Shown here: positions 1 through 64,000 of the stretch, piece by piece
Layout of the letters: each line of letters opens with the position of its first letter
Numbering within the stretch: position 1 is the first letter of the stretch
Source of the DNA: Girardia tigrina
Lineage: Eukaryota
Length of the DNA: 64,000 nucleotides
Assembly: GCA_001938485.1 (NCBI GenBank)
Contig: MQRK01241688.1
Coordinates: 1 to 64,000, forward strand
Reading direction: 5' to 3'
Translations under genes and position numbers: made by a program
The notes under the pieces: generated by a model
The model's database searches: none
The model's input: only the letters and a program-made list of their open reading frames with translations
What the model was told of the DNA's origin: nothing

Positions 1-1552
1 GTCAACATATGATGTAGCAGACGACTGAAGAAAGACAGTATTCTTGTCCATAGTGCGAATCACTTCGGAAGGGAGAAAATTTTGTCTTGCAGTTATGATT
101 TTTTCTGTTGCAAACTTTCAGATTTCTTCATCATCATCACCAACAGCAGCTAGGAGTATATTTTCTGGATGTGAGAAGTAATTGTTGTTCTGAATGACAG
201 GAAAGATGATTTCTTGGTCTGATGGATCGAAATCCTGCAGAAGTTGGAGCATATAAAAAATATTTCTTGCACCATCTTGGCATGACGAGTGAGTCTTTAT
301 ATAAAACCATGACGGTCCATAGAAATTGACAATAAATTTCACTATTCGCATGAGAGGTTCAGATGGAGCAGTTTCGGACATATATAGTCGCAGAATTATA
401 TTAGCTTTCGCTGGCCAGCGACTGTGATTCAAATTTCCTGGTTGTGCCATTTGTAGAAAAGGGACATCCTTGTTGTTGTGGTACCCTTTCTGGACTGCCA
501 AGCATACTCTGAGGAAATACAATTGATCAGTGTTCAATTCTTTCTTGACATTTTCACTAATATCTACGACCTTTCCAGGAAGGGACATAAAGGCTACTAC
601 GGGCTTGCCTTTTGGATCAAAATCAAGAACGCTTCCTATTTCACCACATGACGTTTTTGGACTTTTTGTTTCTCCACCATCGACGACTGAAAAATACTTC
701 CTGAATGGCAATTCATTTTCATGCAACAAGCATATCAGCCATTGTAGAGGTCGCCCTAGGCTTTTTTCGAGTCTTCTGATTATTCCATTATTTTTTCCGG
801 TGTTTGTATTGGTTCCATCGCATACAATTGCTTGAAGGGTCANNNNNNNNNNNNNGCTAACGATGATTGACATGATTTCTTTGCCAATATCCACAGCTTT
901 ACTACTTTGAGGTACAACATGATCGATATATGTTTCCCCTGGAAAGGCGACAATCACATAATGCTCCTCTTTTAGAATCCTTCTATGAAGTAAGGTGGAA
1001 TCTTGTTTCCCGTCGAAACCGAGGCAAATCCTGTTTTTCGCTTCTGCTGAATGCTGTTCAATTTCTCTCTCCCTCCAGTACTTTCTCTGACGCCGTAATT
1101 TTGCGGGATCGATGATTGTTTGAGAGGATAACAGTTCCATATCTTTCAGAAAAGCGTTTACTAGCAAACACGTGTCTCTGTTACTCACACCACATCTGTC
1201 AACAGCTTTACTTAATTCAGGATAATTTCTTCTATTTTGAAATTCATGACATTCTTCTACGCTTGACTCTGAGCTTTCTGTTGACCTCTCTATACATGCA
1301 CGCGTTAGCTTGGACTTGTGAATAGAGTATGTCAAAAATGGTCTTTCCGCAAGCGTGTGACTGCTTGCAGGATGAATTTACAATGGCACGTGTGCGAGCA
1401 TTTTTACTGGGATAGTACTAATACATACAAGCAAAAGTTGGGACCTGTAAGCCCTTTTAAACAGCAGTCTTTTGCACGGATATTTCATTTTCTAGCATAA
1501 ACACAACTTTTTAGGCATGTTTGGAGAAAAAAAAATTTTTCGACCCACCCTA
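1..1552 (-). mobile_element. hAT-superfamily (hATm-like) DNA transposon, running off the window start
   Basis: ORF 118-1335 has GFDGK, CDGTNTNTG and WLICLLH (CxxH) motifs; terminus reads TAGGGTGGGTCG on the minus strand from 1552, typical of hATm-type ends. Confidence 0.7.
118..1335 (-). CDS. hAT-like transposase, probably frameshifted near 118
   Basis: 405-aa ORF with DDE-like acidic residues and the CLLH motif; coding-like sequence continues in another frame to the window edge. Confidence 0.7.
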   Translation of the reverse strand: MTYSIHKSKLTRACIERSTESSESSVEECHEFQNRRNYPELSKAVDRCGVSNRDTCLLVNAFLKDMELLSSQTIIDPAKLRRQRKYWREREIEQHSAEAKNRICLGFDGKQDSTLLHRRILKEEHYVIVAFPGETYIDHVVPQSSKAVDIGKEIMSIIVSXXXXXTLQAIVCDGTNTNTGKNNGIIRRLEKSLGRPLQWLICLLHENELPFRKYFSVVDGGETKSPKTSCGEIGSVLDFDPKGKPVVAFMSLPGKVVDISENVKKELNTDQLYFLRVCLAVQKGYHNNKDVPFLQMAQPGNLNHSRWPAKANIILRLYMSETAPSEPLMRIVKFIVNFYGPSWFYIKTHSSCQDGARNIFYMLQLLQDFDPSDQEIIFPVIQNNNYFSHPENILLAAVGDDDEEI

Positions 1553-1684
1553 TTATTTATACTGACTATTTATGGCGTATATTCTTTATAAAGTTCAATA
1601 AGAAAGAAATGTTTGTTTAAACCTCTTCATTCTCAAATGATGATTATATAACCAAAGAGTAATTATATCATAAAAGTATGAATA

Positions 1685-1895
1685 CCGTATTTTTCCGTGT
1701 ATAAGACCGCTTTTTTTGTCAAAATTTAATGAACATTTAACGCAAATTATCAAAAATTAGAAAATATTTGAAATATTTTTCCAACACAAAAGATTTCAAT
1801 ATATTTTCTAGAATGAATTAAAGTACTTTTTGGAACTTTTTTCCAAAAATGCACAACCAAAAATAATGGGGGATCTTATAAACGGAAAAATACGG
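1685..1895. mobile_element. pogo/Tc1-mariner-type MITE
   Basis: TIRs CCGTATTTTTCCGTGTATAAGA / TCTTATAAACGGAAAAATACGG; TA on both flanks (1683-84, 1896-97). Confidence 0.85.
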
Positions 1896-2632
1896 TAGAT
1901 ATACTTGCGCTTTTTTCATAGAAGGGTTAGTGGCTTCTTGTTTCTTATCTGAGTTAATGACCACAAATATATAATAATAAATATTTATTGAAATAGAAAA
2001 AAGACGTGAGTTAAAATATCACTAACAACTAAAAACTTTATTGGAGGAATTAGCCAAATAAATAATAAGACAACTTTGTTAATATGAAGAAATTTTGATT
2101 TTGGCAATTTCCAGCTTATGTCTGCAAACGTGGCGCGATTTTTTTGTGTAGGGGGATCAATGAAGAATCAATTGCTATGATTAGAGATCATTATCAATAG
2201 CAACTCGAATCTTAATGAAAGTCTTAAGTAACATTAGAAAATGGGATTTTAAATTTTTTCAATCAACCCAGTTAGATTTTTCCGGGACCATGTTGTTTGC
2301 CGTATTAGTGAAAGTCTCTTTTGTCACAAAGAAAAGTATCATTACGAATCTGCAAGTTCACATCAGTGGGCTTTCGGTTTTATATATGCCTCCTTTATAA
2401 CAGTAAGGAGTATAATGCATGGAGTCCCCAACATTTCAATAATAATTATTATTATATGTTTTTGTAATATGTAACATTCTGCTAACAATTTTGCAACATA
2501 TGTTCAATATATGCATATTTAGGGGCGTATCTTTATTATAATACAAAAATTTAACCTCTAAGCATGAAAAAAATTAAACATTAATAAAAGAATTTAAATA
2601 AAAGATATATACATACTGAATATAAATAAATA

Positions 2633-3750
2633 CAGAGTGTGATTTAAAACGCTCTTTTTGCCAAAACATAATGTAAAAACTTGAGCCAAAACAAAAAGAA
2701 GTGATAAGAAAAAAAGATTTTATAAAATAATTTATTTTCTATGAATATAAAATTTTCTTCATTCAGCTGCAATCAGAATGGAAAGAAGAAGTCAAAACTG
2801 TGATTAAGTTTTTCCATGTACTTTTCTGACTCGTGAATATCCCCCATAACTAAAAGTCAGTGAGTGTCAGATCATGGCTTCTTAGGACCATTCCATTGGG
2901 TCATCACGTCCAATACGTCGATTTTACAGTCGTTAATTAAGCGCATTTTTTAAATTGCTATAGAAATGTGAAGGAGAGCAATCTTGTTGGTACAGCAAGC
3001 TCCAATTCTACATCACACAACAATGAGAATACTCAAGTGTTCAGAATCTTTAGACAGATTTTTGTGTTCATATTCGAGTCAATAATTTTAAAGTGCGTGC
3101 CAATTATTTGAGTAATTAATGTGCCGCTAGTAATTGATGGTGATTTCATCTTCATCAAAATTACACGTTGATTACTGGCAGAATAAATTAATGAATTGTG
3201 GTGGTTAACGGAACCGTTTAGGTGGAATGTCGCCTCATCACTGAACATAATATTATGTTGGAAATTGATTTCCAATTTCTGTTTCTCTAGGATAAAACGA
3301 GAAAAGAAAGGTTTTGGATAGTCACTCTGTATGGTCTCCTGAACACGAACAAATTTCAGGGGCTTAATTAACTCTTCATTGAGAATTTAATTCACGGAGG
3401 GATCTGATAAATTGGTAGCATTAGTAACCCTTCGTTGAGATGTTGTTGAGCAATCTCTGAAAACAATAACAACTTCATTTTTCTTCTCATTAGTAATCCT
3501 TCTATTGATATGATTACTAATCGGAATCCTTAGCAATACAGAGTGTTGAGTTGAACCTATTTTACAAACTTAGTATTGTTCGTGTAGGTAAAACTTCTTT
3601 GTAAAATCGATCAAAAGACATTTGAAGATCTTGTGAGCAATCAAATATGATGCTTGCTGATGAAGTGAAGGTTATTTCCTCATTTGTAATAGCTTTGTAA
3701 TTCAATGAATATTGTTTTAGATTAATAACCAATAATCTTTGATAACTCAT
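2633..3750 (-). mobile_element. decayed rosa/DD41D-type Tc1-mariner element
   Basis: IMFSDEATFHLNGSVNHHN (3033-3275); degenerate QQD and PRSHDLTLTDF.LWG near 2845-2990; CAGAGTG start after TA at 2631; right boundary approximate. Confidence 0.7.
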
Positions 3751-3850
3751 AAAAACTAAAAAAAACTGTGCACTACATTACCGCACTGTTATAATTGTGT
3801 TAATTAAATCAACTTATTTCAATGTTAAAAATCCGTCAGAAAAGAATATT

Positions 3851-4063
3851 CTTCTTCTTTTGACGTTAGCCGTTGGACCGTGGGTGCACCCAATTATAAA
3901 CAAGCCTTCGCCACATCTCTCTATTTGTAGCTTCTTTTCTCTTACATTCCATACTCAGTCCAGTCCATTCTTTTAAATCGTCCATCCATTGCCTCTTTGG
4001 TCTTCCTCTTGGTCTTTCTCCTTCCACTCTTCCCTCAATCATAACCTTTGCTAATGCTTGTTT
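3851..4063 (-). mobile_element. 5'-truncated RTE LINE 3' end with (GAA)n tail
   Basis: Minus strand encodes VMIEGRVEGERPRGRPKRQWMDDLKEWTG; GAA repeat tail; 15-bp TSD TCAGAAAAGAATATT at 3836-3850 and 4064-4078. Confidence 0.9.
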
Positions 4064-4429
4064 TCAGAAAAGAATATTATTATTTAAATAATTATTCCTA
4101 TTAAAAATGTGTTAAAAATTCTAATTTATTTTAATTTAATTTTAATATATTTTTTGAAATTTCATATTAAATTATAAGGCTTTTTTTAATTTGTGAATTA
4201 TTTGTAATTATATAAATAATTTTTTAAAAAATATTTAAATTTTTTTCTTTTTCATGACAAAATCGTAATCAACTGATTTTTTGCAAACAATTATAAAATA
4301 TTAATATCTTATTATAATGTTAAATTTATAATTATTAGATATTATTGTTAGACATACGGCGACCAAAAGTTATGTCAAATATTGAAATTCCTTGAAATCA
4401 AAACAGAAATATTCTATTATTTTTAAATG

Positions 4430-5750
4430 CCAGCTTTACGAGGAACGATGGTCAGACGAGAAGCAACGCAATTGTCATTAAGGAAATATCTCTTAAATGT
4501 GATGATTTACTTCATGTACTTTTGTTACCCCATCCCATCTGGTTTACCATTTCAGGAATTTATTTTGCAGAAAATTAAAATAAAACTTTACTATGTGGTA
4601 GTTCCAATATAATGTAACATCATTCACAACACTTTACGGTAACGACGTATGTCTAGGAAATTGGGCAACAATCTTTTGGGATTGTTGTGTAAGGATCAAT
4701 CCTTTTACAACTATAAATTATTTGATAGTCGAGAACTTTCATCCTTTGATTTCATATTATAATATTCATTTTAAAAGAAACGTTTAATGTAAATAAAGCA
4801 AATGTAAATTTTTCCAAAAGAAATCAAAGGTTGGATAAAAAGCTTTGCAATAGCTCTTCCATAATAGGTATCCAGTTTCTCAACAGTGGTTACCAAACTG
4901 CAATTTCATCTTCAATCTGTTCGCTTCTCTTCATTTGCTAAAGCTAAGGAAAAGTACTTTATCCAAATGTTCTAACGTGGGCTCAAAATGTTTGTTCAAT
5001 AACTTGGATAAGAAACACCGAATCGTTATACTGTAATATATAACATGAATAAACATAAGGTTTCAACATAAGAGCCATTTACAGTCTCACAATTTTGTAA
5101 GCACTGAATCAGAGAATGCATCAGAAAACTCTCGCCCTCTTCTCTCAAAGCTGTTTGTTACACAAATATTTCTTTAAATACCTCCAGAATTCGCATGGAT
5201 GCTGCACTTTTGTGGATTTATGTCTTGCACTGAAGAAACCACATGAAAATGCCTTATACTTTTCGTATATCATGTCCTCACTCACACACAATATTAGAGT
5301 AGTATGTATAGTTGAGCCTAGAGTTTGTTTCTAGACAAATAAACGAAAGGAACAACATGGACATCCAAAAAAATCATCTACATTAAACATTTTCTGAGGG
5401 ATGCTCCAGATCTCATCTTGAAACTTGATTCTCCAAGAAATTTTCACTCACTTGAATTGCTTTTTAATTCTGGCAGATACAAACTAAAAAGATTTTTATC
5501 TTGTGGGATGATATTACAAAGCAATGCCTCACAAAACTGTATAAAAAGTAGGCTTATCTGCAAGAACTCCAGTGGCTTCTCACACATCTCTGATGAAAGA
5601 AATCGTGGAAAAAATCTTAACTCAAGCTTTCTTACTCTCAGACCATGCAGCATTACTTTTTTTGATTCCTTCGTTTACATTTGCAGAATCAACCAGTGTC
5701 CGCGTTGTTGTTCGACTATCTTCTTATAGAAAAGATTCTCACTTTCCTTT
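4430..5750 (-). pseudogene. decayed protein-coding-like segment, unidentified
   Basis: Higher GC than the flanks; protein-like stretches broken by stops (MLHGLRVRKLELRFFPRF; IEDEIAVW.PLLRNWIPYYGRAIAKLF). Confidence 0.3.
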
Positions 5751-6959
5751 AATTTTTAATGAAATAGGTCTTCTTAAATTTTCAGAATTTTAAATTTAAG
5801 ATTGTTAATCGCGTTTATACCATTTTTGTTATCAGAAATTTTAGAATTCATATTTATTATAATAATTTATTTATAAAAATAATACACATATTTAAACAAA
5901 TTTCTCGTAAATTTAATCATTTCGCAAAAATTCATTTTTGAAATTTTCTTTCAATTTAATTTGTAAAATTTTATTTATAATTATAAAATTTATTTTTAAA
6001 TTATTATAAAAATTTATTTTTGTAAAAATATTAGAAATTTTAATCTGTTTGTTTATATATTTTAAAATTCTTATTTTTTAAACTTTTATTAATTATTTTC
6101 CTATAAAAATATATCAATTTTTATTTATGTAAACATTTTTTGTGGTTTTATATAATTATTTACTTTTCTTTGTTTTAATTAAAAAATCATTTTAAAACTT
6201 TTGTATTGGTTTCATTTTTTGTAATTTTCAAATTAAAAAAAAATCTATAAATTATTTGTCGAAATGGAAATTTTAACTAACTCTTCATCAAAATAAAAAA
6301 TTTTATTTAATTTATTTTCCTTTCGTTATGCAAGAAAAATATAATTTTATTGTCAAGTCATTATTTTGGTTTTCGTATTTTGTAAGAAATTTTCAAATCT
6401 CTTTTCCGATAGATTAAGTATAAAGTAAATTGCTGATAAATGTTTTTAAAAAAACAATTTTCATTTAAAATAGTTATCTAAATTCTTCTTTTTTCAATAA
6501 AAATCAAGAAGAAAAAATTTGTTTTATGCCTCAGGGCGAGAAATTTTGAAATCCGGCCGCGTCTGTGTATGACAAGATTTAATGAACTACCGCTACAATC
6601 TTTATAAAAGGAAGAGAGTCAGTTGCTGAAAATATTTTAAAAGTGGATCAAAGAAAAACGATGAAAGCGTAAAACGAAGACATAAAGATCAGTAAAATTC
6701 AAGTAAGAATGCACAATAACGAGTTAATTTTTTTGTTCTTTAATAACTTCAAGACTAAGACTTATAATTAGTGAATCTGAAAAAAATTTCAATAGAATAT
6801 AAATAATAACTATAAAAATTCAAAAGAAATTTTGAAAACTTTGAAATTTTCTAAAACAAAAATTAATATTAAATTTCCTCTTTTTTACTCTTCTTTTTGT
6901 TTTATTTATATTTCTTATTTTTATATTGCTCACAAGCTTAGGTTCTTTTGCGATATATA

Positions 6960-7720
6960 TTGACATCAATAAATGGTCACAACATTATATGTTAGAGGAT
7001 TGGGAATTATAACATTAATGATTTTGTGACACTGTTAAATTCATTCTTAAATTCATACTTGATTGTGGAACAAGTCCATCGATGCACCAAAAATATATTT
7101 GAGAATAACAATACATAAATAAAATGCCTACAATATTCAGTGCAGTGAGATCCATAGATCCGGATAATAATCTGATCCCTAAATCAAGAGATTAAAAGGC
7201 TTGGGATTTCAGGATTTCAGGATTGAATTTAAACTTTGTTTCCGTATAGATAGATTCAAATCTAAAAGGAAATGATTTGACCTTTTAAAAATAGCTTCGT
7301 CGACATGCTCGACAGGATCCCTGAAGTTAAGCCAGCATTGTAAAAGACTTTCATTTATAAGAAATTTCTCGATGCTTTTACCGAACAAACCAGAAAATAC
7401 TTCAGCTGCTAGTTTGTTCAAATGAATATTTCCAAAATTAATTTAAAGAAATTCTAACAATCTTCTTCAAGATTCTTTTTATCAATCAAATAAAACCGCA
7501 TCATGTAAATTGCATTCGGTTTAAAAATTTTCAAAGTCTTAGTTAACTTACACGTGAAGTTTTGTTTTTTTCTGTGTAGATGTTCGACAGAGTCCTCATG
7601 TTTATCAAGGGACTGATCGGTCCAAGCAGAATCATTGGGCCTTTTGAGTTACTCTTGTTATGTTGGACCAATTTGAAATATTTTTATTAGATTGTTATTG
7701 ATTTTTCTTGGTTCATAATC
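6960..7720 (-). pseudogene. decayed protein-coding-like segment, unidentified
   Basis: ORF 7209-7421 plus in-register flanking fragments with stops; no family recognised. Confidence 0.3.
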
Positions 7721-8066
7721 ATTATTTTTAAAACCATTAACAAGAGTTTAATTTGTATAAAATAAAAGAAATTCGTTTTCAAAATTCAAATTCGATAAAT
7801 CAAATAAATTCGACAATACACTTTTATCCCAAACCATTTGTTAACAAAACAAATATCAGCTAAAATTAGTTCTATAATTAGCCGACAAAAATATAAATCA
7901 TTTCAAATCATTCGCCAAAATGGTTTTCAAATTTATTTGTGATAAAATTCAATTTGATTACAAAAATTTGTTCCATATTCCGTTTGATAAAAAAATTCTT
8001 TTTTGAAAAGTTTGTGAAATAGTGATTTTAAAATACACTCCATATTTCGTCATCTCACAAGGCGCG

Positions 8067-8090
8067 CTCTGATTGGTTAATCAATCAGAG
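8067..8090. promoter_or_regulatory. palindromic CCAAT-box-like element
   Basis: CTCTGATTG-GTTAAT-CAATCAGAG inverted repeat containing GATTGG, preceded by GGCGCG, in a small CpG-rich patch. Confidence 0.4.
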
Positions 8091-8333
8091 TGAGTCGATC
8101 GACGCATCTATTGTTTTACTCGGATATCCTGATTTCGCGACAATAATGGACTTGATGAGTTATCGAGTAATTAAATTTGCAAAAACAACTAATTGAGTTA
8201 GAAGATGAATAAAGTATGTTTTTTTGATATTTAGATTTAAATACAAAATATATATTTATTGCATAATAGTATTAATTGTCAAAAATTAATTATAAAAAAT
8301 AATTAATTAAAATTAAAAATATACATATTTCAG

Positions 8334-8773
8334 TTATAGGAGCGTGGGTCTGGCATCCAACGGAAGTCGCTGGATTCCCAGCCACTCAAACGTGAGAAGC
8401 AACGCTGACCAACCGGCGTCTTGTCGGTCGACACCAGTTGTTGGTGCAGCCATCGACCCCACTGTCAGGATTAACGCGACCGTCGATCGATCCTCCTGTC
8501 GACTATTGGGTGGCGTTCTCAATCCCCGACAGCGCATCGACTGAATCGATACCGGCTGTCGAGGGGAGCGTTCTGGTGGATTCGGCGATCTGGTGACCAA
8601 CCAGGGATGGAGCTTGCAGAACCGGCGCGAAGTCTGAATATCGGTAGGAACCGACCTGTGTTCTGAGGCGAACGGTCAGAACCCGACGAAATGGACTGGT
8701 GGGATCACAGTAGACAGCGACCGTGAAGTGGAGCGACGTCTGCGGTAAACTCACGCCCGTGGTGAGAATGTGG
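8334..8773 (+). ncRNA. GC-rich, highly self-complementary island; candidate structured ncRNA
   Basis: Roughly 55-60% GC in an extremely AT-rich context; no consistent ORF; several hairpins; 5' and 3' ends complementary; begins right after TTTCAG; strand is a guess. Confidence 0.4.
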
Positions 8774-9463
8774 TTTAAAAATAGCATAGAGTGTTTAATA
8801 TTGAATCAAATCAAACAAGAGACCATGTTGTGCAATATATTTTATTTTTCAATTAATACGATTAAAGAACAACATAATAATTTTCATAAGGTTATTGTTT
8901 TTATTATTTTTTGATTTATAAGGGCCTTTTTTTCTAATCCGATTTTTCGAATCGGATTTTTTTTGGTTGATTGAGAAGATCACTACAAGGAGATTATATG
9001 AAATAAGATTTTATTGTATAAAACGTAATAGAACTCTAATAAAAGATATTTAATATTTTTAACATATTTTTTCGTTCTTCTTAAGTTCTTTTATTCATCT
9101 ATATAATAATCTAATTTAATTTAGAATTTTATTTTATAGATAAAAAGATGCTTCTGGACACTATGTGTTCCGGTTTTTTAAAGATAATAAATTATTTTTT
9201 TAAAAGTTTCTCACTATTTTTAAAAATAAATTTTTTTTAAAAAAAAATCTGGAATCTACAAAAGAAGATTTACTTTACCAAATCAATAGTATGACAGAAA
9301 ATTAAATGAATTCTTTGCCAGATGTTAGAAAGCAAAGAAAATCTCAGAAAAAAATATTTTAATTTTTTTATTTAAATTTTTATAATTTTACATTTTATAT
9401 AATGTTTTTTAACCAAGAATAAATTTTTTTTCAATTTTTATTTTATTCGTTTTTTTATTAATA

Positions 9464-10808
9464 CAGGGTTGTCAACTAAGTTTTTTTCCAATGCATTTGT
9501 CGTTGTATCTGGAGATCTATGACCGCTAAGAAATCCAAATTTGGTGTGCATATTGTATGATTAATACATATTATAACTATCAAAAAATTATTAATATTTA
9601 TTTCAGTTTTCATAATAAAAAATGCAATAAATTAAAAATTGTTTATTTAGAGTAATACGATATTACAATATTTTTGCAATCTTTCAAAGTAAACTATGAA
9701 TGTCAACAGAGAAGACGTGAGAAAGCTTATTTTCTATTGTTGGAAGCGTAAATTATCAGATGTAGACATTGCAAAAGAGATAAATAACACACTGGGAGAA
9801 GGAACAACTACGTCACGTACATGTTCCAACTGGGTAAAGAAATTCGAGAACGGTAACTTCGAGGTAAATGAAAAAGTTCGCAGTGGGCGACCTTCTTATG
9901 AGGTGGCTGCAGATATAGAACGAATTCTAGAGGAAAACAAACTTGCCACAACGAGATTCATGGGCCAAGAAATTGGAATTAGCCACGAAGCAATGCGTCT
10001 GAATCTCATGAAAATGAACAAATGTTACCTCGCCAACGTGTTGGTTGCACATGTTTTAACAGAAGCTGCTAAGGAAAAAAGAATGTTTGTGTGTGAAAAA
10101 CTGCTTGCTATGTACCGCAGCAACAATTTCCTGCACTGTATTGTAACTGTGGATTAGATTTGGGTATTCTGGGAAAATACATCCTCATACACTCACAAAT
10201 CTTGGCGTTGAAGTGGCGTTGAGCCTGCAACAGAATCCAAAGTGAAAATTAACTACGAGGAAGCATCTGGCTACCGTCTTCTGGGATTCGAAAGGTGTGA
10301 TCTTGATGGATGTGATAGAAAATGGAAAAACCCTGACGGCAACATACTACTGCAGTTTGCTGGAAAAGTTGAAGATAACTATCCAGGTAAAACGACGACG
10401 GAAAACCACGGACGGTTTTCTGTACCTTCTTCAGAACAACGCATGTCCACATACGACACATCTCACCCAGGACAATATTGCCGAAATGCATCTAAATATC
10501 CTGCCACATCCCCCCTATTCGCCGGATCTGGCTCCTTCAGACTACTATCTATTTTCACGAATGAAAGAAGCTTTGAATGGTCAGAACTGTGCATCTTCTG
10601 AGGAGGTTCAGGAGGAACTTCAGGAGTGGTTGAACACTAAGGCCGGATCCTTCTTCGAGAATGGTATCCATAAGTTGCCAGGACGTTGGCAACGTTGCAT
10701 TGAAAATAATGGCTGCTATTTTGAACACATGACTGATGAAGATGAATTATTGGACATTATATTTTATAGTTTTTGTTATTTTCCAAAAAAACTTAGTTGA
10801 CAACCCTG
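9464..10808 (+). mobile_element. full-length mariner (DD34D) element, inactivated
   Basis: TIRs CAGGGTTGTCAACTAAGTTTTTT at both ends; TA TSD; transposase 9696-~10770 with HTH, IVTVD*, QNNACPH and HPPYSPDLAPSDYYLF; stop at 10155 and a frameshift. Confidence 0.95.
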
Positions 10809-11149
10809 TATTTATTAGTTTAAATTGTAAAATCACAAACAAATTAATGAGAAAATTTAAAAAATGCAAAGAAATTAAATATTGTTACAGAAAAAAATTG
10901 AAATTCATATTTAATACAGAATGCAAACAACTGTTTTACAAAACCGAGCAAATAGTTTTTCTCTTCTGCGATCACAGAGTCAAATTGATGTGAAATTAGA
11001 ATCTAGAAACCACTTCAAATACGTAATTCCTTTTTTTTGTCAGTATATTTGTACCGAACTAGAGATTGATCCTAGCAATTTCTATCCGCTACCATATACG
11101 TTTTTATCTAACATTAATCTTCTTTGTATTCCGTCTGTTTTTCGTTGAT

Positions 11150-11421
11150 CCATAATTACATATTATTAACCTTCCCGTATCCATGGTGGTAAAAATGACA
11201 CCTTGTTAATCCGTGCTTAATTTGCTAATACTAATTCATAAGAGTTTTTGAAGAGTGTGGGTACTATATAAACTAAGACCGGGTATCAGTGTGACGTCAG
11301 TGTGTATTTGACTTTGGTTGATAACATTTAATAAGATAATTTAAAGAAAATTTGGCACGGATTAACAATGTGTCATTTTTACCACAATGAAAACGGGAAG
11401 GTTAATAATATGTAATTATGG
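11150..11421. mobile_element. long-TIR MITE, possibly piggyBac-type (TTAA-CCTT...AAGG-TTAA core)
   Basis: ~70-bp inverted repeats 11150-11222 and ~11348-11421. Confidence 0.75.
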
Positions 11422-11572
11422 TTAACATAACTTTCCTTTTTCAGTGATTAACAAGGTACTCTACTGTTTATAGTTCTAAGACCGGAAAATGTTTTCATTA
11501 AAGTCCCCCTTGAATTTTCAAAATGACGAAATTTTCCATGAGATAACTGTTAAAACGTGACTGGACAAGCTC

Positions 11573-13793
11573 AATGGACAAATGTCATTCGAACAAAAGC
11601 CCAAACGGACAGAACCCCAAGCAGACAAGATCCCTAAAGGACGAAAGCCCATGTAGACAAAAGTTAGGGTTTAGGTTTTTTTTAATATGTTATACTCAAG
11701 AAATTAAGGAAATATTTATACAATCTAAATACCACCCAAATTCATATGTATTCGGACACGTAAAATAATTCTTATTAAAAATTTTAAATTATAAATAATA
11801 TGTACTTATTTGTATTATATATGAATTACTTTGATATTTTACGCTAATCTAATTACAATTCTAAAATAATTTGAAGAAATCAAATAAAAAAGTTAACTAA
11901 TAAAAATTTTATTCACATTTAAAAATTTGTTCTCAAATTCAAAAGAATTCGGACACCTACTATTTAAAATCTTGTAACATCGCCCTTTGCTTTTATGACA
12001 TCTTCCATTCTTCTATTCATTGAATTGTATAAATACTGACATTTATCAATGGGAAAACTATTCCATATTGCTAGAATTTCATTCTTCAAATGATTTGTAT
12101 TTTTAGGATGTTTTTTTCGTAATTCCTTTTTCATAAATGCTCAAAAATTCTCGATATGAATTAAATCTGGGCTTCCTGAAGGCCATGTCCAGAAGAACAT
12201 ATTATTTTTCATCATCCAAGTTTTTGTAAATTTAGGAGTATGACAAGGTGCTCCATTTTGTTGAAAAATGAAATCTCCATTATCAAAATATTGAGTAATA
12301 GATGGAACGAGACTTTCCCTTAATATCTCGGTATACTTTGTAGAGTTCATTGTGCCCTCTATAAAGTGAAGACTGTCAAGTCCTTTGTTTGTCATACAAC
12401 CCCAAATCATTATACTTTAAGGAAATTTCAGAGTTCGGTTTAAACAGTCCGATAATAATGACTCGGTACTAAGTCTTAAGACCGATTTTCCATTTTCGCC
12501 CATGGACAATTCAAAACGAGATTAGTCTGAAAATATAACTTTATTCCAATCATTTTCGCTCCATTTGCTATGATTAAGAGCCCATTCAGGTCTCTTTTTC
12601 TTTTGAATAGGTGACAGAAACGATTTGTTTTCAGCCTTAAAGAAGTTTTACGCAATACTTATATTTCATTAAGAAAATCTCACCTTATAGAATGAATAAT
12701 TTAATTCATATATTCGACGTAGACAAGTGGATGGAGAAGAAGAAATGTCTGTTTGCATACTCCATTTCTCGTTGATTTCTTGAACAGTTGCACGACGATA
12801 TTGAGGAATTAACCTCTTCAAACACCGGTTATCAGTAGCGGAAGTCAACTTTGGTCGTCCAGATTTCTTTGGCGATGAGTTATTCTGACGGTATTTAGAT
12901 TTTTTAATATTATCGAACACCGTCGATTTACTTATCTCTAAAATATTGGAAATTTCCCTTACTGATTTTCCTTTAACATGCATGGCAAATATTTTCTCAC
13001 GCATTTCCGTATGCATCTTTTTTCCACGAACCATATTTTAAAAATAACGAATATTTAATCGACTTAAATATTTAAACAATAATACATGTGTTTTTACTAT
13101 TAATCCATATGTAATTTAATATAATTCATTGCCTACATTTATATTATAATTTTTATTAAGTGTTCGAATTCTTTTGAATTTGAGAACAAATTTTTAAATG
13201 CGAATAAAATTTTTATTAGTTAACTTTTTTATTTGATTTCTTCAAATTATTTTAGAATTGTATTTAGATTATCGTAAAATATCAAATTAATTCATCTATA
13301 ATACAAATAAGTACATATTATTTATAATTTAAAATTTTTAATAAGAATTATTTTACGTGTCCGAATACATATAAATTTGGGTAGTATAATTATATCGATA
13401 GACACGGAATCATTTTAATTTTACAATTAATCAAAAATATTCTAATTAATTTAATTGACTAAATTAATTTAATTGATATTTACCAATAAACACGGATTAA
13501 ATGCAATGTTTGTATAAAATATTAAAAATACTTTCATAATTTGAACTTTTTCAAATTTTGCCAAATCATTTTTTGTCGTCATATTTTATTGATATAGAAT
13601 TTTCTCAGAAATGATTTGCTTTTGCGCAAAACTTTAATTATTATTGTCATGTTGCACTTTTATAAATTAGTACTTTTTTCTCTTTGTTTTTTTTCGGCAT
13701 AGGATTTTGTTTACATGGGCTTTTGTCCTTTGGGGATTTTGTCTGCATGGTTTTTTGTCAGTTGGGCTTTTGTTCGAATGTCATTTGTCCATT
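11573..13793. mobile_element. foldback/MULE-like non-autonomous element with modular inverted termini; hosts a nested Tc1
   Basis: 11573-11662 and ~13705-13793 are inverted copies built of ~15-bp GACAAAAGCCC-like subunits; GTTAGGGTTTAGG lies just inside the left arm. Confidence 0.7.
11732..13384 (-). mobile_element. Minos-like IR/DR Tc1 (DD34E) element with an intron-containing transposase, inactivated
   Basis: ~225-bp IRs with a TTCGGACAC direct repeat at both ends of each; exon 1 13034-12684, 48-nt GT-AG intron 12683-12636, then VIFSD*SRF, FQQNGAPCH, WPSGSPDLIHIEN, ending GDVTRF*. Confidence 0.9.
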
Positions 13794-14316
13794 AGAAACT
13801 GACATTTTTAATAAAGATCTATCGGTCAAATATGACTATTTACAACTCTCTATTCCAATATCATTTTATGAGAAAACAAAACTAAGATTAATTGAAGGCT
13901 TTGCTTGGGATCAAGAGCATCTTCCTCTGTGAAGAAAGAAAAAAGAAAATTATAAATCAAAATTTAATTGAGACGAAATCTATTCAAAAATGATTCAAGA
14001 AATAGAGAATGTAATGAAAGGTAAGATATTTGAGTCGTAACAATATTGAACAAGAGCTCACACTATTGTGGCTACTGTTGACTTCATTCAAAGTGGTACC
14101 CCAGGTGTTATGGACCCGGGACATTGACCAATTAAAAATCAAGTGTTTGGTTTTGATAGAAATACAAAAAAAATCGTCCTAATATAAACTTAATTTATAA
14201 ACTTAAATTTATCTTTCTAAATTATGGGGAAAGATATTATACCAGTCAAACTCGAGTTTAACAAAATTTTGATTTTTTGATTAAGAAAATGTCAACCAAT
14301 GCAAGGAAGTCGTGTT

Positions 14317-14722
14317 ATTAGGTTAATTCAAAAGAAATGTTTTTAAATGTTTTTAAAGTTATGACTTTCTTTTGAATTAACTTTATTAGTCAAAATAAAA
14401 ACAATTACATTAAACACACTGTTGTCAACGGGTAAAAAGTACTTTTTATTCCAGTTTCATTAAATTCTGGAGTTCTGGAGGCGATGAACTCGCCCAAGGC
14501 TCTTTTAGCATCTCCTTGGTTTCTGAAGCATTTTTGTGAAGGACTTGGCTGAAATGTTTGAAAAGGTAAAAGTCTGTTGGAGAAAGGTGTGGTGATTACG
14601 TTGTATGAGGCAAAGTTTCATATCCCAGTTCGTTTAACTTCAGTATGCTCTTTCTTGCAACATTTGGACGACCGTTTTCATGCAGAAGAATTGGCTCTTT
14701 TTTATTGAGTAATACCGGCTTC
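14317..14722 (-). mobile_element. mariner DD34D 3' fragment
   Basis: PILLHENGRPNV...LPHTT*SPHLSPTDFYLF...YFD*; TTAGGTTAATTCAAAAGAAA TIR-like end. Confidence 0.8.
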
Positions 14723-14814
14723 ATTTGATTGAAAATTTTTTGAGTCTATTTAAAATTTGTTGTCGTTTAGTTGCTGTTTTCTCATTTTTTGTCGAAAAAA
14801 TGGTTTTTTCAAAC

Positions 14815-16205
14815 TTTTGTCAAGGAAGAGCTACAGTAAAATTTTGTGATGAGAAGCATATCCTGAAAAACTTTGTTTTCCATAGTCATGCTCCACAAAC
14901 TAGTTCTGCTGCCATCGCAAACGTCCTCAAACAGCTGAAGGAAAATGTGAAGCAAAATCAAGATTCGCCATGCCAGATTATTCAGAAGACTTTAGTGACA
15001 AATAATTCCGAGAATGCACCATACATGCCATCCAAAAATACATTGTGAAAAAGAATTGCTTATGTTCGGAAAACAGAGAGACCACCAGAACCACAATCAC
15101 TTGAAGATATAATTATCCCAGAAGCGTTTCGTCGTACTTTGAACTACGAACGACCATTAATGCATTGAAATGCGAATTTCCTGCAGCTCGTAATAAAGTG
15201 TTTTTTTTCACCTTGGACAGTGTTTCTGGAGGAAAGTCTAAGGTAGGGGACTGGCTTCTCCGTATGGTAATGATGAAGAATTTAGTTTGCTGCTTAGACA
15301 TATTTGTGCCTTGGTGTTTCTTCATCCGGATGAGATACCAAAAGCCTTTGATATTTTGAAACAAAATTTACCACAACAAACTAAGGATGTCATGGATTGA
15401 TTTCAAAATAATTATATACCTGGAAGAATTAGAAGACATATGCGTGATGGCGCAGTTGTTCGTGCATCACCTTTATTGCCACCAACAGTATGGACGGCTT
15501 ATGATTCTATTAAACAAGGCATTCCACGTACTCAGAATGTCGTAGAAGCTTGGCCTCGAATATCGGAATGCCTTATTGTACGAGCACATGTTGGATTTTA
15601 CAGGTTAATTAAAGAATTTCAGAAAGAACAACAGCAAGTCAATATTCATGCAGAATGTATACTTCGAGGAGAGCCTACTACAAAGCCCAAGAAATCATTA
15701 ATCGACATAGAAAATAGAATAATTATAGTAATTAAAAGTCATGGTACTGGAACAATAATGGAATATTTGCGTGGGATTGTGCACAATTTGTCATTTTAAA
15801 TAAAATTTTTGATTGACTTCTTTCGTATTTATATTTTTGTTTTTTTTTAATTTTGAAGTTATTATTTTATTTTTTATTTGAAGTTATTATTAAAAAAAAT
15901 TAAAAAAGTAAAATAATTTTAATTATATACTAATATTTAATATTGTAAGTTATACAGTATCTATAAACATTTTTTATTTTTGGGTTTGTGGGATTCATTT
16001 GGAATTTTGGGCTGTCGGGATTTTGGGTAGTCGGGATTTTGGCCTGTCGGGATTTTGGCTGTCGGAATTTTGGCTTGTCGAGATTTTGACCTGTCGGGAT
16101 ATTGGGCTGTCGGGATTTTGGTTTGTCGGGATTTTGGCCTGTCGGGATTTTGACATGTCGGGATTTTGGGCTGTCAGGATTTTGGCTGTCGGGATTTTGA
16201 CCCGC
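14815..16205 (+). mobile_element. Phantom-type MULE remnant, internally deleted
   Basis: FLYWCH tail (CQGRAT...HSH); MULE C-terminal motifs (FQNNYI, PLLPPTVW, PRTQNVVEAW, LIKEFQKEQ); subterminal tandem array. Confidence 0.8.
15978..16202 (+). repeat. subterminal 16-17 bp tandem array (GTCGGGATTTTGGCCT consensus)
   Basis: About a dozen directly abutting units with no spacers. Confidence 0.9.
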
Positions 16206-17285
16206 TCCATATTAAATACATTAAAAACGATCTTTCTTTTGCATCAACCTAATAATATTTTTTTCTTTTATTTTCTTTTTTTAATACAATATTTTCAGTC
16301 ATAAACAAAGCCAGAAAACTAATTAATTGTAAACAACAAAATCAGTGTCTTATGAGGACATAAATTAGTTACTCCGGTATTTAAGGCAAACAGATTTCGA
16401 AATTGATCATTCGACATTAAAATATGAAAATCATTTATCATTTAAAATCTTCAGAGATCGATTTATTTTGAGTTATGATTTGATATTGTATTCGATTTTT
16501 TTATTAGAAGATCTGAAAGAATGATTAAAAAACGAGGCGTTCTGAGGGCCTATCAGCAGACTGATTCTTGTCCAATTCTTATACTCAAAAAATCAAATTA
16601 GTTTAAAAAACTATTTTGAGACCTTTTCAATTATTTTTATCAAACCGAACTATTTGGTCAACAATGAAGAAAGCACAAATGTTCCTTGTTCCAACGAGAC
16701 CAATGATGATGATATGATATATAATGATAGGACGATTTAACAAAATTGATAGAAGAAGAATTTCAGTGTCATCTGGACTTTCACCGATCGCGGATATCCG
16801 GCCAAATTTCTTTGAGGAGTCACAAAGTTGTTTGCAGCTTTAAAAATGACTTTTCCACTTGAAGGGAAATAATTTAAAAAAGCGTCATTTCTTCTTTTTC
16901 TGCAGTAGTTGCTTTGATTCAATTATTTACAGATGTTAAAGTCCAATATCTTTCATCACTCGATTTTTCTTTCTTCGGCAATTCTTCAATTCCGTAACTC
17001 GGCATCACAAGGAGGAGTTACAAATTAAGAAAAAATGTAGAACATTAAGTGATTCATATTCTTTTCATAACTGAGCTTTAACTTGAATAAACTTTATGAA
17101 CTATAAGGTAGGCTTTTAATTTTACTGAATATTTGGTTTGTCTTTGGATTTTTATCCAATAAAATAATGTAGAATATAAATAAATAAATAAATTATTCTC
17201 ATTTAATAGATTATTTTATATTGTAATTATAACCGTAAAAGTAAAATTATTTATTAATCAAATATAAAGTATTCGTATTAATAAA

Positions 17286-18089
17286 ATGATTACCCATGAA
17301 GATTATTCTTTCATCAAATTTATTCAAAAACGTAAAAAGGGTTCCATCTATTTGGCTAACAATAACTCCTCAAATAATAAGAAATACAAAGTTGTTCTTA
17401 TCAAAACCTTCCTCAAAGAAGCAGCTGGTTACTTTATATCTTCAAGCAAATATCCTTTCCCAATTCCAAAGGAAATGTATTATAATACATTAATAGATAA
17501 CAATAAAGTTTGTCCAGTTATTCTTGATTATTTCCAGAATGACGAAGAATTTGCAGTTGTAATGGAATATCTAAGCGGACAATGGACTGAATTGTTTGAT
17601 TATACGGCGAATACGAATCGACTAGAAAGATGTATCAAGAAAATAATGAAAGGTGTATTTGAAGCTCTAGAAATTCTCGTCGAGAAAGGAATATATCATC
17701 TTGATATTAAACCTGCAAACATAATGTTTCATAAAACGAAATATCAAGTAAAAATACTTGACTTTGAAGATTGTACATACAATATAAAATATTCTCGACC
17801 AAGGTGTAACGATATAATTGGTACAGTCGGACATATGGCTCCAGAAGTAATGAGTGGAAATTGGTATGATATAGAAAGAAGTTTAGTATTTATGTTTGGA
17901 AGTCTTATGTTCAGTTGTATTGAGACAAAGATGGCATTCAAAAATGAAGAGGAATATAAAACATTTAGAGGATTGTCATACAAACGATGTTCAGAGTCAG
18001 CAAAGAGTCTGATTGACAAATGTATGGTTTGGAATCCGGACAAAAGAATCAATTTTAGGGAAATTAAACATCATATTTGGTTACAATAA
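17286..18089 (+). CDS. intronless Ser/Thr protein kinase (PIM/CAMK-like), domain only
   Basis: VLIK, VMEY, YHLDIKPAN, LDFE, GTVGHMAPE and PDKRI motifs; TATAAA about 20 nt upstream of the ATG; intact 267-aa ORF. Confidence 0.9.
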   Translation: MITHEDYSFIKFIQKRKKGSIYLANNNSSNNKKYKVVLIKTFLKEAAGYFISSSKYPFPIPKEMYYNTLIDNNKVCPVILDYFQNDEEFAVVMEYLSGQWTELFDYTANTNRLERCIKKIMKGVFEALEILVEKGIYHLDIKPANIMFHKTKYQVKILDFEDCTYNIKYSRPRCNDIIGTVGHMAPEVMSGNWYDIERSLVFMFGSLMFSCIETKMAFKNEEEYKTFRGLSYKRCSESAKSLIDKCMVWNPDKRINFREIKHHIWLQ

Positions 18090-18125
18090 CAACATTGAAT
18101 CTGTATTAAGTTATTTAAATATTAA

Positions 18126-18518
18126 CCCTTTACTGACTATTGATGCCATATGGAATCATAATATATATCAGACTTGTATAGCCATCTATGAATGAATAGG
18201 GATAACATTTTTTATTTAGATCGATAAGGAAGATCGATAAGAAGATATATTTGTTGTCAATTAAATTTTTACTCTAATTACTTTACTGCTTTCGCATATA
18301 TTTTACTACATTTCAGTGTATTAATTATTATAGCATTATTATATTATTTATTATTATAGCATATTAATTCTTTTTTATGTTTTTAGGGCAAGATGACTGA
18401 TAGAATTGAATTTTTTTATGTATAAGAAAAAAAAACTAAAAATTATTTTTTGGTACCCTATATGTACTCAAAAAACATATTTTTTTTTCCTGATATTCTT
18501 AATTCAGCCAGGAAAGGG
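18126..18518. mobile_element. piggyBac-type MITE
   Basis: TTAA-CCCTTTACTG ... CAGGAAAGGG-TTAA. Confidence 0.75.
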
Positions 18519-19540
18519 TTAAGTAACGATTAATTATTTTATTAAAGTTTAAGATTAATTTATTAATATATTATATTATACAGGGGTGGCCATAAGTCGC
18601 TTTACCTAGTTTTAATAATAATAAACACAAAATTCTAAGTGATACAACTTTTATTTAATCAGCGTACAATAATAATTTCAAAACAAAAACTTGAAAACAA
18701 TTAAATCTTATCTTCAAAGTGTTGTCCTTCAGATTTAATACACAACTGGATTCTTCTCTGAACAGAGTGACAGATTCGTCGGCACAAGTCTTTATCGTTG
18801 TTCAAGGCTGCAAATTCTGTAGTAATTCTTTCCTTCAACTCGGATATGGTTAGAAAATTTTGTGAGTAAACGCGTTCCTTCAGGATACCTCACATTGAAT
18901 AATCACAAGGTGTCAGGTCCGGTGATCGTGGGGGCCATTCAGTGGTTCCTCTTTTGCCGATCCACATCTTAAAAGTGCTATCCAAAAAGTCGCGTACATT
19001 TCTACCATAATGAGGGGGAGCACCGTCTTGCATCCAAACGTCGTTATCTGTGTCAAGCTGAGGTACGGCAAAATCACGCAGAAATTTTATTTATCATTAT
19101 TATTATTTATTATTTTTATTATTATTATTATTATTATAGCTGAGAATTGACCGTTCCATCAAAGAAGTATGGACCCAGCACACCAGTGGAACGTATTCCT
19201 CCTATAGAAAGATTGTTGGTCTCCCATACCAGATGAGGATTCTCAGTGGAATAGTACACGGCATTATGCAAATTAACGTGATCATTCAACTTAAATGAAG
19301 CTTCGTCGGTCCAATTCGGTCCAATTACAGCTCCAATGCTGTAACCATTTGGAAAATTCTATGCGCCTGTCATAATCGTCATCCTTCATTTGATGGAGCA
19401 AACGAGGTCGCCAAACTTTCAACTCAAAGTCCTTCATTATTCTATGTCACTTGTGCGTGGTATATGCAACTGCAAACTTGCACGAACTGCAGATGTTGAT
19501 AGCGCATTCTGATAGAAAGTTCTAACATTTTCTTTATTTT

Positions 19541-20741
19541 TGTAATATATTAATTTTAGTTAATACTTTGTCGCGTGATTGTTTCCTTTGCGGTGTGTCA
19601 ATTCGTTAGATTTTTTTCAGTTTTTTCCAACAATTCTTTTTAATATGAGAAACGTCCTTAAGAACAATAATCAGATGATCTGATTTCTCAGCTGATTCAT
19701 TTATTTTACTAAATTTTTACACTCTTGAAAATTTCAAGAACCCAAACTTGGAGACAAAAATACACAATCCATTGCAAAAAGAGTAATAAATTTGAAAACC
19801 CTAATGTGAACCCAATGTATGATCCAGTCATTGATATAGAAAGCCTGCATTATAGGATTAGATACATAAGATTGAAACCTGTTATTAAGATTTTCCAAAA
19901 ATAAAAATATCAACAAAATCATATCAGCAAAAAATTCGTGTAGGCATTGTTCTTGAAAAGAATAACCGTATTTATTCATTAAAAAAAGTGTAATAATTAA
20001 GAAAAATCACTGAAATAACATATGAAGAAAATAAATCACAAATTATAAAAAAATATTGTGATCGCTCCAAAATTGAAAAAATGATCAATCAAAGTTTTAA
20101 ACGTCAAATCTGCCATACCGTAAATAAATAAAAGTAAAACTAATAAAACGAAATTGGAAAACAAAAATGAATTTAATTAAAAAAAATCAATGATCGCTAA
20201 AAGATCATAATTAAAAAAATCAATAAGTACGTACGACAGAACTTTCAAATCAAAACCCATTTCCGACGAATTTTCGCAATTGTCTATTTATCAACCTTTC
20301 AAATCAAAACCAATTTCCGAAGAATTTTCGCAGTGGACTATTTATCAACCATTCAAAGCAGTTTCGACTAAAATATTGTATATTGTACAAAAGTATATTG
20401 TACAAAAATCAAAACCCATTTCCGACGAATTTTCGCAGTGGACTATTTATCAACCTTTCAAATCAAAACCAATTTCCGACGAATTTTCGCAGTTGATTAT
20501 TTATCAACCATTCAAAGCAGTTTCGACTAAAATATTGTATATTGTACGAAAGTTGTAAGTTGAATTTTTATTTAGTGTATTCTCATAATTATAATTAAAT
20601 CCCAGCCTTAACTTTATTTTTATTTAATTATAGTAAAAAAGATTAACTATAATATTTGGTGTCAGAAGTGGGATTTAATTGTAACGCTAGTTTTAACAAA
20701 TTGTATTTTTTTTAAAAGTAAAAAAATAATTATATATTACA
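19541..20741 (+). mobile_element. LTR remnant (LTR, PBS and LTR end)
   Basis: TGTAATATA...TATATTACA termini; ATTTT TSD; removing it restores the transposase frame DENKENVR; PBS-like TGGTGTCAGAAGTGGGAT at 20657-20674. Confidence 0.8.
20242..20552 (+). repeat. 54-bp tandem repeat in a higher-order (A-A-B)x2 arrangement
   Basis: Four copies of CTTTCAAATCAAAACCCATTTCCGACGAATTTTCGCA...TTTATCAAC and two copies of a CATTCAAAGCAGTTTCGACTAAAATATTGTA unit. Confidence 0.9.
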
Positions 20742-20971
20742 ATTTTCATCGGTATTCATATTGTTAGGGTGCCCACTTCTTTTCTTGTGGGTTACAGAGC
20801 CGGTCTCGTGAAACTTTTTAACCAAAACATGCATTGATTGTCGTGATGGAGGAGCGTTATTAGGATACTCTTTTGAAAATGCTGCAGCTACAGCTCTTGA
20901 ATTTCTATCATGCTTTGTCCACTGCTTTACTATAAAAATTTGTTGCTGAAGTGTTAATTGTCGTACCATGC

Positions 20972-22630
20972 CTGGACGACTGGCAATTTGGTTTCAGACC
21001 AAACAGAAGCTCAGTGCACACGATTGGTATCTTACGAAAGATACAAGAAGAGGCCAGATACCGGAACATAAACGTATTTGCTATTTTTATCGACCTTGAA
21101 AAGGCATTTGACAGCGTACCCAGGAAAGTTCTCTGGGATTGCCTTCAAGGAATTGGAATACAGGATCGGATGCTAAGTATCATCATGAAATTTAATGAAG
21201 GTTTCACGGGAAGCATTGGAAAGGATGAATTCAGTATGGACAAAGGAGTCCGTCAAGGTTGCGTATTGGGTCCTCTACTATTCAACTTTGTCTTTGATCA
21301 TGCAATTAAGACCGCGATCAAAGAAGGACTATCAGGTGGTGTGAAACTAAAATACAATGGGGAAGAGCTGACCGTGAACAGACTTGCTTATGCAGACGAC
21401 CTGTGCTTACTGGACGAAGACTATGGAAATATCGAACGGAATCTCACGTGTCTCAACACTGTGTTCTTGAATATGGGGCTCAAATCAACATTTGGAAAAC
21501 AAAGATCCTGAATCTCAATTACAGCAAGAGACGAGCTGAATGCCGGAATAGAATGTGTGGACGACTTCTGCTACCTGGGATCGATAATTGAAAGTGGAGA
21601 AAGCTCAGGTACGGACATCAAAGCCAGTATTCAGAAAGGAGCAGCGAAATTACGGACGATCAGACCAGTGTTGAAGAACAACAAATTGTCTCTCCGGAAT
21701 AAGAAGAACATAATTAGCAGCTGTGTATTCCAGGTGGTTTACTACAGCTGTGAAAATTGTAGGACAAATGAAGTACACGTGAAAAAGCTAAAAGCATTTC
21801 ACAATCTATGTACTCGGCGAACTCTGGGGATTTCGAAAGCCGAAAGGATCAGGATTGATGAGATATCAATGGGACTGCAAAGCCCAATGGATATCATGGC
21901 GCGGAGAAAAATCGTACACAATTCCAAGGTCGATTTAGGAGAATGCTTGGAGAACGTCAAGCAGATCAGTGAATGCGAACTCATCGGAGGAAAGAAGATC
22001 AGCGGTCGGAGAAAGCAACATCTGGTAGAATGTCTCAGAGTGGATGCTCACTGGCTCTTTGGAGCCGAGTATAGTTTCGGTGAATTTAAAAGAGATGTTC
22101 TGCAGGAAAACTTACTGAAGATGGATGGAAAGATCGAGAAAGTATTCCGACTGAAGAGAATCCAAAGAAGCGGGGACAAACAAACACTAAGACTGGTGCT
22201 ACCTCGTCTGAAAGAACACAGCTGCCCGATGGATTTTGTTACAAACAATATGCGGAAGTGAAGGAGTTAAACAGGCACCTCAGAAGAGATCACGAAGGAG
22301 CAGAGCCAATACCGCTGAAGAAGAGAGAGAAGAAAGCCCAGTCACGTCAGAAGAAAGGAAAATATCAATGTCAACACTGTCCGAGGGAATACAAGGCCGC
22401 TGGTTTCCTAAGGATTTATATTCAGAAGAATCATCAAGAAACGCAAACATCCAACGCCCAAAGAGAAGAAAACTTGGAAGAAGAGAACAAGGAAGAGCCG
22501 ACATCAAACCAATCCAATCCTCAGTTGCTGAACGCAACTGAAGCCTATCGGGGAGCCCTTAAATACTTTAGTTTGGGTGGACCCTCTAAAGAGCCTTAGG
22601 CTCAATACCATTACAGAGATGGGAGGCCCC
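20972..22630 (+). mobile_element. 5'-truncated RTE-clade LINE with C-terminal C2H2 zinc fingers (copy 1)
   Basis: QFGFR, FIDLEKAFDSV, GVRQGCVLGPLLF, YADD and FCYLGS; ZnFs ...KELNRHLRRDH and CQHCPREYK...H; candidate TSD CCATGC at 20966-71 and 22631-36. Confidence 0.9.
22543..22630 (+). ncRNA. conserved 3'-terminal structured RNA motif of the RTE-ZnF element (copy 1)
   Basis: Stems GCCT/AGGC, CTTTAG/CTAAAG, GGG/CCC, GAGCC/GGCTC and CCAT/ATGG; near-identical to 55823-55914. Confidence 0.75.
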
Positions 22631-23144
22631 CCATGCAAATATTGCCAACAACAATGAACAAAATGAAATAATTTTAAAAATTTTTAAATAAATAATTATT
22701 AAAACAAACAATTTTATCTGGTTTTGTTTATAAATCATTTAGAATTTTGTGTTTATTATTATTAAAACTGGGTAAAGCGACTTACGGCCACCCCTGTATT
22801 TATGATTATATTGTTTTAATAAGTACTTAATTTACATTTCGATAGGTCGAGATTTAAATAATTGTAAAATTTAAAATAGATTAAAAAAGAAATATTTAAT
22901 ATTTAAATTGATTAAATATTTTGTAATTTGTAAATTATAATGAAGTTGAAATAATTAAAATTTCAAAATAAAATAATATATTTGTTAAAATATAAAAGGT
23001 ATTAAGATATAAAAAAATAAATAAATAAAAGAATAAATAAATGTATGAATAAAAATTTCTGAAAATTGTAATAAGTAATTTTGTAAATTTTAGAATCAAT
23101 AAATAAAGATTATGTAAATTTAAAATGTTTAGAAATAGCATTAA

Positions 23145-23215
23145 CCCATTGAAAGCGTAAATCGACTATAGTTGCCCTGATTTCATGTTTAATAATGTTT
23201 AACGCGTTCAAAAGG
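23145..23215. mobile_element. tiny piggyBac-type MITE remnant
   Basis: TTAA-CCCATTGAAAGCG ... CGCGTTCAAAAGG-TTAA. Confidence 0.5.
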
Positions 23216-23719
23216 TTAATAAAAAGTTTGAAATTCTAATTTTAATAATTATATATTCAATATTATATATTTTATCAAGATTTGAAAAGGTTTATAATAT
23301 TATAAAAAATTAAATTATATCGAAATAATTATAAAGATGTATTTGAAAGTTGTTTTAAATACTTTTTATCTTGTCTTTTTTGAAAATATTTAAATGTTTT
23401 TTTATATTTGGCAGTACAATTTAATATATGATATAAAGGGTTATTCGAATGATGCTTGAATGGTGTATGAATGATGTGTTAATATGTTTGTTGTACGTTT
23501 AATTTTGAGGCATGATATCTCTCCCTGGACAACTGGAATCAATTATTATCAAATTCGAAAGAAATTATTATGAATTTTATAACTATTTATGTGGAATAAT
23601 TATGTAAATAAGTATAAATGTATTTTAATATGTGGGTTGTTTTAATAATCATTAGTGTAAATTTTAATTGAAATATATTTTGTTATTTAGATATTCGCTT
23701 TTACAGCAGAGACGTCATA

Positions 23720-24800
23720 AGCAGAATGAAATCCGATAGTGAAGATCACTAGTAAAAATTACTGGAAGTAATTTTGAACGGAATTCTGAAAAAGAATTCC
23801 GCCAAAACTCCGATAACATTCGAAGAAGAAGACGATGTTGTCCAATTTTTGAAATGCATGGATGCATTTATGCAGCAGCTGGATATTTCGAAGGAAACAC
23901 AAGCTGAATTCTTCATGAAATAATTGGAGGAAGATGTTCAGTGTTTCTTGAAGTTGCAGTTGGGTTACATCAAAAATCAAAAGAGTTTCGAATGACTCAA
24001 CGAAAGGTTCTTGAAGTTGTACGGACGAAAAAAGTCAAATATCTCATCGTGGATGAAACTATTCGGAATTCGACAGAAGGATGGTCATTCAACGAAGGAG
24101 TTTATGAAAGAAGTAAGAATTCGTTGTTTTACAGAACTACTGGTTTTGACTTTCGAAGAAAAAAAGTCAAAAACTCTTCAAGTTTTTATAAATGATTTAA
24201 TGAATGAGAGAGCTTAAAAGGCACTTAAAGTGTTGCAGCCTAAAACTTTGGATGAAGCATTCGAGATGATAAAAGAAGAATGTGTAACTCAGAAGATGTC
24301 GGCAACAGTTAATGTATTGGCCGAGAATGATAAAATTCGCATGCTCAGGGATGAAGTTTCAAAACTGAACAAACGTATTAACTCATTGCAGGAAACGGTA
24401 AAAATTTTGCAGCAAGAAAGATAATGGAGTCAATGGAAAAGTGATAACAGTATGACAAATCCTGTCAAAGAAACAAGTGGATGCTGGAGTTGTGGAAGCA
24501 GCAGTCTCATTTTGAGAGACTGTAAAAAGTCTCGATTCTGCAAACAAATGCAACAAAAAGTGGCATAAAGATAAGTTTTGTCTAAACTGAAAACGTAAAC
24601 CAGTCCATGTGGTCGAGTCTGCCAGTATATCCAGTAAAGAAAGTGAAACAGGCACGGGAACAGACAAGGAAGAACAGAGCATTTGTCATATTTCAAATGT
24701 AAAGAATTCGTATGCCAGAGCGGTGAAGGAAACAATTCCGAAACAAAAGGAACAGAATAATAAAAAGAAGAGCAGTTATAAAGTTAAAGTATAAAATGGG
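23720..24800 (+). mobile_element. decayed LTR-retrotransposon gag
   Basis: Broken ORFs; PKTLDEAFE plus a coiled coil; degenerate zinc knuckle CWSCGSSSLILRDC. Confidence 0.6.
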
Positions 24801-25775
24801 AGTCTTGACAGTGACAAATAACTCACCAGAATTTTCTACAATACTTGTAATAATTATTTTATTTATTAAATATAATAAATATAAATAAATGAAAATAAAC
24901 GAACGGTAAAATATAGAAAATATAATGAATTAAAAAAATATTTTAAAATTTATTTTTTATTAATTAAATTATTTTTGATTTTATTTTTATTAATTTATTG
25001 AATATTATTATTAAGGTAAATAATTAATAAATCAATACAAAATGATGAAGAATTTAATTTGAAATTAAAAATAAAAATTTTGTTTAATAAATCACTGTTG
25101 AAATTTAATAATAAATTTTATTCGTGTATTTCGATATCCTCTTAAATGTGTGGGATATTGTTATTATCATTTATATAAAGTACTGTATGCTATTTTTATA
25201 AATCTTTAATATTCCTCTTTAAGTCGTATAAGACGATGTTAATATAAAACTTGATGATATATTAAATCTTTATGAAACTGATAGGTTGATTATTATTATT
25301 TTTAGTATTACGTTTATAGTAAATCTAACATGCTAATTTTTAAATCATAATAATTTGTAATTATATTCATTACAAGTGTGAACAGATGGACATTCAAACC
25401 AACTACTCTTAATTCTGGCTATTTATTGTCTAGAGCAGGGATGAGCAACACAAGACCCGTGGACCGCTTGTGAGCCGTTACAAATATTTATGTAGCCAGC
25501 CAAGAATTTCTAAAGTTAAAATAATTTTATCGACTTTCTCTTATCACTCTTATGTCTATCTCTCATAATTTCGCCGGAAAAGTAGGTTAAAGTTTAACCG
25601 TTAAAAAAATCAAAATTTTAAAACTACATTTACCTAAATATTAGGTCCTAAAATAATTAAAATTAAATGAAATGTAAGTAAAATTTAACTAAAATTAAAT
25701 ACAAAATAAATGACTTATGTTTGAGTGACAAATAAACTTTTTAACAAGAAATATTTTTTAATAAGAAACTTTATA

Positions 25776-27250
25776 CAGGGTGATCATAAAGTAACTACCG
25801 GGTTTTAAACTGCAATAACTTTTTTTGGCAAAACATTATGAAAAAAATGGTTTTAAATAACAAAAAAACATTAAAATTTAATAATATTCAACAGAATAAC
25901 CATCGACATCAATACAATGTTTAAGGCGTCCATGAAAAGACTTAATAGTATTTTGGCACATTTCACAATCTATTTTTGCCGCTTCTTGACAAATAAAATC
26001 TTTAAGTTGCTGAATTGTTTCTGGTTTTCTCTTATACACTTCATCCTTCAAATGCACACACACAAAAAAATCGAGTGGTGTCAAATCAGGTGACCTGGTC
26101 GGCCATACAGATGGACCACATCGTCCCAGCATTTAATAGCGTGTGAGCCGTGCTATCTGAGAAAACATTAATTTCTTCAATTTCCGGATAATCTGCCTTC
26201 AGAGCTTTAAAGATCATGTCCATGTAATAAAGAACGCTCACCTTTCCATGATCGAAATTGTCGGAAACCAGGACAATACTTTTCGTTAATCCGGGATTAA
26301 TCAAGAAAAACGCTTCATCCAAAAATTGTCGCACAATCAGTGAATAATGGGCAGGTGCTCCATCTTGCTGGAACACAGCTTTCGGTTTGCATGTTCTTCA
26401 TAACGATGACATAAAGCAACTTTTTAACATATCCAGGTAAAGCGCGACTGTTATATTTCCTTCAATAAAAAGGGGCCCATAAACATGAGTTGAAGACAAC
26501 TCCATCCAAACATTAACTTTTTCACTAGCCTGTGACTTCTCATATGTTTTGGTTGGTGTTTCAGTGCCCCAAATGCGACAGTTATGCCTGTTTACATTGC
26601 CGTTAAGATGGAAAGTTGAGTCATCAGAGAATATCAGGTTGCTAAGAAAATTTTCATCTGCATCTATCGATTGAATTAACGTTTCACACATAACACGTCT
26701 AAGAGCACATTCTTCTTCATACAAAAGTTGCGTGGCTTGAATTCTGTAGGGGAACATTTTTAAGTCGTTTCGTAATACTTTTTGAACAGTTCCATAAGAG
26801 CAATTCAGAGTTGACAACTATTTCCTGATAGAAGACTGGGGTTCTTGCTTAAAATTTTCTGCTATCTCATTTTTCTTTTCATCATCAATTGGTGATCTTC
26901 AAGATTTTGGGCATTTAGAGCGTTTCCTGTTTCTTCAAACTTTTTGAAGATGCTTCTAATACTTTTTTTCGGTTGGAATATTTTTCCATTTAAGTCGTTA
27001 AAGTTCTCTTCTTACTAAATTCACTGACTCATGCTTCACAAATAAAATAACAATTTTTACACGCTGATTTACATCCATTTTGAATCTTATGCTTAAAACA
27101 ATCACAACAATTAATAAATTTAAACAAAATGTACTTTTAATGAAATTTAAAAAAATAAGCTTCAAGATGCCTTAATAATTAAAAAGAAATAAAATATAAT
27201 TCAAAAGTTATTGCAGTTTAAAACCCGGTAGTTACTTTATGATCACCCTG
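25776..27250 (-). mobile_element. rosa/DD41D-type element nested in the hAT
   Basis: ~47-bp perfect TIRs CAGGGTGATCATAAAGTAACTACCGGG...; TA TSD; FSDDSTFHLNG, FQQDGAPAHY and WPTRSPDLTPLDFF. Confidence 0.93.
26133..26305 (-). other. foreign transposase fragment (Sola2-like) inside the DD41D catalytic domain
   Basis: SIVLVSDNFDHGKVSV...LKADYPEIEEINVFSDS interrupts FLDEAF|LGRCGP; boundaries approximate. Confidence 0.5.
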
Positions 27251-27699
27251 TAGATTAAATTCAATACTATACATTTATATTTGTTTAAAACTTACTAATT
27301 AAAATTTAAATTTTAAATAATAATATTTTGAAGAAGGTAGTCGAAGGCATTACATTATTGTCAACTAGGTTATTCGAATATTCTATTTTATTCGAAATTA
27401 AGTTTACCTTAATTTTTTTATAACTTTCAAATTTTAAACAATAATAGCGTGTCCGAAAAGCAAACAAAAAACGGAAGGTTGTGGATGAGCAAATGAATTT
27501 CGAAAAAAGTTGGAACTTTGATTATTTTTTCACTTTCATCAAAGATAAAGATGTATGCTTAATATGCTCTGAGACTGTGTTGACATTAAAAGAATATAAC
27601 ATAAAAAGACATTACGATAAAAAATATGAACAACAGTACAACTCTGGATGGATAAGTTTATACAAATGTAGAATAATTTGGAAAAAAAAGCTGTTTCAT

Positions 27700-28560
27700 T
27701 TCAGAGGAAAGTTTTTTTAGCTTTGATTATTGAAAATTCTATTTTCTGAATTCTTCTGATCTGTGGGTTATTGATTCATCCACTGGTGGAACAAATGATC
27801 AAGTTTTAATAAACAAAACGACACAAGTTTTCTGTCATAAATGGATTTTAAAGTAAAATAAGCAACAGAATCGTGAGAAAACATTTGATTTAGAGAAGAT
27901 TTCGATATTGATTTTACATCTGTGGCTGTTTAATTATTATCATCTTTAGCAGATGGTGGAAGTATTTGGTTTGTGCCCAAAAGAATCAAATTAAGAATAG
28001 TTCTCAATATCATACAAACTAATTGACAATGCATAGTTTATCGACTGTATCGTACTCTAAATTCATCATTTGATTTTCTTCGTCGTTGCAATTTAAAACC
28101 GAATCCAGCATAAGCCAAAAAACCTTCTGTACTACGTTTTTTGCTTCATCGTCTCGTATGTCCATATAGCGTATTACATCTAACACTGATTTAAACAGAG
28201 TAATTGATCGAGTTCCATTTAATGATGAGATCAGATTTAATAATTCAATTAATGAATGATAGTTTTCAGGTTGCAAAAATCGATCTAAAACTGTACTAAG
28301 AAAGCGGATTAATAATTCTCGAGCGAAAAATCCCCGGCCATCAATTATATTATTGGGAGCAAAATAGAGATTAGAATTGTTTAACGTTTTCATAAAAAAA
28401 ACCCTTTAACACTCGTGTATAAGAGTCGAATGATAAATTAACCGGACACTCGAGAAACTCTATCATAGCCCATTTTAAAATCACTCTACTTTCATGAATT
28501 GATGCTTTTTCAATCGCGTTCCATTGAGCTCAGCTTTCCTTTGTTCCTTCGGAATTTGAA
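27700..28560 (-). pseudogene. host-gene-like fragment inside the hAT; weak resemblance to the helical region of TARBP1/Trm3
   Basis: WNAIEKASIHESRVILKWAMIEFL...GFF/MKTLNNSNLYF...LLIRFLSTVL; frameshift and stops; similarity recalled from memory only. Confidence 0.35.
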
Positions 28561-29087
28561 ATTTTATTAAAAAAAGAATTTGGAAATTGAACTCCGAACT
28601 CGAAATCGATTCCCCAATCAAATGCAAATTCTTTAGATAATTTGTATTCGGTAATATTTAAGTTGATCTGCTATTTTTTATTATGAGGCATTTGAAAATT
28701 AATTAAATTACAATTTAAAACTTCGCCAAAATTTATTTTCACCAAAACTTTGTTTTAAACAAACTTTTTTTACGAAAAATTTTCTTATTTGGATTTTCGA
28801 CAAAAATTTTTTATTCCGAGACACACATACATACGCATGAAAGTCACTCACACACATTGATCAATTTCATCATTAAAACCTCACACACAATCATTTCAAT
28901 CATAAAAATATTCAAGTCTAATTGGTTCATTCAAATGGACAAAAAAACATCATTCAAGTCGATTAATTGCTATTAATCGATTTGAATCAAAAACAAAAAA
29001 AATTAATAATCATACTGCACTGATAATTGAACTATCATCATGAAACCAAATGAAAGTGATGGTTTAATCACAATATTTATACAGATA

Positions 29088-29282
29088 CAGTACTCATGGG
29101 GTTATTTGAAGGCTGAGATATTTAAACTCTCAGTTATTTGAAGAAAAAAAGTTTAGTAAAAATAGTGTTTCATTATTTTTCAAAATAATTTAATGGCATT
29201 TTTAAAATTATAACAATTTTCATAATTGAGTTATTGAATCTTTTACAAATCCCCAAAGATTCAAATAAATCAGCGGCTACTG
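29088..29282. mobile_element. pogo-type MITE, degenerate
   Basis: TA-CAGTA...TTATTTGAA / TTCAAATAA...TACTG-TA imperfect TIRs. Confidence 0.5.
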
Positions 29283-29356
29283 TATTTTTTCTTTAATTTA
29301 CTAAATTTACTTGTTAATTTAATTGCTAATTTTAATTTTAAGGATTTATTTAATTA

Positions 29357-30136
29357 CATCTATTTTATTTACACGGTAGATACGTTCCTGAGAAAAACGT
29401 TTAAATCGAAAATTAAAAATTTTCAAGTCAAAACCGTGTAAATCGAAAAGCTTGCAGAAAATGCATAATTTTGCTATTTAACAGTTCTGATTTTTTTCAA
29501 TATTTTTAGATGTACTCAGAAATAAAAATAAAATACATTGACAGGTTAAAATATGTAATATATTACGGAAACACTGTTTTTTATTTAATTATAATACATT
29601 AAACAGAAGAACAAAAAATAAAACCAAAAGTGTTTCATTATCCTTCATCACTGTCAGAAATTACTCTAATTCTCTTTTTTCGGAATCGAAGGTTCGAATT
29701 CACTTTCATCACTCGAAGTTATTTGTGCCGATTCGATGTTTGAAGCAGAAATATTTACATTATGAGAGATGGTAATAAAATCGGTTATTAACAATTGCTT
29801 CGAATTTTTTGTAAGATCTTTGTAAACTTCTTCATATTGAGCCAAGCAGCGATTTTATGGAAATTTTAATGTGTTATTATGTAAAGTAAGAATTATTTTT
29901 TAGGTTATATAATATTTTTTTATATTTCAATAATATGTATATTATTTTTTTAAGAGATTTTAACATTTAAATAATAAGAAGACCTTTCTAAAATAACATT
30001 TATTCCAAAACATCTTGCTTTAAAAGCGACTCCGGAAAAAAGTTTTTATGTGCTTGAAATACTTCGATTGATTTGAGTAAACCGTGTAAAAGCGAAAACG
30101 TGTAAAACAAGTACCGTGTAAATCAGGGGATAAATG
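29357..30136 (-). mobile_element. Tigger/pogo-like deletion derivative
   Basis: Imperfect TIRs CAT...ATTTACACGGTA; TA flanks; repeated CGTGTAAA subterminal motifs; minus-strand YEEVYKDLTKNSKQLLITDF Tigger-like C-terminus. Confidence 0.65.
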
Positions 30137-31809
30137 TATTTAAGTTTTACTTTGTTTAATTATTTGATTTATTTATTTAAATTACTTATTTATTTTTACT
30201 TTTAATTACTTAAGACTATAATATAATTACAAATTGGGCTCAAGTAAGAGTTAAAGGAAATTACAACGCGAACAACAACACGCTATTTTTCAAAAACACT
30301 TTGTGAACGCATTGCAAAATTCGAATACAGTTCTTTGGCACTTGATGAGAGCTGTAATATTAGCGATACGTCACAACTGATAATATTTGTGCGAGTTATT
30401 AATGTCAAATTGGATATTATGGAAGAATTGTGTTCACTGATTCCAATATGAGGTACTACAACCGGCCAAGACCTGTACGATGAACTAAAATCTGTGTTGG
30501 AAATTTTTTCAATTTTAGTAGAAAGGATTATTGATATATTGACAGATGGAACCCGTGAAATGTCAAGCAAGGAGGTAGGAGTATTGGGAAGGCTATTTCA
30601 AGACATTAAAAAGGTCACAGAAAGGGAAATATTAGTTAACCACTGCATACTTCACAGGAAAATTTGTGTGCTAAAAAACTGAGTTTGCCAAATGTCATAG
30701 TACTAATTATTAAACTAATCAATTATATAAAGTTGCACCCCTTAAACCACCGATAATTTAATGAATTTCTAAAAGACTTAGAAAGTGAATCTGGCGATGT
30801 GGTTTTTAATAGCAAAGTATAATGGTTAAGTATAGATGTCATGTTTAAAAGAATATACTACTTATAAAAACGAAATACAATTGTTTTGGATTGTCTCATT
30901 TCGGTAATAAAGAATGGATATGCTATTACGAGTTTCTTATCGAGATGACTCATCATTTCATTGATCTTAATGTAGAACTTCAAGGAAAAGAACAGCTTTT
31001 TCACAATTTGTCTGACAAAATTCAGGACTTTGTACTCAAATTGCAAGGGGAAAAACAGGATCCTTTGGTGAATAATGTGCCTCATTTTCTACATGTAGAA
31101 AAAGAAAACTTTACTACATCTGAAAAATAGACATTTTAATCAACGAATTTCAATTACAATTCAAAATGTTCAAAGTTGAGAAGACATCGATTTGCATGAA
31201 AATGTTTTCCTCGACATTTAATATCGATGAGGATACAGTTCCCGGAGAGTTTCAAATGGAAGTAATTGATATGCAGAATAGTAACGATTTAAAAAATGTA
31301 TTTTTCTAAGTAAAAATTTTAATTTTTATAAATCTTATGTGAACTTTGAGTAATTGTCACTTTTTACGAAAAATGCAAAGCAAATGATGTCTCTGTTCGG
31401 AAGTACGTATTTTCTACGAACAATTATTTTCAACCATGAAATTAATCAAAAATTACCACCGATCAAGACTGACTGATGCACGATTAGAAGGCTGCATACG
31501 TGTAGCTACGTCATTAATTCCGACTGATATTGATGAGCTTGTATAAAAAAAACAGTGCCAAATTTCTTATTAGAAAATCAAATAAAATCGTTTTTCAGTT
31601 TTTCTCTTGATTGTTTTTATTTTACATTATGAATTGTACATGAATTCATTACTTTTTTTTGATCTTATGTTTTTTATTGTAATTTTTATTATAAATTAAG
31701 TTTTTTTTAATTATTAATAATAGTAACTTTATGAGCATCCCGCCAAAAACTTTTAAAATTTAAATTGGCCTGTTGATAAAAAGGTTGCTCAACCCTGGTC
31801 TAGATGTAT

Positions 31810-32385
31810 CAAAACGAATGATTATGCAAAATTAAATGAGTGCTACGAATGGCCCAAATTTTTAAAACTGGAAGAGAAACTCTGGCCAAGGTGGGAGCGA
31901 TGCTTGACAAAAAGTGTGCGGATCAAGAGCAACGATCACAAAAGGGCTGAGTAACTCAAAATTAGTACGATGTATCGTATTGGAGGACAAACTACTTGAT
32001 ACCAGAAATATATTCTGCTTGGGATCGATTGATTTTAGTTGCGTTTCATCCAGAACTGTTGTAAGAAGTAAGAAAATCGAGTGATCGTGAATTGACACAT
32101 GAAGAGTTGGGCCTAGTTGTAGAGGAGTTAATACGCTGAGATCAAATTTCAGTACATGATGACGGCGTGAATGAATTGGAAAAAGGATGTTTGTTCTAGA
32201 TAAAAGTGCTTTTAATGGATTGAATCCGTTTATCAATCAGCAAGGTTTACTGAGGTTCTAAGGTTGGTTAGTAAATATTGAATCTCGGTGTCCGATTAAA
32301 TTGGCTGGAGAAAGTTGGTTTACCATGTTAATAGTCAAACGAAACCATGAAAAATTAGGAAACTATGGAAGCGAAAGATATTTAC
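31810..32385 (+). mobile_element. BEL/Pao pol fragment, decayed
   Basis: WPKFLKLEEKLWP and LNPFINQQGLLRF*GWL...PIKL...TMLIVKRNH motifs. Confidence 0.7.
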
Positions 32386-32921
32386 TAGAAGAATTGGACA
32401 ATGAATATTTGATTCTTGGGGATGATTAAAAATGTAATTAAATATAAATACATTTTGCTATTAATATTAATATAATAGTCATTTATACTAAAATATCGCA
32501 TTATAAATGACACATCTTTCAGAAAAATTGATTTTGTAAAATCGTTTTTTATTTCTGTTTGTACTATATTAATAAAAATATTATAACAAAACAACTTGTT
32601 ATTTTACTATTTTTATTGTCCCAATTGGTAGATTTTATTTATATATATTTTTACAATATTTTGTCGTGAAAGAAAGTTTTGTATCATTCCGAAAGAATAT
32701 AATATTTCGTTTACAAAAAACAAGTTTTTCAAAAGACATTAATGAACGGAGAAGATATTTGAAATACTTCAATAAGAAAGACTTTTATGAGACCAGTAAT
32801 ACGAAAGTACGTTCCTTTCTTCTAACAAATAAATATTTCGTCAACGTAGAATTTATTATTTATGTATATATATATATATATATATATCGAAAATATAATT
32901 TGATTAAAGCTTTTTTTATAT

Positions 32922-32968
32922 AATTATTTGACATGTTTCGATGTTTACATACATCATCAGCAATTTTC
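32922..32968 (-). ncRNA. minimal type I hammerhead ribozyme (Penelope pLTR), partly decayed
   Basis: CTGATGA-TGTATGTAAACATC-GAAA-CATG-TC on the minus strand; palindromic CATG replaces stem III. Confidence 0.7.
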
Positions 32969-33870
32969 AGATGTTTAGTAAATGAATATTGAATTGTTTG
33001 AATAATACAATTTTAATACAATTTTAATAAATATAATTTACTTTAAAAGGTAATAAAAAATTTTAAGGTAAAAAATTTTAAGTATTGAAATAAGCTTACT
33101 TTGCCCATTCTGAATGTTAATTGATGGGTTGTAGTGTCTTATTAGTAGAGATTCACAAAACTGTCGTTCGTAATGTGAATCAAAAGCCTTTTGTAGAACA
33201 GAAAACTCATCTTTTTAAATGGATAAGGTTCTATCCTTACAACATAACCAATGATCAAGAACCTTACTCGATCGACTAATTTGCGAGTGCTCACTAATCC
33301 GGGTTTTGAGATGACGATTTGTCTCTCCGATGTAAGAGTTTTGACACCCGTGACAATTAAACTTATATACCAGATTAGCTTGCAAATCACAAACTGTTTT
33401 CGATTTGTTTGAGAGGAAACTTTGAACTTTGGATGTGACAGAGACTACTTTAGCNNNNNNNNNNNNNNNNNNNNNNNNNNNNNNNNNNNNNNNNNNNNNN
33501 NNNNNNNNNNNNNNNNNNNNNNNNNNNNNNNNNNNNNNNNNNNNNNNNNNNNNNNNNTTTAACTCGTGCATCTGTACATAATTTGTCTAATGTTACCCTA
33601 ATGTTGTGTTCCATTTGCTTGTTTGTATACATATTGTCCCTCAAGCGCCTTCTAAGAATATTTAAACCCTGATTTGCAATTTCAAAACTGAACGACAAAT
33701 TCCAAACTCTGTGAACAAGCCTTTTTATCATACCCTCTCTGTATTTTTTCTCACAAAAATTCTGTGGTGTTGTGTAAAGACCTGTATCTGTTGCCTCTCT
33801 GAATAATTCAGTTTTATGGCCTCCATTCATCCTAGTGACAAGAATATCCAGAAATGGAAGTTTATTACCT
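32922..33870 (-). mobile_element. Penelope-like element 3' part
   Basis: RT thumb LPFLDILV...TDTGLY; GIY-YIG NLVYKFNCHGCQNSYIGETNRHLKTRISEH; downstream hammerhead. Confidence 0.9.
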
Positions 33871-34462
33871 CCTTTTGTCCTTTGGTACAACATTAGACAA
33901 GTTGCACTGTATACAGATAGCAAGTCACAAATACCTTCTAACATAGTACAGAGATTACTAAATCTAAATAGAAGCATAACTGTTAAATAATATGAATTTC
34001 TTCTCGAAAGATCCTTGAACTACATATATTTGAAAAATAACAAAGCAATCATACTAAGAACATTTAATAATAATTAAATAGCTAAGAATACATGTCTTCT
34101 ACGAATCCACTATCATTCTCTATTAAACTCATAAGTTTTAAGATCCAATATCAAGATTTGTAGGCTTATGATCAAGGGATTTGAAATTAATATCTGTAAT
34201 TAAAACATGAGCGAAATGCACGAAATCATTGACAACAAGCAATCAAATTGGCAAGTTTCATTCCTCTCTTATTTTTTCGGTATTCTTTTAACATTACTGC
34301 ATAGATTGCACCGCTTATGGCAGATCTTCGAGGAACGTAATCGGTATCCATAACGTCTCTTCTAAACTGGAACACGGTCAACATCAGACACAAGCGAGGC
34401 AAGATTTCGAATTTTAACTTCAGCGGAAATTTCTTTTACCAATCTTTTGCAAATCACTTATA

Positions 34463-35631
34463 TTAGGTTGTTCGATATGAAACGGGTCAAAATTAAAGTA
34501 AAATGTAAATCGATTTTTTTTAAATAATAACATTTTATTTTTAATCAAAATATCCCCCCATGTTGTCAACACACNNNNNNNNNNNNNNNNNNNNNNNNNN
34601 NNNNNNNNNNNNNNNNNNNNNNNNNNNNNNNNNNNNNNNNNNNNNNNNNNNNNNNNNNNNNNNNNNNNNNNNNNNNNNNNNNNNNNNNNNNNNNNNNNNN
34701 NNNNNNNNNNNNNNNNNNNNNNNNNNNNNNNNNNNNNNNNNNNNNNNNNNNNNNNNNNNNNNNNNNNNNNNNNNNNNNNNNNNNNNNNNNNNNNNNNNNN
34801 NNNNNNNNNNNNNNNNNNNNNNNNNNNNNNNNNNNNNNNNNNNNNNNNNNNNNNNNNNNNNNNNNNNNNNNNNNNNNNNNNNNNNNNNNNNNNNNNNNNN
34901 NNNNNNNNNNNNNNNNNNNNNNNNNNNNNNNNNNNNNNNNNNNNNNNNNNNNNNNNNNNNNNNNNNNNNNNNNNNNNNNNNNNNNNNNNNNNNNNNNNNN
35001 NNNNNNNNNNNNNNNNNNNNNNNNNNNNNNNNNNNNNNNNNNNNNNNNNNNNNNNNNNNNNNNNNNNNNNNNNNNNNNNNNNNNNNNNNNNNNNNNNNNN
35101 NNNNNNNNNNNNNNNNNNNNNNNNNNNNNNNNNNNNNNNNNNNNNNNNNNNNNNNNNNNNNNNNNNNNNNNNNNNNNNNNNNNNNNNNNNNNNNNNNNNN
35201 NNNNNNNNNNNNNNNNNNNNNNNNNNNNNNNNNNNNNNNNNNNNNNNNNNNNNNNNNNNNNNNNNNNNNNNNNNNNNNNNNNNNNNNNNNNNNNNNNNNN
35301 NNNNNNNNNNNNNNNNNNNNNNNNNNNNNNNNNNNNNNNNNNNNNNNNNNNNNNNNNNNNNNNNNNNNNNNNNNNNNNNNNNNNNNNNNNNNNNNNNNNN
35401 NNNNNNNNNNNNNNNNNNNNNNNNNNNNNNNNNNNNNNNNNNNNNNNNNNNNNNNNNNNNNNNNNNNNNNNNNNNNNNNNNNNNNNNNNNNNNNNNNNNN
35501 NNNNNNNNNNNNNNNNNNNNATATCTGTCAAGAAATACCTTATTTATTTTCATACGATAGTTCAAAGTTAAGTTATACGCGATTGAAATGTAAGGTGTGA
35601 AGTTTGACCCGTTTCATATCGAACAACCTAA
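34463..35631 (-). mobile_element. mariner element, interior lost in an assembly gap
   Basis: 29-bp perfect TIRs TTAGGTTGTTCGATATGAAACGGGTCAAA; TA TSD; CVDNMGGYFD* C-terminus visible at the gap edge. Confidence 0.85.
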
Positions 35632-36150
35632 TAAAACTCTTGTCCTCTTGGAAATAGATGATTATAGGAAATTCATCATGAGTAATAATGTTCAAAATGA
35701 ACTAATCAAAATAACAGTTAAATGTCTCCAAATTACTATTTGATCATTTATTGCGTCGCTCTCTAATTTCTGATAAAAAGAATTTTGACCCTCAAATAAG
35801 GAGCAAATATTCCTATAACTCAAGTTGGTGGTGATGTTAGTTAACTAACAAATTAAAAAAATACTATTAATGTAAAACCATAGTGGAATGAAATCTTAAA
35901 AAAACTTATAGAACCAAATTCTAGAAATTAAAAATATATTTAGATAATTTTTTAAAATAAGATTTTCAAAAATGTTCTTTTAAATAAATCTGAAACTCTA
36001 AAGAGTGTCCATAAAATTATCAATTTCCTGAAATCTTATTGAGATATTTTATTTATCCCATGTTGATATTGAGTAATATAAACCTTATTAATTTCATAAT
36101 TTACGCCAAAATGAGAATAATAATTTATTTTATTTTTTTCAATTTATTAG

Positions 36151-36266
36151 CTGCAGTAGATGATGCTCCTAGCTTTATTGGCTCCCCCAGGAGACTTCCT
36201 ATTTTGAGTCTGAAAAATGAGTTTACAAAAGAATCTTTGAACTCTCAAATGACATTCGAGAAATAA
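36151..36266 (+). CDS. possible terminal exon of an unidentified host gene
   Basis: T-rich tract and TTAG acceptor, then open AVDDAPSFIGSPRRLPILSLKNE...* with higher GC. Confidence 0.3.
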
Positions 36267-37189
36267 TATTCTAAATTTCATTATGCGTATTATTTATTTT
36301 TTTATATTCAATATTTTTTACCTCTACATTAATTTGTTATTTATTTATTTATTTGCGGAATATTTCCATTTATGAATTCCTGTGATATGATTGTAATGAA
36401 TTTGGAATTGTGATTCTTCTACTCAGTTGGAAAATTGGTGTTTAAATTATTATTAAATAAGGATTTATATTAAAATTTTTTAAACTGATATAAAATATAT
36501 TTCAAATATTTTCTTAAAATGAATTGTAAAAATTTTAAATTTCATGAAATAAAAAATTAAGTTTTAAAAAATTAAATAGATTTATTTTAAAATATTTTTA
36601 TAAGTTACATAATGATTTAATTGAAAATTAATAATTGTGTAAATTTTAAAAAAATCAAAGAATAAATTTAAGTGGAATTTAATAGAACTTTTTGTTCAAA
36701 TAATCAAGAAAAAAAAACAGAAAACCAATTTAGAACGATTAAAAATAGTGAGAGCTCTATTAAAAATTGTCTTGAAAACAATATGAATTATTTTATTAAT
36801 AAAAATAATAAAAACAATATTATTTATCTTTATAATTTGCTTTATTTCAGGCAACACATTTACTTTTAATGGTGAAAATCGAAATACACAAATAGTGTAC
36901 ATCGACACTTTTATTTCTTATCGATTATCATTACTGTACTAATATTTTTTAATAATATAATTAAAATAAAAATATTATTTTCAATTATTAATTATATAAA
37001 TTGCATAATTCATAACTATTACGATTATTAGAATGTACTTTATTTTCAATATTTATAAGGTTCGTGTATAATTATTAATTCGTGTAAAATTTTTAAAATG
37101 AAATTTTAATTGCTAAATTTTATTTTAAACAGAAGAAACCCTGGATTCTAATCCTTCATTTGTTATTTATCTTATGTTTTTAGATTGTG

Positions 37190-38200
37190 TCTTTCGAATG
37201 AAGATCATTTTTGTGACGATTTTTGGTACATTTGAAATGAATGCTGAGAGAATTGAATTTTACAACTTCTATATGCAGTATCACTAACTTGGAAGAAAAC
37301 ATACCCTCTCTGGCTTTCAAGAAAATGCTGGAATCGATTGACCATATACAAGTATTGACACATTATGGTGGAGTATGGAGACCTGATTGATCGCAGAAAG
37401 TTTAATCACCATCCTGCAAAAATCATTGGTCGAGACCTCGCAGCTCTGATGCGAAAGTAGATCAAAAGAGACGATAAAAATCAGCGTGCTTTGGCCCAGG
37501 AATTTAATGTCTATCAAAACACTATATCTCAAACATTAGCTTATAATAATTCTACTAAATACTGCAAAAAACAAGTGTGTCCCTAATACAAGGATAGCCA
37601 AAACCAGATCTGAACAACTTTACCGACATATCATGTTTTCAAACAAAGAGAAATACATCGTCATGGATGATGAGTAGTACATCCCAATGAATGGCAATGT
37701 GACCAATGGCAGAAGAAGGCTACTATTCCCCCTCTCCATCTGACACTCCTACGACTATAAAGTTTTCCTTTCAAGGAAAATTCCGTTAAAAGTTGGATGG
37801 CTATCTCCGACTTCGGGGTATTTAATATTCATTTGGCAGCAGAGGCTTGCAATTAACTCGGAGAAATATATTTCGGAGTGTATTTACAAACTTTTGATCT
37901 CCTTTATTAATAAAAACACCAAGAGACAACTGCATCTTCTGGCATGACGTGGTACTCGCACATTATTCAAAAATTCTCAAGATGAATTGAAACATTTACA
38001 ACTTCAAATGGTGTCCAAAACGTTTAACCCTCCCGACCTACAGAAGGCAAGACCAATTGAATGATTCCACTGCCATGTTAAACCCTAGGTGTTTGTGAAT
38101 GACTTTAAACCAAAAACTATGGGTAAACACCAGCGCTCTCTACTCAACCGTATATCTAGGCATGGTCCACTCACTGTCCATAAATGACCCTCTAAGGACC
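37190..38200 (+). mobile_element. decayed DD37E-type (TRT/ITmD37E) Tc1-like transposase
   Basis: IVMDDE*Y, WMAISDFG, FWHDVVLAHY and NPPDLQKARPIE fragments with stops and frameshifts. Confidence 0.7.
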
Positions 38201-38696
38201 CTCTACATTGGGAATATTTTCATTTGTATTTGGAATATATATTCATATATTATTGCTAGGATTTATATTATAAATATATGTTGTAAACGAATTATTGCAT
38301 CTAACCATGCATATTTAGTAATAATTGAATAATTTTTCTGATTTTACTTTAATTTTCTTAAAATATAATTATATTAAATCAAAATAATTATAAAATTGAA
38401 ATTAGTACTTTATAAAACCTGTCAAATAAAAATAATAAATGATTTTTTTAATTGCGAAAAAAATTAATAATTTCCAATTATTTAATTAATTTAAAATCAA
38501 ATTTAAATATTAAAATTTGTTCCTATACAAAAAAACGTTTTTTTTACTAGTACTTTTATTTTTTACTCTTTGAAAATTATTTTTTTCTTTTAAACTTTCA
38601 ATTCTCATTGTCGCTCAATTTATAAATCGTTGACATTTAACTTTGAACTTTTTTGCAAGAAAATATTATATAAATTATTAATTTTTTTGTACTTAC

Positions 38697-39181
38697 TTCT
38701 AGTCGAGATAGAAACAAACAAGGAATTGAATCATCTAATAAAAAGAACGTTTTTTTATAATCTGAAAATAGTTTAATTAACCTTCTATTTCTTCAGTATT
38801 TTGTAGGCCGTAGGCTAAAGTACTACCACTTAGGTTACTCATATTATCCACGGAAATGTTGGAAGTACAACTTCCTAACCGTTGCCTACTGAATCTCCTT
38901 CCCGGAGAAGGAGGTAGAAGGAATAAATGACTGGAAATCGATGTTCTGTTATCTTTTACAATACCTTCTTGATCGCCAGTTGGCATTGAATAGTAATTTC
39001 TCCCGGAAAACGTTGTTTGATGTAAAGATGACGGTCTACGACTTGAATAAATATTATGTCCTAAGGTATTTAAGTCCTCCTTATGGTTGATCGATTCAGA
39101 ATTCGAGGATTTAAGATTATCATCCATAGGAATATGTTCCAAGGAGTTTTTTATAACCAGACCGATATTATTTATCGACAT
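38697..39181 (-). CDS. first coding exons of an unidentified host gene (Ser-rich disordered N-terminus)
   Basis: 134-aa open stretch from the ATG at 39181; TTTTCAG acceptor at 38762; in-frame exon 38761-38697 ending at GTAAGT. Confidence 0.55.
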
Positions 39182-40850
39182 GGAAAATCTGTTTTCAACA
39201 CTTTTTTGTGTCTTTTAAAAAACAGTAAATGATAGTTTGACCGTTATTCCTATGTGTTTTCTTCCAAACAAATGAGATGGTAGGAAATAATTGTAGAATA
39301 ATTTACATTTTTACCCATTGATTCTTGTGCTATTAGTTAATTTTAACTACTTGGGAAAAAAATTATTTTATTAAACCAACCAATCACTGTTTGATTTTCC
39401 GTGCTTTGGCTTTTTGTAGCTGCTTTTGAGTTGCAGAAGCTGAAAACAACTGGAGAATACATCCTCGCAATATTCGCTGGATGTTCTCTTTTTTCTCATT
39501 TCTTTCATTTATTTATTTATTTATTTATCAAATTTATTAACGTAAAATCGGAATTTAATTTCTAATAAAAAAGAAATTGACACTAAAGAAAAAAGAAAAA
39601 AATTATTCCATTGTTTAATTAATAAATATAATAATAATAAATATAATTAGTTTGTTTATTTTTTCAAACAAGAAAAAATAATAAGGAAAATATTTTTCCC
39701 ATTTGTCTAATTTATATCGATGTTGTGAAAAATTAAAATCTGTTGTAAATTTCTAGAATAAATATTCTATTTTTAATATTATTAATTTGAAAATGAGAAT
39801 ATAACTAATAGAAAATAAATTGTTTTACACTGGTAGGTGTGTTTTTTATTTAAAGAATATAAATAATATTAGGATTGTACAAGTCGCATGTAAAGAGAGA
39901 TATTTCTCTACTGAAATACTGAGAACTGGCTGTACAAAGAGTCTGTTGCATCAATCAAACATTGTCTATGACTTTCTCTACGTCGTCTTCCCTGGAATTC
40001 CTTCCATTGAAAATGAGCATGATGGTTGATAGGGATTCCTGCTCGAAAACTTTGTGACATCGAGAAATTGTCCAAATTTCCGTAGATTTTAAGATAAAAT
40101 TAGAAAATATCAAAAGTTTTTTTTGTTATTTGATACTTCATATGAAAAAATCCTAATATTTTGGTAATTTAAATTACGAGTTTATAGATTTGATCCGACG
40201 AAATAAAACGCCCTAAAAGATATTGTCAAATGTATGAGTTTTGTTTTTGATTAAAAATTTTATCCAGTATGCTAAGAGAACTCACATATTTGTTACAACA
40301 TTTATTGCAATCACAATGTACATCATCTCTATGACAATCCGTAATAGTGCCTTCAGTTAATTTCATCTATCAATGTTTAATACATCTCATCCAAAATCTG
40401 AACTGACTTAAAAAGAATTATTTTATTCAAAATATTTACTTTAAATTTAATGGGTTAAAATAAAATTACTTTTTACTATCATTTAAAACATTAATTTGAT
40501 TTAATTATTTAAAAATTTGCTAAAATAAAATTATTTAAAGTATGAAATAATAAAAAAATAAAAATTTGAATATAAAATCTAAATTTGAATAAATTAGTTT
40601 CAGATTATAAGAATTAAAATATTAATCATCAATCTGATTAGGAGAGGCACAAATAACAAATCAACACACAACATTTAAACATGCAAACACTACACAAAAC
40701 GTCAACATTCCAAATATTCCTCACAGAATATAAATATAAGGAAAAACCAATGACTTATCAATAATTTTCTTTAAATCGGTCTCACAAACTTCATATAAAA
40801 GAATATTAAATATATATTAGATATTTGTAAAATCACTTCTCAAAACACAT

Positions 40851-41710
40851 TTATCGAAATTGTTTCTGTAAATTAGTTATCCACGCGTCCTGTCCTTTAG
40901 GTTTTGGAGAAGATGATTTTCGTGGGGATTGATGATGTGATGTCGGTGAAGATGTTCGTCTTGGGGAAGATGATTTTCTTGGCGATTGACGATAGGATTT
41001 CTGGGAAGATGATCGTCTTGGGGAAGATGATTTACTTGATTGACGTCTCCTATGTCGTCCAGGTTCATCTTTCTTGCTACAGCAAATTACTTTTACACAG
41101 TTCAATTTTTTGCATTTTTTTGACAATTTTTTAAACTTTCGGAACAAAACTCTTAAAATTGTAGTGATAACCGATGTAAGCTGAGATAAATTTTAATTCA
41201 ATGAATGTTATGCGATTATTATAAAAACTTACTTGCAAGGCTAAAATTAATAGAGCTATGCACATGAACAGTTCTGGTCGACTTCTGAATGTTTTGCCGG
41301 CAAAGTTAATGAACGGTACCTACAAATAATATTGAAGTCGCAAATGTGTTTTAAATAATAGTCGAAATTCTTACCACATGATAAATTACGAAAACCACTT
41401 GAAAAAAGCAGTTAACGAAAGTCACAACTGCAACAACAATAATCTTTGGATTGTCTTTTCTTAACATAAAGATTTGACCCCCTATCGATGTTCCCAACCC
41501 GACCAATACAATAAATAAGTAAATATAAAAGAACACCGCTTCTTCATTTCCATCTTTCACCAATTTTGGTGTCCACAATCTTACTATCGGAGAACAGCTC
41601 AACAACCAGATATTCTGAAAACATTCGATAATAAATAAAAATATTTGATAACTACAACATACCATGAGCACGAAATTGATGAGCACATAAAACTTGTCGA
41701 ATCGATTCAT
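40851..41710 (-). CDS. 3-exon orphan gene: ~250-aa four-TM protein with a basic Ser/Pro/Arg-repeat tail
   Basis: Exons 41710-41375, 41319-41233 and 41180-40851 join in frame via 55-nt (GTAAGA..TAG) and 52-nt (GTAAGT..CAG) introns; TATAAAA about 30 nt upstream. Confidence 0.85.
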
Positions 41711-43076
41711 TTTTGAAAAGATACAGAAATTGTGGACTTTTATACTAAAATTGTAAAAGAGTGTGACATAATGGACATTATTGAGTCACCGGGGTTCCGC
41801 AAATATCGTCGTTTCTTAGAAAATTAATTATTTGAAAACAAAGCAGAAATAAACTAAAAAATGTTTTTAAATAATTTGTTAATAAAAATCGTTTTTTGAA
41901 TCTTATTTTGTCAAAGAAATATGTAAAAAATTAAATAAAAAGATATGTAAACATGAAGATACATATAAGTTTAAGGGATTTCGGTCAGCTTAACGTTTCC
42001 TATATTTGACACTATGCAGCTTTATGAAATGAAGAACTAAGGTAGAATGTTCAAAATACTTTAGAATTCTTAATCATGATATAGAGGTGGTAACGCTCAG
42101 TAATGATATCGGCGCTGATTTCGAGAGAGAATAGAACGTATTTTCATTGGTGATCAAAGGAAATTAAGACATGGTTGAGGGTATTAGATTTAGTGAATTT
42201 TCTTTCAATCGAGTTTATCTCTTCTCGAATCACGTTTCGAATCTGTTTCAAGCAGGCTCGATTTGATTGAAAGAGACTGGTCGGGACTATGTGGCGACCG
42301 ATGATAACGCCCAGTAAATTAAAGAGATTAAAGAATAGGTTCGTTGTTTGGAATCAAACCCAAAGAATGCAAACAACTTAGAGATCCAGCGTAGCTAAAA
42401 CGAGTTTTGTCGATCTTTTTGTCTAGGCAAATAAAAATTTTAATTTGCTTGCTGTTAAGGCAAAAGGAGGCGCGAGATGCTATTGGCTATTATTGTCATT
42501 TTAATAGTGTTATTAGTTAATATACAGTACAGTATTTTAATAATTAGTTGATCTTGATTTACAGATAAGGAAATCAGTTTAAAAAAATCAAAATCTTAAT
42601 TTTTCCAATGCATTCAACTTCTTTTTGCTCTTACTGTAATTTGAGAAATCTCAGTATCTAGTTCCCGGTTTTTCACAGATGACTCCAACTCTATTTGCAT
42701 TCTAATTTTTTAGTTTACATTTCGGTAGTACTCTCTCATAATGAGCTTTTTATGCAACCCACTTATATATGCGAGAAAGTCGGCTCCTGATATAGATTTC
42801 TAGACTTGGACAACCAAAAATTTCAACGGTAAATACGTACCATTTATATTTATGTACACTTTATAGGTTCCGAGAACTTCGATAGGAGTGCCGTTAGCTG
42901 CGTATAAATTCATTAGACTTTATTTAATTTTTTACTGCAATATTTCAACTGTAAATCAAACAAGAGCCAGCGTCAACAAAAAATTGATAATGATGAACTG
43001 TGTTGCACCATAAATATTTACATTGCGTCCTTACGAACGGTGATCGCTTAAAGAGACTTTCTTGGCTTAAGGAGAG

Positions 43077-43712
43077 GTGCATTGGAGAGCATTTTCCAAA
43101 CACTTGCTGTGGAAAAACAAATGTTTATATTTAGTTTTGCCTGTTCCCTACTCTGAGGGTTTCAGGAAATTCAAAAACTCTATTTTGAAACATGATGAAA
43201 ATAATTTATTAAATTTAAAAATTGTATCTAGATCATGTAAGATAGGAAGTTTGTTTAGTAGTAAATCTATCACTCCAACTGGGTTATGTTCCAATTTAGT
43301 TTATCAATATAAATGTAATGGGTGTGACGCCATATACGTCGGAGAGACTTGTCGTCATCTCTGTAAACGGATTCAGGAACATAATCGCAGGGAAAGTGAT
43401 AGCAATATTGCTCAACATAAGAAGAACTGTTTGAATAATAAAGTTGATGTAAGTAATTTTAAGATTTTGTGTTCACAATTTAATAATTACTGGGAGAGGG
43501 TGATGTATTGAGAGGGTGAAGCATTGTTGATCAAATCTTTTGATCCTAAAATCAATGTCCAAACACCATCCTATTCAACTTTATTGAAAGTATTTTCATG
43601 ATTTAAATGACATAATGATTACATAAACATTGCTTTGATATATAAACGCGAGTATATCATTGTTAATTCAGTCTGATGATGACGGTCGATCCGTCGAAAT
43701 TAATAACAATAA
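43077..43712 (+). mobile_element. Penelope-like element 3' fragment (GIY-YIG endonuclease and pLTR)
   Basis: NLVYQYKCNGCDAIYVGETCRHLCKRIQEH...EALLIKSFDPKIN; hammerhead downstream. Confidence 0.9.
43657..43712 (+). ncRNA. minimal type I hammerhead ribozyme
   Basis: CTGATGA-T-GACGG-TCGAT-CCGTC-GAAA-TTAA-TA; perfect 5-bp stem II; palindromic stem III. Confidence 0.85.
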
Positions 43713-44159
43713 ATTCTGATGATCGTTTTTTGTTTATATTTAGGTCTGTTTTCATCTTTTTTCTCTATTTGTTCGATCCTTGCTTTGACTTAGTTCATTT
43801 TTGTTAGTTCATTTAATTTTTTTCTAATTTCGTTTCTTTTTCTAGTTTATTTAGTTTACCTACAATCAAATTTAGTATCTCTTTAGTATCTACTTTATCT
43901 TTGTATTGACTTTTCTCTTCTTCTATGGCATTTATCTCATCCTTATATTTTTGTGGATCTTATCAGTTACTTCTGTTGAATAATCAATCGAACTAGTCTT
44001 AACTCTGTTTAGTATTCTTTGAGTATCGTACGGAAACATTCGAATAAATAACATCCTGGTTAGTTTGTCTGCTTTACAATTTATATTTTTAATTCTTGGA
44101 TTAATTAATGGTAAAACTCATCTAGTCTCACCACAGGCAAACAAAAAAAATCAAAAATT

Positions 44160-45760
44160 ATTTTGTCATAACCCTAGTTGATGAACTACTTAGGTTGTTT
44201 TGAGATCGAAATAAAATATAGGAATGGAGAATTGCTTAACAAAGCAGATATGTTAACGAAGCGAAATTACGAGATTAGTACCCAGTACCAAATGGAAAAT
44301 AAAGAAGCAAAAAAGGGCAAGAATAAAACCAGATTACTAGCGGGGAGTACAGGTCAAAAAGAAGAGATACTTAAAGAAAAACGGAACGATCTAATCATAC
44401 AGACACATAAAGTAAAATGTCCTATAGGAGCAGAAAAAGTGTAAGAATATATGAAGGACAAGTTTGACATGGAGGAAGAAAAGAAAACAATAAAAGAAGT
44501 AGTAGGAATGTGCATGGAATGTAAACAGGCTAAAACGTTGACTACAAAAACGAAGGAAGAAAACTTGAAAATAAGAGCATCCGATGCATTTGAAAAAGTT
44601 GATATAAATATCTGTGAACCGTGGAATGAGACAGTGAGAAGAGAAAGATACATTTTAGAAACGATATATCATTTCAGGAAATGCACAGGTTCGACAGCAA
44701 TCAAAAGACAAGACAACGAAACAATTATACAAATTATTTTACAAAAATGAATATTAAAATGTGAAGTACCAAAAGAGATGCATTTTGATTGTGGTAGGAG
44801 TTTAAAGAAAAGATTAAAGAAATACTAGAAACAAAAGGCGCTAATATTATCTTTTCAAGTTCGTATCACTATAATACAAATGGAACGATAGAGAGACCAC
44901 TCCGTACCTTACGCGAGTTAATTCAGGCAAGTTTAAAAGAAAGAAATACCTCGAGTTGGACAGACTTAATGTCATAGGTAATATTTGCTATAAACGCTAC
45001 AAAATAGAAAACGATAGAGTGAAGTCAATTGAAGGCAGTATTTGGTAGGAAATTAATCACTTCAAACCACGGAAACATTTTTATTAACAGACAGCTTATT
45101 AATATTTACATTTTTTACAACTTTATTTACATTTTCATCACATTCTCAATCGTGAAAGAACTTTTGTTTTGAGATAAAGGGGTTTTTCTTGTGGAATTAT
45201 CCAGCTTTTTCTTTCGTTTTTTTCAACTGACAGTTGTTTGGGTCACTCCATTTTTTTCTGTCTCTTCCAATTCTCTATCCTTCGAAACACTGGATCATTT
45301 TTCTTTCTTCATATCCAATTTTTTAATCCACTTACAATTGATTTTAAGTTCTCTAAGTCATCTGATGGAGTGCAAAGTTTAATAACTTCAACTCATTGGT
45401 TTATCCAATGTATTTCTATTTCCTTTATGAGAATTTTTTTCACGATAAAATATTTTGATTTTATCTTATTATCAAATTGCTCAATACTGTGATACGACAA
45501 AAGTAAAACGGACCGAGAAGATAGAGAGACAAAGAATAAAGGAAAAGAGCAACTCAAAAGAAAAGGAGACACAAAAAATATAAAAGGTTGGCGACATGGT
45601 TTGGATACAGAAGGAGATAATAACGAAAAGAGAAGACAGATTTGAGGAACCTTATGAAATTGTGGAGCATATTTATGAAATGAGTTACAGACTTAAAGAT
45701 AAAAATGGTAAACAAATAATCTGAAATGTTGAAAAAATCAAAAATCTCAAAAAAGAGGGG
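44160..45760 (+). mobile_element. Gypsy pol remnant (RNase H end, integrase, PPT), interrupted at ~45060-45490
   Basis: IKYRNGELLNKADMLT; H...CMEC zinc-binding region; AFEKVDINIC; YHYNTNGTIER; PPT AAAAGAGGGG at 45751. Confidence 0.8.
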
Positions 45761-46047
45761 CGAAATTATGATTTTGGAGAAATCATATTTTTTGAATTTT
45801 AAAAAACGTAACGTTCAAAATATTTTAAAGATAATTCATTAAAAATTTTTGTAATTGTAAAGATGAAAAGAAAAAATGTTTTAAAAATTAAATCACTATA
45901 ATTAAATTAAAATAACATTGTAAATTTTCATTTCAGTAAAATATCAAAATTTTGAAAATGTTGTCTCTATTTCTAAAATTAAAAAAAAATACAAAAATAG
46001 CAAGTGTCATATAAATTTATATAAATGATATCGATATTATATATTTT

Positions 46048-47650
46048 AGCCTCCTCCGACTGTTAAGAATAACTGCGTATTACAAATAATTCTCAGCATT
46101 GGCGTACAGGGTAGTGAATCTTAGACTCTGTATCGGGTAGAAACCATTTGACAAATACAAAGTTTTCTGATCCTCTCACACGGCTTCAGATGCAAGAGTG
46201 CGAGCTTTAAATGCACGGGCACGCTTCGGCTTCCCTCTGAGAAATGACCAGTCACGTTCCTTTGTTCCGTGATTCTGGAGACTTCTGGTTGTATAAACGC
46301 ACTTAGTGCAACGGAGAAATGGGTAAGGAAACTGTGTTAATGAAACTATTTGGATGTTCGTAGTACCATTACCTTGGATTCAATGATCAATTAATAAATG
46401 CCTTTGTATCAATCCATTAGCTTTATAAGTTTTGTGGCAGTTCTCCATAGGACATATGAATAAACCACCACATCTCTGCGCCGTCGGCACCGTGGCCAGA
46501 TGCACATTCTTAACGTGTCTTGTGAGTTCCTTCTGCTCAGAAATTTTTTAAAGCAAGAAAAGAATGTACAAGCTAATATTTTGATGCACGGCTGAAGCAT
46601 TTTCGGATATTTTTTCTCGTGCTCGATTGCCTCTTTCAGTCGCTCAGAAATGGTTCCTTTGATCAGGTGTTTAAATTCCTCATCGTTGTCGAGAAGCCCT
46701 CTTTCGTTTAGACTTTCCCTGTATTCTACCAAATCTGCAGGATCGTTGAATATCCAGAGCACATTGCGAGCAATGCCATCTGTCATCAGTTGCCTTTTTC
46801 AACTGCTGATTCTGTGATTTTCTGAGGCGATCTCAGAGTTTATAACTCTTCAAACCTCAGTTACACCCTTCCGTGCATTGTATTCATAGAATAGTATGAG
46901 TCTTTTGGCTAGAATCACTCTTGCCCCATTCAGTCCAATCGTCATGTCCTTATTCAGGATCCTGTCGAATTTGATCTTTTTGAGAGCTGTCCTCGTGCAG
47001 CAATTATGGAAGACTTGTAACCGTGCAACATCCTTCTCAGGCGTTGTCCAGCACTCACTACCATAATAGACCACAGGGAAAATACTAGTCTCAATCAGTT
47101 TTTTCTTCAATACTATTGGGATGCGGTTACTCTGAATTGCACGTTGTAATTCTTTAAGCTACCGCATTCCATTTCGTATTCATTGACTAATATCCCGGTT
47201 GCAGCTAACACTAGTGGTCAATATACTTCCAAAATAACAGAATTATTTCACCCATTCTATGGCCTTCTCCCCACATTTGACTTGTGATATTCCAAAGCCT
47301 GATTCATCAGTAAGGCACATGAATTTCGTCTTAGTAGCACTCATTGTCAGTCCAAATTCCAGAAATGTGCTCCTTAATATATCCAAGTTTTTACAGACTC
47401 GATCAATATCTGAGTCGATGATACAGAGGTTATCTACATATGCAAGTCTGTTCACTTGAAATTCAGTGCCTTGCTCATCGATCAGGGAGACACCTCCTCC
47501 GAATCCTTTCATAATAGCCGTTTTGATCACTTCATCGAAGACCAAGTTGAATAAACTAGGTCCAATTACACATCCCTACCTAACACCTCTTTCTATGGGA
47601 AAATTACTGTTTCCTACAGTGGCGATAAATTTATCATGAAATTCATTGAT
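46048..47650 (-). mobile_element. 5'-truncated RTE-clade LINE with ZnF-type C-terminus (copy 3, most divergent)
   Basis: GVR*GCVIGPSLF, VNRLAYVDNL, FCYFGS and PVVYYGSECW; C-terminal HGTKERDWSFLRGKPK matches HGTTIHDCLFAIGKPK of copy 2. Confidence 0.88.
46049..46184 (-). ncRNA. divergent homolog of the RTE-ZnF 3' RNA motif
   Basis: TTGTAT/ATACAG and GAGTC-TAA-GATTC-ACTACC align without gaps to CTTTAG/CTAAAG and GAGCC-TTA-GGCTC-AATACC, with compensatory changes; closes with GCC...GGAGGC. Confidence 0.65.
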
Positions 47651-47670
47651 AAAACAGAGAAACGAATATC

Positions 47671-47945
47671 AATCATTTATGTAATATGAGCATAAATGAT
47701 TTTAAGATTTTGTGCAAGCATTTTAAAAATTATTGGGAGAGAGTGTCATGTGAAGTATTGTTGATAAGATCATGTGATCCTAAAATCAATGTTCAAACAG
47801 CACTCTCAAATAATTTGTTAAGAGTTTTCGATTAGACTTGCGTAAGCGATTGCATAATCATTCATTTGTTATATAACAGCAATAAAAAATAACATAATCA
47901 GTGATCTGATGATGACGGTTAAACCGTCGAAATATATTATCCTAA
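47671..47945 (+). mobile_element. short Penelope 3' fragment with a 5' inversion
   Basis: FKILCKHFKNYWERVSCEVLLIRSCDPKINVQT is homologous to 43460-43600; inverted ATCATTTATG...CATAAATGAT at the 5' junction. Confidence 0.85.
47898..47945 (+). ncRNA. minimal type I hammerhead ribozyme
   Basis: GAT-CTGATGA-T-GACGG-TTAAA-CCGTC-GAAA-TATA-TT-ATC. Confidence 0.85.
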
Positions 47946-48669
47946 AATAAAAATTTATTATTAAAATTTATTTATTCATTAATCAATTTATTTATTTATT
48001 ATCCTAATTTTTTTTCATTAATTTTATAGATTAGGATTATATTATTTGATAAAATTTAATTTAAAATCAGTATAAAATCAAAATTTATTTTAGCCAAACA
48101 AAAGAGTTTAACGTATTATTTATTATCAATATTTAAATTTAAAATACAATTTTTATTATTTGAAATACCGGTTACGATTTATAATACACTTGATGAATTT
48201 AAAATACCAAAANNNNNNNNNNNNNNNNNNNNNNNNNNNNNNNNNNNNNNNNNNNNNNNNNNTTAAGCAATATTTAAATTTATTATTATTTAACAGTATT
48301 AATATTATTTAATAATAAATTTATTATTATTTAATAGTGATTCATTAATTATAAAATTTTTAATAGCAGTTTTTATATATAATATATTTTATTAATTATT
48401 TATCGAATTTTAATTTGCAGAATTTCTAATTGGTTTTTAAATCTAAATTATCTTTTTTTTACATCTTTGACAACAAAAATTTCATAAAGTTATTCTTCGA
48501 AATAATTTTTTTAAAATAAATGCAAAATAATTAAAATTCAATTATTTTTAAAAATAACTCTTAAATTAATTAAGATATTTAGTTATAACTGTTTTATAAC
48601 TTTTGCTTTTAAATGTTTTTCTTTTTTTAGAGATTATTTACAAAAATTAATTATTCAAAAATTTAAAGA

Positions 48670-49680
48670 ATGAGTCCGTCCTTCACAACAGCCAATGGAA
48701 CAACAATAAAAACCTTCTGAACTAAAAACATAGACCTCACCATTAATGAACAAACTTACAACTGGACTTTCGTCATAGCAGACATTACAAATCCGATATT
48801 AGGAGCAGATTTTTAAGTCACTACAACATCTTAGTGGACTGTAAAAACAAAAAATTATACGATCAAAACTTCAAAACATCAACAAATTTAATTAAAATTC
48901 AAAGCAATGTAATCGGAACAATTTTCACGTACAGAAACCTGAAAATAAACTTTTCAAACGGCAACCGTGTAATAAAAAATAAAAACAAAAATACATAAAA
49001 TAAATTATACATAAAACCAAAATACATAATCAGTGCACAATTTGAATCAGAACTGTTTAAAACACTGTGTAAGAAATACAATATAAGCAAACAACGAACA
49101 ACACCGTACAATCCCCAATCCAATGGCATGATAGAAAGATTTCACAGAACATTAAAAGAAACAATCAGAACAAAAGGAGACGACAGAAACTGGCTCAATA
49201 ACCTTTATGAGACACTATTGGCACTCAGAATAAGACCGGATGAAAAAAAACAAGAAATCACCACTAGAAAAACTAACAGGCATAACAAACAAACCTACAA
49301 TTATAGAAAAAACAAAAACGCACAACATAGCAACAACCTAACATACGACTATAATAAAATACAAGCCTTCGTAAAGAAACCACACACAAAAAACTTTCAA
49401 AGCAAGTACACCGGACCTTATAAAATATACATAATTAAAAATAACACAGCTCTAATTGAAATTAACGGAAATAAAACAAGAATTAACTTAAGAAGAATAA
49501 AATTAACACCAACCACAGATTAAAACACTTCGCTTCGCTTTTAGGGGGAGAGCTTATGTAGTGCCCTACTTATTTTTGTATATTTTATTTTGGATTTTAT
49601 TTTTTTTGGGCGTGTGTTATTAATCTTTTTGTATTCGATGTCGCTTATGTTGTAAATTATTTTTATATGGTAATAAAAAA
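48670..49680 (+). mobile_element. internally deleted Gypsy element (protease, integrase, PPT, start of 3' LTR)
   Basis: TANGT...ADITNPILGADF; QFESELF...TTPYNPQSNGMIERFHRTLK; GPY motif; PPT AGGGGGAGAG followed by TGTAGT; right boundary approximate. Confidence 0.85.
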
Positions 49681-50039
49681 ATACTATTTATTTAATAATT
49701 TTTAAATTTCTATAAAATTCTATATGTAAAGAAATGTGAACGTTTTTCTCTATTTAAAAATGAAAATTTCCGTATCATTTTTTTTATTTATTTGGAAAAT
49801 TTTCTCTCTGATTTTTGTTATTGATAACGAAGTCGGTCACTCGAATGCTACCAGCACGGACAATCCAGTAATGTCAGTTGTCAAACTTTAATTTCTGGTT
49901 TATATTTCAAATTATATATATAAATTTAAAAAATCGATCACAGAAATTAATAAATATGAAATGAAAATTGGCTTACTTGGAAACAGTTGGAAACAAATAA
50001 TTCCTATATCAATCCTTGTATTAGTTTCGATATCTCACA

Positions 50040-52614
50040 CTGATCTAGAGCTTTGAGAATTTGGTTAACTAACTATTGGTTTCCTGTCTCTGTAATTTTA
50101 TTTTATTTTGTTAACATCAAAGTTAATTTTCGTTTGTTTTTTAATATATTCGGTTTCGAAGTTATGTCTTTTTTTATCGTACAACTAAATTAATCCAAGA
50201 AGCATTTGCCTTTGATTAATTTAGTTAATTAGATTTGGGGGGGGGTTATTTTAGTAATAGTAAACACGGTCACTCTTACAAACAGTGCCCATCACGTGCA
50301 ACAGTGTATAATTGGATCAGAGACTTTAAACATGGCCAGCAATCCGTTTTTGATGCTGAGAGATCACGACGACCGTGTGAAATTTTACCCGGGAAAAGTG
50401 ATTTGTGCGTGAAGATCATATCGGAAGAGAGACGAATAAGCATCCATGAACTTGCACAGCGTCTATCCATCAGCTACCATTCTACATATGATATTCTGCA
50501 ATCATTTGGATTTCGTAAACTGTGTTCACGTTTTTATTCCCCGATTCCTATCCGGTGAAATGTGCGACAAACGTTTGCAGTGTTGCACTGCCAATTTGGA
50601 GTTACTTCGCACTCATGGTGATCGCTTCATCAATAACATCGTTATATAAGATGAAACCCAGGTGAGCTTGTTTGTGTCTGAGAGTAAGCGTCAATCTTCT
50701 GAGTGGTACTTCCCCTATGAAAGGGCTCCCAGAAAACTTTGAAGCGGCACCTCGCACAAGCGAGCAGCAATGCTGACTGTGTTCTGGGATTCCCATGGCA
50801 TTATTAAAATTGATTTCCTTGAGAAAGGACTGACAATAAATAGTGAATATTATGTTGAATTACTTCGCGATGTGAGAAAGTCTCGTAGGAAGCCAAGAGG
50901 GATCCAATTGTGGCTCCTTCAAGACAATGCACCCATTCTCACTTCGCGAGCAACTTTGACTGGTGTGGATGAATGTGGCTTTCAGTTAGTTTCCAACACC
51001 CCCTATAGCCGTGAACTAACCCCAAGTGATTTTGTGTTGTTTAAACAACTAAAGAATAATTTGAAAGGTATCCACTTTCATTCAGTTGATGTCCTCAAGA
51101 AGAAAGTCCTTAATATTCTCAATTCTTTGCCTCCCAATTTTTACAAAAATGCGTTCTCTGAGCTTGTTGCTCGCTGGCGCCAGTGTGTTGATGTACACGG
51201 CTCATACATTGAGAAATGATTTACTTTGATGTCATGTACTGATTCTGAAAAATATAAAGTTGATTGGACTTTGCTTAAGGCTGTCAAAATTGTTCATAAC
51301 GTCTGCCCGGGTACCCGTTGACCTCCATAACGGATACCCGGGTACCCGTCTTCCAGACTTTTTATTATTAAATGTACGCAATTTTGGAAATATTTTCAAA
51401 ATAAAGTATGTTTTTTCAAATGTTTTTTTGTTAGTTGAAGTTAAACGTGATGTACAAAGAAAACGACTGTCATCACTAACTACAGATCAAAACTTCAATC
51501 GTATCACATCAATCATAATGTTGTGATCAAAAATATAAAAATACTAATATTCACTTTATAAAATTTTAATAAACTACAATCTATCTATAATTTACTTTTT
51601 TGAAACAATTCATTGTTTTTGTTGTTGTTTTGATTATTATTTATAGACGATAAAAAATAGAACGCTATTTTTATGTCCTAACTTTTCTTTTTAATAAATT
51701 CATGTTACTTTATTGTATGTTTTATTTTAAGCAATTCAATATATAGGCAATAAAAAATAAAACAGACAACAAATTAACATAATTACCACAGAAATACTAC
51801 ATTACTAACTAAATACTAACTTTTAACAGGAAAAAGGTCTATTAAAACTCAAAAAACATTTAATTATTTAGCAAACCGGTTAAAACAAAATGTAAAAAGT
51901 TCATGTTCATAATTAGATCAAACCCTTGAGTTGATAGGTTTAGATAATATCAGTAATTTTATCATTAACAACCACGTCCCAGTTTCTGTTTAGGAAAACA
52001 AGCATATCAACTGGATGATTTACTCATTTGTAAATTTTAATTAATCAATATAAATTTTAATTAATCAATATAAATTATAATATTACTTATTATTAATGAA
52101 TTTAATATAATTTTTAATTGTCTTGTTTGGGTAAATTTCTCTGAATAATAACCAGTATTATCAAATAAAATAATATAAACAATTAATACAAGACAACATA
52201 TTGGAAAGGTCAATTTGGACTGCTTTTTGGAGATTGATTTAAATTTTACTTATTTACGTCACATTTCCGTGACTTATTAATGATGAGGAATTTAAAAAGG
52301 GCTAGTCATAAATGTCCAGCGTTTATCGAATTCAAAAAAATACTACTTCCATAACAGCGATTCTGTTATGAATTAGTACTAAAATTTAATTAAAATAATA
52401 TTATATTATAACTTAAACAACAGCAAAAACCTATTCTGATCAACGGATTTCTTATACATTTACTGGTTAAATTGTACAATCTGCGTTATTTCAGACGCCA
52501 ACGGGTACCCGAAAACTATTTTCAGTGCCCGTGTATAAAACAACAGGCGGGTACCCGTTGACAGCCTTAACTTGACTTTATTGTCGAGTCTAAGGACTTA
52601 TGGATCGCACCACG
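50040..52614 (+). mobile_element. mariner DD34D element, decayed, split by a hAT MITE
   Basis: PSRATVYNW, *DETQV, MLTVFWD, LLQDNAP, PYSRELTPSDF, GSYIEK*; right TIR-like GGACTTATGGATCGCACCACG-TA; left end not found. Confidence 0.85.
51276..52569. mobile_element. non-autonomous hAT-type element
   Basis: TIRs TAAGGCTGTCAA / TTGACAGCCTTA; degenerate 8-bp TSD ACTTTGCT/ACTTGACT; subterminal CGGGTACCCG palindromes at both ends. Confidence 0.8.
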
Positions 52615-53129
52615 TAACATTATTAAACATTAAAGCTGGGTAAATAGAGTTCAATAATGTCTCTAAAGGGTTTAATATAAATATGTTAAGCTTTTTCCAT
52701 CTGACATGTATAGCGGCCATCATGTTACTTTGTCTTATGGTTTGTTTGAGTAAAGAAAATAAGACAACTTCTTTGTTCTCTATTTAATAAAAGAAGATCT
52801 AAACTCTAAATAAAAACATAAATTATATTTTTTTTATCGGCAGTTTATTTTGTGCTGATTGTTTGGTGAGTCTTTAAGTCATACGCTGTTGAAAAAAAGA
52901 CCTCCTTCAACATTTGATCATCCAAGACACATAAGAGTGCCAAAGGTCACGAATTCTCAAGAGATCATATGGTAATTCTGATGTTTAATCTCCGTAACCA
53001 TACCCATAAATCGTACAAAAACATCATAAATCAGTCAATCTCTTTGATCTGGAATTTAAAAAATACAATAAACAATTATAACTATTGTCAATCACATCAA
53101 GCAAAATCTTCGTCTTCCTCAAACCGATA

Positions 53130-53398
53130 TTCTTTTAGCAGTTCAAAAAGGTTTTTGGCGCTCAAACAAGAAGGTATCTTATGCACTTCATCATTGTTTT
53201 TCTCAACACCACTCCTTGACAAAAAGAAGAATGTCAGATCTGGGACACTGCTGAGATTACTTATTCATAAACACAGCCATTGTCCAGAAAGTTACTCATT
53301 TCTGTTAATCAAGGGTATTTATCACAATATCACGTCAACAACAGTATTCTCTACGATTGATCTTTAAAAGGACTACCATCAAATCCCAAAAGCCCTGA
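53130..53398 (+). mobile_element. Gypsy RT fragment, decayed
   Basis: FSTPLL..KK...ESYSFLLI...VFSTIDL*KDYHQIP. Confidence 0.7.
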
Positions 53399-54538
53399 CA
53401 TATATAACAAAATATAACAAAATACAGGAAGAAGCAAGATACAAAAATATCCACATTTTTGTAATCTTTATAGATCTGGAGAAAGCAATCGACAGCGTCC
53501 CCCGGGAGTCTCTCTGGAGCTGTTTAAAGAAACTAGTGATAAGGGGAGAATGCTTGAAGTTATCAAAGCCTTTTATGAGGAATTTAAAGGTTCAATAGTG
53601 GATAAAACCTTCAATATGAACAAAGGAGTTAGACAAGGTTGTGTTTTAGGTCCACTCCTATTTAAAATCGTCTTCGAGGCAGTCCTGAAACGAGCGATAT
53701 TGAATGGTCTCTAAGGAGGAGCAAAGACAACTACTGAAGATGGAAGCTGCCTCAAGATCAACAGACTGGCTTACACGGACGATCTTTGTCTGATAGACAC
53801 CGACTGGAACAATCTTATCAGAATCCTTATTCTACTGAAGGACTCATTTGTAGATTTAGGACTAAAGATCAATATCAATAAGACCAAAGTTAAGAACCTA
53901 AACAGAGATACCAAAGTTCTCACCGCCGGACACCAGCTTGAGACTGGTTTTGAATGTGTATCCAAATTCGTCCATTTGGGTTCCACAATCTCCTCAAATG
54001 GCACCCCTGAAGATGATATAAGAGAAATAATTCAAAATGGTACCAGGAAGATCAGGGACCTCAAACCGATTCTGAGGAGCTCCAAACTCTCTTTACAGAA
54101 CAAGAAGAAGATTTTCAGCTCTTGCATACTTCCCGTAGTATATTACAGTTGTGAGAGTTGGCGAACAGGTAACAAAACAATCAAGATGCTGGCTGCCTTT
54201 CATAATTTGTGTACTCTCACAATCATGAAAGTGCAGAAGACTGAGAGGATACAGATGGAGACTATCGACATTGGACTCCCGCTCCCCATGGATATCATTG
54301 CAAGTAGAAGACTTGCCTATCATAGCAGGTTGGACACCTCTGATACACCAAACATTATGAGGTGTGTGTGGAGAGCAACAATGCCAATGGGAAAGAAGAT
54401 CAGTGAGAAAAAGAAGCAAGCTCTCTCCGAATGCCTCAGAGTGGATATACAGTGGCTCTATGGGGATAGTGAAAAGTATGAAGACTTCATACACCACATT
54501 GTCCACAAAGACCCCACAATAGAAAGAGGGCAATATAT

Positions 54539-55181
54539 TGTTGGGTTTTAAATTATTAAAATTATCTTTAATTCAATTATTCACTTTTAAAATACAATTC
54601 TTAAATCTTTAATCGTAAATCTCTTTTCTTAATTCTTTAATCAATAATTCTCAATCNNNNNNNNNNNNNNNNNNNNNNNNNNNNNNNNNNNNNNNNNNNN
54701 NNNNNNNNNNNNNNNNNNNNNNNNNNNNNNNNNNNNNNNNNNNNNNNNNNNNNNNNNNNNNNNNNNNNNNNNNNNNNNNNNNNNNNNNNNNNNNNNNNNN
54801 NNNNNNNNNNNNNNNNNNNNNNNNNNNNNNNNNNNNNNNNNNNNNNNNNNNNNNNNNNNNNNNNNNNNNNNNNNNNNNNNNNNNNNNNNNNNNNNNNNNN
54901 NNNNNNNNNNNNNNNNNNNNNNNNNNNNNNNNNNNNNNNNNNNNNNNNNNNNNNNNNNNNNNNNNNNNNNNNNNNNNNNNNNNNNNNNNNNNNNNNNNNN
55001 NNNNNNNNNNNNNNNNNNNNNNNNNNNNNNNNNNNNNNNNNNNNNNNNNNNNNNNNNNNNNNNNNTAGACTAAATATTATTTTATTTGAAGTTAATAATT
55101 TTATTAAAAGAATTATTTAAAAATTTTCCTTTATAAAATTTTATCAAAAGTGTTCACATGTATTTTTTTGGAACCCTAACA
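54539..55181. mobile_element. solo LTR inserted in RTE copy 2 (spans a gap)
   Basis: TGTTGGGTT...AACCCTAACA termini; ATAT TSD; removing it restores the frame RGQYINSLIREG. Confidence 0.8.
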
Positions 55182-55822
55182 ATATCAACTCCTTAATAAG
55201 AGAAGGGAAGCAGAACAGAACAAGAGCCGATCTGCCGAAATTACTCAATGAGAGAGATAAACTCATTCAATGTACGATAGAAGATTGCTTTAATGAGTTT
55301 GCCGAACAAAAGGAGCTAAATAGACATCTCAAGCGGGATCACACGGAATCCACAGTAAGCATCCAGCTTCAGCTCCCAGAAGATGAAAAACCGTTTAAAT
55401 GTACCAAATGCAGCAAAGGTTACAAAACGAAAGAATGGTTCACTAGGCATCTGCGTAAAGATCATCGAATAGAATCTAGGGAGAATATCAATGAACATCC
55501 GACAGAATCATCAGTGCAATCCTACAGAAGAAGCGACAATCCAGACAGAGACGAAGAACCCACACTTATCCAAACGACCAATTTTCAGTCAGCAACAGTC
55601 ACCCCGACTATTTCAACGGTGGTGGAGCAAACGACTTATCCGAAAGATACACATTTGTCTTTTATGATCGCAGATCCAAATGAGAGGGGAAAGTTCAAAT
55701 GCCCCAAGTCCACCAATACAGCCAAAGGGATGCTCAATCATGGTACCACAATTCATGATTGCTTGTTTGCAATAGGAAAGCCCAAGAAATTTCGGAGACT
55801 GAAGCACTCCGTCCCCGTAGGA

Positions 55823-55914
55823 GGCCTATCGGGGAGCAGCTAGCACTCTTTAGTTTGGGTGGACCCTCTAAAGAGCCTCGTGGCTCAATACCATTCGAAA
55901 GAGATGGGAGGCCC
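55823..55914 (+). ncRNA. conserved 3'-terminal structured RNA motif of the RTE-ZnF element (copy 2)
   Basis: 31-nt block CTTTAGTTTGGGTGGACCCTCTAAAGAGCCT identical to copy 1; differences confined to predicted loops and linkers. Confidence 0.75.
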
Positions 55915-55966
55915 ACATCGGAGAGACAAATCGAAATTTTCGAAAAAATAAATAAATATAATAATA

Positions 55967-56414
55967 CAGTCGACTCTAGCCAAACCGTACATTATAGAAC
56001 CGAAAAAAAGTCTTTCATGTGGATCATGATAAATAAAAAATATTTTCATTCACGTTTTATTTTTTTTTAAAACATTTTTCAACATTTTTTAATCTGGTCA
56101 ATTTGATTTTTCTTTTTTATCTTTTGTGCCTGAGGTGTTGGGCGTGGGTTTGCTTAATTATGCACATTCCTTTGCCACATCTACTTTTTGTAGCGTCTCT
56201 TCTCAGACCTTCCATGTTCAATCCGTTACATTCTTTTGCATGTCGTCTATCCATTGTCCCTTTGACCTTTCTCTTCGTCTTTCTCTTTCCACTCAATTTC
56301 CCTTTAATCATAACATTCACTAGTGCTTGAGTTAAAACAAGCACTCAATTTGATAATCTTGCTGAATAACATTATTTTCGGTTCTATAATGAACGGAGTA
56401 GCTAGAGTCGGATG
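55967..56414. mobile_element. pogo/Tigger-type MITE hosting an RTE fragment
   Basis: TA-CAGTCGACTCTAGC...CATTATAGAACCGAAAA / TTTTCGGTTCTATAATG...GCTAGAGTCGGATG-TA. Confidence 0.8.
56108..56344 (-). mobile_element. 5'-truncated conventional RTE 3' end
   Basis: VMIKGKLSGKR...; related to 3851-4063; purine-rich tail; 10-bp TSD TCAATTTGAT at 56098 and 56345. Confidence 0.8.
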
Positions 56415-56653
56415 TATTAATATTAATTCAACTTATAGTTTAACTTATACCTCATTGATATTTCTTTATCAATTTCACATTATTCCTTAAATTAAAAGAA
56501 AAAAACGAAAATCAATAATTAAAAAAAAAATCTGTTGTATCACAATCGTTTTGTCACCCCAGTCATATCAGTTTTGATTACTCTCATTACTTTCTCCACA
56601 CCAAAGAATTCTCAGATTTCTTTTGATATTTGTAAAAACACTATTTGTAAAAA

Positions 56654-56758
56654 ACAATATTGGTAAAAACACTGACCGGAAAGACAATCACTCTTGAAGT
56701 ATAATCGAGTGACACAATCGAAAACATAAAAGCGAAAATTCAAGATAAAGAAAGAATT
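56654..56758 (+). pseudogene. ubiquitin N-terminal pseudogene fragment
   Basis: [33 protein letters not shown]. Confidence 0.9.
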
Positions 56759-57504
56759 TTTGCAATTTTAATATTTTTTTCCAATTATCCTTCGTCGAAT
56801 TCCATTTGATTCCTTTCATTTGTTATACATGTTAAGTCTATTTCCTTTAAATTATTGGATGCATTTTCATCATTTATTAAGGATCCTCTTAGTGGTTTTA
56901 TTTTGATGTTATCATTTTCCTTGTCATTCCTTCGAGTGCGAGCTGGTTTGATTATTTCTCTTCCTTAGCGAAATCTCTTTAAAAATTACCTTTTCTATTA
57001 AATAAAAAGTGAATTTTCAGTAAACTGAATATAATTTTGAAATATTGAAAAAATAGAATATTAAATCTTATATTTTATCTCGACGATTTCCTACGAAATT
57101 TAACACATCTGAAAATAGACAAGAATAATGAGAAGATTAAGGCAATTGTAGAAGTTAAGTCTTTAAACAATTGACAAATTTGACGTAAATATTATTATGA
57201 CAACAAAAACTCTTAGAAAAGAATTTTTTATTTTATCTCAAAAAATTAATTTTAAGAATTTCATTTTTTTTATTTTTAAATAGAACTATCCCCAAAAAAA
57301 TTTAATGTTTAAATAAAAAATATATTACAAATATTTAAATACGAGTGATAAAAAAACAAACAAACAATTAAAATACAATATAAAATATTTCTTTATTTCA
57401 AATCGACGGTCTTTGTTTAAATAAATTGGAATTGTAAAATACACAAACTCTTCTTTCGATAATTAATCGATTGAAATCGATAATCAATTTTAATAAATCC
57501 TTAG

Positions 57505-57816
57505 ATAATTATGTTAATCGGCGACGGAAACACCGATTGTTTATTTCACTGTGCCGAAAGCATTCTCCAGTGCAAAATCAGCGGTTTTTCGTCCTTCAAA
57601 GATCTTTCACTATTCTATCGAATGCTCAATGAACAATCGAGCGACAATTGCGACATTGAGAGATTATTGGAGCGATTATCCGGTGAATTTTCTGTGTGAT
57701 TTGACCGACTGATTATCGATTTTTTTGTGATTATTGCAGAAATATTCAAATCAAATATCGAAAAAGCGATTGAAATAATTGACAAAGAAAATTTGAGTGA
57801 TTTTGAAATATCAAAG
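57505..57816 (+). CDS. two internal host exons (57505-57682, 57740-57816), resembling the C-terminal end of a Rab-GAP TBC domain
   Basis: TTAG acceptor; 57-nt GTGAAT..TGCAG intron; in-frame LFHCAESILQ...RMLNEQS...DIERLLERLSEIFKS; GTATTT donor. Confidence 0.6.
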
Positions 57817-57819
57817 GTA

Positions 57820-60185
57820 TTTTTTTATTATTTTTTTTCAGTATTTTATTTATTGATTTTTTTTAATTTTTATCGAATAAAAAACATTTTTAAAATTTTG
57901 AATTTTTTATCGCGTTTATTTTTTAAATATTATTATATGACTTTTTAGCATCCGATTCGTTTTTTAATTTAATTTTTACTTTTTAATATATTTTTAAATT
58001 ATCATTTTTTAATAATTATTTTCTTTCGGTTTGATTTAATAATTATTTCGTTAAACTTTGAGAAAACAAATATTTCATTTTTTTCTAAATGTTTTCAGAA
58101 AAAAAGCATTTTTGAAAATTAAAAAAATTGATTTTTTCTAAAATTTTTTTCGAATCGATTTATTTATTAGATTTTTTTACTTCCGATTCGTTTTTTAATA
58201 TTTTTAATTTAATTTTTCGATTTTTTAAACTTTTTAATATTCATTTTTTAATTATTTAGTTTTTTTGGCTGGATTTATTTTATGATTTATAACCGTATTT
58301 TCTTAAAATTTTAATTTGTCTTTTTATAATTTTTTATTTAATTTTTAACGTTTTTACTTTGATTTTTTACTTTTGAAATTTTATTCTTTTAATTTCATAT
58401 TATTTTTTTCAAAATATCAGTTTATTTTTTAAATTTTTTAATTGAATTTTTTTGTTAAAAAATTTTACAGATTTTTAATTATTTACTGTTTTTAATCATT
58501 TAGTTTTTTTCGACTGGATTTATTTAAGGTTTTATAATCGAGATTTTCTTAAAATTTTAGTTTTTTCTTTTTATAATTTTTAAAATTAGTTTTTAACATT
58601 TTTACTTTTTATTTTTGAATTTTCTAAATTTTTTTTATTTATTTTTTTTTCAAAATACCAAGTTATTTTTTTAAAATATTTTAAATGATTTTTTTGTTTT
58701 CTCTTTTTGTAAAATTTTCTGAATTTTTGATTATTATCATTTTAGAATTTTTGAATCGATTTATTTATTAATTGTTTTTTTTATATTTTTTATTATTTTT
58801 TCAGTATTTTATTTATTAATTTTTTTATTTTTTTTCGAATAAAAAACATTTTTAAAAGTTTGAATTTTTTATCGCGTTTATTTTTTAAATGTTATTATAT
58901 GACTTTTAGCATCCGATTCGTTTTTAATTTAATTTTTACTTTTTAATATATTTTTAAATTATCATTTTTTAATAATTATTTTCTTTCGATTTGATTTAAT
59001 AATTATTAAGTTAAAATTTGAGAAAACAAATATTTGATTTTTTCTAATTATTTTTAGAAAAAAGCATTTTTGAAAATTAAAAAAAATGATTTTTTTCTAA
59101 AATTTTCTAATTATTATAACTTTTTTTGAATCGATTGATTTATTAGATTTTTTACATCCGATTCGTTTTTTAATATTTTTAATTTAATTTTTCGATTTTT
59201 TAAATTTTTTTTAATATTCATTTTTTTAATTATTTAGATTTTTTGGTTGGATTTATTCTATGAATTATAACCGTATTTTTCTTAAAATTTTAATTTGTCT
59301 TTTTATAATTTTTTATTTATTTTTTAACGTTTTTACTTTTGAAATTTTATTTTTTTAATTTCATATTATTTTTTTCAAAATTTTTTAATTGAATTTTTTT
59401 GTTTACAGATTTTTAATTATTTAATGTTTTATTATTTATTGTTTTTTAATCATTTAGTTTTTTTCGACTGGATTTATTTAATATTCTATATTCGAGATTT
59501 TCATAAAATTTTAGTTTTATCTTTTTATAATTTTTAAAATTGGTTTTTAACGTTTTTACTTTTTATTTTTGAATTTTCTAAATTTAATTTTTTTTCAAAA
59601 TAACAAGTTATTTTTTTAAAATATTTTAAATGATTTTTTTGTTTTCTCTTGTTATAAAGTTTTCTGAATTTTTGATTATTATCACTTTAGAATTTTTTGA
59701 ATCGATTTATTTAATAATTGTTTTTTATATTTTTTTATTATTTTTTCAGTATTTTATTTATTGATTTTTTTTTATTTTTATCGAATAAAAAACATTTTTA
59801 ATAGTTTGAATTTTTTATCGCGTTTATTTTTTAAATGTTATTATGTGACTTTTAGCATCCGATTCGTTTTTAATTTTTACTTTTTAATATATTTTTAAAT
59901 TATCATTTTTTAATAATTATTTTCTTTCGGTTTGATTTAATAATTATTTTGTTAAAATTTGAGAAAACAAATATTGATTTTTTTCTAATTATTTTTAGAA
60001 AAAGCATTTTTGAAAATTAAAAAAAATTAAATTTTTTCTAAAATTTTCTAATTATTATAATTTTTTTCGAATCGATTTATTTATTAGATTTTTTTACATC
60101 CGATTCGTTTTTTAATATTTTTAATTTAATTTTTCGATTTTTTAAACTTATTTTTAATATTCATTTTTTTAATAATTTAGTTTTT
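57820..60185 (+). repeat. T-rich tandem satellite, ~950-960 bp unit, ~2.5 copies
   Basis: Landmarks such as TATCGCGTTTATT and TTAGCATCCGATTCG recur at ~57910, ~58870 and ~59817. Confidence 0.9.
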
Positions 60186-60189
60186 TATG

Positions 60190-61090
60190 ACGTTAATGAT
60201 GACTATAAAGAACAGTTCCAAACATGAATAAATTTTCTGAGTAGTCTTGACATGAAAATGGAATATCGAAAAGGTGAAAAACATTCAAACGCTGATGCAA
60301 TGTCAAGAAATTCGTGCGAACTATGCAATCAGTGTCAAACAATGCATGAAGAGGCCAAGAAAGGAAAGATTAAAACAAGAATACTGGCATTAAGTGAAGA
60401 ATCAGATGGTTTTAAATGGCAGAAGAATAATAACGAAATAAAACAAATAATCGAGGACATAAGTAAAGGTAGAACAAGAAAATGGTCATTAAAGAAGGAT
60501 ATCGTCATAAATCAAGATAATAAATACTGGATCCCAAAGGCAGAACGAGCAAATTTTATTGAAGAATGCACAAATTGTTGTGTCATGCAGGTTGTAAAAA
60601 GGTCTATAACTACCTCCGAGATGATTTCGACATGGAAAATATGAGAGAATTTATAAAAGAAATCGTTCAAAGTTGCATAAATTGTCAGAAAAGGAAGACA
60701 CTAACAACCAAAACGAAAGAAAAGCATATAAAGCAATTAGCGGATGAACCTTTCCAGAAAATATACATTGATTTTTGTGGACCATTCAAAAGAAATATAA
60801 ATGGATGTCAATATATATTTGCAATAATTGACCAGTTTAGCCTGAATGCAGCAGCTAGTCAAGATGAAAAAACAGTTAGAAAATTGTTATTGGACAGATG
60901 GATATGAAAATTCGGACCAGCAAAAGAAATCCACGTAGACATAGGAAAAACATTTGAATCGGTTTTGTTCAAGGACATGGCGACAAAATTTCAAGTTGAG
61001 GTATTTTATTCGAGTCCATATCATCATGACACAAATGGAATCGTGGAAAGATAGTTTCGCACGATCAGAGATGCTTTGAATAATTTCTAT
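60190..61090 (+). mobile_element. Gypsy pol fragment (RNase H end and integrase)
   Basis: EYRKGEKHSNADAMSR, HKLLCHAG, CINC, PFQKIYIDFCGPF and SPYHHDTNGIVER; same family as 44160-45760. Confidence 0.88.
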
Positions 61091-62395
61091 CCAATAAGTT
61101 TTTAGTAAAGATTTTATTTAAATATTTATTTCGCAATTTGTTAAAAAATAATAAGAATTAATTCATTAATCAATTTAGTTTAGAATGCACTCGTACGAAA
61201 GCTTTGACAAAGATTGTCTGAAGTACAATCAAAATTGTTGTTTAAATAAAAATATGAAAAGTCAAATTGGTGTTCTTAATAATCTTCATTGAAGTTGTTA
61301 AAATGTATCTTTGGTTTCGGTTTATTTATAATTTTTACTCTGCTATTTTTTTAATAATTTAATAAAATATTTAAAATAATAAAAAACTATGCTTTTATTT
61401 TTAAAAGAGAAAATTGATTTTCACTCAAAGAAAAATATTTAAAAATTATCAAATATTAAGCGAAAAAAATAATTGAAAAATAAAAAGAATATCCAGAATT
61501 AAATTAATAAATAATTTATTGAACATTTGGTTTTTTTCGGTTAGATTTACTTAATATTTCTTTAAAATTTTTTATTCATCGTAAAATTTTAAAAATATTT
61601 TTCTAATTATTTAAAAAAAATTTTTTAAAAGGTAGAATTTTGAATTTTTCCATGGATTTTCTAATTAAAATTTAAATTTTTTCCAGCTGAATTTATTTAA
61701 TATGTATTTTTTTAATTTGTGTTTTACTAACTGCAACTGAAGCAACATTGATGAATATTTAAAATTGTTTGAATGTCTGAATGTATTGAAGTTGTATGTT
61801 GATTTGCGTATGGTGGTCACCCATATGGAAAATGGTATTATATTTAATTATGACTATTCGAACATAATTAAATTAATAATTTGATAAGTTTATATTTTAA
61901 AAATTAAGTTTAATATTTTTTAAGAAAAGAAAATCTTTTAATTAAATTTAAATTAAATTCATTTTTAAATTATTATTATTTTGAATTTTTATAAAGTAAT
62001 GGTTAAAATTATTATTTTTAATCAATATTTTTAGAAATTAAATATTTTAAAAAGATTTAGAAAAATTGTTCGAATATTCATGATTAATAATGGAAATAAA
62101 AAAACCAATTAGAACGATCTCTATTTTACCAATTTTACCATATTTTTTTATTATCGCGTTTATTTTTAAATTTATTTATTTCTCTATTTACAATTTTTCA
62201 ATTTAATTTTAATCTTATTACTTTTTTCGCCATATATTAAATTTTAATTTTAAATTAATTTAAAGTTTTTCTGAAAAAACTTGAATGATTTCAAAATATG
62301 AAGAGTAAAATTTGACGGAAATGTTTTTAAATGATTTTTTGTTTTTTATTTCTATGTAATTTATTTTTTTGTCTCAGATAATTATTTTTAGAAAA

Positions 62396-63615
62396 AACTA
62401 GTAAATCAAAAAAATAATTTTTTATATCCATTCTTTATGCAGACAAAACTCTACTTTGCCCAGAAAGTTTTTAAAATTATAAAAAATTTAGTTAAAAAAA
62501 CACAATAAAAATTAATTTAAACTACTTTTAATTTAGAAGTAGTTATCTTGCAATTAATATTGTTCGAGAACTGCGAATTTTCCGTTTTGTCCCATTTTAA
62601 GACCTTAAAAAGTTTTCTTCGATCAAAAAAAAAACATAATCATTTATTGTCATTGAGAAGAGAAAAAAATTGAAGAAAATCGATTGAGTAAAAAGCCTTC
62701 AAAAACAGGTTTCTAAATNNNNNNNNNNNNNNNNNNNNNNNNNNNNNNNNNNNNNNNNNNNNNNNNNNATATATATATATAAAGTAATCTAATAAAAAGA
62801 ACGGAGACTAGTAAATCACAAAATTAAAATTTTTATATCCATTCTTTATGTATACCAAACTCTTTGTTGGCAAAGTAAAATTTTTAAAAATTATACGTGA
62901 AATTATATGGTCACCTTTCTGGCAGTAACTCACATGGACATTTATGTTGGTTTTCTTAGCATAATCATTTAAGTGGTATTCGTTCAAAAGATTGTTTTGG
63001 AATCAGGTAGTTGTGAGATAATCAGTTAAATATTTATTTTATGTCACTATTCTGATTGCCTTAGTTAGTTATAAACATAGTTATTAGATTTAAATGAGTT
63101 TTATTGGTCTTCTACCTTTTAAGTCTTTTGTCTTTTGGGATGGTACCAAAAAGTGTTGTAGCAAAAACTGGTTTTGGTAAACATTTCAACGAAGGTCAAA
63201 CAACAACAAAATATTAAAAACTAGTAAATCAAAAATTAAATTTTTTATATCCGTACTTTATGCGGACAGAACTCTACTTTGCCAACAAAGTTTTTAACAT
63301 TTAAAAAAAATTAATTTTAAAATCACATTAAAAATTAATATAAACTATTTATAATTTATAAGTAGATATCTTGCAATTAATATTGTGCGAGAACTCCCAA
63401 TTTTCCGTTTTTTTCCCATTTTGGTATTTTAAAAAGTTTTTTTCGATCAAATTTTTACATAATCATTTATTGTCATAGAGAATGAGTAAGTGTGCAAAGT
63501 TTGAAGAAAATTGATTGAGTAGAAGGCCTTCAAAAATAGGTTTTTAAATTCCATGGATGCATAAATATATGTATGTATATATCTATATAGAAAGTAAGTG
63601 AATAAAAAGAATGGA
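62396..63615 (+). repeat. degenerate ~410-bp tandem repeat, three starts, middle unit partly replaced
   Basis: ACTAGTAAATCA...TTTTATATCC recurs at ~62397, ~62807 and ~63220; units 1 and 3 align over ~320 bp. Confidence 0.75.
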
Positions 63616-64000
63616 AAAAACAATTAAAATTCATTAAAAATAATTTGAATTTTTTTGTGAATTTTTCCAATATTTATTATTGGCTTGATTAATTTAATAA
63701 TTTGTCTTATTTTTTATTATCACCTTAATTTTTAAATTGCTATATTATATTTTTTTTCTATCCGATTATCTTAATTATTTTTGTTAATGTATGTTTTTCG
63801 ATTTTTGTTTTTTTTATTTTAATTAACATCGTTATGGTTATTTTAATTCTACCGAAAGAATTCAAATTAGAAACACTTTCATAAATTTTGAGTAAATTAA
63901 TTTCTAAAATATTTTTTTCGATAAAAATTTTTAACCCTTTTTGATGTGTTTATATTTCTTAATTTAAAATTTTTAGATGTACTACTATTTGTACATCTTT

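What the first reader, a model, noticed from the sequence alone, without database searches (positions are those of the whole stretch)
22543..22630. Conserved, covarying structured RNA at the extreme 3' end of three divergent zinc-finger RTE retrotransposons
Seen: copies 1 (22543-22630) and 2 (55823-55914) have clearly diverged RT proteins and unalignable C-terminal linkers. They still share GCCTATCGGGGAG-[var]-CTTTAGTTTGGGTGGACCCTCTAAAGAGCC-[loop]-GGCTCAATACCATT-[loop]-GAGATGGGAGGCCC, with differences only in predicted loops and linkers. Conservation is not protein-driven: copy 2's ZnF ORF stops inside the motif (55843) in a different frame from copy 1. The predicted fold is a multi-way junction closed by GCCT/AGGC, with stems CTTTAG/CTAAAG (capped by GGG-TGGA-CCC), GAGCC/GGCTC and CCAT/ATGG, and a conserved AATA linker. 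Established: LINE ribozymes (HDV-like, twister) are usually 5', and stringent LINEs carry simple 3' stem-loops. Inference: this is an undescribed RNA module, either a 3'-end-defining ribozyme or processing signal or an aptamer-like RT/zinc-finger loading site.
Basis: partly seen in the sequence, partly recalled or inferred. Interest (0 to 1): 0.9.

Follow-up and report, generated by a model that had tools for sequence, protein, structure and literature searches.

The report
Conserved 3'-end RNA of site-specific LINE
A real, strongly conserved RNA module of about 90 bases forms the last bases of a small family of zinc-finger, RTE-like jumping genes. It is most likely the handle by which the element's own reverse transcriptase picks its RNA and starts copying, which is a known kind of signal in a new family, not a demonstrated ribozyme.

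Summary
The shared motif is real. Window 22542-22629 and 55823-55914 are the only DNA-level similarity between two 5'-truncated LINE remnants, and nine further full or partial copies turned up in ENA metagenome contigs.

Across five subfamilies the module is 83-95% identical, against 49-67% in the adjacent coding DNA. Flanks diverge right after its last base, so it is the true 3' terminus, with no poly(A).

Three claims fail:
- The third copy (46048-46186, minus strand) carries a different module.
- The "different frame" argument rests on decay of copy 1; intact relatives all stop in one frame, at module bases 19-21.

About 70 bases are still non-coding. No Rfam family matches.

A closing stem and a 3' hairpin are robust. 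The middle is ambiguous; a long arm pairing the two "variable" segments fits better, but support is weak.

Context found here: the family inserts at one site of a GIY-YIG-coding repeat (11-bp duplication) and has a sub-threshold HDV-like ribozyme hit exactly at its 5' end. That resembles R2.

Best reading: a 3'-terminal site for protein recognition and the start of target-primed reverse transcription. It is a new member of a known kind.

The parts
22542..22629 (+). Type-A 3'-terminal RNA module, copy 1. This copy is decayed: two bases of the V1 segment that pair in intact relatives are changed.
   Evidence: Sequence. cmsearch with model R1 gives 85.6 bits. Alignments A4 and A6.
55823..55914 (+). 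Type-A 3'-terminal RNA module, copy 2.
   Evidence: Sequence. cmsearch with model R1 gives 109.7 bits. It is 98% identical to the module of L001.
46048..46186 (-). Type-B 3'-terminal module of the third LINE copy. It is about 140 nt, has a different sequence, and is also predicted to be closed by a terminal stem.
   Evidence: Sequence. Alignment A3 with L002 and L006. RNAalifold result. Not detected by model R1.
20957..22629 (+). LINE copy 1: a 5'-truncated remnant with part of the RT, two zinc fingers and the module. The ORF is broken by 1 frameshift and 1 in-frame stop, and the third zinc finger is missing. The start coordinate is approximate.
   Evidence: RVT_1 hit at E 8e-20. tblastn outer bounds.
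53419..55914 (+). LINE copy 2: a 5'-truncated remnant with part of the RT, the zinc fingers and the module. The ORF is broken by 2 frameshifts and 1 in-frame stop. The start coordinate is approximate.
   Evidence: tblastn outer bounds. 87% amino-acid identity to P0294.
46048..47662 (-). LINE copy 3: a 5'-truncated remnant of the type-B sister lineage. The ORF is broken by 1 frameshift and 6 in-frame stops. The upper bound is approximate.
   Evidence: tblastn outer bounds. 76% amino-acid identity to P0004.
55915..55933 (+). 19-nt remnant of the family's preferred target, the GIY-YIG-coding site, directly after copy 2.
   Evidence: The same 19 nt follow the module in L001, L003, L008 and L009. 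They also occur uninterrupted at window 33315-33333, minus strand.
33215..33465 (-). Uninterrupted copy of the target: a GIY-YIG endonuclease-like ORF of a repeated element, probably Penelope-like. The 11 bases that are duplicated on insertion are 33323-33333.
   Evidence: Sequence and translation. Pfam GIY-YIG at E 0.0076, below the curated cut-off. 5' and 3' flanks of L003.
43077..43511 (+). Second, diverged GIY-YIG-like ORF of the same kind of repeat.
   Evidence: tblastx match to 33218-33421. Pfam GIY-YIG at 22.3 bits against a cut-off of 22.6.

Best explanation
The module is the 3'-terminal cis-acting RNA of a small family of site-specific, RTE-like LINEs. Each element has a single ORF of about 1188 aa encoding an AP-endonuclease, a reverse transcriptase and three C-terminal C2H2 zinc fingers.

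Proposed mechanism:
1. The ORF ends inside the module, at positions 19-21.
2. The RNA then folds into a compact junction. A closing stem pairs the bases at the ORF end with the very last bases of the element. A short 3' hairpin and a larger middle domain complete the fold.
3. The element's own protein recognises this fold and its invariant unpaired bases. These are the 6-nt joiner after the closing stem, the 4-nt joiner before the 3' hairpin, and the apical tetraloop.
4. After the endonuclease nicks the target, reverse transcription starts at the last base of the closing stem. This gives a precise, tail-less 3' junction.

SHOWN: position, boundaries, degree and pattern of conservation, retention in all 5'-truncated copies, precise junctions, the target-site duplication, and co-variation of module type with protein lineage.
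INFERRED: protein binding, cis-preference and the initiation point.
For: 1. Terminal position with precise junctions and no poly(A) in nine copies.
2. Conservation. The module is 83-95% identical between five subfamilies, while the neighbouring 300 nt of coding sequence are 49-67% identical. Of 95 alignment columns, 66 are invariant, including all 10 joiner columns. Variation is confined to three segments.
3. Each subfamily keeps its own variant of the variable segments (A4, A6). The identity therefore comes from constraint, not from one recent transfer.
4. The most divergent protein lineage (33-35% identity in the C-terminal domain, A5) carries a different module, type B. Type B has the same layout: a closing stem joining the ORF end to the last bases, plus two arms. 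This is as expected if protein and RNA co-evolve.
5. All three window copies are 5'-truncated but keep the 3' module, the signature of copying that starts at the 3' end.
6. The closing stem and 3' hairpin have high pairing probability in nearly all copies.
7. The context resembles R2. Insertion is at one site of a multicopy target, with an 11-bp duplication. HDV-like ribozyme hits begin exactly at the 5' junction.
8. Established knowledge: stringent LINE proteins recognise their own 3' tail RNA (PMC4176376), and R2 protein binds its 3' UTR RNA to template TPRT (PMC11194090).
Against: - No binding or initiation data exist.
- Covariation is weak. The better-fitting long-arm fold has only 2 pairs with double changes, and 18 of 500 shuffles reach its covariation score, which the tool warns is not a probability.
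- The cognate V1/L2 duplex test gives 4 of 120 permutations as good, with only five subfamilies.
- Single-sequence folding is no more stable than shuffles (z = -0.9 and -1.3).
- All relatives come from a handful of related metagenome samples, so the phylogenetic depth is shallow.
- No non-autonomous partner sharing the tail was found in the window.
Confidence: 0.62

Rival explanations
1. The module is a self-cleaving or otherwise 3'-end-defining processing RNA. It would trim read-through transcripts to the exact element end, because the element has no poly(A) signal or tail.
For: - The element sits in sense orientation inside another transcribed repeat, so its RNA probably arises from longer transcripts.
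- The 3' boundary is exact.
- Unpaired bases are invariant, as in ribozyme cores.
Against: - No match to any Rfam ribozyme family, even at E<=10, on either window copy or on 11 related loci.
- In R2-type systems the exact 3' end is set by where the RT starts, not by RNA cleavage (PMC11194090).
- The only ribozyme-like signal in the family is at the 5' end.
- A cleavage site at the very 3' edge of a closing stem matches no known class tested.
Confidence: 0.08
2. The module mainly stabilises or regulates the RNA. It could act as a terminal clamp protecting a tail-less RNA from 3' exonucleases. It could also be a structure around the stop codon that tunes termination. Recognition by the RT would then be secondary.
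For: - The last bases are sequestered in a stem with pairing probability 0.72-1.0.
- The stop codon lies inside the module, in a segment that pairs in the long-arm fold.
- There is no poly(A).
Against: - Protection needs only a stable terminal helix. It does not need 66 invariant columns out of 95, including the joiners and the tetraloop.
- Type B reaches a similar layout with an unrelated sequence in the lineage whose protein differs most. That points to a lineage-specific partner rather than a generic clamp.
Confidence: 0.12
3. The near-identity reflects recent recombination, template switching or gene conversion of a 3' cassette among subfamilies, or a DNA-level role. It would not reflect selection on an RNA fold.
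For: - Identity rises abruptly at the module's 5' edge (A1).
- LINE RTs are known to switch templates.
Against: - Five subfamilies each carry their own fixed versions of the three variable segments, shared by independent copies of that subfamily: L004/L007, L008/L009/copy 1, L001/copy 2/L011, and L003/L012/L013.
- Several proposed pairs are G-U and would be mismatches on the other strand.
- The minus strand folds less well.
Confidence: 0.08

Closest known systems
R2 retrotransposon 3' UTR RNA (bound by R2 protein; template for target-primed reverse transcription; PMC11194090). R2 also has a 5' HDV-like ribozyme (PMC3774820).
   Same: - Multi-helix RNA at the extreme 3' end of a single-ORF, site-specific, tail-less LINE that sits in sense orientation inside a multicopy transcribed target.
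- Precise 3' junction.
- A candidate HDV-like ribozyme exactly at the 5' junction.
- Zinc fingers in the protein.
   Different: - The endonuclease here is the N-terminal AP type, not R2's C-terminal restriction-like type.
- The zinc fingers are C-terminal.
- The module is about 90 nt and overlaps the ORF end, whereas R2 has a longer separate UTR.
- The target is a GIY-YIG-coding repeat rather than 28S rDNA.
- There is no sequence or Rfam similarity.
3' tail stem-loops of stringent-type LINEs (eel UnaL2, zebrafish ZfL2; PMC4176376)
   Same: A conserved 3'-terminal RNA recognised by the element's own protein. Conservation exceeds that of the coding sequence. Module type tracks protein lineage.
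   Different: Those are single short stem-loops followed by short repeats. Here the RNA is a closed junction with at least two arms, there is no terminal repeat, and the element is RTE-like rather than of the L2 clade.
RTE/Bov-B 3' ends and the SINE tails derived from them (PMC5786205, PMC6007223)
   Same: Same broad group of LINEs: a single ORF with APE and RT, about 3-4 kb, no poly(A). In that group the 3' end is what the RT recognises.
   Different: No SINE partner with this tail was seen. Insertion is site-specific. C-terminal C2H2 fingers are present.
Target-specific APE-type LINEs of the Tx1 and R1 clades, some of which target transposons (PMC4640811)
   Same: An AP-endonuclease LINE that inserts at one sequence of a multicopy target, here another mobile element. 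Tandem insertions occur at the same site.
   Different: PMC4640811 lists early-branched, Tx1 and R1 groups as holding most target-specific families. This family's nearest relatives are RTE-like, so it appears to lie outside those groups. Clade placement was not tested by phylogeny.

Membership tests
Any Rfam 15 family (including HDV-like, hammerhead, twister, pistol, hatchet, tRNA and 5S) | Covariance-model score at or above the family's gathering score on the module | tested here: not met
   There are 0 hits at gathering score on the whole window. Nothing overlaps the module meaningfully at E<=10. The module has no hits in 11 related loci at E<=1. ARAGORN finds no tRNA-like gene.
3'-terminal recognition RNA of stringent LINEs | Lies at the extreme 3' end of the element with a precise junction | tested here: met
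   The flanks of nine copies diverge right after the terminal GGAGGCCC.
3'-terminal recognition RNA of stringent LINEs | Conserved among diverged lineages beyond what coding explains | tested here: met
   The module is 83-95% identical, against 49-67% in the adjacent coding sequence. About 70 nt lie after the stop codon.
3'-terminal recognition RNA of stringent LINEs | Base-paired structure supported by compensatory change | tested here: inconclusive
The long-arm fold has 2 pairs with double changes, and 18 of 500 shuffles reach its score. In the cognate duplex test, 4 of 120 permutations are as good.
3'-terminal recognition RNA of stringent LINEs | Bound by the cognate protein and needed for copying | not testable with these tools
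   This is an inference from position and analogy only.
3'-terminal recognition RNA of stringent LINEs | Tail shared with a non-autonomous partner (SINE) | tested here: not met
   Model R1 finds only the LINE copies in the window and loci. One 64-kb window is a small sample.
R2-type organisation | Insertion at one sequence of a multicopy target, with a target-site duplication | tested here: met
   The same 3' flank occurs in L001, L003, L008, L009 and window copy 2. The same 5' flank occurs in L003, L013, L014 and L002. L003 shows an 11-bp duplication.
R2-type organisation | HDV-like self-cleaving ribozyme at the 5' junction | tested here: inconclusive
   RF00094 scores 30.8-33.3 bits (gathering score 50) and RF02682 scores 25.5-27 bits (gathering score 44). 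The matches cover the full model and start at the first base of the element in L003, L013 and L014. All are from one subfamily only; L007 lacks this part.
R2-type organisation | Restriction-like endonuclease C-terminal to the RT | tested here: not met
   The N-terminal part hits Exo_endo_phos and Exo_endo_phos_2. The C-terminal part is three C2H2-like fingers.
RTE-group LINE | Single ORF with N-terminal AP-endonuclease and RT, about 3-4 kb, no poly(A) | tested here: met
   An ORF of 1188 aa is on record. The full-length copy in L003 is about 3.8 kb between its duplications.
RTE-group LINE | RT groups with the RTE clade in a phylogeny | not tested
   There is only indirect evidence. The next-best relatives carry RVT_1 + Exo_endo_phos + DUF6451, and one window ORF has a weak DUF6451 hit.

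The most novel reading that the evidence does not exclude
The module could be a two-state RNA. Its invariant GGCUC strand can pair in two ways. One partner is a distal G(A/G)GC just upstream of the embedded stop codon, giving a long arm that buries the stop codon. The other is the adjacent GAGCC, giving a local hairpin. Both partners are conserved, and predicted ensembles split between the two states in different subfamilies. A terminating ribosome would open the long arm. Refolding could then hand the 3' end to the newly made protein in cis. This would couple translation termination to template loading, or, less likely, to a new kind of 3' self-processing.
Probability: 0.1. Interest if true: 0.8.

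Novelty: new member of a known kind. Interest (0 to 1): 0.5.

Why it matters
How tail-less LINEs choose their own RNA and fix the first copied base is understood in detail for only a few elements (R2, some L2-clade LINEs). This family offers a compact case.

- It has a 90-nt module with sharply defined invariant and variable parts.
- It has a sister lineage with a different module and a correspondingly different protein.
- It has an exact, recognisable target site.

That makes RNA-protein co-evolution and target choice in an AP-endonuclease LINE directly comparable, by sequence and structure, with the restriction-like-endonuclease R2 system.

The side observation may interest transposon specialists more than the RNA itself. 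An RTE-like LINE with C-terminal zinc fingers appears to home to one codon block of the GIY-YIG domain of another retroelement, with a probable 5' ribozyme.

Tried and rejected
SEARCHES THAT FOUND NOTHING
- Rfam at gathering and E-value thresholds on the window, on both module regions and on 11 loci: nothing for the module.
- ARAGORN: no tRNA-like gene.
- Exact-pattern scans for the conserved core in viral, JGI metagenome and GTDB genome contigs: 0 hits each.
- Protein-pattern scans of JGI metagenome and GTDB contigs with the C-terminal domain alignment: no true relatives.
- A second protein search seeded with the copy-1-type protein returned only two proteins.
- A literature search for a LINE targeting Penelope-like GIY-YIG sequences, or for zinc-finger RTEs, found nothing specific.

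STRUCTURE
- Single-sequence fold stability is not distinguishable from shuffles.
- A third fold, pairing the G-run with the CCCU after the tetraloop, is the minimum-energy state in the copy-1-type sequences. Its stems do not vary, so it could not be tested.
- Type B is not detectably similar to type A in sequence.

TARGET IDENTITY
- Confirming the target repeat as a Penelope-like element failed beyond the GIY-YIG domain. No RT ORF could be recognised next to either window copy. 'Penelope-like' therefore stays an inference (PMC8557442).

HOST
- The host organism was not identified.

2. One search printed tblastx segment bounds with frames for the broken copies, which indirectly brackets frame changes. 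I used only outer bounds and counts afterwards.

Full report
1. WHAT IS IN THE WINDOW

The window is AT-rich (about 30% G+C) and full of decayed mobile elements. The quoted motif is present at both named places. A self-comparison shows that 22540-22629 vs 55821-55914 (85% over 94 nt) is the only nucleotide-level similarity between two LINE remnants. Their RT regions are 42-60% identical as protein. The island has sharp edges (A1).

All three LINE copies in the window are 5'-truncated. They begin around residues 563-634 of a 1188-aa intact relative. All three are broken:
- Copy 1: one frameshift, one in-frame stop, and no third zinc finger.
- Copy 2: two frameshifts and one stop.
- Copy 3: one frameshift and six stops.

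The third copy (minus strand) ends in a different module of about 140 nt (46048-46186), so the title's 'three' is wrong.

2. RELATIVES

A search of 1.8 billion representative proteins found only ten relatives below E = 1e-10. Further searches defined a small family, present only in ENA metagenome assemblies. Fetching their contigs gave:
- Nine more type-A modules, full or partial: L001, L003, L004, L007, L008, L009, L010, L012, L013, plus the truncated L005 and L011.
- Two more type-B modules: L002 and L006.

The proteins carry weak AP-endonuclease hits, RVT_1 and three C-terminal C2H2-like fingers. The next-nearest proteins are ordinary RVT_1 + Exo_endo_phos + DUF6451 LINE proteins. 'Zinc-finger RTE-like' is therefore a fair label, although clade membership was not tested by phylogeny.

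3. THE MODULE IS TERMINAL, NON-CODING FOR MOST OF ITS LENGTH, AND UNDER STRONG CONSTRAINT

In nine copies the flanks diverge immediately after the final GGAGGCCC. There is no poly(A) or repeat tail.

In intact relatives of all type-A subfamilies the ORF ends in one frame at module positions 19-21 (protein ..VGGLSG..). About 70 nt nevertheless lie beyond the stop.

Between five subfamilies the module is 83-95% identical, while the preceding 300 nt are 49-67% identical. Among 9 distinct sequences, 66 of 95 columns are invariant. Variation is concentrated in three segments:
- V1, which contains the stop codon.
- The loop of the 3' hairpin.

Each subfamily has its own fixed versions of these segments. 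That argues against a single recent cassette transfer.

4. STRUCTURE

Single-sequence stability is unremarkable (z = -0.9 and -1.3).

It uses only invariant stems, so it has 0 compensatory pairs and nothing can be said for or against it from variation.

RNAalifold proposes something different: a three-way junction. In it, G(A/G)GC plus V1 pairs with L2 plus GGCUC. This forms one long arm around the CUUUAG hairpin. The results for this long-arm fold are:
- It has two pairs with changes on both sides, one of them with three pair types.
- 18 of 500 shuffles reach its covariation score, which the tool itself warns is not a probability.
- Cognate V1/L2 segments pair better than non-cognate ones, with only 4 of 120 permutations as good, but just five subfamilies are available.

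In the predicted ensembles the closing stem (0.72-1.0) and the 3' hairpin are robust. The 3' hairpin has pairing probability 0.7-1.0, except in one decayed copy. The middle domain splits between the long arm and a local hairpin, depending on subfamily.

Verdict on structure: a closed junction with a robust terminal stem and 3' hairpin is likely. The middle is unresolved. 'Covarying' is not established.

Type B is likewise predicted to be closed by a stem that joins the ORF end to the last bases, with two arms and a little covariation from three sequences.

5. NOT A KNOWN RNA

No Rfam family matches the module at any threshold tried, and there is no tRNA-like gene.

6. CONTEXT THAT BEARS ON FUNCTION

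(a) Site-specific insertion. In L001, L003, L008 and L009 the module is followed by the same sequence. The first 19 nt of it also follow window copy 2 (55915-55933). The uninterrupted sequence exists in the window at 33279-33400 (minus strand). It encodes the core of a GIY-YIG endonuclease-like domain. Pfam hits are weak: E 0.0076 there, and 22.3 bits against a cut-off of 22.6 in a second copy at 43077-43511.

L003 carries the upstream half of that site at its 5' flank, with an 11-bp duplication. L013, L014 and the type-B L002 have 5' junctions in the same site. In L012 the element sits directly behind the 3' end of yet another element at the same site.

GIY-YIG endonucleases are the hallmark of EN+ Penelope-like elements (PMC8557442). 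I could not find the matching RT in the window, so that identity is an inference. Not all copies are in this site; copy 1, L004, L007 and L010 have other flanks.

(b) A 5' ribozyme candidate. The first 80 nt or so of the L003-type element give full-length but sub-threshold matches to HDV-like ribozyme models. Scores are 30.8-33.3 bits against a gathering score of 50. The matches start exactly at the element's first base in three loci.

(c) A shared terminal box. All three module types end in GGAGGC(C/U).

Together this resembles R2: sense insertion in a multicopy transcribed target, a 5' ribozyme, and a structured 3' end (PMC3774820, PMC11194090). The difference is that this element has an AP-type endonuclease. 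PMC4640811 notes that most target-specific LINE families belong to the early-branched, Tx1 and R1 groups.

7. INTERPRETATION

The best-supported reading is that the module is the 3'-terminal recognition and initiation site for the element's own protein. This is the established role of 3' tails in stringent LINEs (PMC4176376) and of the R2 3' UTR.
- Shown: position, boundaries, constraint pattern, retention in truncated copies, precise junctions, and a change of module type with protein lineage.
- Inferred: binding, cis-preference and the initiation point.

The rivals are less well supported and are laid out in their sections: a processing RNA or ribozyme, a protective or termination structure, and cassette exchange.

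8. NOVELTY AND SCORE

The RNA family is undescribed, but its kind is known. I rate it a new member of a known kind, with interest 0.5. Part of that interest comes from the site-specific, R2-like organisation found around it.

9. LIMITS AND SLIPS

- All relatives come from a few related samples.
- The protein-search and contig look-up caps are exhausted.
- The host is unidentified.
- The N run at 33466-33557 was left as it is.

Noticed in passing
window 55915-55933 (+); window 33279-33400 (-); L001, L003, L008, L009 3' flanks; L002, L003, L013, L014 5' flanks: The LINE family inserts, in sense orientation, at one site inside the GIY-YIG-like coding block of another repeat (probably Penelope-like). 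L003 shows an 11-bp target duplication. The empty site in the window is 33323-33333 (-).
   Followed up: yes
L003:82-165, L013:52-135, L014:92-175: There are full-length but sub-threshold matches to HDV-like ribozyme models (31-33 bits, gathering score 50). They begin exactly at the first base of the element, as in R2 and some other LINEs. They were seen in one subfamily only.
   Followed up: partly
L012:1-234: The 3' end of yet another element lies here: a third, G+C-rich module type that ends in the same GGAGGCC box. It is followed by the same target bases and then a full-length type-A element. This is a tandem insertion at one site.
   Followed up: partly
window 22542-22629, 55823-55914 and relatives (A6): GGAGGCC occurs as a direct repeat at both edges of the type-A module. 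The 5' copy overlaps the last codons. The invariant 6-nt joiner plus following bases resemble the duplicated target bases (8 of 9), and chance is not excluded (about 0.2 such matches expected).
   Followed up: no
window 18581-18643 and 22734-22797: A pair of inverted repeats of about 63 bp (86% identical) brackets copy 1 and the DNA upstream of it. Copy 1 appears to be nested near one end of a terminal-inverted-repeat element.
   Followed up: partly
window 20242-20553: A tandem repeat with 54-bp and 159-bp periods lies just upstream of copy 1.
   Followed up: no
window 17286-18089 (+): An uninterrupted 267-aa ORF has a clear protein kinase domain (Pkinase, E 2e-31). It is the only obvious host-like gene near the finding.
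   Followed up: no
window 57800-60200 and 62390-63550: There are very AT-rich (13-24% G+C) tandem or satellite-like repeats. One has a period of about 965 bp at 89% identity.
   Followed up: no
window 49050-49250 (+): The chance 14-mer match at 49192 lies in a stretch that reads like the integrase region of an LTR-type retroelement. This was judged by eye only.
   Followed up: no
window 33466-33557: A run of N lies inside the GIY-YIG-bearing repeat.
   Followed up: no

Follow-up and report, generated by a model that had tools for sequence, protein, structure and literature searches.

A decayed LINE 3' end in Girardia tigrina that probably preserves the remains of a branched RNA recognition tail

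Most LINEs are of the stringent type, in which the protein binds a structure in the 3' tail of the RNA before target-primed reverse transcription (as described in PMC4176376, which covers the ZfL2 and UnaL2 tails and places the binding region of ZfL2 between the endonuclease and the reverse transcriptase). In the portion of the literature covered here, the recognition by RTE elements of their own RNA is little described: the case in print is an 18-nt predicted 3' hairpin of plant RTE elements, which displays compensatory changes and is common to Au-like SINEs (PMC6007223). Tails common to RTE elements and SINEs are also reported in PMC3747384 and PMC5786205, and RTE and Vingi proteins together with their UTRs have already been used as all-RNA gene-insertion tools, according to PMC13708176. 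Among the elements with a different endonuclease, the core of the 3'UTR of R2Bm (the 'R2 tag') is presented in PMC10499050 as two stems of variable size and a single-stranded five-base junction that begins with C126-A127-A128-U129, whose second and third bases are conserved adenosines. The protein of L1Tc ends with two C2H2 fingers that prefer RNA and act as chaperones, and the RNA element that PMC2805920 describes for L1Tc is a 5' HDV-like ribozyme. Neither the present group with three fingers nor a multibranch RTE tail is described in the literature covered, to which most subscription papers and the consensus entries of Repbase and Dfam, a place where such a family may already figure, do not belong. 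Overall, the kind of element reported below is well known, while its branched anatomy overlapping the stop codon looks new.

The DNA analysed, referred to throughout as the window, is a stretch of 64,000 nucleotides of Girardia tigrina (contig MQRK01241688.1). It is AT-rich, of eukaryotic type, and crowded with transposon remnants. A decayed reverse transcriptase (RT) followed by C2H2 fingers can be recognized in three stretches (elements 1, 2 and 3), all of them truncated at the 5' end; with the motif included, these span respectively ~20957-22627 (+), ~53388-55913 (+, with an assembly gap at 54657-55065) and 47662-46048 (−). Element 3 is damaged by in-frame stops, one frameshift and a 48-codon deletion, and its protein identity to elements 1 and 2 is 31-33%, as compared to 41-45% between elements 1 and 2. 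A first, sequence-only reading had described the motif of element 3 as a third, highly divergent copy of a structured RNA, giving it no identity. We identify it as the 3' end of a decayed non-LTR retrotransposon: the motif is the terminus of all three RT-bearing elements of the family in the window, it lies on the sense strand of each, it overlaps the last codons and the stop of the ORF, and it is more conserved than the RT gene. The locus of element 3 is a dead repeat in the genome, with no sign of a host function. The coordinates of the elements, of the three copies (85 to 138 nt, four helices) and of the parts of copy 3 are given in Table 1.

Table 1. Coordinates, in the numbering of the window, of the retrotransposon elements, of the three copies of the motif, of the parts of copy 3, and of other repeat segments.
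Feature	Positions	Strand	Remarks
Element 1, coding part	20957-22539	+	5'-truncated RT and fingers 1-2
Element 2, coding part	53388-55843	+	5'-truncated RT and three fingers
Element 3, coding part	46176-47662	−	decayed RT, truncated at the 5' end, with thumb and three C2H2 fingers
Copy 1 of the motif	22543-22627	+	ORF-frame stop TAA at 22560-22562
Copy 2 of the motif	55823-55913	+	stop TAG at 55841-55843; GAAA tetraloop on P5
Copy 3, whole motif	46048-46185	−	multibranch: P1 closing stem, P3, P4 and P5 arm
Copy 3, P1 5' strand AGCC	46182-46185	−	pairs with 46048-46051; outer pair A-U, versus G-C in copy 2
Copy 3, P1 3' strand GGCT	46048-46051	−	AT-rich flank starts immediately beyond
Copy 3, stop codon TGA of the element 3 ORF	46176-46178	−	inside the motif; the intact relative P0005 also terminates at this residue (ASEAV)
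Copy 3, purine tract GAGAGGA	46171-46177	−	candidate pseudoknot strand; GGGGAGC in copies 1 and 2
Copy 3, P3 5' strand	46155-46163	−	9 bp in its extended form (core 46155-46160); differs from copy 1 by two double changes and a GU
Copy 3, P3 loop	46134-46154	−	length 21 nt, versus 14 nt without variation in copies 1 and 2; a 3-bp hairpin may form in it
Copy 3, P3 3' strand	46125-46133	−	core 46128-46133; extension overlaps the P4 5' strand
Copy 3, P4 hairpin GAGTC-TAA-GATTC	46116-46128	−	one double change and one GU
Copy 3, junction CACTA plus CC	46110-46116	−	conserved; CAATA-CC in copies 1 and 2
Copy 3, expanded P5 arm	46053-46109	−	present in copy 3 only; support for its internal stems does not exceed chance
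Six segments with other repeat remnants	9696-10993; 11729-13387; 25774-27252; 34458-35636; 50235-51219; 60566-60907		

The motif of element 3 had been placed just after the ORF stop. In fact the TGA falls in its 5' segment, the motif beginning 6 nt upstream of it, and the stops of copies 1 and 2 are internal in the same way; both the position of the stop within the motif (nt 18-20 versus 7-9) and its type (TAA, TAG, TGA) vary. An A-rich, loosely repeated sequence follows copies 1 and 2, but not copy 3. No convincing target-site duplication was found at elements 1-3, and a clean microsatellite tail is likewise absent; for this reason the true 3' ends of the elements are not pinned. A search for polyadenylation hexamers near the copies located the nearest ones ~60 nt past copy 1 and ~40 nt past copy 2, and none for copy 3. 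Some accidents of the individual insertions can also be recognized. Element 1 has lost ~80 codons, finger 3 included, in an internal deletion that stops at the motif (22539-22543, +); the AAGCC at the 5' edge, common to copies 1 and 3, is probably a junction product rather than a sign of homology. A 466-nt element with 52-nt terminal inverted repeats (55958-56423) starts 45 nt past copy 2.

Intact relatives of each element were retrieved by protein searches: identity is 94% between P0155 and element 1, 89% between P0001 and element 2, and 85% between P0005 and element 3. P0155 is an intact, full-length protein of 1145 residues with an endonuclease, an RT and three fingers (Pfam PF14529 and PF00078); an endonuclease family was found in 5 of the 12 relatives scanned, RNase H in none of the 12. 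In a FastTree phylogeny of RT regions with 140 rows (element 3 plus 139 of 156 database proteins; the remaining 17 were left out for want of a single active-site motif followed by sufficient sequence) the three families and P0007 are grouped in a single clade (8 rows, support 100). We provisionally take the family to be RTE-like, a label that derives from post-RT motifs. The layout of the R2 clade differs from that of the family: the family has an N-terminal APE endonuclease and C-terminal fingers, while R2 has a C-terminal restriction-like endonuclease and an N-terminal finger/Myb region. The AlphaFold model of P0155 (mean pLDDT of 84) is most similar to LINE-1 ORF2p, and next to R2 proteins, with three separately folded fingers at the end; a helical segment with a Trp and basic residues lies between the endonuclease and the RT. 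Since this segment is also seen in distant relatives, it does not tie the protein to the motif. A wider, unnamed group of LINE proteins (P0007-P0032 and P0045) carries two to four C-terminal C2H2 fingers; the last finger is conserved and is followed by W-S and basic residues, and P0045 also ends with GGLS.

Copy 3 is the true orthologue of the motifs in copies 1 and 2, and the homology is secure. The motif starts 49 nt (element 2) and 51 nt (element 3) past shared GKPK codons, and the 24-nt core of copy 3 agrees with copy 1 at 17 of 24 positions, the highest non-self score in an ungapped scan of 127,954 positions (a scan that does not score copy 2, the loop of which is one base longer). When the 200-nt region was shuffled 5000 times with conservation of the dinucleotides, 17/24 was reached twice and never with both P3 and P4 paired; pairing of P3 and P4 alone occurred in 1059 of the 5000 shuffles, and one AT-rich site outside the motifs (45799) passes a filter of pairing plus 13/24. 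The terminal pattern GG-N(1-3)-AGGC is present at only 11 sites on the two strands of the window. As to the comparison between the other two copies, the DNA of elements 1 and 2 is 59.6% identical over 1065 aligned RT columns and 85.1% identical over the 94 columns of the motif. The 13 differences between copies 1 and 2 all lie outside the 38 stem columns (P = 3e-4 on the assumption of independence, although they are grouped in three clusters), so that these two copies are identical in every stem; the 14-nt loop of P3 and the junction are also invariant between them.

The letters of copy 3 that the sequence-only reading had reported were confirmed one by one, linker included: ACTTTGTAT (46163-46155), a 21-nt loop, ATACAGAGT (46133-46125), GAGTC/GATTC (46128-46116), CACTACC (46116-46110), CTGT (46109-46106) facing ACAG (46063-46060), and, at the end, GGAGGAGGC (46057-46049). 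Its tally of the changes also stands. With respect to copy 1, P3 has two double changes (U-A to G-C and G-C to U-A) and one C-G to U-G, while in P4 a C-G pair has become U-A, a double change, and a G-C pair has become G-U; a further double change, which had been missed, occurs in the outer pair of P1, copy 2 having G-C there and copy 3 A-U. As to the alignment, that reading does not hold: it was said to be ungapped, but a register without gaps, fixed on the 3' core, loses 4 of the 6 pairs of P3, and a 7-nt insertion in the P3 loop is needed. MAFFT chooses the ungapped register. The inserted register is favoured by the 5' anchor, as P3 starts 23, 24 and 24 nt past the first G in copies 1, 2 and 3, respectively; furthermore, a single upstream 6-mer is fully complementary to the 3' strand of P3 in copy 3, and it has the same 5' offset as in copy 2. 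The insertion (46151-46162, −) lies within a TTTGT repeat with a 6-nt spacing, and may have originated by local duplication.

In the inserted register all ten pairs of P3 and P4 are kept after 8 substitutions in the 20 stem positions of copy 3. In simulations at three transition biases the ten pairs were all kept in 207, 527 and 2567 of 600,000 cases (0.03-0.4%), figures that ignore the freedom in placing the 5' strand of P3; P4 alone keeps its pairs in 3.5-10.9% of the simulations. The ability of a model built from copies 1 and 2 to recognize copy 3 is more limited. An Infernal search of the whole window returned 11 matches at E≤10, copy 3 not being among them and nine sites outside the motifs scoring 7.3-9.2 bits; in a search confined to 301 nt around copy 3, this was the top of 5 matches, in the expected register, with 4.4 bits and E = 0.33. 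A model of the sequence only, from the same two copies, missed copy 3 both window-wide and locally. With a scorer that tolerates variation in loop length copy 3 obtained 24.2 bits, against a maximum of 23.2 bits for 1036 dinucleotide shuffles, none of which reached it; when pairing was omitted from the same scorer, copy 3 obtained 18.9 bits, and 2 of the 1036 shuffles reached that value. These scores are optimistic, because the scorer was written after copy 3 had been seen. Copy 3 thus scores better than its dinucleotide shuffles, by a modest structural margin.

Taken together, orthology, pairing of P3 and P4 beyond the random expectation, and the better discrimination obtained when pairing is considered (from 2 to 0 of 1036) make selection on the RNA fold the likely cause of the kept pairing. 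Any such selection acted on the active lineage and not on the locus of copy 3. The structural case is thinner than the high rating given to it by the sequence-only reading, consisting of one divergent sequence and three or four double changes. Moreover, since copy 3 is dead, as indicated by its stops, frameshift and deletion, the two C-to-T changes that produce wobble pairs and the C in its junction may all be products of decay. The part of that reading concerned with the last arm fares worse: the stem TGAGAAT/ATTCTTA is present, but the arm folds like its shuffles (z = −0.03, with 448 of 1000 shuffles as good; for the insert alone, 109 of 1000), and selection on the fold finds no support there.

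The energetics of folding are also less favourable than the pairing statistics. Compared to shuffled sequences, the folds of copies 1, 2 and 3 have z-scores of −1.25, −1.31 and +0.17, none much better than the shuffles, and the z-scores of the antisense strand are no better. Forcing the four-helix fold costs 5.2, 5.9 and 8.6 kcal/mol over the minimum in the three copies, so that the fold stands above the energy minimum throughout. In copies 1 and 2 the ensemble probability of P3 is 0.00-0.06, and the minimum-energy folds do without it, pairing instead the purine tract with the CCCU tract; in copy 3 the extended P3 displaces P4, which has an ensemble probability of 0.17-0.25. In each of the three copies the purine tract has a complementary tract of 4-5 nt in the P3 loop, the register of which is not fixed. 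If the purine tract formed a pseudoknot with the P3 loop, the candidate strands being GGGG/CCCU in copies 1 and 2 and either GAGA/UUUC or AGAGG/UUUCU in copy 3, this pairing would be reconciled with the four helices; a second candidate pseudoknot, between GGU of the loop and ACC of the junction, is present in all three copies. A simple four-helix model does not explain the invariant 14-nt loop and the two candidate pseudoknots. At 22554 and 55835 (+) copies 1 and 2 encode Ser (AGC) where the intact relatives have Gly: the G tract is therefore probably longer in active elements, which would strengthen the pairing with the CCCU tract. From the alignment of the three copies we regard the predicted fold as supported for P1, P3 and P4, the three helices that RNAalifold returns on the block alignment.

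The motif model rests on three nucleotide sequences from a single 64-kb window. No further copies, including a partner SINE, were found in the window with Infernal models with and without structure. Among external DNA sequences, a pattern scan of GTDB gave no matches and a protein scan of GTDB gave 8 candidate stretches, of which none was confirmed; blastn against phages and plasmids gave no match, and tblastn against plasmids only 2 distant RT records. The termini of the related proteins are more informative. P0001, P0002, P0155 and P0156 end with PVGGLSGG(S/C/P), which is the 5' end of the motif read as codons; the terminus of P0157, FSLGGPSKEP, corresponds to P3, loop and P4 of copies 1 and 2 translated in a shifted frame, and gave the best result among 1404 frame-to-terminus comparisons; and P0006 ends with AVRESQ where copy 3 reads AV*EDQ, running four codons further. 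These termini point, indirectly, to additional copies of the family in which the motif would be present.

Several known classes of RNA were considered. Rfam gave no match at the gathering score over the window, and at E≤10 the 181-221 nt around each copy produced only matches in the flanks or of the kind expected by chance. A tRNA-like or 5S-like nature is not indicated, as ARAGORN found no genes and no such Rfam family appears at E≤10 in the same 181-221 nt. Short core patterns of the hammerhead, twister and hairpin ribozymes are absent from all three motifs on either strand; the two loose matches to the hairpin pattern are both in flanks. HDV-like ribozymes are built as a nested double pseudoknot, with a P3/L3 unit of ~13-14 nt between the strands of P2 and P1; the most favourable mapping, made by inspection, leaves room for only 6-9 nt, and there is no Rfam match. 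The AUGA/GA quartet and apical AA of a SECIS element are absent in all three copies, and the stops of the family vary. Mimicry of 5S RNA, suggested by a resemblance of the fingers to TFIIIA, was rejected because there is no 5S match and TFIIIA is only sixth, among generic C2H2 proteins (E = 6.5e-4). A stop read-through or frameshift signal was also rejected: the type and spacing of the stops vary and the downstream frames are not conserved.

From the position of the motif and its likeness to described systems, we judge it rather likely that it is a cis-acting 3' tail, bound by the element's own protein in order to start target-primed reverse transcription. In this mechanism the motif would serve in cis as an identity tag of the element's RNA. 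The transcript is predicted to fold into a multibranch unit, with its ends closed by P1 and with P3, P4 and a variable P5 disposed around the single-stranded CA(A/C)UA; by analogy with L2 and R2 elements, the freshly made ORF protein would bind this fold, the probable contact being the basic helix that separates endonuclease and RT (residues ~290-350 of P0155). The bound fold would position the RNA's 3' end in the RT site, so that DNA nicked by the endonuclease could prime reverse transcription. Stems would be read by their shape, and would therefore co-vary between families, while in the junction and loop the base sequence itself would be recognized; RNA chaperoning by the C-terminal C2H2 fingers may assist, as L1Tc suggests. 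Copy 3 would then be a dead fossil of the recognition signal, a view that we hold with better than even confidence.

The tails of ZfL2-1, ZfL2-2 and UnaL2, as characterized in PMC4176376, resemble the motif in being structured sense-strand 3' RNAs of an APE-type LINE, with exchangeable stems, conserved unpaired bases, and a Trp-plus-basic segment between endonuclease and RT; however, these tails of the L2 clade are described as single stem-loops, whereas here we find 85-138 nt and four helices, an overlap with the end of the ORF, and three C2H2 fingers. The plant hairpin of PMC6007223 likewise belongs to an RTE-type element and is a 3'-terminal predicted structure kept by compensatory changes, but it is much shorter than the present tail, for which there is no partner SINE in the window. 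The R2Bm core reported in PMC10499050 can be compared with the motif for its two stems joined by a short junction: copies 1 and 2 have CAAUA between P4 and P5, while copy 3 has CACUA, with a C at the third position where R2 needs an A. This four-base match is weak and may be a coincidence; besides, R2 is described with a restriction-like endonuclease and N-terminal fingers, unlike the APE endonuclease of the motif family. L1Tc, Ingi and Vingi share with the family an APE-RT ORF that ends in C2H2 fingers flanked by basic stretches, although L1Tc has two such fingers in the account of PMC2805920 and the family three. If the proposed function is correct, a compact tail of 85 nt with fixed and swappable parts, paired with P0155, would offer a minimal tag for experiments, from which it could be learned if the junction logic of R2 extends to APE-type elements.

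Other readings have to be weighed against a recognition tail. That copy 3 resembles copies 1 and 2 by chance is in our view highly improbable: the covariance model does not single it out window-wide and the sequence-only model misses it even locally, but its core match is the best of the window, its position deviates from the protein-based prediction by no more than 2 nt, and it ends with one of the few occurrences of the GG-N(1-3)-AGGC pattern. A more articulate objection is that copy 3 is homologous while the compensation in P3 is an alignment artefact, with only P1, P4 and the junction shared and the 5' half of copies 1 and 2 folding otherwise. This would agree with the choice of register by MAFFT and the loss of 4/6 pairs in it, with the minimum-energy folds of copies 1 and 2, in which the purine tract pairs with the CCCU tract and P3 is missing, with the frequency at which P4 is kept by chance, and with a score that beats 1034 of 1036 shuffles already without pairing. 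We still deem it unlikely, as only one upstream 6-mer pairs fully, at the 5' offset of copy 2, P3 can be lengthened, in copy 2 to 8 bp and in copy 3 to 9 bp, and RNAalifold recovers the helix; furthermore, P3 and the pairing between the purine and CCCU tracts could be present together in a pseudoknot, a structure that is beyond the scoring of the folding program.

If the fold is accepted, its function may still be different. A conserved 3' RNA structure with another job, setting or protecting the transcript end or controlling translation termination and read by host factors instead of the element's RT, would be in keeping with the way in which P1 joins the ends of the unit, closing in copy 3 exactly where the AT-rich flank starts, with the lack of a polyadenylation hexamer near any copy, and with a stop codon inside the motif. 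We give this a small but real chance: no Rfam family was matched, and the varying type and position of the stop, together with the four additional codons of P0006, imply that there is no fixed recoding geometry. An undescribed self-cleaving ribozyme, cutting the RNA of the element from a read-through transcript at its 3' end, appears very unlikely. Invariant unpaired segments in copies 1 and 2 (the 14-nt P3 loop and the junction), variable arms of which one is GAAA-capped, and two possible pseudoknots in all three copies are what one might look for in a ribozyme, and RTE-clade elements do carry them; but the RTE/LINE ribozymes that PMC8501958 and PMC5786205 describe sit at the 5' end, none of the copies contains a hammerhead, twister or hairpin core and no Rfam ribozyme appears at E≤10, copy 3 keeps only 7 of the 14 bases of the P3 loop, low for a catalytic core, and the same features are expected of a protein-binding tail. 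A broader proposal, to which we assign a low probability, is a pseudoknotted RNA of an undescribed class, acting either as a new self-cleaving ribozyme that defines the 3' end or as a fold that the three C2H2 fingers of the family recognize. In the latter case the C-A-A-U junction would be the recognition device of the R2 tag, common to LINE lineages with distinct endonucleases and portable to cargo RNAs. The recognition tail bound by the element's own protein is the reading that we prefer.

Other features were observed in the window. A Penelope-like remnant with a GIY-YIG domain (43077-43730, +) has a second piece, 70% identical to it, at 47693-47950 (+), just past the truncated 5' end of element 3; a minimal hammerhead-like sequence follows each piece (~43673 and ~47906), the first of which was not scored by Rfam. 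Such sequences are described for Penelope-like elements in PMC4209133. An uninterrupted protein kinase ORF of 273 codons (17268-18089, +; Pfam Pkinase, E = 2e-31) lies among repeats, and a search for solved-structure relatives returned none at E≤1e-20. Another ORF of 419 codons (118-1377, −), with a short N gap and no Pfam match, is presumably a DNA transposase, judging from its motifs. Remnants of Mariner/Tc1-type transposases, pairs of inverted repeats (234, 50 and 37 nt) and a zinc-binding fragment of a retroviral-type integrase are distributed among the six segments at the end of Table 1. Finally, a 16-nt tandem array, a duplication with a spacing of 159 nt and an AT-rich array with a period of ~950 nt are found at 15985-16215, 20247-20553 and 57786-60183, respectively.
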